NCBI RefSeq assembly: GCF_963921235.1
Contig: NC_086097.1
Location: forward strand, 143,842,001-143,906,000
From: Mobula hypostoma
Taxonomy: Eukaryota
Direction of reading: 5' to 3'
DNA: 64,000 nucleotides
The position numbers and the translations under genes are program-made. This document shows, one piece after another, positions 1 through 64,000 of this stretch. Positions within the stretch are counted from its first letter, which is position 1. Each line of letters begins with the position of its first letter. Under the pieces are notes generated by a model. It saw only the letters and a program-made list of their open reading frames with translations, was not told the DNA's origin and did no database searches.

Positions 1-393
1 CTGGATGACAGACTTGAGTGGAGCACCAACACAGAGGCTGAGTACAAGAGCCAGGATGCTTCTACTTCCTAAGGCTCCTATGGAAAATCCTGGCAATTCT
101 AGACAATGTTTCTCACCCTCTGCATCCCACCTTGGCTGAACAGAGGAGCACTTTCAGTAAAAGATTAAGACAACTGTGCTGCTCCAAAGAGCACTATATG
201 AGGTTAATCTTACCCTCGGCCATTAGGTTCTATAATGAGTCAACCTATAGCCAGGGAAGTGATGACCCTCTCTGTTAGTCTGTTTGTGGTAACTTATTTT
301 TTATTCTTTCTACTTCACTTCCAATATTTACATCTGCGCACTTGTAATGCTACTGTACTGTAATTTCCTTTGTGATCAATAAAGTATCTATCT
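1..393 (+). mobile_element. Rex1/Babar-type LINE 3' fragment
   Basis: Ends gatcaataaagtatctatcta; similar to the 5335-5850 copy (gacaatgt..tc.ca.cc, gatcaataaagta). Confidence 0.7.
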
Positions 394-529
394 ACAGCAG
401 AGGGGTAGAAGCTGTTCAGTCCGGTAATACATGATTTCAGGCTTTTGTGTCTTCTGCCCAATGGGAGAGAGGAGAAAAAGGAATCTGCAGGGTGGGTGAG
501 GTCTTTGATTCTGCTGGTGCTTGTTCTGC

Positions 530-1145
530 TTCAACTGGATCCTCTATTTCCTCACTTGCAGATCTCACTCAGTTCAGATTGGCAGCAACATCTCCTCCAG
601 AATCGCCATCAGCACAGGTGCACCACAAGGCTATGTGCTTAGCCCTTTACTTTACTTACGTTACATTTACGACTGCGAGGCTAAACATAGCTCCAATGTC
701 ATATTTAAGTTTCCTGATGTCACCCCTGCTGTTGGCCAAATCGGTGGTGACAAATCAGCATGTAGGAGGGAGATTGAAAGTCTAGCTGAGTATTGCCACA
801 GCATCTCACTCAATGTCAGCAAGGCCAAGAAACTAACTATTGAATATAGGAGGAGAAAACTAGAGGGCCGTGGGCCAGCCCTCATCGGGGAATCAGAAAT
901 GCAGAAGGTCAGCAATCTTAAACTTCTCAGTGTTATCATTTCAGTGGATCTCTGCTGGGTCCAGCATATAAATGCCATTACAAAGAAGGCAAGGCAGCAA
1001 CATTACTTTCTTAGAAGATTCCGCATGTTATCTAAAACTTTGACAGACCTCTATAGACGTGCAGTGGAGAGTATATTGACTAGTTGCATCATGACCTGGT
1101 ATGGAAACATCAAAGCCCCTGAATAGAAACGCCTACAAAAAATAA
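530..1145 (+). mobile_element. Rex1/Babar-type LINE reverse transcriptase fragment
   Basis: ORF 521-1126: STGAPQGYVLSPLLY, decayed KFADD, SLNVSK.K, KKARQ..YFLRR, ESILTSCI.TWYG. Confidence 0.8.
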
Positions 1146-1306
1146 TACCACTGAATTTCAAGGGGACATGGATTTAAATATGTCATAGAAAATGGCTGTT
1201 GTTAGTAATCCTGAATGTTTCTGAAATCTATATAATTCATCGCCCTATAGCTTGGTGCTAACCCTGTGAATTTCTTACCTTCACGTTCATTGTAATCCAT
1301 TTCCAG

Positions 1307-1423
1307 ACTGGGATTAATGACAAAGCAAACTTCAAGATGGTGAAGAATGCAATGGAAGTACTTGGGTTCAGTGAAGAGGAAATCGCTGCCATCTATAAAG
1401 TCTTGGCCACCATCCTGCATCTG
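1307..1423 (+). CDS. myo1g: myo1g exon (~7), motor domain, [39 protein letters not shown]
   Basis: ttccag|ACT ... CTG|gtgagg; 117 nt, phase 0-0. Confidence 0.92.
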
Positions 1424-4400
1424 GTGAGGATAAACTTTAATTTTAAATTGTTTTACATAAGCCCCTAGGATACCTTACTAAAGGAGAAAAGAACAGAAAG
1501 AGATGAAAGGTTTAACAATGAATGTGAAGTGTGGATTTGATGAGGGAAAATCTTGTTTCACCAAGCATGTTGAGTAACAGTAAGTGTATACTGGCAACGT
1601 AGTAGATGCAATTTATCTCGGCTTTCAAAAGGCTTTCCCTAAGGTTCTCCATGATAGTCTAACTAAATCAAAGAAGCAGCAGAATGGATAGCTTGCTAGT
1701 TTCAGGACAGTGAGCAGACTGTGAAATTAAAGTTAGCTGTTCACTGACAGTGGGTAGCAGCATTCCACAAGGACCTGCTCCACTACCGTTTACAATTCAT
1801 ATCTATGATGTTGATGCTGGAATCAAAATCCCCAACTCTCCATTTGCAGATGATACCAAGTTGATTTGGGGAAGGAAATACCATTATTGAAGAGGATTGC
1901 AATAAAATTGTGCAGAGTATTAAAAACTTGAAGAATAACAAATGATCAACAGATGTATCTCAGCAGATGGGATCCTGGAGTGGAGTGTAATCACTAAAAG
2001 TTGTGTTGCAGATTAACAAGGTCACCAAAATTCCACAAATTACTAAGGTTTATTTCCAGAGACATAGAATTTTAAAAATATGGAAACTGTACTAAACTTG
2101 CAGAGAGCCATGGTTCTTGTAGCCATATTATAGAAAGGCTACAGAGGCATTGAGTGAATGCAAATAAGGATGGAACTGGAAATTCAGGTGTATAAAAATA
2201 TAAAGAAAGGTGAACATATTCAGTCTCTGTTCTTTTGAGAAAATGATTGGGTTGACCTATATAGGTCTCTGAAATTTCAAGGAGTTTTGATAAAATGGGT
2301 CTAGAGAGAATGTTTTCACTTGCGGGGAAGTTCAAAACCAGGCGCCTTTGATATAAGATAGTCTCCAGAATATCCTATAAGGAATTCTCTTTCCAATGTT
2401 TTTATTATTATTAATTTTACATATAAGAATACAGAATATAAGAATATATATATCAATACATTATACTAAATTGCATATAAAGACTCCTGACCCTATATTC
2501 ATACAGATTATTTAATTTGTAACATTGAAATATAGTAGTTTTATTATATTAAAAAAATTTAACCCATTACCAAGACCGAAGCTGATTTGTAAGGAATAAA
2601 AGGAAAAAAATTATTAGTCATCACCTGTGCTTTAACTGCAAATCAAAGGTTTTGAAGATAATTCAAAAAAGGTCCCCACAATATTTGAAAGTCTTGGCTA
2701 GATTCAGAGATTGGATATCGAATCTTCTCTACATTTAAACATGACATGACATCACATAACCATTAAGCATGAATAGGAGGGGCCGCATTTTTCCATTTAA
2801 GCAAGAGCGTCCTTCTGGCCATAAGAGAAATAAAAGCCAAAATGTGCAAGTTAGATGACGCCAAAGTAATATCCTTTCCTCCAACAACACCAAATAAAGC
2901 AGTCAAAGGATTAGGCTTAAAGTTTACTTTGAGAAGTACTGAGAAAGTTTGAAATACTTCTTTCCAATATTTTCCAAGACTCGGGCATGTCCAAAACATA
3001 TGAATGAGTGAAGCTTCTCCATTATTACATTTATTACAAGATGGAGATATATATAAATAAAAACGAGACTTATCCTTGGTCATATGGGCCCCATGGACCA
3101 CTTTAAATTGTGGGAGAGAGTGGCGGGCACATAAAGATGAAGTGTTAACCAATTTAAAAATCTGATTCCAAGTTTCCTCAGAAATTGAAGTCTGTAAATC
3201 TTGTTCCTAAAGATTTTTAATTTTATCTAAAGGAGCACTTCTTATTCCCAAAAGCATATTATAAATATTAGATATAGAACCATCATAGAAAGGTTTCAAA
3301 TTAATTACATCTAGTAGATTCTTATCAGGACTCTTAGGAAATGTACTTATTTGAGACCGTAAAAAATCTCTTATTTGTAGGTATCGAAAAAAATGAGTTT
3401 TGGGTAAACTATATTTAGTTGACAGTTGTTCAAACAAAAAGAGACTTCCCTCTACAAACAAGTCCTGAAAGCATTTAATACCTAATCTATCCCATTCTTT
3501 AAAAGCCACATCAATCATAGAGGGTTTAAAGAAAATAATTAGAAAAAATGGGACTCGAAAGAGAAAATCTCAATAAGCCAAAGTATTTTCGGAATTGTAT
3601 CCAAATTCTCATAGTGTGTTTAACTACCAGATTATCAGTTAATTTACTCAGAGACAAAGGAAGTGAGTATCCAAGAAGAGAGATAATAGAACATTTATTA
3701 ACAGAGTTAGGGAATTCAAAACAGACATCTTTACCCAGTGAGTGGTGAGAATATTAATTCACTATCACAGGGAAACAGATGCTGCAAGGTAAACCTGTGT
3801 GCAAAAAAAGGCAATAGAATATTATTTATTTATTTAGCAATATAGGACCTTCCAGCCCTTTCAGCCATGCCACACCAAACCCTCACAATCCCAAATAAAC
3901 CCTAACCAATATTCCCTCTAATTTTTAATGACCAATTGACGCAAAAATCTTGGGCTGTGCAATGTTTTTGCCCGGTGACAACAACATGTGTGCACTAATT
4001 TCTTCAATAAAAACAGTATAAATAAGCCATTTCTAAAATCTGCAGACACATCACCGCAAACTCCACATTGTCAACACTGTCTGCATTAGAAACCAGTAAA
4101 GGAAATGTGACTGTGAACTATCATGAAATATACTTAACATGCCAATGAGGTGGAGGGTGACAGCCTTTTGTGTGCAATTTGAATTTCTTTGTGCTGGTAG
4201 CAAAAGATGTGTGTGCATGCACACACGCACACCTGAAGGGAATATTGACACTAACCTAATCACGGGAGAATTTACAGACCTTTTCATTGCTAACTGCTGA
4301 CAAGACATCAACCATCTTGACTTTACCACTCTTCTCTCCAACTCTAACCTCTCTTCTTCTGAACACACTGCTCTCCACTCTCTCTGCATGAATCCTAACC

Positions 4401-7400
4401 TCAACATCAAACCCGCAGATAAGGCGGTGGGGATGCTGTAGTAGTCTGGCAGACTGGCCTCTGCCTTGCTGAGGCCAGGTGACAACTCTCAGACACATCC
4501 TCTTACTTTACCCCTCGAACAGGTGCCCACTAAGGAGCACCAGGCTGTTGTCACCCGCACTATAACTGACCTTATTAACTCTGGGGATCTCCCATCCATT
4601 GCCACCCACCTCATTGTTCCCTAATACCACACTTCCCATTTCCACCTCCTACCCAAGATCCACAAACTTGCCTGTCCAGGTAGACCCTTTGTTTCTGCTT
4701 GTTCCTGTCCCACTGAACTTGCATATATCTGCATACCTTGACTCAGTTTTATCTCCCCCAGTTCAGTCCCTTCCTACCTACATCCATGATACTTCACATG
4801 CTCTGGATCTTTTCAATGACTTCAAATTCCCTTGCCCTAATCATTTCATTTTCATCATGGACATCCAGACCTTATACACCTCCATCCCCATCAGGAGGAG
4901 CTTAAAGCGCTTTGCTTCTTTCTAGGAAACAAACCCAACCTGTTCCCCTCCACCACTGCACTCCTCTGTGTGGCAGACTGGCCCTCACTCTCAATAATTT
5001 CTCCTTCGGCTATCCCTACTTCCTTCCAACCAAAGGTGTAGCCATATGCACTTGCATGGGTCCCAGCTATGCCTGCCTTTTCGTCTGCTACGTGAAACAA
5101 TCTATGTTCCAAGCCTACACTGGTATCACTCCCCAAACTTTCCTATGCTACATCGATGACTGCATTGGGGCTGCTTCATGCACCCATGCTGAGCTTGTTG
5201 ACTTCATCAACTTTGCCTCCAACTTCCATCCTGCCCTCAAATTTACCTGGTCCATTTCTGACACCACCATCCCATTTCTCGATCTCACTGTCTCTATCTC
5301 TGGAGACAGTTCACCTTCTGATATCTTCTATAAAGATGCTGAGGATGTTCTATGAGTCTGTGGTGGCCAGTGCGATCATGTTTGCTGTTGTGTGCTGGGG
5401 CAGCAGGCTGAGGGTAGCAGACAACAACAGAATCAACAAACTCATTCGTAAGGCCAGTGATGTTGTGGGGATGGAACTGGACTCTCTGATGGTGATGTCT
5501 GAAAAGAGGATGCTGTCCAAGTTGCATGCCATCTTGGACAATGTCTCCCATCCACTACATAATGTACTGGTTGGGCACAGGAGTACATTCAGCCAGACTC
5601 ATTCCACCAAGATTCAACACTGAGCATCATAGGAAGTCATTCCTGCCTGTGGCCATCAAACTTTACAACTCCTCCCTTGGAGGGTCAGACACCCTGAGCC
5701 AGTAGGCTGGTCCTGGACTTATTTCCATCTGGCATAATTTACATATTATTATTTAATTATTTATGGTTTTATATTGCTATATTTATACTCTGTTCTTGGT
5801 TGGTGCAACTGTAACGAAACCAAATTTCCCTCGGGATCAATAAAGTATGACCATCCAGCGGTCCCCAACTACCGGGCCGCAGAGCATGCGCTGCCAGGCC
5901 GCGAGGAAGCGATATGATTTGGTCAGCTGCACCTTTCCTCATTCCCTGTCACGGCCACTGATCAGCCATTACGCATGCGAGGTCATGACTCGCGCGTCAT
6001 CCGTTTCAGGGTGGGAAGGTGATCAACTTCTCGAGCTTGCGAACGATGATGGGCTGAAAAGTATGTTTGATATAACATCTCTATCGGCATTTTGGATCAA
6101 AGTCAAGGCTAAATATCCTGAGATAGCCACGAAAGCACTGAAAACGTTGCTTTCATTTCCAACATTTTTCTGCGAAGCGGAGTTTTCTGCAATGACTGCA
6201 ACGAAAACTAACCTGCGGAATAGACTGGACATCAGGAACCCCCTTTGAGTATCGCTGTCTCCCATCACTCGATAGGACGGTGTTGTTGCAGGGAAACAAG
6301 CCCAGGTCTCCCACTGATTCAGCGATATTGGTGTGTTGCAATGATTTTATATATTCATACGGGGAAAATATGTGCTGTGCGTTTAATATCCAAATATTAC
6401 TTAAAATGTTATGATGCTATTGACTTATAAGTGACCTATATAACCATATAACAATTACAGCACGGAAACAGGCCAACTCTGCCCTTCTAGTCCGTGCCGA
6501 ACGTTACTCTCACCTAGTCCCACCGACCTGCACTCAGCCCATAACCCTCCATTCCTTTCCTGTCCATATACCTATCCAATTTTTCTTTAAATGATCATAT
6601 CGAACTTGCTTCTGCCACTTCTACTGGAAGTTCGTTCAACACTTCAAGCTCCCCTGATAATTGATTTATCATTATATCCATGCGAGGAAAATATGCGCTG
6701 TGTGTTTAATATTAAATTCGTTAGATAAACCCTTTTAGAAACAAAATTGAGTGTATTACCCACTTATCACCTATATTCCGGGCATTTACTTGGGGAGGGG
6801 GAGGAATCGGCGTCACGACGCGCATGCGCATTGGTGCCCGCGCAAGGCTTCATGGTCATTGTAGTCTTCGATAAACAACGTATTTGACTGCTACTCTTGT
6901 TCGTTGGTAACCCTACCCCCCCCCCCCCCCCCCCCCCGCGGTCGGCAAGTCCGCAAGAATATTGTCAATATTAAATCCGTCCGCAGTGCAAAAAAGGTTG
7001 GGGGCCCCTGACTATGACTATGATTATGACTATGACTAAACTCACCAATTCTCACAGCTAACAGCAGGAATTCTGCAGATGCTGGAAATTCAAGCAACAC
7101 ACATAAAAGTTCCTGGTGAACGCAGCAGGCCAGGCAGCATCTCTAGGAATTCTCACAGCTATTCGACTATACCTGCTCCCACCCTGTCACCTGTAAAAGT
7201 GCCATCCCCTTCTTTGTTTCTCTGTCTCCATCACATCTGCTGTCAGGATGAGGCTTTTCACTCCAGAACTAATGAAATGTCCTCCTCCTTCAAAGAAAAG
7301 GGCTTTCCTTCTTCAACCATCAACACTGCCTCACCTGCAGCTCTTCCATTTTGCACTTGTCTGTCCTCACCCCATCCTCCACCACCCACCAGGGATAGAG

Positions 7401-10400
7401 TCCCCCCTTGTCCTCACCTACCATCAAAGTAGCCTCCGCATCCAGCATATAATCGTCTGTAACTTCTGCCATCCCCAATGGTACCCCACCACCGAGCACA
7501 TCTTTCCCTCCCCCCACCCCACTTTCTGCTTTCTGCAGGGATCACTCCCTACGTGATTCCCAAGTCCATTTGTCCCTCCCCACTGATCTTCCTCCTGATA
7601 CTTATCCTTACAAGCAGAACAAGTGCCATACCTTCCCCTACACCTGCTTCCTCACTCCTATTTAGGGCTCCAAACAGTCCTTCCAGGTGAGGTGACACTT
7701 CACCTGTGAGTCTGTTGGGGTCAGTTACTGTATCTGGTGCTCCCAGTGTGGCCTCCTGCGTATCGGTGAGATCCGACGTAGATTGGGAGATCGCTTCACC
7801 AAACATCTACGTGCCATCTGCCAGAAAAAGCAGGATCTCCCGGTGACCACCTATTTCAATTCTACTTCCCATTTCCATTCTGAAATCTCAGTCCATGGCT
7901 TCCTTACTGCCACAATGAGGCCACTCTCAGGTCACTCTCAGGTTGGTGGAGCAATACCTTATATTCTGTCTGGGTAGCCTCCAACCTAATGGCATGAACA
8001 TTGGTTCTTGAACTTCCAGTAATTGCCTTACCATTCCACCTTCAGCATTCCCATTCCCTTTCCCCCTCACCTTTTCTCCTTATCAGTCAATCACCTCCCT
8101 CTGGTGCTCCTCCCCCCTCCCTTTCTTGAATGGTCTTCTGTCCTCTCCTATCAGATTCCCTTTCTCCAGCCCTTTATGTCTTTCATCCATCATCTTCCCA
8201 GCTCTTCACTTCACCCCTCCTCCTCTCCCAGTTTCACCTATCACCTATCACCTACTACCTCATCCTTCTTCCTCCCCTCCCCCCACCTTCTTGCCCTCAT
8301 CTTCTCTTCCAGTCCCGATGAAGGATCTCGGCCCGAAATGTCGACTGTTTACTCCTTTCCATAGATGCTGCCCGGCCTGCTGAGTTCCTCCAGCATTTTG
8401 TGTGTGGTGCTTAGATTTCCAGCACCTGCAGATTTGCTCGTCTTTGTGCTAAAACTCTGTCACCATCAGTCTTGTAAATCCATTTGGCTCAGTCTTCAAT
8501 TGAATAGTGCATTCCAGGATTCTTTAGTGTGTACCTAGAAGTCATGTACGTAATACATCTGAGTATACAATTCTTAATTCATTTGTATAGGCTCCAGTAT
8601 CATGTAGATGCAGCAGCTCCAATGATTCCTCTCATGCACGTGTTGTCAGTATCCTCCAAGACTTTGTTGACTCCTGGTTTTGTTGATCTTCATAGGGGAA
8701 CCTGATTTTTGTCACAGAAGGTGACACTGTCTCAATCGGCAATGAAGACCTGGTCTCTCAGATTGCAGAGATCACAATGACTGAGCCAGATACCGTAAAG
8801 AAGACACTTCTCCATCGCACTGTAGCTGCAGGAGGGGGTGAAGTAATTGAAAAGCAGCACACGTCCCAGGAAGCCACGTATGGCAGGGATGCTTTCGCTA
8901 AGGTAGAAATATTTGCTTGTGAGTCTGGGTGTATCTATTGTTTGAGTGTTGTAGGAATGCCACAAATTGAGTGAGAGACATAGCTTAGCACCAACGCCGT
9001 TATATCTTAATCAGGTTGTTATGGGTTCAAAGTTCACTTCAAGGACTTCAGCTAAAAATGTGGACTAACAACAATACAGTTCTGGTCACCCGCCTGCAGG
9101 AAAGATATCAATAATCTTGAAAGTGTGCAGAGAAAATTTATAAGTTTGTTGTTGGAACTTGACCTGAGTTACACGGAAAGGTTGAAGAGGTTCGGACTTC
9201 ATGGAGTGTAGGGGAATGCGGAGAAATCTTACAGAGGAATGCAAAATTATGAGGGGTACAGATAGGGTACATGCAAGCAGACTTGTGGTGAGACTAGAAT
9301 TAGAGGTCATAGCTTTAAGGTGAAAGGTGAAATACGTAACAGAAATGAGGAGGAACTTCCTCACTCAAAGGGTTTTGCGAGTGTGGAACGAGCCAGTAGT
9401 GGAAATGGCGGTTGCAGGCTCAATTGCAACATTTAAGGGAAGTTTATATGGGTACATGGATGACAGGAAGGCTATAGTCTGTGTGCAGGTAGATGGCACT
9501 AGGCAGAAAACCAGATTGGCATGGACTAGATTGGCCTAAAGGCCTGTTTCTGTGCTGTGGTGCTCTATGACCCTGTGACTCTATTGAAAAGGCACTCTTC
9601 TTCAGATCAGATGTTAGAGGCCAACAGCTCAGAAAGGGGTCGCACTTTGGCCTAACTCATCCAGGCAAACCAATTTGCCTTCCTGAGGGAGTCCCATTTG
9701 CCAGTGCTAGGTTGATTTTGAACATGATGAGACTTACTCTGAAAACACTCTGAGAGCATTTGCTCTTAGACAGAATTACTAAAACAAATTATCTCATCAT
9801 TTGGTTTGTTTGTGTTTCTGGAATCAGGTGGCTTCTTGTGTCCTATATTGCAATGGTGACTGCAATTCCAAAGTATTCCATTGCTTGCAGAGTGCAATAG
9901 TACACATAAAACTACTGAAGGACAAGCTTTCCTTTATTTTCAAATGCATTGCACAAACCCATTCACCACTATAATTATTTCTGAAAAGCTGAACTGTTAT
10001 GAAAACTTCCGTTCTGGCCAAATCAAAATCAAAGGCAGAGTTGAGTTTATTGTCATATGTACAAGAACAGGTCTGCACAAATGAAATGAAGAACTTGCAG
10101 CAGCATCTCACACACATAGCATCAGATGCACAACATTTTCAACAAAAACATAAATTAACTGTGAATTATACCCCCTTTTTAACAAGAAAACATAATTGGA
10201 ACAAACAAACAAACCCCTTTATAGTGCAAAGTAGTTGCACTCCGTATAGTGTTACTATACTGAGGTAGTGGTAGGAGTGGTGTTGGTTGGTTCAGCCACT
10301 AGATGGTTGAAAGGAAGTGGCTGTACTTGAACCAAGTACTGTGGGACTTAAGGCTTCTGTACCTCCTGTCCTACAGTAGCTATGAAGAGGTGGCATGACT

Positions 10401-13400
10401 CGGATGATGGGATCTTTGATGGCAAATGTTGCCTTTGTGAGACAATGCCACCTGTAGATTGGGCATACTGTTGTACACCAAGGGCGGAGCAAGAATAACT
10501 TTTTAATACTGCAATTCACACATATATGCAGTGAGGCAAAGCTACAAAAAGACAAGTACCTGTTGCAAGGACCCCATTATATGAAATCCAGTGAATACCT
10601 TGAGCTTTATCTGAAAAGGCACTATCCGAACAACGACATTGATAATCTCACAAAGAAATTATTGGGATGCCTAGAAGGACATGTGAAATCAACACAGTGT
10701 GTCAAGAAAATATTTTAGAGCTGTCAATTGAGTACAGAGAAACCAAGTAATTAACTTAAAAAGGCAAATATTCTTGGAAAAGTTAGTGATCAATATACAC
10801 TCAGTTGTTTCTTTATTAGGTACACCTGTATGCCTGCTCATTAATGTGAGTATCTAATCAGCCAATCACAAGGCAGCAACTAAAAGAATAAAAACATGCA
10901 AACATGGTCAAGAGGTTCAGTTGTTGTTAAAACAAGACATCAAAATGGGAAGAAATGTGATCTAAGTGACTGACTGTGGAATGATTGTCTGTGCCAGATG
11001 GGGTGGTTTGAGTATCTCAGAAACTACTGATCTCATGGGATTTTCACACACACCAGTCTCTCAGTTTACAGAGAATGGTGTGAAAACAGACAAAAATACA
11101 TATCCTGTGAGCAGCAGTTCTGTGGGTGGAAACACCTTGTTAATAAAGGAGTATGGTTAGACTCGTTCAAGGTAACAGGAAGTTGACAGTAACTTTAATC
11201 ACCATGCGTTACATTAGTGATGTGTAGAAGAACATCTCTGAATATACCGTATGACAAACGTTGAAGAGGATGCGCTACAGCAGCAGAAGACCATGAGCAT
11301 ACATTGTTGGGTACGGGAGCTGCCCCATAAAGCGGCCTCTGAATGTAGGAACTCTTAATGGCAATTACAGATGGTTGAACTATTTTGCGTTCTGTGAGGC
11401 AGTGCTGTGTGGAACATCGGGAAGCAGGAGTCATACTTAAAAAAGCAATGCATAAGTTAGAAAGAAGATCACATTTTTGCCTCTCATTTGAATCATGTTG
11501 CTCATGGCAATTTTATTCTTTGACATTTATTAAACTTTTCAGATTTGTTTCTTTCTTTGCCCTTGAAGTATCTGACAAAAAGGAATTTTTACATTGCTGT
11601 ATTGTGCCTTTTATATGCTGCAGAAGGCTAAATGAAAACTCACTTACCCCCTACACAATTTCTTGATTTCCTGTTGGCTAAACAAAGAATTATGTGCAAT
11701 GCCTGAGAAAAGGGCTCCAAAAACTCATCAAAACACTGAGTAAATGTTGCGGATGCAACTGCCTTTCCTACTCCTGCAACTTCTAAACTATCCTCATCCA
11801 CTCTTTCATTATTCATTTTAGTATATTACCTACCAAAACAAGACACACATTTTTCTGACTAAATGCCTTTATGCATGGGATTTCATATTTCACAAATTTG
11901 ATTGAGTATTTTGAAGAGAATAGCAAAATGACTGACTAGGGTAGAGCTGTAGACATGGTCCACATGGATTTTAGCAAGGGCTTTGACAAGGTCCTGCATA
12001 ATAGAACGGTCTAGAAGATTAGATCACCTGAGATGCGGGGAGAGTTAGTAAGATGGATATAAAATTGGCTAGGTACTATGAGTTAGAGTGGAAGATTGCT
12101 TATCATATTGGAGACCTGTGACCAGGGGTGTGCCATGTAGATCTGTGCTGGTCCTCTGTTGTTTGTCATGTACATTAATCGCCTGAATGAGAATGTAGAT
12201 GGCATGGTGAGTAAGTGTGCAAAATTGGGGATATATTGAAGAAGGTTGTTTGAGGTTGCAGCAGAATCTAGATCAACTGGGAAAGTGGGCAAGTGAATGG
12301 CATGTGGAATTTAACATGGGCGAGTGTGAAGTGATGCATATTGGGAAATTAAACCGGGTCAGGATATATACAGTAAATATGCAATATTGAACAAAGAGAG
12401 CTTATGATATCAGTACGTGGATCTCTGAAAATGGGAACACGGTGACAAGAGGTGGGGAAGGCATGTAGTGTGTTTACATTTATCAGTTTAACACAGTTCA
12501 TATGTCATATTACTGCCAGACAAACTATTAGTTGGGCTGCCCTTACAGATGTGAATAGACAGTTCGTGCATTGCGCCCCTGTGTCCATTCCCCTCAATAT
12601 TACGTATATTGTTGTGGGGGATGACCTCTGGGGAAATGCCATGGAGACCAGATTACTGGCACTGAGCATGGGTCCGTGGTGAAGAGGGAGAAGAGGGGAC
12701 TGGTAATCAGGGGAACAGACAGAAGCTTCTGTGGACATGAACGGGACACCCGAATGGTATGTTGCCTCCCAGGTGCCAGGGCTTGAGACATCTCAGAACG
12801 CATCCACAACATTTTGGAGGGGGAGGGAGAATAGCCAGATGTCTTGCTACATATTGGTACAAATGACAAGGAAGGAAAAGCAAAGAGGTCCTGAAAAATG
12901 AATTTAGAGAGCGAGGCAGAAAGCTAAGAAGCAGTGCCTTCAAGTTAGTAATTTCTGGATTGCTGCCTGTGCCACATGCCACGAGGGTAGCCACAGGACA
13001 ATTTGGCAGTCCTGACGAAGGGTCTCGGCCTGAAACATCGACTGCATCTCTTCCTACAGATGCTGCCTGGCCTGCTGCGTTCACCAGCAACTTTGATGTG
13101 TGTTGTTTGGCAGTTTAATGCATGGCTGAGAAGCTGGTGCTGGGGCCCGGCAGGGCATCTGGTTCTTGGATCACTGAGATCCCTTCTGGGGGAGGTATGA
13201 CCTGTTCAAAAGTGACCTGAACATAAGGGGAACCAATATTCTCTCAGGCAGGTTCGTTAGTGCTGTTGGGGAGGCTTTAAACTAATCTGGCAGGGGGGTG
13301 GGAACTGGAGTGAAGGGACTCAAGACAGAATGGATGGTAAAAAAGCAAAGATAGCATGCAGTCAGACCGTCAGGAAGGAAAGGCAGATGATAGGACAAAA

Positions 13401-16400
13401 TTGCAGCCAGCAGAGTGAGTATCAGTGCATTAGAGACGCAGAATCAAAAAGAGTAGCAAATACTGTACTCAAAGTGTTATAATTCAATCATGTAGTATAA
13501 GAAATAAAGTGGATGATCTTTTTGCACGATTACAGATTGTCAGATATGATGTTTTAATCATCACTGAATTATGACTGAAGGATGGTTGCAGTTGGGAGCT
13601 GAATGTCCAAGGTTACACATTGTATCAGAGGATAGGAAGGTAGGCAGAGGGGGTGGCATGGCTCTGCTGGTAAAGAATGGCATCGAATCAGTAGAAAGAT
13701 GTGACATAGGATCAGAAGATGTTGAATCCTTGTGGGTTGAGTTAAGAAACTGCAAGGGTAAAAGGACCCTGATGGCAGCTATATACAGGCCTCCCAACAG
13801 TAGCAGGGATGTGGATCACAGATTACAACAGGAAATGGAAAAGGCATATCAAAAGGACAATAATATGATAGTCATGGGAGATTTTAATATGCAGGTTGAT
13901 TAGGAAAATCAGATTGGTAATGGATCTCAAGAGCGACTTAGCTAAATGCCTACAAGATGGCTTTTTAGAGCAGTTTGTCATTGAGCCTACAAGGGGATCA
14001 GGTATGCTAGATTGGGTGTGATGCAATGAACCAGAGGTGATCAGGGAGCTTAAGGTAAAAGAACTCTGAGGAGGTTGTGATCACAATATGATTGAGTTCA
14101 ACTTGAAATTCGATAGGGAGAAAGTAAAGTCTGACGTAGCAGGATTTCCGTGGAGTAAAGGAAATTACAGTGGTATGAGAGGAGTTGGCCAAAGTAATTT
14201 GGAAGGAGATGCTGGCAGGGATGACAGCAGAGCAGCAATGGCATGAGTTTCTGGGAAAAATGAGGTAGGCGCAGATAGATGTTTCCAAAAATGAAGAAAT
14301 ACTCAAATGGCCAAATAGTACAACCATGGCTAACAAGGGAAATCAAAGCTAACATAAAAGCAAAAGAGAGGGTATTCAACAGAGCAAAAATTAATGAGAA
14401 GATAGAGGATTAACAAGCTTTATTTACTGGGTGACTGAGTAGTCTTTGGGGTACTGCAAGTCTATCTCTTTATTGATACTTTGTGGCATAGTTGAGTGCT
14501 CAGTGGGGGGTGCTGATGCTTTTGCTGGTGGGGGAGGAAGATCCTTTGCTGCTGCTTATGTGTGGGGGGGGAGCTGGGATGGGGCTTTGGGGTTCTAGTA
14601 TTTAACTGTCGTTCATTCTTTGGGGCACTCCTCTGTTTTCGTGGATGGTTGTGAAGAAAAAGCATTTCAGGATGTATATTGTATACATTTCTCTGACATT
14701 AAATGTACCTTCAAAACCTTTTAAAAACCTACAGAGAGCAACTAAAAGAATCATTGGGGGGAGAAGATGAAATATGAAAGCAAGCTAGCAAACAATATCA
14801 GAGTGGATAGTAAAAGTTTTTTCAAGTATGTAAAAAATAGAGTTGAGAGTGGGTATAGGATCATTAGAAAATGAGGCTGGAGAAATAATAACGGGGTCAA
14901 GGAGATGGCTGATGAACTAAATGAGTATATTGCATCAGCCTTCACTGTGGAAGACACTAGCAGTATGCCTGATGTTGAAGGGTGTGAGGGAAGAGAAGTG
15001 AGTGCAGTTACTATTACAAGGGAGAAGGTGCTCAAAAAGCTGAAAGACCTAGGGGTACATTAGTCACCCAGACCAGATGAACTCCACCCTAGGGTTCTTA
15101 AAAAGGTAGCAGTGAGATTGTGGAGGCATTAGTAATGATCTTTCAAAAATCATTGGACTCTGGCATGGTGCCAGAGGACTGGAAAATTGCAAATGTCACT
15201 CCACTCTTTAAGAAAGGAGGAGAGCAGCAGAAACAAAATTGTAGACCAGTTAGTCTGACCTCAGCGGTTGGGAAGATGTTGGAGTTAATTGTTAAGGAAT
15301 ACTTCGTGACACAGGACAAGATAGGACAAAGTCAGCATGGCTTCTTTAAGGGAAAATCTTGACTGATGAAACTGTTGGAATTCTTTGAGGAGATTACAAG
15401 TAAGATAGATAAAGGAGATGCAGTGGATGTTGTATATTTGGACTTACAGAAGGCCTTTGACAGAGTGCCACACACGAGGCTGCTTACCAAGATAAGAGCC
15501 CATGGTATTACAAGAAAGTTACTAACATGGTTAAACATTGGCTGTTTGGTAGGAGGCAGTTAGTATGAATAAAAGGATCCTTTTCTGGTTGGTTGCCAGT
15601 GACTAGTGGTGTTCTGCAAGGGTCGGTGTTAGATCCACTTCTTTTTATGTTATATATCAATGATTTAGATGATGGAATAGATGGCTTTGCTGTCATGTTT
15701 GCAGATCATACGAAGATTGATGGAGGGGCAGGTAGTGTTGAGGAAACAGATAGGGTGCAGAAGGACTTAGACAGATTAGGAGAATGGGCAAGAAAGTGGT
15801 AAATGAAATGCAATGTTGAAAAATGCATGGTCATGCACTTTGGTAGTAGAAATAAATGTGCGGATTATTTTCTAAACAGGGAGAAAATCCAAAAATCTGA
15901 GATGCAAAGGGAGTCCTTGAACAGAACACCACAAAGGTTAACTTGCAGGTTGAGTTGGTGGTGAGGAAAGCAAATGCAATGTTAGCATTCACTTCAAGAG
16001 GTCTAGAATACAAGAGCAAGGATGTGATGCTGAGCCTTTATAAGGCACTGGTGAGGCCTCACCTTGAGCATTGTGAATGGTTTTGGTTTCCTCATCTAAG
16101 AAAAGATGTGCTGGCATTGAAGAGGGTTCAAATGAGGTTTAGAAGAATGATTATGGGAATGAAAGGGTTATCATACAAGTAATGTTTGATAACTCTGGGT
16201 CTGTACTGGCTGGAATTTAGAAGGATGAGGGGTGACCGCAGTGAAACTTCTTGCATATTGAAAGACCTAGACAGAGTAGATGTTGGGAGGATGTTTCCCA
16301 TGGTGTGGGCATCTAGGACAAAAGGGCACAGCCTCAGGTTAGAGGGGTGTTCACTTAAAATAGATGCAGAGAAATTTCTTCAGCCAGAGGGTGGTGAACT

Positions 16401-19400
16401 TGTGGAGTTTTTTTACCACAAGAAGTTGTGGAGGCCAGGCCGTTGGGTGTATTAAGGCAGAGCTTGATAGGTTCTTGATTGGACACAATGTTGAAGGTTA
16501 TGGGGAGAAGGCTGGAGAGTGGGACTGAGGAAGGGAAAAAAGGATCAGCTATGATTGAATGGTGGAACAGACTCAATGGGCCAAATGGCCTAATTCTGCT
16601 CCTATGTCTTATGGTCTTACGGTCTTATGGAGTATTATGTGTAGTTCTAGACACCAAATTTCCAGAATAATATATATGATTAAGCTAGACAACATGTAGA
16701 AAAGATTCACAAAGATGTTGCCTGGAATTGGGAGTTTGAGTTATCAGGTCTATCTGTCAGCTACCAAGATTTTTTTGCTACATAGCTTTTGTTATGAAAT
16801 TGTCTACCGGCTACACCTTTGTAATGCAGCAGTGTTTAGTCTGGTCCTGCCTGGGTTTGTCGTCATCTTTCTCTATCCCACAGGCAATTTATGAGCGTCT
16901 CTTTTGTTGGATTGTGGACCACATCAACACCGTCATTGCAGTAAAGGGTTATGATCCACGTATTCATGGCAAGAACACTGTAATTGGAGTTCTGGATATC
17001 TATGGGTTTGAGATCTTTGACAGCAACAGGTAAAGAACCCACTGTTACCTGCTGAAATGGTGCTGCACATGATTACAGCTGACTTCATAACACTTCCAGG
17101 TTTAAAAGCATTTTGCGTCTTGACATTGATTCTATGACAAAGTACTGACAGGAATTTTTGGTTGAGAAATCCTGACCTTGCAGAATTGTCATTCATAAAT
17201 TTTATAAAAAATAATTTTGTTCATAAACTTAAAAATAATTAATCAAATGATAATCTAATATCAATGCCTATAGCAAATGGAAGTGACCACTGGAAACTGG
17301 TATAAATGCTGTGTTAAGAAAAGCATAGCAAAAGTTCAAGCCTGGTCTAATGACTGGTAAATTAATTTTGCTATTCACAAGTGCTAGGCAGTACTGTACC
17401 ACTGGGCCAATCAATATCTATATCCTAGAAATTACTATTGATAAAGTTAGCCAGGCCAGCAGCAGTGTGGTTCAAATAGAAGTCCGAGTTTATGTACTCT
17501 GAGTCAACTTATTATTCAGTTAGTGCTGTTAACATAATAAGACATCCCAGGACACTTTTGGAGTACAGTGATAGCGTCAGATGAGGCAGCATTTAGCCAA
17601 ATCTGTAAGTTTAAAGAGCATTTACAAGAGGTGAGAGAGCTGAAAGGCAGAGTGACTTCCATAGAAAATTTCAGAGAGCATTGACATTGTTGCCCATGGC
17701 AAGGAGAAATACGTAGGTGATGGACTGGATGAAAGACACAAGAGTTCACAGACGACTGTAAAAGTTACTGAATTGAACTGAGGTGATACAAGGGGGAGAA
17801 GATTAATAGCAAAACATTTAAGAAACAGTGGCCAATGTCATTTAAACCATAAGACTATAAGATATCGGAGCAGAATTAGGCCATTTGGCCCTTTGAATCT
17901 GTTCTGCCATTTCATCATGGCTGATCCAATTTTCCTCTCAGCCCCAGTCTCTGGCCTTCTCCCCATATCTCCTCATGCTCTGACCAATCAAGAATCTATC
18001 AGCCTCTGCCCTAAATATACACAAAGACTTGACCTCCACAGTTGCCTGCGGCAAAGAATTCCAGATTCACCACTCTTTGGCTAAAGAAATTCCTCCTCAC
18101 TTCTGTTCGAAAAAGACACCCCTCCATTCTGAGGCTGTGTTCTTTGGTCTTAAACTCTCCCACTATAGGAAACATCCTCTCCACATCCACTCCAGCAAGG
18201 CTTTTCCCCATTCAATAGGTTTCAGTGAGGTCACCCTTCATTCAGTTGGCCAGCTCAAGAGTGATTTGTGAAAGACTTAAGTTAGAACAGAGGCTTTAGA
18301 GCTTTGGATAAACAAAAGCTGATGGAGAATAGAAGAAGAGAGAACATGTGGTATGACCACGTGCATGATGTGCATTTAACATGAAGTAACAGAATGAGTG
18401 AAGGCAGGTGACATAGCAGATTATGACGGGTATCGATAGGGTTAATGCAAGGAAGCTTTTTCCACTGAGGTTGGGTGAGACTAGGAGTAGAAGTTCTGAG
18501 TTAAAGGTGAAGGGTGAAATGTTTAAGGGGAACATGAGGGGGAACTTCTTGACTCAGAGGGTGGTGAGAGTGTGGTACAAGCTGCCAAAAGAAGTGGTGG
18601 ATGCAAGTTAGGTACATAGATGGGAAGGGCATGGAGGGCTATGGTCCAGGTGAAAATTGACGGGACTAGACAGATTAAGAGTTTGGCACAGGCTAGCTGA
18701 GCTGAAGGGCTTGCTTCTGTTCTGTAGAGTTCTATGACTCCATGATTTTATGACAAAGTGAGCCTTTAAGTGGTCTTGGAGATCTAACCTTTATTCCCCC
18801 CAATGGGAATAAGCTGGATTTGATGTACAAATGCACGCTAAGTGCTTATTGATTGTTTGGATCTTCCCACAGTTTTGAGCAATTCTGTATAAACTACTGC
18901 AATGAGAAGCTTCAACAACTCTTCATTGAACTGATCCTGCGACAGGAGCAAGCAGAATACCAGAGAGAGGGGATCGAGTGGCAGCATGTAAGTTACTCCA
19001 GAACGGAGAGCAACTCTGGGGAATGAAGACATGAGAAGGTCAAATGTGTTGGAGTCCTGGAGTCTCAGGGGTATGGTGACATAAAGCCTATGTCTTAGAA
19101 AATCAGAGTGCCGGATAATTAACTGGAAAATAAGCTTAAATCTCATCATATCAATTCAGGAATTTAATTTCAGCTAATAAAGTAAATCTGAGGTTAAAAA
19201 CAAATATGTTCAATAACTATGCTGTTCAAATTCACCTGGTTCACTAATAGTTCTTATGGGAGGAGACCTGCAATTTTTTTCTGAACTGGGCTCTACGTAA
19301 CTCCAGACCTACAACAATATAGTTAACTTTTAATTCCCTTCAGAACTGGTCTATCAAAGCATTGTGTCAAAGCTGCTGGACGCGAAGAAGGAATTTCTGT

Positions 19401-22400
19401 AGAAGAAAGCTCATTGCTATCTTTGGAAATGAAATAATAATATCTTGCCAATGAACAGTGATGCAATTATTCCCATTTACCATGTCTGGATTAGCTCCTT
19501 GGGTTGGCACTGTATAAGTAATCCAAAGATGGGAGGTTCGTGAATGGCTGTTGACAATTGCTTTCCTTTCACCCCTTTCCCTTTCCAGGTTGACTACTTC
19601 AACAATCAGATCATTGTGGATCTAGTGGAGCAGCCACACAAGGGAGTCATTGCTATCCTAGACGAGGCCTGTATGAATGTGGGGAAGGTGACAGATACCA
19701 TGTTGGTGGACACCATGGATACCAAGCTGGGCAAACATGCTCACTACACCAGCAGAAAGGTAGGACACTATCGGAAGATAGTACCGAAGTCAGGAAATGT
19801 ATAACATAGAAACAGGCTGTGAGTCAAGTTGCCAAGGCAAAGAAACACCAGGCTGGTGCACAGATGCAGAGATTTTCCCCATTATGCTAATCATTAGGAT
19901 TCATGTGAGTCAAGTACACAATGATAGTGGTGTTCCCTCACACTCAGGTTTCTCGTACTGTGGGGTGGATCTCAGTCACTCAGAAGATGTCTGCAAGAGC
20001 ACTTCCCAACCTGTGACATGAACAACCAAAAAGCTCCCAAAAGACAACATTGAAGGGTGAGAAGCAGCAGATCATTAGCTCAGTAACTGGTCCAACATTG
20101 ACATGGGCATGTACTGCCACTGTACAAATTGCCACAGCTTGACAAAACTAAACACAACTAATTCCCAGATGAAATGACATTGGGCATTTTTGGGACTACA
20201 TTCTGCACCCAAGGGAGTAGGATTTCCTTTATCCCAGCCGTGAGTGTTATTGTCCTGGCAAGGATGTAGTTCACTTATCTTCGCCCTAACCATCCTTTTG
20301 GAAATACCACAGTCAGTGTAGCGAGGAGTGGCCCAGGATTTTGGTCCTGCGACGATGGAGGAATGCAATGTCTGTTTGATGTATAATGTAGACCAAGTTA
20401 CTGTAAGAGTCACAGCCAACGTTAGTTTTTCCATCACCTGATAGTCACAAGGGAGCTCTCTAGCAGCAGACACTGATGTCCCTATGACTGTGTGGGTTTC
20501 ATAGAAACATAGAAAACATACAGCACAATACAGGCCCTTTGGCCCATAAAGCTGTGCTGAGCATGTCCCTACTGTAGAACTACCTAGGCTTTACCCATAG
20601 CCCTCTATTTTTCTAAGCTCCATGTAGCCATCCAGGAGTCTCTTAAAAGACCCTATCGTTTCTGCCACCACCGCCGCCGCAGGCAGCCCGTTCCACGCAC
20701 TCACCGCTCTCTGCATAAAAAACTTACCCCTGACATCTCTGTACCTACTTCCAAGCACTTTAAAACTATGCCTTCTCATGCTAGCTAGCCATTTCAGCCC
20801 TGGGGAAAAGCCTCTAACTATCCACACGATCAATTATCTTATACACCTCTATCAGGTCACATCTCAATGTCTGTTGCGCCAAGGAGAAAAGGCCGAGTTC
20901 ACTCAACCTGTTCTCATAAAGCAAGGGTTAAGAAGTTGTGGGAATATTTTGTTGGCACCAGAAGCGGAACAATTCTTATGGGCTGCCCTAGCACATTCCC
21001 AACACCCTAGCACATCCTCAACACAAAGCTACATATTTCACTGTATGTTTCGATGCTTCAATGTACATAAGACAAATAAATCTTATCTCATCTAAGCTAA
21101 TCTAATGACCTGGCACTAAAGCCAAAATCATTCTTACCATTCCCAAATTGAAAGGTTCTGAGGCCTGGAACTGACAACCAACGACCCACCTGAGGTTAGG
21201 TGACACACATGAAATCTGCCAACCTCTTTCATGGAAGCATTGACTCATACAACAGAAAAATATGTCCATAGTGTCACTCAAAAGGTGCTAAACCTTGCGG
21301 TATCTAATGTTTGTGAACATTTAATCTGCAGCTGTCTCCAACTGAAAAGGATATGGAGTTCCACAAGCATTTCAGAATAAAGCATTACGCAGGACAAGTC
21401 ACGTAAGTTTCTGTTTTAATTTTGCAGGCTGGGTTGTAATGGCTGTTTATTATGATTTATTTAAGCAAGTATGTCCCAATTTCACAATTGTTTTGGGGAC
21501 TTCCCACATTAATTGGGGATTTCACACACCCAAATGGGTGAAGTCCAATTTCTAAGCAGTAGTTTCATCTGCATGGTAAAAGCCTGGCAATGTTCGCTAA
21601 AAAATCGATTGCATGAAGTGCTGACATGGGTGAACTCACCAGTTCTGGTGGATCTCTCAGTATAGATTAGTAGGGAGAAAGGGAGCAGTAAACTAAAACT
21701 GTGTTTTGTGCTTCGATTCAGGTACTCGGTGGAAGGTTTTATTGATAAGAACAAGGATACACTCTATCAGGACTTTAAACGCCTGATGTACAACAGGTGA
21801 GGACAGGACCATGCAGATCTCTGCAGTGTCTTTTTAGCTTTAATTTACAGTCTGCAACAAACAGTTGGTAAGACGGAATGTCCAATTCCCTTCTGGCTAT
21901 GTACAACTCATGTTTGGTTTGGTTTCATCCCCCATGATTAAATGAGTATTATTTTTTATTTTCTGCAAAAATATATTTTATTCTTAAATTTGCAAATAGC
22001 TAATACGGTTCATTCAAATGTTGCCATCCTCTATACAAGCCATCACTTTCTGTTTACGTTAATCAATATTTTCAATGTACTCCTTGAGCAAACAGTCTTG
22101 GGGAATTGTTTTACCGAGGTTCCAGACCCTGAGCATGCAATAGAAGCAGACCCTTAAACCTTACTTTCTGGGGTCTTGATTTTCCCAAAGCAGCTCTGTG
22201 TTTGTCTCTGCACTTCAAAGAAATTAATTGTTTAAACCATGCTGTCAAATCTTTCATTAGGATGTTTCTGAAAAAGAAATTACAGAGTTACATAATAGAA
22301 TACTCTTTTAAAAATGGAAATATCCTCCCCACATCCACTCTATCCAGGCCTTTCAATATTTGGTGAGATCCCGCCTCATTCTTTTATACTCCAGCGAGTA

Positions 22401-25400
22401 CAGGCCCAAAGCCATCAAATACATCTCATAAATTAACCCTTTCATTCCCGGAACCATTTTTGTGAACCTCCTCTCTACCCTCTCCAACGCCAGCCCACCT
22501 TTTCTTAGATAAGAGGCCCCAAAATGCTCAGAATACTCTGAGTGCGGCCTATCCAATGCCTTATAAATCCTCAGCATTACATCTTGCTTTATATTCTAGT
22601 CTTCTCAAAATGAATTCTAACATATCATTTGTCTTCCTTATCTCCGACTCACCCTGCAAGTTAACCTTTAGGGAATCCTGCACGAGGACAAATGAGTCCC
22701 TTTGCACCTGTCATTTTTTAATTTCCCCCACATTTAGAAAATTGTCTACATCTTTATTCCTCCTACCAAAGCGCATGGCCATACTCTTCATTACACTTGA
22801 TTCCACCTACCACTACTTTGCCCCATTCTTCCAATTTGTCTATGTTCTTCTGCAGACTCCTTACTTTCTCAGCTCCACCTGTCCCTCCACTTATTCTCGC
22901 ATCATCCAGTAACTTGGCCACAACGCCATCAATTCTGCTATCCAAATCATTGGTATATAACATGAAAAGAAGTGTTCCCAACATCAACCCCTGTGGAACA
23001 CCACTAGTCACCAGTAGCCAACTAGTAAAGGTCCCCCTTATTCCCATTCTTTCTCTCTCACCAGTCAGGCAAGCTTAGAGTCATAGGAAAAAAAAGCATA
23101 CAAACAGGTCCTTTGGCCCCTCTAGTCTGTGCTGAACCATTTAAACTTCCTGCTTCCATCGACCTGCACCTGGACCGTAGCCCTCCATACCGCTACCATC
23201 CACGTACCTATCCAAACTTCTCTTCATCGTCGAAATCGTGCTTGCATGGACCACCTGCACTAGCAGCTCATTTCACCCTCTGAGTGAAGAAGTTTCCCCT
23301 CATGTTCCCCTTAAACTGCTCACCTTTCACCCTTAATCCATGACTTCTAGTTGTAGTTCCACCCAACAGCAGTGGAAAAAGCCTGCTTGCATTTACCCTA
23401 TCTATACCCCTCATTATTTTGTCATCCACATTATCATTCAGATCATTAATACAGAAGACGAAATAGAACAGACCCAGCACTGATCCCTGAGTCACTCCAT
23501 TAGCTACAGGTCTCCAGTAAGAGAGGCAACTATCTACTACCACTCTCTGGCTTTCCCCACAAAGCCAACATCTAATCCAATTTACTACCTCATCTTAATG
23601 CCGAGTGACTGAACCTTCTTGACCAACCTGCAATGTGGGACTTTGTCAAATGCTTTGCTAAAGCCCATGTAGACAACATCCGCTGCCTTGCCTTCATCGA
23701 CTTTCCTGGTAACTAGGTTTCCACTTACCAAGTATACCTTTGCCAGAAAACAACATGTCTCAATCCTTACTTGCCAGATCCTTTTTGATACCATCAAATT
23801 TGGCCTTTCTCAGATCTAGAATCTCAACCCAAATTTAGAAGATGGAACCTTCTATCTGTGCTACTATCTTTCCAGTAATATCAGGGGCTCTTGTGTTGTT
23901 AAACATCCTTATGTGTGGAACCTTGTCAAAGGCCTTCTGAAAAGCCAAGTAAACAACATCCACTGGCTCTCCTTTATCCATCCTACGTGTTATTTCCTCA
24001 AAGCCAATAAATTTTTAAGTGTTGAATTCTTCAAACAGCAAAGGTTTGTAAAACAAGATTTCCCTTTAAGGCAACCATGCTGACTTTTACCTATTTTCTC
24101 TTGTGCCTCCAACTACCTTGAAACTACATCCTTAATAGTGGACGCCAACATCTTCCTGACCACTGAAATCAGGCTAACTGGCCTATAACTGGTGGACATG
24201 ATAGGGTCTTTAAAGAGACTCCTTGATAGGTACATGGAGCTTAGAAAAATAGAGGGCTATGGGTAACCCTAGGTGACTCCTAAGGTAAGGATATGTTCGG
24301 CACAGCATTGTGGGCCGAAGAGCCTGTATTGTGCTGTAGGTTTTCTATGTTTCTATCTTTCTGTAATTTCCTTTCTTCTGCCTCCCTTCCTTCTGAAAGA
24401 GTGGAGTGACACTTGCAAATTTCTTGTGCTCTGGAGCCATTCCAGAACCTAGTGATTCTTGAGGGATCATTACTAATGCTTCCGCAATCTCATCAGCTAC
24501 CTCTTTCAGAACCCTGGGGTGAAGTCCATCTGGTTCAGGTGGCTTATCAGCTTTCAAATCTTTCAGATTCCCAAGCATCTTCTCCTTAGTAATAGCAACC
24601 ACACTCGCTTCCATCCCCGATACTTGAATTTCTGACATACTGCTAGTGCCTTCCACAATGAAGATGGCTGCAAAATACTTATCAAATTTGTCCTTCATTT
24701 CTTTTTCCCCTAATACTACCTGTCCAGCATCATTTTCCAGTGGTCCGGTATCTACACTTGCCTCTCTTTTACTCTTTATGTATCTGAAAAAGAACTTTTG
24801 GTATCCTCTTTTAAAAAGGGCTGATTTCGTTGATCACCAAGTGACAGCACTTTGCTCTTTGAAGGATTCAACACTTAAAAATTTATTGGCTCGTGTACTT
24901 CCATACTTCATCTTTTCTCTCCTTACTGTTTTTTCAGTTGTCTTCTGGTGGTTTCCTAATCAGCCAACTTCCCACTAGTTTTTGCTATATTGTATGCCCT
25001 CTCTTTTCCTTTTATGCAGTCTTTGACTTCCCTTGTCAGCCATGTTTGCCCCTTTAGAATACTTCATCTTTGGGGTGTACCTATCCTGCATCTTCCAAAA
25101 GAGAATAAGAGAATGATGTTAGAGAGAAAGAAAATAAAACCATAAAGAAGACATGAATTTTAATTTGTAGGGCAAAACGTAAAAACAGACATAGAGGGAT
25201 AGAAAATTACTAAGAACCAAATGCCACATCTTTGTGAATGTGGCCGTTTGCTGAAGGAGCAAGAATGGGTAAAGTGTGTCCATCCTTAGAAAGGACTAAC
25301 CCAGATATTCAAAGGCCAGATAACATCTGTACTCAGAAAATTTTGGAGGTTTTAATCATATTTGAAATTACCATGTTTCTGGATAAAGAGAAAATAGTTA

Positions 25401-28334
25401 GAAGCAGCCAACATGATTTTCAAAATCACAAGAAACCTATAGAACTGATTGATCTGAGAGCAGATAAATTTGATTGGATCTCTTGGCTATTGAAGAGGAT
25501 AAATACCAACAGATTTAGAAAGGTCTTTTCCAGTTGTAATTTTCATGGATCACCTGGGACCATTATGGTCTTGGTTGTAAATTCAAGCTGCATCAGGAAA
25601 CCAGCATTGAGAGCCACCTCCCACACTCCTGTTCCCTGGATAACCTTCACTGTTCAGTAAACAATCAACGACACTTCAGAAAACAGTTTTATTCAGGCAC
25701 CTCATTACCTGGTCTGTAGAAAAGGACTGACTTCATCGATCACGAAGTGACAGCACTTTGCTCTTCGAAGGACTCAGCACTGGAAGATGTATGCCTACAG
25801 TTTGTGAGATCTCAAAAGAATTTATTTTTACAACTGTCCTTCTATCATGCAAATTATTCATATGGAAGGAGAGGCACAACTTCACTCACCACAACACTGA
25901 ACTGACAACTGAACACAACCTACAGATCACTTTCAAGGCCTCTACAACTCATTTTTTTCAGTATTAATTATTTACTTATTTAAAATTATTGCTTTTATTT
26001 ATTATTAGTTATTATTAGAGTTGTTTTTGTTTGCATTTCCACAGTTTGTCATCTTTTGTATATTGGTTGCTTCTCAGTCTATGTGTGCAGTTTTTCATTG
26101 ATTCTATTATATTTCTTTGATAATCTATTTCTTTGATTGTATATACTTTGATGATATATTTGCTTTGAACGTTGAACTATGGTTACAAGGTGAAATAGAC
26201 TCAATTGTAGCTAAGGGGGTCTATACACAAGCATATTGTAAGATAAATAATATTTTGGTGAAAAAGGATTTCAGTTTGGAAACTTTTATCAACTGATGTT
26301 CTTGCAAGATCCAACAGAGGGCAGCAAAACTATAAACTCTTCCTGAACAACAGGAATTCTGCAGATGCTGGAAATTCAAGCAACACACATAAAAGTTGCT
26401 GGTGAACGCAAATTCCACATCCCATTCCCATTCTGACATGTCTATCCACGGCCTCCTCTACTGTAAAGATGAAGCTACACTCAGGTTGGAGGAACAACAC
26501 CTTATATTCCGTCTGGGTAGCCTCCAACCTGATGGCATGAACATCGACTTCTCTAACTTCCGCTAATGCCCCACCTCCCCCTCGTACCCCATCTGTTACT
26601 TATTTTTATACACACATTCTTTCTCTCACTCTCCTTTTTCTCCCTCTGTCCCTTTGAATATACCCCTTGCCTATCCTCTGGGTCCCCCCCCGCTTGTCTT
26701 TCTTCCCGGACCTCCTGTCCCATGATCCTCTCATATACCTTTTGCCTATCACCTGTCCAGCTCTTGGCTCCGTCCCTCCCCCTCCTGTCTTCTCCTATCA
26801 TTTTGCATCTCCCCCTCCCCCTCCATCTTTCAAATCCCTTACTCACTCTTCCTTCAGTTAGTCCTGACGAAGGGTCTCGGCCTGAAACGTCGACTGCAAC
26901 TTTTCCTGAAAGTAACTTCAGTCTTTCTGCCCAAATTCCTCTGTAATGGGAGGAGTAGTGAATGCTGTACTCTGTAGTACTCTGTAGCAGCTCTTTATGC
27001 TGAGATGCTTAATGGGAATTTTCGCAGGATGGACAAGAAAGTTTTTGTTCACTCACCGACTGGCAAACTCCAGTCGTATTTCTGAGGTTTAGGGTGGTTT
27101 GTTTACAGCAATGTTAGTTCTGAATTTCCACTGGGATTCTTAACTTGAATGTGCACTGAATAGTTTTCTTTCAGGTCCATTAAGACCAAAAGTTAAGCAC
27201 CTCATTATTTGAGAAGTACCCAGGATTATCTTGAAGCCTTCAGAAGTGCCACATAGACACATGTCTATTTGTCATTCCTGATGCAGGGTCTCAACTTGTA
27301 ATATCAGCTACCCACAAATGCTGTTTGACCTGCTGAATTCCTCCACCAGTTTATTTTTGCTCTCTCTATTTGTGTTGCAAAACAGAGTAGTGATAGCTGC
27401 AACTGTACATAGCAACCGGCCTGTGAATCCCGGGAGTGGATGAGAAAGGGGGAAGGAACTCCTTGCTCCTAATACTGATAGATATCTCCAGCCTTGGGTA
27501 TAAGGTTTTCAACACAGTGAGCTGAAATGTTTTTTTTTTCCTGTGTTCCCAGTTTTAACCCTGTTCTGAAAGACATGTGGCCAGAAGGGGAAATGAGCAT
27601 CACAGAAGTTACGAAACGGCCCCTGACTGCTGCATCACTCTTCAAGAATTCCATGATTGCCCTTGTTGTTAACTTGGAATGCAAGGTAGGACAAGGCTGC
27701 CTGACTCTGCACAGAACCAGCATTACATATTACCACAGGGAACAAATCTGCTTTGATTGTCTTCACTCCTCTCCTTTATGTGGCAGTTTCAGGTTATGGT
27801 ACAAGTTCAGTGGGACTGTTAAACTTGCATTGAACTTAAGAAGGAGCCACACTTTATGCATGGGTAGAGGTGAAGAGGAAGAGGTCAACAGCTGTTGTCA
27901 CCATTAGCACGCATACACAGAAAGCCCAGTGACACAGTATTCATACATTATAGTCTAATATGAACAGACAGTTTGAGAAACAAAATGCATTCTCTCATTT
28001 CAGTCCCACACATACATGTGCATACAACTCAGTCATACATCCAATTGACTCACATGTTCACTCACACATCTCATTCACAAGATCACACAGCTCATTCATA
28101 CACGTGATAACTCATTCCCTTGGTTCACACAAGAATTTAACCCACCCTACACACAGCTTATTACACTTCCAATCCATATCTTTCATGTGCACACACACAA
28201 TACACACAGGCACCACACATACACACACACACACAGGCACATATGCATGTAGATACATACATACACACAGGCACACACACACACACAGGCACATATGCAT
28301 GCAGGTACATACATACACACACACGCACACACTC

Positions 28335-28382
<48 letters not shown>

Positions 28383-31300
28383 GCGTGAACACTGCACATA
28401 CACTTAACCCATTTCATTTGTACACAGTTTACTTACGCCTGTCATTTACATGATTAATTTGCTCATATCCCTTACCCTTACTTCTAATGTAGAGTCATTG
28501 AGCAATACAGCACAAATACAGGCGCTGTGGTCAATCCAGTCCATGCCTAATGCAGGCCCTCCCAGTTGATCCAAGTTTTCTGCATTCAGACCATAGCCCT
28601 CTGAGTCTCACACCTCCATTTCCCTATCCAGGTGGTTTTTAATTCATGCTACTGTACCTGTCTCAACCACTTCCTGTGGCTCATTCCATTTACTCACCAT
28701 TCTCTACGTGAAAACATTGCTCCTCGGGTCCCTGCTAAATCTTTCCCCTCTCACACTGAATCTATGCCCCTAGCTTTGGACTTCCTGACTCTGGGGAAAA
28801 GATTGTTACTATCCACCTTATCTATGTGTATCATTATTTCAAACATTTTTATAAGGTCACACCTCATTCTCCGTCATTCCAGGGAATAAAGACAAAGCCT
28901 GGCCAACATTTCTCTTTAACTCAGACCCTCTAGCCTAGTAGTGTCCTTGTAAATATTTTCTGCACCCTTTCCAGTGTAATCACATATTCCTATATGTGGT
29001 TATAGAGCACTCTAAGTGCAGTCTCCTCAACGATTTATACAACTGCAACATTATGTCCTAGCTCCTTTACTCACTGCCTTGACTAATGAAGGCCATGATG
29101 CTAAATGTCTTTTCCACAACCATGACTGCATGTGACACCTTATTTGCACGCAAGCCCCTCTGTTCCATTAAACTCCCTATAGCCTTAACCTTCATAATAT
29201 AAATCATAGACTGGTTGACTTTTTCAAATCACCTTACACTTGTCAGTATTGAAATCTATTTACCACTCCTTGACCCACATCACTAACTGATCAGGATCTC
29301 GAAATCTATGATGTTTCTGTATTATCAACAACTCCTCTTAATTTTGTATCATCCTAAACCCATTGCATGCATCCTTCTTTTTCTTGACCAGAATATTCCA
29401 ACCTGATGTCATGATGTCTATCCACGGCCTCCTCTACTGTAAAGATGAAGCCACACTCAGGTTGGAGGAACAACACCTTATATTCCGTCTGGGTAGCCTC
29501 CAACCTGATGGCATGAACATTGACTTCTCAAACTTCTGCTAATGCCCCACCTCCCCCTTGTACCCCATCCGTTATTTATTTTTATACACACATTCTTTTT
29601 CTCTCTCCTTTTTCTTCCTCTGTCCCCCTCACTATTCCCCTTGCCCATCCTCTGGTTTTCCCCCCTCCCCCTTTTCTTTCTCCCTAGGCCTCCTGTCCCA
29701 TGATCCTCTCCCTCCCACTTTCAAATCTCTTACTAGCTCTTCTTTCAGTTAGTCCTGACGAAGGGTCTTGGCCTGAAACATCGACTGTGTCTCTTCTTAG
29801 AGATGCTGCCTGGCCTGCTGCGTACACCAGCAACTTTTATGTGTATCTCTCTTTAGCCAGGGTTTCCTAAACATGCCAGGTTTCCCCTTCACCCTAAAAG
29901 GAACATGCTGCTCTTGGACACTTACCATTGCATTGCTAAAAGCCTCCCATTTACCGGTCATTCCACTCCATTCACTTACACGTCTCACATACACACAACT
30001 CATCCACATGCATATGGTTTTCATGCAAAAAGCCCACTCCCATTTCATTTACATGCGTACTTAGCCCAAATACAGACCTCAAACACATACATATCATTGG
30101 TGCTTCTCACTCACACATGCTAGTTAGCTCATCTGTATTCCAGTTGGGTCTCTTCGTTTAATCTGAAAGACTCATCCTAGATTCCTTTTTTTTTGTAAGA
30201 AATGGTGTTTGATTACTTCTACAATAATTCATCCTTTCAGCCAAATTACTTTGCATTCTTTATTCTGAAGAAATCTTGAGCTGAGTTTAGTTCTGGATCA
30301 GGCTTATCTTTTCTTTATCGCGTTTGCTCTCAGCCCTTTGGAGCCAAGACAGAATAAGATAAATGATGGCATTGGTGTTATTCCTTGTCCTTCCTGAATG
30401 GTTGTCATATTTCTGAGCTATTATAATTAACTAACCAGCTCCTGTACGAGTGGAAATCAGGACAGTTGTTCATCCCCGTCATTGCTGCTGTGTGTGATCC
30501 GTTCTGGGAGGCTAAACCATTTGGGGCCTTACGTGGGAGTGCCCTGTGGGGAGCTAATGAACAAAATATCTAAATTAAAATGAGCCTACAAAGCTTCCGG
30601 TTATGGTTCCTGGCCACATAAATTTTTGTATTTAATGGTCTGAATTATTTTATGTCGTATTCTGAAGGAGGGTCATGAAGAACTTATTGGGAAAGAATGA
30701 ACTGAACCCATTGGCTGAATGATCATCCATTTTTGTTTGTGAATGGAAGCTCAGCACCCTGTTATATTATTTCCATTTTTCCAGACTCCAGATTGTTTGC
30801 AGCTCACAGTTCCTGAATTTTCTTTTTGCTCTCTGTCTCTCACTTTGCTTTCATGTACCTCTTTTCAGTCAAGTTGCTGATGATTAACATGCCTTTACCA
30901 ATAGTGTTTCTCTCTTTACAGATGCAATTGATCCTTTAATTATGATTCGTCAATAGCTTCAATTTATCATATTTTATCAATGCAAGGATGACTGATTAAC
31001 TGAGTCTACCTCAGACTTTTTAAATAATTCCTATTGATTTTATACATTGTGGGTAAATGAGAAAGAGATTGTTTATTCAAATGTTTTAATTTGGGAATAA
31101 CTAGACAAAGGGAATGACTATAATCGGACTGGGTCTATTATAATGAAGTAAATGAATTTGGTGTGTCTCACTTTGACAGAGTGGGCCTATGAGTCCCAAT
31201 ATTTGCAGTTCTTTTGTACTTTAATTGCCTAGTGCGTTCTCTTGTTTCAATCAGGAACCTTACTATGTGCGATGCATCAAGCCCAATGATCAAAAATCAC

Positions 31301-34300
31301 CAATCCTGTTTGATTATGAACGCTGCAGACACCAAGTAGAATATCTGGGCCTGTTGGAAAATGTGCGTGTGCGAAGAGCTGGATTTGCCTATCGGCAGCC
31401 ATACAATCGCTTCCTGCTGAGGTAATTCTAATTGCGGCATATCAATGCATAGAGAAACAACATGTAAACAAGGTGGCATCTGTTTTTCTCTCTGTTGCAA
31501 TTCTAATTCATTCTTTCAATAGAATAGTAAGCCAGTCTACAGACTGTGGCCCTGGTTGAAGGAATATGGGTGAAAAACACATATTACTGAATGGTAAATG
31601 TCATATTCTGCTGGTGTATTTGGGAGAAATTGATCCTGTAAATGCATTGTAAATTAAGAATGGAAGCACCTAATTTTCCAAGTTCTCCAATTTGATATAC
31701 ACTCATTCATGATAATTTCCAGATTCTGTTATACAGCAAATAGAGCAGCTTCTCTGTTTAGTCAAAGCTCTTTCCAATTCTAACAACTGAACAATCTGAG
31801 GCTACTTGAAGTTTCTGTTTGTCTGATAATGAGGGCACAGATATGCACAGAGCATGGATGGAAGATGGAAGTTTCAAGACCAAGGACCTTTTACAAGAAA
31901 CATTTTACTGTGTTGGGGCATCAGGATTAAGGGGAGATACTTTAAAATTAGAGTCAGCAATTGAGATGAGAAAAGATGAAGTATTGTTTCATAATAGAAA
32001 TAGAAATCTGGACCACATTTACCCAGAGGTCTCTTAAGTTCAGTGAAATGAAATTTTTAAGTCTAAGGTTAACGTTTAGTTAATTAGATCTAAGCATCCA
32101 AAATAAAGGAGTTGAGCAGCAGTACAAGGATAACCTCATTGAAGAGCAGGGAAGAATCGAGGAGCTGACTAGCCGGATCTTGATCCTAATCTCACAATGT
32201 TCCCAAGAGGGGATGTTCTCATTGTGCTGGACTGATAGAACTTCTTAGATTTACTGATTTTGCATATCCATTGAGGAACAACACCCTACTTGAGTTCCCT
32301 ATCTTTGATCTGAAATATAAGGCCCTTAGATTTACTCACATTGAACTCCATTTACTAAAAGTTTGCCCATTTGCTCAGTGTATCTAATTTTCTTAGCAAT
32401 ATTCTTGGGAACTTGCCTGAGTCATCAAATGCCAAACTTTCCTTGTTAGGTGCACCGAGGAGGGTTTCGTAAATCAAAACGTAGATTGTCCAACAAGAGG
32501 AGGGACTGTACTGGGCCTGGTGTTGGGTAATGAGCCTAGCCAGGTGACCAACCTGTCAGTGGGTGAACAATTAGGAAACACACTACAATTACTTAAGTGA
32601 GTCATAGAAAAATACAGGACAGAAACAGGCCCTTTGGCCTATCTAGATCATGCTGAGCCCATTTATCTCTCTAGTCAATTCGGCCTGTACCTGAACCATA
32701 GCCTTCCATCCCCCTTCCATCCATGTACCTATGCAAACCTCTCTTAAGCATTGAAATCAGAATTGTATCCTTCGCTTGCTCTGGTAGCTTGTTCCACACT
32801 TTCACTACCCTCTGAGTGCAGAAGTTTCCTCTCGTGTTCCCCTTTAACATTCCACCGTTCACCCTCAACCCATGAACTCTAGTTGTAGTTTCACCCAACC
32901 TCAGTGGAAACAACCTGCTTGCATTTACCAGATCTATGCCTCTCATAATTTTGTATATCTCTATCAACTCTCCCCTCAATCTTCTACATATTAGGGAACA
33001 GAGTTCTAATCTATTTAGTCTTTCCTTATAACACAGTTCCTCCAGTCTCAGAAACATCCTTGTAAATTTTCTCTGTACTAATTCAATCTTATTTACACCT
33101 TTCTTGTAGGTGGGTGACCAAAACTGCACACAATACTCCTAATGAGGCCTCACCAATATTTTATACAACTTCAACATAACATCCCATCTCCTGTACTCAA
33201 TACTTTGATTTATGAAGGTCAATGTGCCAAAAGTTTTCTTTATTACCCTATCTACCTATGATGCCACGTTCAGGGAATTATGGACCTACATTCCCAGATC
33301 CCTTTGTTCTACCACACTCCTCAGTGCTCTACTGCTCACTGTGTAAAACCCAATTTATATTTCTGCGTCAAATGTGTGCTGTAGGTACAGCGTACCCTAC
33401 GCTGTAGGGTGACATGCACCTCCCCAAAAATGTAACTCGCGCGTCGTAGCGACGCAGACCACAACAACTGTGATTGGTCCGCTTGGTAGCATCGCATTTC
33501 CTCATACACATTTCCAGTTGCTTTTCTCCGCCATGTCTGTACACTGATGCGAAATAAATGGTTGGAGACGATGAACCAAATCGTCAAATCTACCTGCTGA
33601 CACCCGAAAATATTTGAAATGCATTTCCTTGTCCATGTCTCTAACGAAGAAACTCAACACAGTGGCATAGAAACCCCACTGCCAACTAGCGTTTTGGCGG
33701 TGAATTGCAGAGCGACGCAGACACAACAATGCATGCTCGCTACGGCGTAGGGCTACGCAAAAGTATAAATCAAGCCTACAGCGTAGCCCATATGCACAAG
33801 TATAAATCAGGCTTAAGACTTATTCTGGTTTGCACTCCCAAAGTGCAACACCTCGCACTTGTCTCTATCAAGTTTCATCAGCCATTTTTCAGCCCATTTT
33901 TCCAGCTGGTCGAGATCCTGCTGCAAGCTGTGATAGTCTGCCTCGCTGTCCACTGCATCCCAATCTTGGTGTCATCCACAAATTTGCTGATGCAGTTAAC
34001 CACATTATCATCCAGATCATTGATATAGGTGACAAACAAGTACAGCCCCAGCACCAGTCCCCAGGGCACACCACTAGTCACAGGACTCCAGCCAGACAAC
34101 CATCTACAAACACTCTCTGGTTTCACCTGCAAAGCCAATGTCTAATCCAATTTACTACCTCATCTTGAATCCCAAGCGTTAGAGCCTTCTTGACCAACCT
34201 CCGAAGCGGAACCTTGTCAAATGCCTTGCTGAAGTCTATGAAGACAACATCTACTGCCTTGTCTGCTAACTTTCCTGGTAACTTGCTCAATAAAGTATAA

Positions 34301-37300
34301 AATTGGTTAGACACAACACCATGCTAACCATTGCTAATCAGTCCCTATCTATCCAAATACTCATATATCCTGTCCTTAGAATCCTACCAATAATTTTTCC
34401 ACTACAGATGTCAGGCTCACTGGCCTATAATTTCCTGATTTATTCTTAGAGCCTTTCTTGAACGACAGATCAACATTAGCAATGCTCAAATCCACTGTTA
34501 CCTCACCTGTTGCTAAAGATAATTTAAATATCTCTGCTAGGACATCAGCAATTTCTGCACTTACCTCCCACAGGGCCCAAGGAAACACCTTGTCAGACCC
34601 TGGGCATTTGTCCACTCTGACTTGCCTCAAGAACAAACCCCCCTCCTCTGAAAGCTGTATAGGATCCATGGCCTCGCTGCTGCTTTGCCTCACTCCTGTA
34701 GATTCTGCCCCCAGTAAAGACAGATATCAATCTTTTTAAGATCTCACCATCTCTTTTGGCTCCAAGCATAGATTACCAATCTGATTTTTCCGAGGACCAA
34801 TTTTGTCCCATGAAATCCTTTTACTCTGAATGCATCTGTAGAATCACTAAGGATTCTCCTTCACCTTGTCTGCTAGGGCAAACCCATGCCTTCTTTTAGC
34901 CCTCCTGATTTCTTTCTTAAGTGCTTTCTTGCATGTCCTATTCTCCATAAGTACTTCATAAGTTCCAACCTGCCTATACCTGTTTTTTTTTCTTAACCGG
35001 GGCTTCAATATCTCAAAAGCCATTGTTACCTAAACTTGTTATCTTTACCTTTTATTCTTTGTACCTTTTACCTTTTATACAGGCAGATAGAGACACAGTA
35101 CTCTCAAAATTTCACTTTTGAAGGTCTCCTACTTACCAAACACATCTTTGCCAGAAAACAGCCTGTGCCATTTCACACTTGCCAGATACTTCCCCATACC
35201 ATCAAAATTGGACCTTCTCCAATTTAGAAACTCAACCTGAGGACCAGACCTATCATTTTCTATAACTACCTTGAAGCTAATGGCATTATGATCACTGGAT
35301 GCAAAGTGTTCCCTATACAAACTTATGTGATTTGCCCTGTCTCATTTCCTGAGGACAGATCAAGTATTGCACACTGTCTTGTTGGGACTTCTATGTGTAT
35401 TAAGGGAACTTGCCTGAACACATTTAACAAACTCTATCTCATCTAGTCCTTTTACAGTCCCAGTCAATAAGTGGAAAATTAATATCACCTACTATCACAA
35501 CCTTATGTTTCATGCAACAGCCTGTGATCTCTCTACAAATTTGTTCCTCTAAATCCCATGGACTGTTGGGTAGTCTATAATATAGCCCCATTAATGTGGT
35601 CACACCTTTCTTATTCCTCAGTTCCACCCATAAGTCCTCACTGATCAAATTTTCCAGCTTATTGTAAGCACTGCCGTGACATTTTCCCTGACTAGTAATA
35701 CCACCCCTCTCCCTTTAATCCCCACCACTCCCTGTCTCTTATCAAACAATGGAACCCCAGAATATTGAGCTGCCAGTCCTGCCCCTCCTGCAACCAGGCT
35801 CTCTATTGCCAGTCCTCCATCTCTGGGGGTGTTCAGGGCTTCCGCCATCGTGTCGGAACTTAGTTTTCACTACTGTCAGTCATGCAAGTACTGGCTGAAG
35901 ACTCACCAGTACCATCACACTCAGTTGTAGAAGGATTCTTCATTGCTATTCACAGAACAGTTCTGTTTTACCAGTCAGGGTTGTTGGCCCTGAGCTGAAC
36001 CCCTAAACGTGGAGGTCCCGGGGATCACTCTTAGTCTGGCCTCTACCTTTTCACCTGTTTGGCATGGGTAACCCTGCCAAGAGCCCAAGCATAAAGCCCT
36101 GAGTCCAGGAAACATAGCTCTCTGGGTCATTGAGGCAAACAAGTCTCCAACCCCTTGACAACATTGTGGTCCTCTTAGAGGTCACTCTAATGGCTACGGT
36201 AGCATAATTCCATGTGTTGATCCATGCCCTGAGCTCATCTACCTTCCCTACAATACTTCTTGCAATGAAATACACACAGCTCAGAACATTAGTCCCAACA
36301 TGCCCAGTCTTAGACTCCTAACTTTGTCTTAACAACATCTTTCTGTACAACCACCCCATTGTCTGTTCTGGCACTCTGGTTCCCACCCCCCCTTAAACTC
36401 TCTTCCCTCCCCCCCTCACCCCCCCCCACCCCCGCCACAGTGCAGTATTAGCAAACCTTCCCACTAGGATATCAGTCCCTCTCCACTTCTGGTGCAAACT
36501 CTCTCTTCTCTACAGGTTCTACCTTCCCGGGAAGAGAGCCCAATGATCCAAAAATCTGAAGCCATCCCTCCTACGCCAACTCCTAAGCCATGTGTTAAAC
36601 TGCCTGATCTCCCTGTTTCTGACCTCACCAGCATGTAGCATGGGTAGTAACCCTGACACCACAACCCTGGACATCCTCTCCTGTCCTTAGCACCTAACTC
36701 CCTGAACTCACTTTGCAGAATCTCGTCCTTCTTCCTACCCTTTCATTGGCACCTATATGGGCCACGATCTCTGGCTGCTCACCCTCTCACTTAAAAACAC
36801 TGAGGACCTGATCGGAGATGTTCCTCCCCCTGGCACCCGGGAGGCAACATACCATCCAGGAATCTCGATCCCATCCAATCAAACCTCCTTTCTGTTCCCC
36901 GAACTAACGAATCCCCAAATCGACAGTGTGCCCCCTCTCCCCCCTCCCTTCCCTCTGAGCCACAGTGCCAGGCACCTGACCACTGTGACTTTCCTCTGCT
37001 AGGTCATTCCCCCCCCCCCCACCCCCAGTGGTATCCAAGGTGGTACACCAGTTACTGAGCAGGACAGCCCCAGGAGTACTCTGCACTGGCCGTTTAATCC
37101 CGTTCACCCTCCTGACTGTCACCCAGGTTTGTGGATGGTATTTATCCGGAGTTTTTTCAGGATCCTGGATGGAGCAGCAGAGGCCAAGGGGAGATCTGAT
37201 AGAGGTTTATAAGATTATGAGAGGCATAGGTAGAATAAACAGACAATATCTTTTTCCAAGGTTTGAAGTGTCTAATGCCAGACAGTATGGATTTACGGTG

Positions 37301-40300
37301 AGAGGGGGTAATCTCAAAAGAGATTTTAGGTGCAAGTTCTCTGAATGGAGAGTGGTGGGTCCTGGAGTGTGCTTTCTGGGGTGGTGGTAGAGGTAGAAAC
37401 ATCCGAGACTTTTCAGATGTTTAGTTGGGTTCACCAACGCGAGGAAAGTGGAAGGCTGTGCAGACTGTGCAGCAGAAGAGATTAGCTTGGCCATTTGATT
37501 AGTAATTTAATTGGTTCAGCACAACATTGTGAGTGGAAGGGCCTGTTTCTGTGCTATGCTCTTTGGGATCTTTGGAGGAAATCTTCCATTCCGTCCTATT
37601 TCCCTAAAGTGGTTCCATCATCTTTTAAAGGATTATTTTTAAAATATGTATCCAGCCCCCTATAAGATGCTGGATTCTGATTCTTCTGCCGTCACTGGTT
37701 GAACATTTCACGTCCTGCCAATTGATTATCTCTGAAGACTTTTCTTAGTCTGTTTGTTTTAAATTAATCACTACCAGTAAGGTCTGCTCTTCTTTCCAAT
37801 ACAAGATTTTGGAGGCTTTCTTGTAGAATGGAATAAAGAGAAGTAGGAATTAGCAAAACTAATCAATCATAGAAACATAGAAACCTTGCAGCACAATACA
37901 GGCCCTTCAGCCCACAATGCTGTGCCAAACATGTACTTACTCTAGAAATTACCTTGGGTTACCCATAGCCCTCTATTTTTCTAAGCTCCATGTACCTGTC
38001 CAAAAGACTCTATTGTGTCTGCCTCCACCACCACAGCCAGCAGCCCTCACCACTCTCTGCGTAAAAAACTTACCCCTGACATCTCCTCTCTACATACATC
38101 CAAGCACCTTAAAACTGTGCCCTCTCATGTCAGCTATTTCAGCCATGGGAAAATGCCTCTGACTATCCACATGATCAATGACTCTCATCATCTTATACAC
38201 CTCTGTCAGGTCACCTCTCATCCTCCGCTGCTCCAAGGAGAAAAGGCCGAGTTCACTCAACCTATTCTCATAAGGCATACTCCCCAATCCAAGCAAGGTC
38301 CTTGTAAATCTCCTCTACACCCTTTTCATAGTTTCCACATCCTTCTTGTAGTGAGGTGACCAGAACTGAACACAGTACCTGTACTCCAAGTGGGGTCTGA
38401 CCAGGGTCCTATATAGCTGTAACATTATCTCTCGGCTCTTGAACTCAATCCTACGGCTGATGAAAGCCAATATACCATATGCCTTCTTAACCAGAGTCAA
38501 CCTGTGCAGCAGCTTTGAGTGTCCTATGGACTCGGACCCGAAGGTCCCTCTGATCCTCCACACTGCCAAGAGTCTTACCATTAATACTATATTCTGCCAT
38601 CATATTTGACCTACCAAAATGAACCACCTCACACTTATCTGGGTTGAACTCCATCTGACACTTCTCAGCCCAGTTTCTCATCCTATCAATGTCCCGCTGT
38701 AACCTCTGACAGCCCTCCACACTATCCACAACACCTCCAACCTTTGTGTCATCAGCAAATTTACTAACCCATCCCTCCACCTCCTCATCCAGGTCATTTA
38801 TAAAAAATCACGAAGAGAAGGGGTCCCAGAACAGATCCTTGAGGCACACCACTGGTCACTGTCCACCATGCAGAATATGACCCATCTCCAACCACTCTTT
38901 GCCTTCTGTGGGCAAGACAATTCTGGATCCACAAAGCAAAGTCCTCTTGGATCCCATGCCTCCTTACTTTCTCAAAAAGCTTGCATGGGGTACCTTATCA
39001 AATGCCTTGCTGAAATCCATATACACTACATCTACTGCTCTACCTTCATCAATGTATTCAGTCACATCCTTAAAAAATTCAATCAGGCCCATAAGGCACG
39101 ACCTACTTTTGACAAAGCCATGCTGACTATTTTTAATCATATTATGTCTCTCCAAATGTTCATAAATCTTGCCTCTCTGGAGCTTCTCAATCAACTTACC
39201 AACCACTGAAGTAAGACTCACTGATCTATAATTTCCTGGGCTATCTCTACTTGAATAAGGGAACAACATCTGCAACCCTCCAATCCTCTGGAACCTCTCC
39301 CGTCCCCATTGATGATTCAAAGATCATTTCCAGAGGCTCAGCAATCTTCTCCCTCACCTCCCACAGTAGCCTGGGGTATATCTCGTCCAGTCCCAGCGAC
39401 TTATCCAACTTGATGCTTTCCAAAAGCTCCAGCACATCCCCTTTATTAATGTCTATATGCTCAAGCTTTTCAGACCACTGTAAGTCATCCCTACAATCGC
39501 CAAGGTCCTTTTCCGTAGTGAATACTGAAACAAAGTATTCATTAAGTACCTCCGCTACCTCCTCGGGTTCCATACACATTTTTTCACTGTCGCACTTGAT
39601 TGGCCCTATCCTCTGACATCTTACCCTTTTGCTCTTTACATACTTGTAGAATACCTTGGGGTTTTCCTTAATCCTGCTCGCCAAGGCCTTCTCATAGCCC
39701 CCTTCTGGCTCTAATTTCATTCTTAAGCTCCTTCCTGCTAGCTTTATAATTTTCTAGACCTAAACATAAAAACATAGAAAACCTACAGCACAATACAGGC
39801 CCTACGGCCCGCCAAGCTATGCAGAACATGTCCTTACCTTAGAAACTACCTAGGCTTACCCATAGCCCTCTATTTTTCTAAGCTCCAGGAGCCTCTTAAA
39901 AGACCCTATCATTTCTGCCTCCACTGCCACTGCCGGCAGCCCACTCCATGCACTCTCCACTCTCTGTGTAAAAAACTTACCTCTGACATCTCCTTTGTAC
40001 CTACTTCCAAGCACCTTAAAACTAGGCCCTATTGAGCTAGCCATTTCAGCCCTGGAAAAAGCCTCTGACTATCCACATGATCAATGCCTCTCATTATCTT
40101 ATACACCTCCATCAGGTCACCCCTCATCCTCTGTCACTCCGAGGAGAAAAGGCTGAGTTCACTCAACCTATTCTCATAAGGCATGTTCTCCCATCCAGGC
40201 AACATCCTTGTAAAGACAAGGCTTGTCAGAAGGGCAGTGTTATGATAATTGTGGGGGATTTTAACATGTGAGTGGATTGGGAAAATCGGATTGGCACTGG

Positions 40301-43300
40301 ATCTCAAGAGAGATAATTTATAGAATGTCTGCGAGATGGCTTTTTAGAACAGCTTGTTGTTGAGCCCACTAGGGGATCGGCTGTACTGGATTGGGTATTG
40401 TGTAAAGAACCGGAGGTGATTAGAGAGATTGAGGTGAAGGAACCCTTAGGAGGCAGTGATCATAACATGATTGAGTTCACTGTGAAATTTGAAAAAGAGA
40501 AGCCAAAATCTGATGTGTCGGTATTTCAGTGGAGTAAAGGAAATTACAGTGGCATGAGAGAGGAACTGGCCAAAGTTGACTGGAAAGGAACACTGGTAGG
40601 AAGTACGGCAGAACAGCAGTGGCTGGAGTTTACGCGAGAAGTGAGGAAGGTACAAGACAGGTATATTCCAAAACAGAAGAAATTTTTGAGTGGAAAAAGG
40701 ATGCAACCGTGGTTGAGGAGAAGTCAAAGCCAAAGTTAAAGCAAAGGAGAGGGCATACAAGGAAGCAAAAATTAGTGGGAAGACAGAGGATTGGGAAGTT
40801 TTTAAAACCTTACAAAAGGAAACCAAGAAGGTCATTAAGAGGGAAAAGATTAATTATGAAAGGAAGCTAGCAAATAATATCAAAGGGGATACTGAAAGCT
40901 TTTTCAAGTATATAAAAAGTAAATGACGGGTGAGAGTAGATATAGGACCGATAGAAAATGATGCTGGAGAAATTGTAATGGGAGATAAGGAGATGGCAGA
41001 GGAACTGAACTAGTATTTTGTATCAGTCTTCACTGAGGAAGACATCAGCAGTGTACCGGACACTCAAGGGTGGCAGGGAAGAGAAGTGTGTGCAGTCACA
41101 ATTTCAACAGAGAAAGTACTCGGGAAGCTGAATAGTCTAAAGGTAGATAAATCTCCCGGACCAGATGGAATGCAGCCGCATGTTCTGAAGGAAGTAGCTG
41201 TGGAGATTGCGGAGGCATTAGCGATAATCTTTGAAAAGTCGATAGATTCTGGCATGGTTCCAGAGGACTGGAAGATTGCAAATGTCACTCCGCTATTTAA
41301 GAAGGGGGCAAGGAAGCAAAAAGGAAATTATAGACCTGTTAGCTTGATATCGGTGGTTGGGACATTGTTGGAGTCGATTGTCAAGGATGAGGTTACAGAG
41401 TACCTGGAGGCATATGACAAGATAGGCAGAACTCAGCATGGATTCCTTAAAGGAAAATCCTGCCTGACAAACATATTACAATTTTTTGAGGAAATTGCCA
41501 GTAGGCTAGACAAGGGAGATGCAGTGGATGTTGTATATTTGGATTTTCAGAAGGCCTTTGACAAGGTGCCACACATGAGGCTACTTAACAAGATAAGAGC
41601 CCATGGAATTACGGGAAAGTTACATACATGGATAGAGCGTTGGCTGATTGGCAGGAAACAGAGAGTGGGAATAAAGGGATCCTATTCTGGTTGGCTGCCG
41701 GTTACCAGTGATGTTCCACAGGGGCCCGTGTTGGGGCTGCTTCTTTTTACATTGTACGTCAACGATTTGGATTATGGAATAGATGGCTTTGTGGCTAAGT
41801 TTGCTGACGATTGCGAAGATAGGTGGAGGGGAAGTTTGCGAAGATAGGTGGAGGGGCCAGTAGTGCTGAGGAAACGGAGAGTCTGCAGAGAGACTTGGAT
41901 AGATTGGAAGAATGGGCAGAGAAGTGGCAAATGAAGTACAATGTTGGAAAGTGTATGGTTATGCACTTTGGCAGAAAAAGTAAACGGGCAGACTCTTATT
42001 TAAATGGGGAAAGAATTCAAAGTTTGGAGATGCAACGGGACTTGGGAGTCCTCGTACAGGATACCCTTAAAGTTAACCTCTAGGTTGAGTCAGTGGTGAA
42101 GAAGGCGAATGCAATGTTGGCATTCAGTTCTAGGGGAATAGAGCATAGGAGCAGGGATGTGATGTTGAGGCTCTATAAGGCGCTGGTGAGACCTCACTTG
42201 GAGTACTGTGGGCAGTTTTGGTCTCCTTATTTAAGAAGGGATGTGCTGACGTTGGAGAGGGTACAGAGAAGATTCACTAGAATGATTCCGGGAATGAGAA
42301 GGTTAACATATGAGGAACGTTTGTCCGCTCTTGGACTGTATTCCTTGGAGTTTAGAAGAATGAGGGGAGGCCTCATAGAAACATTTCGAATGTTGAAAGG
42401 CATGGACAGAGTGGATGTGGCAAAGTTGTTTCCCATGATGGGGGAGTCTAGTACGAGAGGGCATGACTTAAGGATTGAAGGACGCCCATTCAGAACAGAA
42501 ATGCGAAGAAATTTTTTTAGTCAGAGGGTGGTGAATCTATGGAATTTGTTGCCACAGGCAGCAGTGGAGGCCAAGTCATTGGGTGTATTTAAGGCAGAGA
42601 TTGATAGGTATCTGAGTAGCCAGGGCATCAAAGGTTATGGTGAGAAGGCGGGGGAGTGGGACTAAATGGGAGAATGGATCAGCTCATGATAAAATGGCGG
42701 AGCAGACTCGATGGGCCGAATGGCCGACTTCTGCTCCTTTGTCTTATGGTCTTATGGTCTAAATTTCCTCTGCACCCTTTCTATGGTTTCCACTTCCTTC
42801 CTGTAGTGAGGCGATCTCTATCATTACCTAGTTTTTTAAACCTTTCGTAAGATTTTCTTTTCTTCCTGACTAGATTTTCAACAGCCTTTGTGCACCATGG
42901 TTCCTGTACCCTACCATCCTTTCTCTGTCTCACTGGAACATAACTTTGCAGAATGCCATGCAATTATCCCCTGAACATTTGCCACATTTCTGCCGTACGT
43001 TTCCCTGAGAATTAAAATGATCCTTGATTAAAATACTGCTGAAACAGAAGACATTGCTATTTGTCCTTGGGTATAGCTGCACCTTGGAGAACATTTTGCT
43101 GGGAAATAAAGAGAGACTTGCATGAATTTCTGTTAACTAAATCTGAAAAGTCTCTGAAAGCTATTGTTGAATATTGTGAAGTTAATCTGATTAACACTAA
43201 CCTTGTAATAGCAAAGGCAGAATGAGACAAGGACAAGATCAATTGATGTGATCATGGAAGAAGAGCAAATGTATTGATTAAATTAACACCTCTTGTGCAA

Positions 43301-46300
43301 AGACATAGGGAAATAATTGAATAAACAAAAGATGACTGCTTTGTTTGATTGTATGATTATATCAAAAGTACAAAAGTGGGAATCTGTGTTTGCTCAAAGA
43401 CTCTCTGGACTGTTCTGATTAATCAGTACTGTGTAATAAAGCCTTTGTCTGCTACTCTGGATGTCTTGATTTTATTTTAGACCATAAGACAAAGGAGCAG
43501 AAGTCGGCCATTTGGCCCCTCGAGTCTGCTCCGCCATTTTATCATGAGCTGATCCATTCTCCCATTTAGTCCGACTCCCCCACCTTCTCACCATAACCTT
43601 TGATGCCCTGACTACTCAGATTTTGCCTCTACATTTCCTGAATTCACTTTTGAGGGAAGATGGCAAGACTGGTAGTTAACGGGAATTCTGGTTTCCTCTT
43701 GAGAAGATGAATTGTTGCAATCTATGTGGTGAAGTTACTCCATTTTATTTACAACATGTGTTTTGTTACAGGCACATTAATTATTTGAACACACCTTAAA
43801 ATCCATTGTATTTAAAAATATATTCCAGATATAAGATGACGTGCGAGTACACTTGGCCGAACCACCTCATGTCAACAGACATGGAAGCAACCCAGGCAAT
43901 TATAGTTCAACACGGTTTCCAGCCTGATGTTGCCTATGGAAAGACCAAGCTATTTATTCGAACACCTCAGACTTTATTTGAACTGGAGAAAGAACGGGCT
44001 GAAAAAATTCCCTACATTGTACTCTTCCTGCAAAAGGTAGGGAATCACAGTCGATTAACTCGTAATCCATTGAGGATATAGCAGAGTGTCTCTGTACTGA
44101 TAGTTTTCCACAACAGCTCTTGTTTGCCCCATTTTGTTTTCTTGCTTTCTTAGTGGCAATTTAAAATCGTATCATAGACTCCCAACGAGGGGAAGCTGTC
44201 TTTCTCTACTGAGTTTTCCAAACTGCTGTGTCCATTTAAAATACTCTAGTGCTAAATTGTTAGAGATGCCAAACTTTAGATGAAATATTAAAGTGAGGCC
44301 TCTCAGGTGGATGTACATGTTATAGGTTATGATGTTTTTGTACTGAGAAGCTGATGCATTTGATTTAACAGCTACTTTCCCAACATAGCTGCAATATACA
44401 GCACTTTGGGAAATCCAGAGGTTGCAATATATACACACAAGGTTGTTCTCACTGCTATCTGCTGGTTTAAATCTGTATGACTTCGACTGTCTCAATCCAA
44501 TTCCTGACTGATGTTACATTACAAGTTGGTATTGGTATTGATTTATTATTGTCACATGTATAGTGGAATAGCTTGTCTAGCATATCATTTGTTCAGATCA
44601 AATCATTACATAATTCATTGAGCTAGAATGTGGTAAAACAATAATACAGAATAAAATGTAAAATCTACCAAAAATGTGGAGTGCTGGTAAATGACAGACT
44701 GGAAGATCATAACGAGTTAGATTGTGGGGCCAGTAGTGCATCTAATCGTACAAGATGGCCATTGAAGAATCTGATTATAGTGGGACGGGAGCTGTCCTAC
44801 AGCATGGTGGCCCATGCTTTCAGGCTTTTGAATGTGCTGCTCGATGGGAGAGGGAGAAAAGAGAGTGTCCGGGGTCAGTGGGGTCTCTGATTATGCTGGC
44901 TGCTTTACTGAGAGAGCGGGAGGTATAGAAGGAAGGCTGGTTCCTGTAATGTGAGGCGCTGCATCCACAGCTCTCTGAAGTTTCTTGCGGTCATGTGCAG
45001 GGCAGCATACAGACAGAATGCTTTATACAGTGCATCAATAAAAATTGTTCAGAGTCAATGAGGACATGCCAAATTTCTTTACCCTCCTGAGGAAGTAGAG
45101 ATGTGTGTGAGCTTTCTAGGCTGTGATCTCAATGTCAATGTACCACGACATGCTGTTGGTGATGTTCACACCAAGGAACTTGAAGCTATCAACCTCAACA
45201 CCATTGATATAGATGTGCACCACCCCCTTTCTTGAAGTCAATGACCAGCTCTTCTGTTTTGTTGACATTGAGGAAGAGGTTATTGTTATGATGCCAAGTC
45301 GGTACGCTCTCCAACCCCTCCCTGTACTCCCACTCATCAGTATTTGAGGTGTGGTCATGGTATCACCTGCAAACTGGTAGATGGAGATAGTGCAGAATCT
45401 GGCCATGCAGTGATGAGTATACGGGGAATAGTGTAATGGGCTGAAGGCACATCCTTGTGGAGCGCTAGTGTTCATAATAACCATGGCCATAATTCATCAT
45501 TGATTGACAGATATACTGTACCAATGACTGCTGGTGTTAGAATAGAGGAGAAGGTACCTTGATATAGCATGGTGTCTTCTTCTGAGGTCGGATATGATGC
45601 TTAGTGGCTTTGCTGTATGTGACTTTACCCAGTAGCACTGCATGCTGAAATTATACATCTGAAGCTGGATGAATTCACATTCCAAACACCAACAACCATC
45701 ACAATTGTTTCTCTTTATTGAAGAAAAAGGAATTTATGATGTAATTTGTTTGAAACTCCAAAAAAATTGACAAAGCTAATATTTCTTGTCATGAGGGTAA
45801 AAAGAATTTGCATTTATAAAGCATTATTCAGAATCAGAGAAAGCCCCAGAGCACTCTGTTGCCAATCACGTACTCCTTGAAGTGGTAAAATAATTACCAG
45901 GATACTTGAGTATAAAGCTCTTCATTGACTAGAAACATGAGATCTTTAACATCCACATGGCTGCAGATGGGGCTCATTTTAGAGTCTCATCTGTAAGTAC
46001 CGCAAGAGTGTCAGATCTAAAGCAAGGGAAACAAGCTTTCCCTTTACAACACAGCAATTGATGGGATATTCAAATCTACCCAATTTTATGTTTATAACAA
46101 TAATAACTGTCTATTAACAGTATTAATGTTTAAATATTCTGCATCTTAATTTACCCCTTAAAAGCTTTCATTTTTAGCTTGTCTTTAGAAGAATGATATG
46201 TTGTTTAAATAGTCTGCATTTCAATCTGCTCCTTAAAAGCCTTCATTTTTAGCTTATGTCTTTTAGAAGAATGATATGTTTTGTGGCTACCAGTGATTAA

Positions 46301-49300
46301 TAGAGAGAAGAATGTGGATCCACAAACCAGTTATTCATTGTCAGATCTCTACAAATCACATGAAGGTGTCTGGCCTACTTTGATGACCTTGGCCTTTTCA
46401 TGCCGGGTTTGATAAATGTGTGGTTCTTTTATACAGCTGCAATTTATCTGGCCCTGGGGGAGAACTTTAAATTGATAGACTCTTCCCATTTTAGAAACTG
46501 TACCAACAAAACAGGGGTAGCAAATGAGGAAACATAATTGGAGATATAAATATACAAATAGACATGCAGAGGCAGGCAAATTTTCAGGCTCAACTATATT
46601 GGCATCTGTACACAACAACATAAGTTACATAAGCATTCACATGTACTGAAACATCCATGCAGAAAACAAAACAAAAACAGAGAAATATGCATGTATACAC
46701 AGGTACACAAGTATTCAGATGAATTTACCTGAGAACAATAGCACACACATAGAAAGATTGGCACACATGAATACAAGCTGATATACAGGCTTACAAGTGC
46801 CCAGTCACACACATTGATGGACACATGCATTCAGACGCATACAAAGGAATGCACGCAAGCACACAAATGTAAGGAAGTATGTGGAGAAAAACCTATAAAG
46901 TCATACCTATACCTACACTTACATGCACATTTCTAAATGTGGTTTCATGCAGTGCAGCAGATACATTGATCCTGGAGCAAATCTCTCAGAAGATGCTGTT
47001 CTAGTTTTTTGCCAAGACATTTTTTAAACTTAAACTAAAGCATGCAATTTACATTAACAAACATTTCAGAAATTGTAGTCTGTGTAGTGAGCTCACACAG
47101 TGTCTATTTAATACCGTCAGCTCTGCCAAGTTCATTGCAGCAAGAATGCCATGGCAAAACGACATAATTAAAAGCACGTTGAAGTGTTTGTATTTTACTT
47201 TAGTTCCCATTTCACCTCCAAGGCACGAAAAAGCTTTTATTTCCTCTGTGTGCTTAATATAAGCAGATTAATGACCATGATAAAGTAGTGCAGACTGGCG
47301 GTGATATGAAGGTGCAGACCTGCAAAGGAAAAATAGGGCACAGCAACTGAACGGCAACAAAAGGAGACAGCTCTGTTGCTTTAATAAATGGAAGCTGCAG
47401 CTGTTCACAGCAATTTACTAATTTCTAATTAATTATTCATAGAAAAATTCTTATCAAGTAACTGAAGCTGCATCACGAATTCCACAGAGAATTCAGAGAC
47501 CAGTCTTAGCAGTGAGCAGTTCCTTCCCCCAGATTTGCAGGGCTGCCTTCCGCTCAATATTTTCTTATGTGAATATCTATTTGCTCCAACTGAATCCCCT
47601 GTACAATTTGTTGTTATCAAATTAACTAGATTTAAATTACTCAGTTAAAATAATTGGGTCACGTCCACAATAAAAACACAAGCACTAATCAGAAGTACCT
47701 CTTATAGTAGCGAGGGAAATCGCTTGGGAGTTTACACATGGAGGTGTGAGGTAGATCTTGATTTTGTGCCAGAGTATGAAGTCGATGCTAGGGATTTATC
47801 CGCCTGTATTACGGCTCTCCCCAATTTTATTTCCTTTACGTTTAATATGTAAATCTCCCTCTACAGTATATCAGAAAACATTCCTCAAGCAGTTGCAGGA
47901 AGGCTTGAATACAGGCTAAAATAAAGGTTCTGTAACAATCTCAAGTGTGGTGTAATGTGAATCAGTTGCATTGTAGAGTGCTGATTACACTGTTCGACCA
48001 GCATGTTCCAAGACAAATATAATATCAGGCTATGTGTCGACTAAAGCCCTCTTTGCAGTGCCCAAACCAAGGCCACCTGGTATTCTTTACCTGCAACCTC
48101 ATCAGTAGTCCTGTTACACATTGTGTTTGTATCTCCTTCCTTCCCCACTAGTTTGAAGAAATATTGCTGGCTGCTGAATGAATCCCCCATGGAATTCATT
48201 CTGGGCTTCTGCTACTTGATTAAGAACTTCACTATGAATTATAGATGAAAAATTGATGAATTACCATAAACATCTGCGTACAGTTTCTGAAACAACATAG
48301 CAGGTTGATGCTCTGTGGAATGAGCAGTCGTGCTCTGATAATTACTGATGAAGTGTTAATGTTGGGGATTCATGCTAATTGAATCCGAGAAACACTGTAC
48401 ACAAAGGGGAGACGGTGGAAAGTTGCACTCCATTGATCAGGTTTGGATTGGAACCCTGACCCCCTCATAGGACAAGCCAATATCTGCTCAGTTCTTCAGT
48501 GAGATTTGATTTAGTAGTAATGTACAAGGAAATGCTAAGAATTCTCCCCATCTGCTTTACCAATTTACACTGGCAGATTTGGAGAGGGACCCTTGCTAGG
48601 AAGCGTTGCCGAGGCATGAAAGCTGTCTACACAATCATGAGTCGTTACAAGACGTACAAAGTTAAGGCCTATCTCTTGGAGGTAATAACACGCTTCCAGA
48701 ATGTAAGGGGCATGAATGACTATGGAAAAAGTGTGATCTGGCCAAAGCCTCCAACAGTCTTAATCAAATTTGAAGAGAACATGAAGCACCTTTTCAGAAG
48801 GTAAAACATATTTTTGTAAAGACTTTTGCTAACTATTCTGTGCAATAACGGATTCAGAGCAAAAATGATCATTACTTCCTCTTGATCACTACCAAAGCAG
48901 GGACAGTGCAGATTAGATACAACATAAACCCCTGTTACTCCTGGTTTCAGGTTCTAACCATGACACGTGTAGGATGTGTTAGAAACAGCATAATACTCCC
49001 ACTACATTCTCTTGGCAAGAATTCCGACATCATTTAAAACACAGAATTCTCTTTACATGCAGTGCAAAAGTCTTAGGCACATATACATAGCTGGAGTGCC
49101 TAACATTTTGCACAGTACTGCAGTGATTTTATGTACTGCACTGTACTGCTGCTACAAAAAGAAACAAATTTCGTGACATATGTGAGTAATGATAAACCTG
49201 ATTCTGATATGGGTCACTATTGTGGACTGAGAGTGAGAAAGGGGCAGGGAGAGGGGAGACAGCAGGAAGCACCGGACAGACATTCTGTAATGATCAATAA

Positions 49301-52300
49301 ACCAAATGTTTAGAATCAAGTGTCTCAGGGCTGGGTATGTCTGCACCCGTGCCATCCTTGTCCCTGGCTCTCCTTCCCTGCAACCTGTCCCACGCCTCTC
49401 CCGCAGCCCTCCACCCTCCCCATTCCCAACATCCGTTGCTCCCGCCAGATTTACAGACTCACTCTCCACTTCATGTTGACAAGTGCAGTACTATGCAAAG
49501 GTATTAGGCGCCCTAACTATATATATTTGCCTAAGGCTTTTGCACAGTGCTTTATCCTGAACCCATACTCACTGTGGAGAACTATCATGAGTTAAATACA
49601 GATCAACTTTTAAACACTGACTATCAATAATATCTGCTGTATAACTTACCATTATATTACAAAACACATTCACTTCATATAGTATAAATATAAAGCATTT
49701 GAGACTATAATAAGCTAATTGGTGATACGGGCTCAAAATATTGATGTCACTTTCTCTCAAATTGTAATGTTTCTGAGTGCTTTTTACAACAATGAAGTCC
49801 TTTGAGTCAGAAAGCCCTTCCACCCGTGTCCATCAAAGCAGCTTTCTTAGTTTTCTAGGTAGAAAATAATTATCTTCGGCTGTGTTATTAGGGACTCTTA
49901 AAAAGATGAGCTTCCTCTTGGCTGATGACATCTTACCCCTTCTTCTGCAGAAGTTACAGCAAAAAAAACAGAAGGAATGTAGAATGTAATCAAGATACAT
50001 TCATTTTCCTGGCCATTGAAATCCTGATAAAATCAGGATTTTCTATTGATGACTACAACTGTATCACTGGTTATAACAGGTGGTTTCTTTGCAGGTGGAG
50101 GGCACGGCAGATTGTCAAGAACATCGCACCTTCTGACATGCCACAGATCAAGGTAAAAATTGCAGCAATGGACGCTTTGCTGGGGCGGAGGAAAGATTGG
50201 GGTTTGCAGAGAACGTGGGAACAGGACTACCTGTCATCTGTAAGTAATCTTTCACCTTAACTTCATCATGCCCTCTCAACTACATGGCTACTCTTCCTTT
50301 GACACATTGAACTAATCCTTTGTAATCATCTCAGTCATTCACAAGGGCACCGATGAAGCAAAACCAAAGAAAGTCAAAGTTAAAAAGAGAATTTGGCAAA
50401 TGCAGACACGTGACATAATGCTTCAAGTGGAAAAGAAATCTCTCTCTCTCTTTTTCTTTCTTTCTCTCTCTCTCTCATCCTTGTATTATATACCTTCATA
50501 AGCTTTTTCATCCTTCTGATTCGAAGTCACTTCTTTGTCAGATTATTATCATGTAAAGCACTTGAGGATTTACATAGTGCATATATTATTTGTCTAAGAG
50601 TAGGATAGGTAGACTTAATTTGATGTTAAGGTTTTCAAGCATAAGGGGTAAATGATATTGAATTACAAGATGTAAGGGAGTGCTGCAAAAAGCTTGTGAG
50701 GCTGAATGGGCCTCTGATATTCTCAAACTGCCAATAATCCTTTCTAATAGAATGCCACTATGACATTGCCTGGGGGCAAGGGGAAGAACCTTACTGATTA
50801 CAAATCTATTCTTCCTGCGAATACCACTTCTTCTGTTTGAGACAACACAGATGGAGCATCGTGAAGCTGACCCAAACAGCTATCCAACACAATATATCCT
50901 TGCCACGTTCTCCAAGGACACAATCTGACATTGTAAACTCTGTTCTTTCAGGCCAAGGACAACCCAGCGACCAAGTCCCAGTATGTCACCTCCAGGGATG
51001 GGCTAAAATGTAAGGAAAAGTTCAACAGCGTGCTGTTCTCTGCACATGTCCGAAAGGTAAGGAGAAAGAAGATAGGTGACCATTTAAAACCTCAATATCT
51101 CTGTCAATGTGAGTACAATGTTCATTCAGAATCCCCATCACCTACTATTTTATTTCAATGAGTAATTGTTAGAGTTAATCCCCCTGATTAAAAAGCCAAG
51201 GTAGTAAAGTCATTATTCAATTGAGTGACACCCCACCAGCTCCTGGAGGGGAAATCCAGTTATCCATTACTCACTCTTTTCCCAAGAAAATTGAATTACG
51301 TTTAACATATATTCATTTCCCTTTAAAAGTTTATTTTCGAATCTGGTTCCTCCACAACTTCAGGTTCATATTCCAGATCACAATAGCTTGTTTATATGTG
51401 AAATAGTACTCATTATCTCTTCCCTGGCTCTCTTGCTATCTTAACTGTGAATTAGACCTTTGTCTATTGATTCCACTCTCAGTTTATAGTTATAAAATTC
51501 AGTCTTCACCACCACCATCATCATTAGTATTGACAGTCAGTTTTTTCAAAGGACAAATTATGTTATGACTGGGCATGGACTAAAGACGTTATCACATAGA
51601 ACCTAGAAAGTTTAAGTAAATGGGTCTGGGAAGTAGGAACTGATGTTCTTGGACTTCATTCATTTAGAATTTATCTTAAAGACCTAAAGGAGGGAGTAAG
51701 GTGTAAATTGTGGGTAACACAAAACTAGGTTGAAAGGCAACTTGTCGAGTGGATATTTGGACTCTTTAAAAGGATGCAGATTGAGTGGGTGGCCAAAGAG
51801 CTGGCAAAGAGTGGTTCATGTGGGGAAAGTCTGAGGATGTGCACTCACTCAGGAGAAATCAGACGCAGGCAAGTATCTGAACAGACGGGAAGTAGAAATT
51901 ACTGAAGTACAGAGGTAGCAGTGTTCTCGTGCATGAATCACAAAATGTTAGCAGGCAGGTGCAGTATATAATTAGGAAGGCAAATAAAAAATTGGTCTTT
52001 TTTGTAAGAGGATTGGATTTTAGAAATAGAAGAGGATTGTTGCAGTTATTCAGTGTGTTAGTGAGGTCATACCCGGAACCTTCAGCATAGTTTTGGTCCC
52101 CTTATTTAAGATGCAGTGTAATGGTGTTGGAGGCAGTCCACTAGAGGGTTGTCCTATCATGAGCAGCTAAAGAAGTTCAATCTGCATTCTTTGGATTTTA
52201 GCAGAATAAGAAATGATTTTATTGAGACATGGAAGATAGTTAAGCACACGAAGAGTAGACATTGAGATGTTTCCACTAATGGGAAAACCTTGAACAAGGA

Positions 52301-55300
52301 GAAATAGTTACAAGATATGGCATAATAATTTAAATTTGATGTCTGTTGTGATTTTTTTTCTCATCGAATGTGGTAAATCTCCGGAATTCTCGACCCTGGA
52401 GGGCTGTGATGATCAGTCATCAATGCTATCTAAAGGGCAAATAGATAATATTTTGAAATACTCAGAGATGTGTGGAAATAGGAGAGAATAGAGGTTGAGG
52501 CCTGGGTCAGGCCAGCCATATCATATTGAATGGTGGGGAAGGTTTGACAGGCCTACTCTAGCTCCCAATTCCTTGCATTTTTTTATCTATCTTTTGTTTC
52601 AAATCTTAATCCATTCAACATTCAGAAAAATACATTTTGATCTCACAAATTGAAGCATTAGTGACCTCTATGTGAAGGGCTGGAATTCAGTTCTATGATA
52701 AAATAATTTATCAAGAGTTTTAAGAATAGGTTAATACAAAGAATAAAACAATGGATAATTATCACACTTATACTATAAAATAACCAAATTCATTACTCTA
52801 TCTGTATCTGTATATTTTTGTTGATGTTTGCATTGGCATGTACATAAATGTGTGTCTTTATATCATCAGATTATATAGTTATGTTTTCATATTGCTGTTT
52901 TGGAGTGTATTTATGATTCAACGATTTTGCATGTTTGTGCAGATGTGTGTCCCTGCTTGTGGTAATTAAGTGTACATATGCCAAAAGTGCTGAAGAATAA
53001 ATGTTTTCACACGGATATATACATGAACCCATTTTTGGTATATGTTCAAAATAGGTGTATATAAAATAAAATGTGTTTTAGATATATTATTTTGTATAAC
53101 ATTTATAATCAATATAGGACAAGCAAGGTATTTTTGACATGCCCTGAAAATGTTTCAAGAAATAGAATCTGTAATTATTTTAAGTATAAAATCAATCCAT
53201 AACTGCAAGTGTTTTAAAAACTATTAAAGAAAATTGTACAATATTCAGAATTAAAAATTAGAATTGGATTTATTGTCACTGACTTAAATTGTGTTGAAAT
53301 GTGTTATTTTGCAATAGCAGTACGGTGTAAAGACATGAAATTACTCTATTATAAAGGTAAATACATAGCGCAGAAATAAAAGAATAATGAGGTAGTGTTC
53401 AGGGGTTCATGGACCATTTTGAAATCTAATGGCAGAGGGAAATAAGCTATTTCTGAATTGTCTTCAGTCTCCGGTACCTTTTCCCCTGCTGGTAGTGTTA
53501 GTGCAGGTCCTGCATGGTAATGAATGCCACCTTCTTGAAGCACCATCTCTTGAGGCTGTCCTCGCTGGTGGGAAAGCTTGTACCCACGAAGGAGGTGGCT
53601 GAGTCTATAGCCCTCTGCCCCCTCCGTACCAGGCTGTGATGCAGCCAGACGTAACGTTAAGTTAGTGACTGCTCCTTTTAGAAAAATAGAATAATTATAA
53701 TGGACTGAGGAGCTGTTATGTGTATGCATACAGCTATATTGTCATGTAGAGTTGGATATTAACATGTAGTTGTATCTGAATGTTAGACTTGCGTATGACT
53801 GAAAATAAAAATGTATATCTGCATGCATGTATGTGACTATTTGAATGTGAACATACAGTATACATTTAACCAAGTATTCAGTTTATTTTTGATTGGTTGT
53901 TTCTTGTAATTTTCTCTGGGAGTTAAATCAGACAAAGTTGAAAGTTCAAAGTAGATTTATTATCAAAGTTCAATTCTATTCCATGGTTGCTGTTTCTAAT
54001 GGTACAGAAGATATCAAGCCCAGCCTGGTTGACGAAAGGTGTTTTATTGTCCTTTAAAGGACAGTCTTCCCACAAACACTTCCTGTGCAACCTTATGGCT
54101 GGTTAAGGGCAATATTGAGAACTGTTTATAATCTGACCATCTAAATATAATTCCTTTTGGGCTGGGATATCTTTGAAAAGTATTCTGTGCTCTATTTCCT
54201 CTATGACCTAAGCAGATATCAATCTGTGTATAGGGCTCAGTGAGATTTGAATTGTGTACAATAAATAGACACTCAGGAATAAAGTAATTGAACAAATTCT
54301 ACTGAATAGTCCAATGTTAATTTGAAAGCTTTCATTAAATGAAATGAGTGTGAGTGTGTGTGTGTGTGTGTGTGCTTTTATATCTGTTAATGTTTTTTGC
54401 ATAACTGCATATTTTGGTTTGGAATGCTTATTGATTCCTCAGCAAATGTAATTATTTTTTCTGTGTTGATAAGGTAAATAGGTTCAACAAATGTGAAGAC
54501 CGAGCTATTCTCATTACTGACCTGCACCTGTACAAACTAGAGCCAGCCAAACGCTACAAAAATATGAAAATGCTGCCACTCAATCAAGTAAGTACCCAGC
54601 TAGGTATCAGCCCCTTTTATTTCAATAATATACTCGATTCATAAGACAATTATACATACCATATAATCTTTCTTTCCTTGTATTGGTTTTGGATTATTAT
54701 TGTCACATGTACTAAGATTCCTTGAAAAGTTTGTCTTGCATGCTGTTCATAGAGATCAAATCACTACACTGCATATTGAAGTAAAACAAGGTAAAGCACT
54801 AACAATGCAGAATAAAGTTTAACAGCTACAGAGAAGGTGCAGTGCAGGTAAATAATAATGTGCAAGTTCATAATGAAGCAGATTTTTAAAAAATTTAGTC
54901 AGTTATGAGATATGGGCATTGCCAGCTCCGCCAGCATTTATTGCCCATCCCCAGTTGCCCTTGAGAAGGTGGTGATGAGCCAGCTTCTGGAACCGCTGCA
55001 GTCCCTGAGGTGACTCCCACAGTGCTGTAAGAGAGGAAATTCCATGATGTTGACCCAGTAGCAATTCTCTGGTACCATGGTGTTTACATAGCTAGACCAG
55101 TTCAGTTTCCTGTCAATGGTAACACCCAGGATGTTGATAAGTATGATAATAGGGGATTCAATGTTGGTGATGATACTGAATGTCAAGGGACGATGGTAGA
55201 GCCTCTCTTGTTGGAAATGGGCATTGCCTGGCACTTGTGTGGCTCGAATGTTACTTGTCACTTGTCAGCCCAAGCCTAGATATTGTCCAGGTCCTGTTGC

Positions 55301-57349
55301 ATTTGGGAATGAACTGTTTCTCTATCTGAGGAGTCATAAATGGTACTGTGTAATCATCTGCGAACATCCCTACTTCTGACCTTATGATGGAAGGAAGGTC
55401 TTTGATGGAGCGGCTGAAGATGGTTGGTCCTAGGACACTTCCCTGAGGAACTCCTGCAGTGATGTCCTGAGGATGAGATGATTGGCATCCAACCACCACA
55501 ACCATCCTCCTTTGTGTCAGGTATGATTCCAACCATACCTGGGGATAGTAGTGTCAAGTACCCAATTAGTGTGCCATCAAACCAAAACATATTCTTCCAA
55601 TGCAGCTGGTGTTGTCCCTTTAATTGAACAGATTTCATCCTTGATCGTTACCTTTTATAGATGGAATCTCACCATCAGGAATCCTTTTAAAGAGAGAGTC
55701 TAAATGACTGGAGCTGACGATGCTTGTAACTACATTTTGGATGTATTTGCATCTTCCCTTTAGGCTCGATCCTGAAAGGTCAGAGGTAGTATTTTAAAGC
55801 TACAAGGTTGTCTAAACTCTGCCTGATGCGATTTCTAGGCAATCTGTAAGTCGACAAATAAGGTGCTACCAGTAAACAGATTGAAGTCCAGTGTGAGTTT
55901 TAAATTCAGGTACAAAGAAGAACTCCAAGCTTTCTCTCAGCTGAAAGTGTTTTTGTCTTTGAATCAGAAAACTGTGTTTATATTCTCTTCTGCACCCTTG
56001 TATAATTTGTGAGCAGTCGTTCCAGGGTAGCACCAAGAGGGTGCAGAAGTATCACCTTTTGGGGTAGATATTAACATAAAATCCAATCTTCTCTGTTAGA
56101 AGGATATACAAGACACCATGGTAGTGTTTTGAAGAAAAGTGGCAGAGATACCCAAGAAAAGATTTTTTTCCTGTATTAACCTAAATAGATTATCTGATTA
56201 TTCTCACTTGAGTGCTTGTAGCAGGATGTTGCGTGTTAATTGGCTGCAGTATCATATTACTACATTATCCCAGCGACTCACTTCAAAAGAAATTAATTAG
56301 CTGAAGATCACTTTGGAATGTCCTGGGATCATGAAAACTGCCATTTTGATGGAATTTTCCTCATTTACCCAAATAAGGGAACTATGTGAAGTCTAGCCTA
56401 AGATTCTTAAAGGAGCCAATGCTGCATTCAAGTTGCAAACCTTTGTGGCTTACAGTCATTGTAGTGCAGGCTTTTGATTCAAGAGAAATAAAAATTATAG
56501 ACGCCCCTGTATTATAAAACCGAGTAAATTTCAAGAAGTACTGTACTGCTTTGGGTGTAATGACTATTACATCATGGGAAATGCTGCAGAAGCACAAGTT
56601 ACTTCTCTAAAATAACAAAGACATTTTAACTGAGTAAATCATGACATCTTGTGAGGATCTCAGAACAAGGGGGCATATTAAACTTGGAACTAGGCCAACG
56701 TAGAGTGCAACCCAGAGGCACTTGTGGAAACTAAGCATAACAGAAACTGAGAGTCAGCTTGTGGATTCTGGACACTTAGATTTATCAACTTTTTTTTTAT
56801 TAGTTAAGGACAACAAACTAAATGAAACAACACTGCGTGAAAGCAGTTGATGGATGGGTCAAGCATGAGCCAGATGAGGCAGGGAACAGAGTCAACGGGC
56901 TGAATGGTTTACAGCTTGCATTTCTAGTTGAAATTTCTGTATGGTTCTCGGATTCATAATGATAGAACACACTATTGACTGATACACCAGCAGCTGATGT
57001 TTTAAAAATCACTGAATTATTCAGGTAATGCTAACAACTGTGGCACACTGTGAGGATGCAGAATCTGTATCAGTTGAATTCATGGTCTCCCAATGAATTA
57101 AGAGGTTAATTTTCACTGAAATGCTTTTACTTTTGACAACATTGTCACTGAAGACATGCGTTGCACAATCTAAATGAAGCTCTTGCACCTCCACTTGATC
57201 TTTTAGGTTACTGGACTCAGCATCACTGATGGCAGGGATCAATTGATCATCTTCCACACAAAGACAAATGATGACCTGGTTGTTTGCCTGCAGGGGGAAT
57301 TGAATAGGATTGGAGAAGTTGTTGGGGTCCTGGCAAATCACTTTAACAA
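1307..57349 (+). CDS. myo1g: Unconventional myosin-Ig (MYO1D/G subgroup), partial multi-exon gene: join(1307..1423,8696..8902,16884..17029,18873..18987,19589..19759,21332..21402,21722..21796,27553..27685,31255..31421,43829..44036,48577..48800,50095..50239,50952..51056,54474..54587,57207..57349)
   Basis: 15 AG/GT-bounded exons join in frame (713 codons + 2 nt, no stops). Motifs: DIYGFE (switch II), [25 protein letters not shown] motif, TH1 tail. MYO1G-type segments as recalled: [52 protein letters not shown]. Confidence 0.88.
1530..3810 (+). mobile_element. Old degenerate CR1 LINE, split by an L1 at 2388-3710
   Basis: Decayed GKSC.T, FQKAF.KV and tttgcagatgataccaag (FADDTK); resumes at 3711 with ctttacccag.gagtggtgaga. 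Confidence 0.7.
2388..3710 (-). mobile_element. L1-clade LINE, 5'-truncated (ORF2 C-terminus + 3' UTR)
   Basis: Minus-strand ORFs with [11 protein letters not shown] and a CCHC finger CNKC...[16 protein letters not shown] duplicated at 2381-2387 and 3711-3717. Confidence 0.85.
3907..4247. mobile_element. hAT-type MITE
   Basis: Perfect 11-bp TIR CAATATTCCCT/AGGGAATATTG; 8-bp TSD accctaac/acactaac (7/8). Confidence 0.75.
5335..7040 (+). mobile_element. Rex1/Babar LINE 3' fragment with (TATGAC)n tail, nested in the Penelope-like element
   Basis: [23 protein letters not shown]...LIRKA...HPLH; gatcaataaagtatgac; the tail continues at 7011-7036 after the hAT. Confidence 0.82.
5856..7010 (+). mobile_element. 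hAT (Charlie-like) internally deleted DNA transposon; contains a CR1 tail at ~6455-6640 (-)
   Basis: TIRs CAGCGGTCCCCAAC / GTTGGGGGCCCCTG (12/14); hAT C-terminal dimerisation-like peptide [27 protein letters not shown]...KT..RNRL; TSD not clean. Confidence 0.82.
8310..8347 (+). ncRNA. Degenerate minimal hammerhead ribozyme (PLE end)
   Basis: CAGTC-CCGATGA-AGGATCTCGGCCC-GAAA-T-GTC-GACTG; core CUGA mutated to CCGA. Confidence 0.55.
8696..8902 (+). CDS. myo1g: myo1g exon (~8), [10 protein letters not shown]...[29 protein letters not shown]
   Basis: ttcatag|GGG ... AAG|gtagaa; 207 nt. Confidence 0.93.
9075..9585 (+). mobile_element. CR1 LINE 3' fragment
   Basis: cagttctggtcacc (QFWSP), [14 protein letters not shown], tail ggcctgtttctgtgctgt...ctctatga. 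Confidence 0.8.
10015..10465 (-). mobile_element. Rex1-like LINE 3' fragment
   Basis: Reverse of ...aataaac 3' end (gagtttattgtcatatg); minus-strand IKDP..., PSSG-like remnants. Confidence 0.55.
10798..11345 (+). mobile_element. Tc1-family non-autonomous transposon
   Basis: TA|CACTCAGT..TTTATTAGG ... CATAAAGCGGCCTCTGAATG|TA degenerate TIRs; HTH remnant [22 protein letters not shown]. Confidence 0.75.
11850..12544 (+). mobile_element. Old CR1 RT fragment (resumes at ~16629-16750)
   Basis: MDFSK.FDKV, decayed PQGSVLGP, .WQ..FN..KC.VMH.G. Confidence 0.7.
12545..16628 (+). mobile_element. Long CR1 LINE (ORF1 esterase-like part, APE endonuclease, RT, 3' tail), multiply disrupted
   Basis: RMVCCLPGA (ORF1), IYRPPNS and VMGDFN (APE), [27 protein letters not shown]; tail (TCTTATGG)n; foreign inserts at 13011-13105 and ~14421-14718. 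Confidence 0.88.
13006..13045 (+). ncRNA. Minimal type I hammerhead ribozyme motif, intact core
   Basis: GCAGTC-CTGACGA-AGG(GTCTCGG)CCT-GAAA-C-ATC-GACTGC: 6-bp stem I, AUC cleavage triplet. Confidence 0.75.
16884..17029 (+). CDS. myo1g: myo1g exon (~9), [11 protein letters not shown]...[14 protein letters not shown] (switch II)
   Basis: ccacag|GCA ... AG|gtaaag; 146 nt. Confidence 0.95.
17850..18242 (-). mobile_element. CR1 3' fragment
   Basis: ccataagactataagatatcggagcagaattaggcc tail; minus [19 protein letters not shown]. Confidence 0.82.
18418..18750 (+). mobile_element. CR1 3' fragment
   Basis: [17 protein letters not shown]...[12 protein letters not shown]. Confidence 0.8.
18873..18987 (+). 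CDS. myo1g: myo1g exon (~10), [38 protein letters not shown] (relay helix)
   Basis: cccacag|T TTT ... CAT|gtaagt; 115 nt; absent from the ORF track. Confidence 0.95.
19589..19759 (+). CDS. myo1g: myo1g exon (~11), [19 protein letters not shown]...KHAHYTSRK
   Basis: ttccag|GTT ... AAG|gtagga; 171 nt. Confidence 0.95.
20500..20920 (-). mobile_element. CR1 3' fragment
   Basis: catagaaacatagaaa tail; minus [21 protein letters not shown]. Confidence 0.82.
21332..21402 (+). CDS. myo1g: myo1g exon (~12), [23 protein letters not shown]
   Basis: ctgcag|CTG ... AC|gtaagt; 71 nt. Confidence 0.93.
21722..21796 (+). CDS. myo1g: myo1g exon (~13), [24 protein letters not shown]
   Basis: attcag|G TAC ... 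AG|gtgagg; 75 nt. Confidence 0.94.
22312..25098 (-). mobile_element. Composite CR1 block: a minus-strand CR1 with nested CR1 pieces (~23075-23820 minus; ~24190-24355 plus)
   Basis: Minus ORFs [19 protein letters not shown], [11 protein letters not shown]; internal 3' tails at 23078 and 24340-24355. Confidence 0.8.
26348..26902 (+). mobile_element. Truncated Penelope-like element with inverted tail at its left end
   Basis: 26348-26410 is the reverse complement of the PLE tail; 26411-26902 encodes [20 protein letters not shown] then a pyrimidine-rich UTR and a hammerhead; TTCCTGAA at 26340-26347 and 26903-26910. Confidence 0.85.
26860..26895 (+). ncRNA. Minimal type I hammerhead ribozyme motif, fully canonical
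   Basis: AGTC-CTGACGA-AGG(GTCTCGG)CCT-GAAA-C-GTC-GACT: CUGANGA and GAAA cores, GUC site, palindromic ACGT in place of stem III. Confidence 0.8.
27553..27685 (+). CDS. myo1g: myo1g exon (~14), [44 protein letters not shown]
   Basis: ttcccag|T TTT ... AAG|gtagga; 133 nt. Confidence 0.95.
28186..28385. repeat. (CA)n-rich microsatellite with a duplicated ~55-bp unit
   Basis: Long CA runs; acacacaggcacatatgcatg occurs twice. Confidence 0.95.
29412..29846 (+). mobile_element. Truncated Penelope-like element 3' end
   Basis: Near-identical to 26438-26900 over the first ~190 bp; ends with a hammerhead and the gatgctgcctggcctgctgcg..caccagcaactttt tail. Confidence 0.85.
29751..29786 (+). ncRNA. Minimal type I hammerhead ribozyme motif, intact core
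   Basis: AGTC-CTGACGA-AGG(GTCTTGG)CCT-GAAA-C-ATC-GACT. Confidence 0.75.
31255..31421 (+). CDS. myo1g: myo1g exon (~15), [16 protein letters not shown]...[22 protein letters not shown]
   Basis: aatcag|GAA ... AG|gtaatt; 167 nt. Confidence 0.96.
33347..33813 (-). mobile_element. PIF/Harbinger non-autonomous element
   Basis: TAA on both sides; imperfect TIRs AACCCAATTTATATTTCTGC / GCACAAGTATAAATCAGGCT; remnant [19 protein letters not shown] resembles Harbinger nuclease N-terminus; CR1 flanks rejoin (ctgtgtaa|gact). Confidence 0.78.
35806..36184 (-). mobile_element. Short RTE-clade (Rex3/Expander-like) 5'-end-derived insertion
   Basis: Minus strand reads caatgacccagagagctatg...ggcagggttacccatgccaaacagg...ccagacta, like recalled Rex3/Expander 5' UTRs; CTCTA on both sides; CR1 flanks rejoin. 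Confidence 0.6.
37135..37560 (+). mobile_element. CR1 3' fragment
   Basis: [14 protein letters not shown]; tail gaagggcctgtttctgtgct. Confidence 0.78.
37868..43010 (-). mobile_element. CR1 LINE A (37868-39757 + 42815-43010) carrying nested CR1 B (39762-40214 + 42761-42814, minus)
   Basis: Minus ORFs [23 protein letters not shown]; junctions rejoin as ttttctaga|tctctatcatt and catccttgt|aaatttcctctgcacc. Confidence 0.85.
40215..42760 (+). mobile_element. Young 5'-truncated CR1 LINE C nested in CR1 B
   Basis: [17 protein letters not shown] ORFs 41086-41847 and 42093-42665, few stops; tail (TCTTATGG)n. Confidence 0.92.
43479..43620 (-). mobile_element. CR1 3' end, same subfamily as CR1 C
   Basis: Near-perfect reverse complement of 42611-42752. 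Confidence 0.9.
43829..44036 (+). CDS. myo1g: myo1g exon (~16), converter, [16 protein letters not shown]...[10 protein letters not shown]...IVLFLQK
   Basis: ttccag|A TAT ... AAG|gtaggg; 208 nt. Confidence 0.95.
44525..45490 (-). mobile_element. Rex1/Babar LINE 3' fragment
   Basis: Minus [36 protein letters not shown]; reverse tail ggtattggtattgatttattattgtcac. Confidence 0.78.
48577..48800 (+). CDS. myo1g: myo1g exon (~17), IQ neck, [21 protein letters not shown]...MKHLFR
   Basis: tggcag|ATT ... AG|gtaaaa; 224 nt. Confidence 0.94.
49058..49549. mobile_element. Tc1-like MITE with ~60-bp self-palindromic terminal repeats
   Basis: gtgcaaaagtcttaggcac...gtgcctaacattttgcacagtactg at the left; its imperfect reverse complement at 49486-49549. 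Confidence 0.6.
50095..50239 (+). CDS. myo1g: myo1g exon (~18), [48 protein letters not shown]
   Basis: ttgcag|G TGG ... TCT|gtaagt; 145 nt. Confidence 0.94.
50952..51056 (+). CDS. myo1g: myo1g exon (~19), TH1, [35 protein letters not shown]
   Basis: tttcag|GCC ... AAG|gtaagg; 105 nt. Confidence 0.92.
51560..52578 (+). mobile_element. Highly decayed CR1 3' part
   Basis: gtgaggtcatacccgga, ttttggtccccttatttaag, ggattttagcagaataagaaatgattttattga, CR1-like tail. Confidence 0.6.
53245..53650 (-). mobile_element. Rex1-like LINE 3' fragment
   Basis: Reverse tail agaattggatttattgtcactgac; aatggcagagggaaataagctatt (reverse of NS.FP.AI). Confidence 0.6.
54474..54587 (+). CDS. myo1g: myo1g exon (~20), PH-like, [38 protein letters not shown]
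   Basis: gataag|GTA ... CAA|gtaagt; 114 nt. Confidence 0.92.
54895..55540 (-). mobile_element. CR1/L2-group LINE RT fragment
   Basis: Minus [15 protein letters not shown]...[14 protein letters not shown]...[19 protein letters not shown]. Confidence 0.78.
57207..57349 (+). CDS. myo1g: myo1g exon (~21), [47 protein letters not shown]
   Basis: ttttag|GTT ... AA|gtaagt; 143 nt; ends phase 2, so a further exon is required. Confidence 0.92.
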
Positions 57350-58231
57350 GTAAGTGATGCATGTAGCACTCTATTGTGATGGAAATACAAAACAGGTATG
57401 CCATTATGCGGCTGTTGGCTGACCATGGAAATACAGGCATATAATGTGTAGATATCGCATGTGTTCAGAAACAGGTTTAATATCAAGGGCATATGTCATA
57501 AAATTTATAGTTTTGCGACAACCATTTTTTTGGTTTCCAGAGCACTAATCCTCCTGGACCATGACTGAGATTTGATTGATAAACTAAATTTCCGATGATA
57601 ATATCCAACTGTCTGTTGCATGAGTTTGGTGTCAGGGTTTTAACCACCTTTCGTTTCCTAGCAGTTGGCCATCAAACATGTAAAGGTCCTGAAAAAAAAG
57701 TGATGTTTCTGCAGTGTAAAACTACTTGGAGGTCAGTGTTAATTGGCATCAAATATAGAACACAGAACATAGAACAGTACAACAAAGTACAGGCCTTTCG
57801 ACACACTTGTTGTGCCAACATTTTAACCTACTCTAACATCAATCTAACCCTTCCCTCCTACAAAGCCCTCCATTTTTCTTTTTTCCATCCAGGTGCCTGA
57901 GAGTCTCTTAAATATAGAACGTAGAAAATTAATTTGACAAAATCAGCAAACACTAAAATATCTTCTAGTAAGTGCAATGGCCACCATTAGTACAAAAAGC
58001 AATCATCCTCAGTTTTGCCAAATTGTAAACTGGGCTTGGCTTGAAACTGCTGATCTACGGAGAGTAGCGTTGTGTGAGGCTGCAGTCAGTATGGAAGAGC
58101 TGGGGATAGTGGTTGGGTTTCTGCAATAGTAGTGACTTGAGATGGTTTAAGACAGTACTGGGTAGGATAGTGCGGCAGGATATGAATACCAGAAGAAACA
58201 AATGTGCATCTTTACCAAGCTATGGGTGGTT

Positions 58232-59250
58232 TAAAACATAGAACATAATCTCTTAAATGTTCCTAATGAACTTGTCTCTACTACTGCCCTGGCACTGTGT
58301 TCCACACACCCACAGCTCCCTGTGCAAAGTACTTACTTCTGATCTCCCCACTATACTTTCCTCCAATCGCCTTAAAATTATGCCATCCTATAGTAGCCAT
58401 TTTGTCGTGTGAAAATGTCTCTTACTGTTTATGCCCCTTATCATCTTATACAACTCTATCAAGTCACCTCTCATCCTCCTTCCCTCTAAAGCAAGGGTTC
58501 CCAACCTAGGGTCCACAGACCCCTTGCTTAATGAGGTATTGGTCCATGGCATAAAAACAGTTGTGAGCCCCTGCTCAAAAGAGAAGAGCCCTAGCTTATT
58601 CAACCTATCCTCATAAGACATGGTCTCACATCCAGGCAGCATATTGGTAGATCTCTGCATCCTCTTTAAAGCTTCCATATCCTTCCTATAATGAGCACAA
58701 TATACCAAGTGTTTTATAGTGCTGCAATATTACCTCGCAGCTTCTGAATTAAATCCCTTGACTAATGAAGACCATACTCTTCTTAACCACTCCATCAAGT
58801 TGTGTGGCAATTTTGAGGGATCTAGGGACGTGGATCCCAAGGTACCTGTTCCTCCTCTCTGCTAAGAATCCTGCCATTAACTTTGTACTCTATCTTGAAA
58901 TTCAACTTTCCAAAGTGAATCACTTCACACTTTTCCACGTTGAATTCCACCTGCCACTTCTCAGCGTCACCTGCAAATTTAGCAACCCACCCTTCCACTT
59001 TATCATCCAAATCCTTTATAAAGGTCACAAAGAGCAGGGGTCCCAGAGCAGATCCGTTGAACACCACTAGTCACAGACATCCGGATGGAATACGCTCTAT
59101 CTGCTGCTACCCTCTGGTTTCTGTGGACAAGCCAATTCTGAATGCACACAGTCAAATTTCCCTAGATCCTATGCCTTCTGACTTTCTGTATGAGGTTACA
59201 CATCCACCATTCTACCTTCATCAATTTGTTTTGTCACATCTTCAAAAAAG
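58232..59250 (-). mobile_element. Decayed CR1 3' fragment (separate CR1 tail at ~57755-57915)
   Basis: Minus ORFs GSALGPLLFV, WQVEFNVEKCEVIHFG, RMRGDLIELYK. Confidence 0.78.
58492..58573. mobile_element. 82-bp hAT (Charlie-like) MITE inside CR1
   Basis: TIRs CAAGGGTTCCCAAC / GTTGTGAGCCCCTG; 8-bp TSD ctctaaag/ctcaaaag. Confidence 0.75.
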
Positions 59251-59408
59251 GAATGAAATGGAAGAACCAGGGGATTGGAGAGCACTGTGAAGAGAGGAGT
59301 GCAAAAAGTGATGCAGCCCTGCAAATTTCAACAAAACTTTCAATATAATTCAGCAGCTTTAAAAATCTTTTTGTAAAGAAGACTGGCAGCAATTTCGGTG
59401 GAGATTTC

Positions 59409-59621
59409 TGGTGAACGCAGCAGGCCAGGCAGCATCTATAGGAGAGGTGCAGTCTACACTTCGGGCTGAGACCCTTCGTCAGGACTCACGAAGGTCTTGG
59501 GTCTCAGTCCAAAACATCAACTGCACCTCTTCCTATAGATGCTGCCTGGCCTGCTGCGTTCACCAGCATTTTTTGTGTGTGTTGCTTGAATTTCCAGCAT
59601 CTGCAGATTTCCTCGTGTTTG
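59409..59621. mobile_element. Palindromic non-coding PLE-derived mini-element (two opposed hammerhead/tail copies)
   Basis: 12-bp TSD GGTGGAGATTTC at 59397-59408 and 59622-59633; the left arm is the reverse complement of the right arm. Confidence 0.85.
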
Positions 59622-60339
59622 GGTGGAGATTTCACTTGTGTAAGGAATGTTCCACGATAACAGGCTCATCAATAAATAATAAAGTACCTAAAATAGAAAG
59701 ATACATGCTGCAGATCAGAATATGTTGCTTCTCTATGCCTGGGCTGGAAGAGAACAACATCAAGGGCTATACTGATGGATGATCTGCATTTATCCCAGGT
59801 CTGAGAATATCCAATGGGGCAAGCTAGAGCAAATCTTGTGTGGAATTCATGCAGCAGCTGATCTGAAGCTCTTTATTTCTAGCACCAGATGCAGAATGCA
59901 GAGAGAATGTTCTGTTCCCTGTTACTGACAACTTTTAAAAGGACAAAATTAGCTTTCACTAACACCCTGTTGACACCAATTACTTGATGCTTTATCTGCT
60001 TGGGAGGTTCCTATAATAAGATGACAGTTTCCTGCTATTTGTTCTAATCTCACAAACAAAGCCTGGAAGTAGGTTTAATGACTGACTGAATAAAGTCATC
60101 AAGAACACAACACTCTTTAAAGTACATCATCTCTGTCTCCATGGTAAAAGCTGTGGCATTTTTCTAGTGTTCTCACACTACATTAATGTTCTGTTTGTCG
60201 GGATGGGGGTAGGTGGTGAAATTAGCTCCATTGGCTTTCATTTTCGATCATTTCTCTTTACTGTCTTTCTCCAATGAGAATCTGTATCCTTATGAAATAC
60301 CTCTTGCTTTTGTGGTGTGGTGTTGACCACAGCTGACCC

Positions 60340-60460
60340 TGGTCAGTTCGGATTAGCAACATCATCGCCACAATCACCTTAGCACAGATGCACCACAAGG
60401 CTGTGTGCTTAGCCCCCTGCTCTACTCACTTTATACCTATGACTGTGAGGCTAAGTACCC
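60340..60460 (+). mobile_element. Rex1/Babar RT fragment
   Basis: APQGCVLSPLLYSLYTYDCEAK. Confidence 0.75.
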
Positions 60461-61931
60461 CCCTAATGCCTGCCCTGGCGTTCGAGGTGTGCCTACCCTG
60501 AAGAAGGTTAAGACTTCTCTTCCGGAATTCAGTGAGACCCTCTCTCACTGCTGTGATCTCTGCTGCCCACCGACTCTTCGACCAGGTCCTCACCCAGACT
60601 TGCTACCATACCACATGGCTTCCAGCTCCGTTTTCAGGCCTCCCAGTTCGGACCCACCGAGGATCCCAGGTACCTGTGTTCGATTGACTGCTTCTTCAGT
60701 CACTTTGCCTTCCAATTTCTATATGCCACAGGTCCGGACCTCACTCTCCTCTGTCTGCCATGGACCTCTCCGACATTTCATCCTCTGCTGGATCAACACC
60801 TTCATCCACAAGTTCTTCACCTTCCTCATGTCCAGAAAGGATTGGAAGATCGCCTCCAACTCTAGTTCCAATGCCCTGAATGCCTTCAGATCACAAATAT
60901 TCAGCCTCTAGCTCTGGCTCCAACCTGGACTTCAGCCACCTCCTCTGTCCACATACCTGGACTCCTTTCTACCCCCCTTGGTCCAGGCCCTCTCCACCTA
61001 CACCTGCAAAAATTCTCATACTCTGCATCTCCTCAGTAACTTCCAATTCCCTGGCCCTGACAGCCTCATTTTCACCATGGATGTCCTGTCCCTATACAGT
61101 TCTACCCCCATCAAGAAGGCCGTAAAGCTCTCTTGTTTCTTTCTGGACACAAGACCCAGCCAGTTCCCCTCCATCACCACCCTCCTCCATCTGGAAGAAC
61201 TGGTCCTCACCATCAACAATTTCTCCTTCAGCTCCTCCCTCTTTCTCTAAACTCAAGGGTATCCGTGGACACCCACATGGGCGCCAGCTACTGTATGCCA
61301 ACCTTTTCATTGGACATGTGGAATAGTCCGTATTCCAAACCTTCCCTAGTAATGCTGCCCAACTCTTCCTGCACTACATTGACAAATGTGTTGGTGCTGC
61401 TTCATGTACCCACGAGGTATTTGCTCCATGCTTGACAATTTCATCAATTTTGCCTCCAACTTCCACCCTGCCCTTAAATTCACTGGGTCCATTTCTGACA
61501 CCTCTCTCCCCTTTCTTGATTTCTCGGACTTCACCTCTAGAGTTTCCTTTCTTCCACTATTGATGCTGCCCTCATCTATATCTCCTCCATTTCCCGATGT
61601 ACACACTCACCCCATCTTCCTACTGCCTTACAGGGATAGAGTTCCTCTTGTCCTCTCCTACTGCCCTATGAGCCTCTGCATTCAGCAGATCATTCTCTCC
61701 AACTTCCACCATCTTCAACAGTATTCCACCATCCAACATATCTTAATATTGCCCCAACTCTCCGTTTTCCGCAGGGACCATTCACGCCACGATTCCCTTG
61801 CCCTTCTGTCCCTTCGCACTACTGGCACATATTCCCGCAAGTGACAGAAATGCTATACCTTTCCCTCACTTCCATTCAGGATCACAAACAGTCCTTCCAG
61901 GTGAGACAACACTTCATCCGGGAATCTGTTG
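60461..61931 (+). mobile_element. Decayed Penelope-like element, cut by the CR1 at 61932
   Basis: [53 protein letters not shown]; ends at caggtgagacaacacttca..gaatctgtt, just before the GIY-YIG motif seen at 7717. Confidence 0.82.
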
Positions 61932-64000
61932 AAACATAGAAACATAGAAAATAGGTGCAGGAGTAGGCCATTCGGCCCTTCGAGCCTGCACCGCCATTTA
62001 TTATGATCATGGCTGATCATCCAACTCAGAACCCAGCCTTCCCTCCATACCCCCTGACCCCTGTAGCCACAAGGGCCATATCTAACTTCCTTTTAAACAT
62101 AGCTAATGAACTGGCCTCAACAGTTTGCTGTGGCAGAGAATTCCACAGATTCACCACTCTCTGTGTGAAGAAGTTTTTCCTAATCTCGGTCCTAAAAGGC
62201 TTCCCCTCTATCCTCAAACTGTGACCCCTCGTTCTGGACCTCCCCAACATCGGGAACAATCTTGCCGCATCTAGCCTGTCCAATCCCTTTAGGATCTTAT
62301 ACGTTTCAATCAGATCCCCCCTCAATCTTCTAAATTCCAATGAGTACAAGCCCAGTTCATCCAGTCTTTCTTCATATGAAAGACCTGCCATCCCAGGAAT
62401 CAATCTGGTGAACCTTCTTTGTACTCCCTCTATGGCAAAGATGTCTTTCCTCAGATTAGGGGACCAAAACTGCACACAATACTCCAGGTGTGGTCTCACC
62501 AAGGCCTGGTACAACTGCAGTAGTACCTCCCTGCTCCTGTACTCGAATCCTCTCGCTATAAATGCCAGCATACCGTTCGCCTTTTTCACCGCCTGCTGTA
62601 CCTGCATGCCCACTTTCAATGACTGGTGTATAATGACACCCAGGTCTCGTTGCACCTCCCCTTTTCCTAATCGGCCACCATTCAGATAATAATCTGTTTT
62701 CCTATTTTTGCCACCAAAGTGGATAACTTCACATTTATCCACATTAAATTGCATCTGCCATGAGTTTGCCCACTCACCCAACCTATCCAAGTCACCCTGC
62801 ATCCTCTTAGCATCCTCCTCACTGCTAACACTGCCACCCAGCTTCGTGTCATCCGCAAACTTGGAGATGCTGCATTTAATTCCCTCATCCAAGTCATTAA
62901 TATATATTGTAAACAACTGGGGTCCCAGCACTGAGCCTTGCGGTACCCCACTAGTCACCGCCTGCCATTCTGAAAAGGTCCCGTTTATTCCCACTCTTTG
63001 CTTCCTGTCTGCTAACCAATTCTCCACCCACACCAATACCTTACCCCCAATACCGTGTGCTTTAAGTTTGCACACTAATCTCCTGTGTGGGACCTTGTCA
63101 AAAGCCTTTTGAAAATCCAAATATACCACATCCACTGGTTCTCCCCTATCCACTCTACTAGTTACATCCTCAAAAAATTCTATGAGATTCGTCAGACATG
63201 ATTTTCCTTTCACAAATCCATGCTGACTTGGTCCGATCATTTCACCGCTTTCCAAATGTGCTGTTATCACATCCTTGATAACTGACTCCAGCAGTTTCCC
63301 CACCACCGACGTTAGGCTAACCTGCCTATAATTCCCCGGTTTCTCTCTCCCTCCTTTTTTAAAAAGTGGGGTTACATTAGCCACCCTCCAATCCTCAGGA
63401 ACTAGTCCAGAATCTAACGAGTTTTGAAAAATTATCACTAATGCATCCACTATTTCTTGGGCTACTTCCTTAAGCACTCTGGGATGCAGACCATCTGGCC
63501 CTGGGGATTTATCTGCCTTCAATCCCTTCAATTTACCTAACACCACTTCCCTACTAACATGTATTTCACTCAGTTTCTCCATCTCACTGGGCCCTCTGTC
63601 CCTTACTATTTCTGGAAGATTATTTATGTCCTCCTTAGTGAAGACAGAACCAAAGTAATTATTCAATTGGTCTGCCATGTCCTTGCTCCCCATAATCAAT
63701 TCACCTGTTTCTGTTTGCAGGGGACCTACATTTGTCTTTATCAGTCTTTTCCTTTTTACATATCTATAAAAGCTTTTACAGTCCGTTTTTATGTTCTCTG
63801 CCAGTTTTCTCTCATAATCTTTTTTCCCCTTCCTAATTAAGCCCTTTGTCCTCCTCTGCTGAACTCTGAATTTCTCCCAGTCCTCAGGTGAGCCACTTTC
63901 TCTGGCTAATTTGTATGCTACTTCTTTGGAATTGATACTATCCCTAATTTCTCTTGTCAGCCACGGGTGCACTACCTTCCTTGATTTATTCTTTTGCCAA
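61932..64000 (-). mobile_element. Young CR1 LINE, 3' part with open ORF2
   Basis: Tail reverse of (TTTCTATG)n at 61932; ORF open from the window edge to the stop at 62026. Confidence 0.95.
62026..63999 (-). CDS. CR1 ORF2 reverse transcriptase (5'-partial, >=657 codons)
   Basis: [68 protein letters not shown]; 9 more sense codons (WQKNKSRKV) up to the edge. Confidence 0.9.
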   Translation of the reverse strand, partial: WQKNKSRKVVHPWLTREIRDSINSKEVAYKLARESGSPEDWEKFRVQQRRTKGLIRKGKKDYERKLAENIKTDCKSFYRYVKRKRLIKTNVGPLQTETGELIMGSKDMADQLNNYFGSVFTKEDINNLPEIVRDRGPSEMEKLSEIHVSREVVLGKLKGLKADKSPGPDGLHPRVLKEVAQEIVDALVIIFQNSLDSGLVPEDWRVANVTPLFKKGGREKPGNYRQVSLTSVVGKLLESVIKDVITAHLESGEMIGPSQHGFVKGKSCLTNLIEFFEDVTSRVDRGEPVDVVYLDFQKAFDKVPHRRLVCKLKAHGIGGKVLVWVENWLADRKQRVGINGTFSEWQAVTSGVPQGSVLGPQLFTIYINDLDEGIKCSISKFADDTKLGGSVSSEEDAKRMQGDLDRLGEWANSWQMQFNVDKCEVIHFGGKNRKTDYYLNGGRLGKGEVQRDLGVIIHQSLKVGMQVQQAVKKANGMLAFIARGFEYRSREVLLQLYQALVRPHLEYCVQFWSPNLRKDIFAIEGVQRRFTRLIPGMAGLSYEERLDELGLYSLEFRRLRGDLIETYKILKGLDRLDAARLFPMLGRSRTRGHSLRIEGKPFRTEIRKNFFTQRVVNLWNSLPQQTVEASSLAMFKRKLDMALVATGVRGYGGKAGF

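What the first reader, a model, noticed from the sequence alone, without database searches (positions are those of the whole stretch)
26860..26895. Canonical minimal hammerhead ribozyme in a myosin intron, one of a dispersed set of at least six
Seen: stem I AGTC/GACT, core CTGACGA, stem II AGG/CCT, GAAA, then C-GTC with a palindromic ACGT instead of stem III. Related copies lie at 8310 (core mutated), 13006 and 29751 (intact, AUC site), 27277 (decayed) and 59448-59522 (two opposed, mutated). Established: Penelope-like element terminal repeats carry such minimal type I hammerheads, which cleave best as dimers. Inference: the three intact copies are sense to the myo1g pre-mRNA and could cut introns co-transcriptionally. 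The motif class is known; activity at this locus is not.
Basis: partly seen in the sequence, partly recalled or inferred. Interest (0 to 1): 0.7.

Follow-up and report, generated by a model that had tools for sequence, protein, structure and literature searches.

The report
Penelope hammerhead remnant in ray intron
This is a real copy of the tiny self-cutting RNA motif already known from Penelope-type jumping genes, sitting at the end of a 550-base insertion in an intron of a myosin gene of what is likely a devil ray; a related organism lacks the insertion, and the motif is likely inert debris that is predicted not to cut the host RNA.

Summary
The motif is real and beyond chance: 3 descriptor hits against a mean of 0.02 in 200 shuffles. 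It is the 3' end of a 550-bp Penelope-like (Neptune/Nematis-type) fragment, 26348-26897. The fragment has an inverted tail, a GIY-YIG C-terminus and a 13-bp target-site duplication, and lies in an intron of a myo1g-like gene whose tested exon is identical to a Mobula birostris protein. One contig of a relative about 5% divergent shows the exact empty site. Corrections: stem II most likely closes G·U after a bulged A, where the class has G-C. Copies 13008 and 29751 have ACAT, which breaks the dimer palindrome, so only 26860 keeps core and palindrome. Its own upstream RNA is predicted to sequester the core, and it has no matched partner. In the literature such motifs do not cut as monomers, cut weakly as dimers, and one needed its element's protein. 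Verdict: an ordinary member of a known class, probably inactive. This scan noted the same kind in at least 11 other genomes. Interest 0.1.

The parts
26860..26895 (+). Minimal type-I hammerhead motif: stem I 26860-26863 with 26892-26895; core CUGACGA 26864-26870; bulged A 26871; stem II 26872-26875 with 26880-26883 (closing pair G·U); GAAA 26884-26887; palindrome ACGU 26887-26890; C17 at 26891
26348..26897 (+). Whole 550-bp Penelope-like insertion that carries the motif at its 3' end
   Evidence: TSD search; empty site in run X16 record 18, which joins 26334 to 26898
26335..26347 (+). Left copy of the 13-bp target-site duplication
   Evidence: 1 mismatch to the right copy
26898..26910 (+). Right copy of the target-site duplication; the target matches the element's own sequence downstream of the hammerhead (left copy vs sister copy 59499: 9 of the first 10 nt)
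26348..26410 (-). Inverted, 5'-truncated pLTR tail at the 5' end of the insertion; contains no hammerhead
   Evidence: blastn to 7049-7149 and 59555-59619
26411..26563 (+). C-terminal end of the PLE ORF (GIY-YIG region), open to its stop codon
   Evidence: 26420-26560 is 96% identical to P0001, which has RT, a CX3CX2C linker and a GIY-YIG match
26564..26859 (+). Pyrimidine-rich 3' UTR/pLTR; its last ~20 nt are predicted to pair with the hammerhead core
21797..27552 (+). Host intron of the myo1g-like gene (GT..AG)
13008..13104 (+). Sister insertion of about 100 bp starting at stem I, with a 10-bp TSD candidate; ACAT breaks the palindrome
29414..29844 (+). Sister insertion (GIY-YIG end, UTR, motif at 29751-29786); ACAT breaks the palindrome; lies in the next intron
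7049..8446 (+). Longer sister insertion: inverted tail, zinc-finger linker and GIY-YIG remnants, motif at 8311-8346 with U4>C, broken stem II pair and C15.2>U
27274..27350 (+). Heavily decayed copy (11 of 36 mismatches; no GAAA)
59409..59617 (.). Head-to-head pair of pLTR ends with a 16-bp TSD candidate; the minus copy has A15.1>G and C17>A, the plus copy lacks CUGANGA and has G12>A

Best explanation
The motif is the minimal hammerhead at the end of a 550-bp truncated Penelope-like retroelement fragment inserted in a myo1g-like intron, and it is likely an inert passenger that is predicted not to cut the pre-mRNA to any meaningful extent. Steps: (1) shown: the insertion has a 13-bp TSD, an inverted 5' tail, a GIY-YIG C-terminus, a pyrimidine-rich UTR and the motif. 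(2) shown in one contig: the orthologous site is empty in a relative about 5% divergent. (3) inferred: it arrived by target-primed reverse transcription of an RNA uncut at this site, since the copy runs 6 nt past C17, probably primed internally through about 10 nt of homology between target and element. (4) inferred from the class: in the active element the motif works as a dimer through the ACGU palindrome and probably needs the element's protein. (5) predicted: here a monomer cannot form helix III (2-nt loop), the core is paired to upstream RNA, 10.1-11.1 is G·U, and the nearest recognisable partners carry a helix III mismatch 2.9 and 13.9 kb away, so cleavage would be rare. (6) inferred: the family's copies are decaying, mostly at CpG sites.
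For: PLE anatomy. Empty site: (X16 record 18, positions 249/250 join 26334 to 26898). Very high copy: 25,139 contigs of run X1 lie on 26850-26915 at >=80%; 7 motif remnants in 64 kb. Fold: P(stem I) falls from 0.90 with 5-nt flanks to 0.057 with 25-nt flanks and <=0.002 with 50-200 nt; 8.3 of 10 core nt pair upstream, more than 200 of 200 flank shuffles. Double-hammerhead energy is -11.1 kcal/mol for a homodimer and -5.3 with 29751 or 13008, against -19.5 to -25.3 for separate monomers. Decay: 10 CpG-type changes in 50 site-copies against 4 other changes in 180, two of them at catalytic positions. Literature: no monomer cleavage and low dimer cleavage (PMC4209133); no cleavage without PLE protein, no RNA-seq ends at the site, ribozyme mutants insert equally well (PMC11167929).
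Against: 26860 keeps every catalytic nucleotide, the GUC triplet and the palindrome, so it is chemically competent on paper. T at 11.1 is shared by 3 of the 5 aligned window copies and may be a subfamily state rather than decay; 10 of 85 distant motifs also have G·U there. Equilibrium folding ignores core tertiary energy, kinetics and proteins. Copy 13008 keeps stems I and II in most contexts (P 0.3-0.5 at four of six flank lengths). The empty site rests on one contig of one run. No assay was possible.
Confidence: 0.86

Rival explanations
1. Occasional cleavage in trans with no selected role: one of the many other family RNAs, helped by the PLE protein, pairs with this copy as the second half of a double hammerhead and cuts the intron at 26891 in a minority of transcripts.
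For: The core, GUC and palindrome are intact. The motif is abundant in two runs guessed to be RNA: 1,246 and 1,501 contigs on the 66-nt stretch. An Anolis PLE hammerhead is protein-assisted (PMC11167929).
Against: The core is predicted to be sequestered. The double-hammerhead fold is about 21 kcal/mol above the cofold MFE even for a perfect pair. The insertion ends 6 nt after the cut site, and in Anolis the protein-binding region is inferred to lie further downstream in the RNA, in sequence whose counterpart this copy lacks (inference across clades). No RNA-seq ends at the site in Anolis. 6 of 7 window copies are sense, so no depletion is seen, though n is tiny.
Confidence: 0.1
2. Exapted intronic ribozyme that tunes myo1g splicing or output, like the CPEB3 ribozyme.
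For: It is sense in an intron, 661 nt upstream of the next exon. Precedent exists (PMC10274809, abstract only).
Against: The site is empty in organism F. The copy looks like any other of a very abundant family, with no partner and no helix III.
Confidence: 0.02
3. A unit of a non-LTR retrozyme (tandem hammerhead repeats yielding circular RNA).
For: A few contigs show short head-to-tail repeats of the motif elsewhere in these genomes (joint 26894 to 26860 in 2 contigs of X1, 1 of X16, 1 of X13). Retrozymes are reported in one chondrichthyan (bioRxiv 10.64898/2026.07.22.740005, passages).
Against: This locus is a single unit joined to PLE coding sequence, with no tandem copy.
Confidence: 0.02

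Closest known systems
Minimal hammerheads (min-HHR) in pLTRs of metazoan Penelope-like elements (Cervera and De la Pena 2014, PMC4209133; parts 1-2 of 4 of the text read)
   Same: Type-I topology, CUGANGA/GAAA/UH core, helix I of 4-5 bp, extra nucleotide between 9 and 10.1, palindromic 15.2-16.2 with no helix III, position at the PLE repeat, mostly solo truncated copies, some opposed pairs.
   Different: G·U instead of the conserved G10.1-C11.1; helix II of 4 bp rather than the 7-8 bp of the Schistosoma examples; a ray host, not among the examples in the text I read (supplements not opened).
Poseidon element of Anolis carolinensis (PAc) and its protein-assisted hammerhead (PMC11167929; parts 1-2 of 4 read)
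   Same: Hammerhead in the pLTR; inserted copies run through the cleavage site, as expected if uncut RNA is the template; variable 3' ends.
   Different: Different clade (this one has the CX3CX2C linker); this copy stops 6 nt after the cut site; no activity data here.
Neptune/Nematis-type endonuclease-positive PLEs (features as in Craig et al. 2021, PMC8557442; passages read)
   Same: RT followed by a Zn-finger linker and C-terminal GIY-YIG in the closest protein (P0001); 5' truncation; inverted truncated copy at the 5' end.
   Different: Only the last ~50 codons are present; Neptune versus Nematis was not resolved by a tree.
Conserved intronic ribozymes (CPEB3 HDV-like; amniote intronic hammerheads; PMC10274809 abstract, PMC6765202 passages)
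   Same: Sense orientation in an intron of a vertebrate gene.
   Different: Not conserved at the orthologous site, multi-copy, lacks helix III, no Rfam match.

Membership tests
PLE min-HHR (PMC4209133) | Catalytic core CUGANGA...GAAA...UH | tested here: met
   CUGACGA, GAAA, GUC at 26864-26891
PLE min-HHR (PMC4209133) | Type I with short helix I (4-5 bp) | tested here: met
   4 Watson-Crick pairs plus U·G
PLE min-HHR (PMC4209133) | Extra nucleotide between 9 and 10.1 | tested here: met
PLE min-HHR (PMC4209133) | Highly conserved G10.1-C11.1 pair | tested here: not met
   G·U in this copy; G-C in 2 of 5 window copies and in 75 of 85 distant motifs (where the pattern allowed only C or T). The copy is therefore filed as a deviant descendant of the class, not as a canonical member.
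PLE min-HHR (PMC4209133) | Palindromic 15.2-16.2, no helix III | tested here: met
   ACGU at 26887-26890; not met in 13008, 29751, 8311, 59486
PLE min-HHR (PMC4209133) | Located in a PLE terminal repeat | tested here: met
   297 nt downstream of a GIY-YIG-type ORF end that is 96% identical to P0001
PLE min-HHR (PMC4209133) | Covariation among family members | tested here: inconclusive
   0 of 9 pairs with two-sided change in 5 window copies. Distant, non-ray motifs covary in helix I pairs 1-2 (A-U 65/U-A 13; C-G 38/G-C 36 of 85; related rows).
PLE min-HHR (PMC4209133) | Self-cleavage as a dimer | not testable with these tools
   Needs an in vitro assay; energies are unfavourable
Canonical type-I hammerhead (Rfam models) | Match to a curated hammerhead model; helix III and 6-bp helix I | tested here: not met
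   No hammerhead family among 14 Rfam matches at E<=10; no helix III
Neptune/Nematis-type EN+ PLE | C-terminal GIY-YIG after RT | tested here: met
   PF01541 in 4 of 5 homologues tested, E 0.0005-0.002 but 18.8-20.9 bits, below the 22.6 cut-off; RT motif YIDD in P0001 and at window 5149
Neptune/Nematis-type EN+ PLE | CX2-5CxxC linker between RT and EN | tested here: met
   C-x3-C-x2-C in P0001, P0005, P0007; degenerate at window 7600; absent from the truncated 26348-26897 copy itself
Neptune/Nematis-type EN+ PLE | RT phylogeny placing it in Neptune | not tested
   No reference set was fetched
Non-LTR retrozyme | At least two consecutive tandem units, each with a hammerhead | tested here: not met
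   Single unit at this locus
Exapted intronic ribozyme | Conserved at the orthologous position | tested here: not met
   Empty site in organism F (one contig)

The most novel reading that the evidence does not exclude
In rays, where this motif occurs about once per 9 kb in this window, core-intact intronic copies such as 26860 are cut in trans by abundant family RNAs and the PLE protein forming intermolecular double hammerheads. A transposon family would then nick nascent pre-mRNAs genome-wide whenever it is expressed.
Probability: 0.04. Interest if true: 0.65.

Novelty: new member of a known kind. Interest (0 to 1): 0.1.

Why it matters
As read here it matters little: it is one more solo copy of a described motif class. 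Its use is as a cleanly bounded example (TSD, empty site, inverted tail, 3' end at a target-element microhomology) for the open question of how Penelope-like elements start reverse transcription and whether their hammerheads cut in vivo. If the novel case held, it would be a rare instance of transposon ribozymes cutting host introns in trans at genome scale, testable by cyclic-phosphate sequencing in ray tissue.

Tried and rejected
No whole genome is held for this window, so no genome-wide count, orientation-bias or decay test was possible. Rfam at E<=10: no hammerhead hit. Bare core pattern: chance level. Isolated folds of the 46-mers are not unusual (z -0.53, -1.21, +0.79). No RNA holder was listed for 25600-28200; the runs used as RNA are guesses and all are contigs, so ends at 26891 could not be examined. 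One search listed no per-position variants, so the family frequency of C versus T at 11.1 stays unknown. The metagenome scan returned 122 of about 310 stretches; none matched the ray element by blastn, so they inform on the class only. Idea of a conserved upstream 'anti-core' off-switch: significant only for 26860 (0 of 200 shuffles), not for 29751, 8311 or 13008 (52, 55, 29 of 200). In distant motifs 11 of 48 cluster representatives had q<=0.1 (median 0.46), several of them because an inverted copy of the motif lies upstream. Rejected. Pfam on short PLE fragments gave no relevant family. The Atlas gave only myosin/IQ leads. A sequence look-up in the scan's notes returned nothing. Lünse et al. 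on dimer cleavage is not held; only its title and a review's summary were seen. PMC6238598 (passages) had nothing relevant.

Full report
Observation. The 36-mer is as described: stem I AGTC/GACT, core CTGACGA, a stem II region, GAAA, then CGTC, with C17 at 26891. The bare core pattern is at chance level (9 vs 7.65). A full descriptor finds 3 hits (13008, 26860, 29751) against a mean of 0.02 in 200 shuffles, and only 26860 has a palindromic 15.1-16.1 stretch. Further copies are at 8311, 27274, 59451-59486(-) and about 59499. Rfam returns no hammerhead model at E<=10.

Host. Motif search and tblastn place myosin-I exons on the + strand from about 1307 to 57350. Exon 43830-44036 is 100% identical to P0009, annotated 'myosin-Id-like' in Mobula birostris, and nearly all named bony-vertebrate hits are myosin-Ig. 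The motif lies sense in intron 21797-27552, 661 nt before the next exon.

What carries it. The motif ends a 550-bp insertion, 26348-26897, bounded by a 13-bp duplication with one mismatch. In order it holds an inverted pLTR tail (26348-26410), the last ~50 codons of an ORF, a pyrimidine-rich UTR and the motif. The ORF end is 96% identical to P0001. P0001 has an RT motif, a C-x3-C-x2-C linker and a weak GIY-YIG match, the layout given for Neptune/Nematis PLEs in PMC8557442 (passages), which also describes the inverted 5' copy. In run X16 (organism F, about 5% different in the flanks) one 699-nt contig joins 26334 directly to 26898. That is the empty site with a single copy of the duplication. 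A contig of organism B runs from 26870 into the unique flank, so B likely shares the insertion, but only 28 element letters are covered, under the tool's 31-letter bar. Organism D had no cover of the junction. The family is very abundant: 25,139 contigs of run X1 and 7,844 of X16 lie on 26850-26915 (not a copy number).

Corrections to the anatomy. PMC4209133 (parts 1-2 of 4 read) lists for this class an extra nucleotide after position 9, G10.1-C11.1, and a palindromic 15.2-16.2. Folding favours the bulged-A register GGGU/GCCU (P 0.95 vs 0.02), which closes with G·U; 2 of 5 window copies have G-C. That other pairs at 10.1-11.1 slow cleavage is recalled, not from a call. The 'AUC' copies are ACAT: acceptable as triplets, but they break the dimer helix. 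Differences among the five aligned copies, against a reference with C11.1 and G16.2, are 10 CpG-type in 50 site-copies and 4 others in 180. Three of the ten are the shared T at 11.1, which may be inherited rather than independent. No pair shows a two-sided change (0 of 9). In 85 distinct motifs of the same pattern from a metagenome scan (122 of about 310 stretches fetched; none similar to the ray element by blastn), helix I pairs 1-2, which the pattern did not specify, are Watson-Crick in 93% and 89% with swapped pair types, and 0 of 1000 shuffles reach this (rows are related). Several of those loci carry a matching GIY-YIG-type C-terminus or RT. The structure is thus real at class level.

Mechanism. 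In an active element the motif most likely works as a double hammerhead through ACGU. Published tests found no monomer cleavage and low dimer cleavage. For an Anolis PLE there was no cleavage without the element's protein, no RNA-seq ends at the site, and no need for cleavage in insertion (PMC11167929, parts 1-2 of 4). At this locus, P(stem I) drops to 0.057 with 25-nt flanks and <=0.002 with longer ones, because the upstream pyrimidines pair with the core. A perfect homodimer scores -11.1 kcal/mol and heterodimers with 29751 (2,891 nt away, next intron) or 13008 (13,852 nt) score -5.3, against -19.5 to -25.3 for separate monomers. These energies omit core tertiary contacts and proteins, so they rank the options rather than prove inactivity. 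The copy includes 6 nt past C17, so its template was uncut or re-ligated. None of 5 mapped 5' truncation points in the window falls at the cut site. 6 of 7 copies are sense (two-sided binomial 0.125, computed by hand; copies not independent), so there is no sign of purging.

Results against my reading: this copy keeps core, triplet and palindrome; T11.1 may be a working subfamily state; 13008 keeps stems I and II in most contexts; the empty site is one contig; nothing here is an assay.

Known and new. It works like, and descends from, the PLE min-HHR class. It fails the G10.1-C11.1 feature and is not a canonical hammerhead, a retrozyme unit or a conserved intronic ribozyme. Four paper searches listed no study of this ray family. 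One search listed 15 of 45 papers, none with 'elasmobranch'. One preprint includes a single chondrichthyan (part 1 of 5 and passages). Supplements of PMC4209133 and of the preprint were not seen and may list shark or ray examples. Earlier scan notes (15 findings in at least 11 genomes, unchecked) reached the same reading, which I had stated before the look-up. Verdict: real, ordinary, probably inactive; interest 0.1.

Noticed in passing
window 26335-26347 and 26898-26910; 13001-13010 and 13105-13114; 59393-59408 and 59618-59633: Three short PLE insertions have 10-16-bp duplication candidates (1 mismatch each), and each has a junction where target and element share sequence (9 of 10 nt at the 3' end of 26897; CAGT at the 5' end of 13008). 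This suggests microhomology-guided priming or joining. No statistical control was run.
   Followed up: partly
window 26860-26862: Hundreds of contigs in each DNA run stop matching just before stem I, with heterogeneous upstream sequence (agreement 0.3-0.4), as do copies 13008 and 59486. Many insertions may begin at the 5' edge of the hammerhead rather than at its cut site; another subfamily's UTR explains part of this.
   Followed up: partly
window 4300-5350 and 60950-61930: Two decayed PLE reverse-transcriptase fragments on the + strand, 71% alike; no hammerhead attached.
   Followed up: partly
window 26894 to 26860 joint: A few contigs in X1, X16 and X13 show short head-to-tail repeats of the motif elsewhere in those genomes, which would be better dimer candidates than this locus.
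   Followed up: no
L009, L028, L055/L056, L069: Metagenome loci with two opposed motifs 25-750 nt apart, like the window's 59409-59617 pair.
   Followed up: no
P0003, P0004, P0008: Ray gene models named ATP synthase C3-like, DIPK1C and VKORC1L1 isoforms include this PLE's C-terminal peptide, either exonised or mis-annotated.
   Followed up: no
window 13500-16350, 22360-25050, 37850-42750, 62200-63550: Large decayed LINE-like (CR1/L2-type by recall) RT and endonuclease fragments in both orientations; 42610-42752 and 43479-43621 form a 143-nt inverted repeat at 97%.
   Followed up: no
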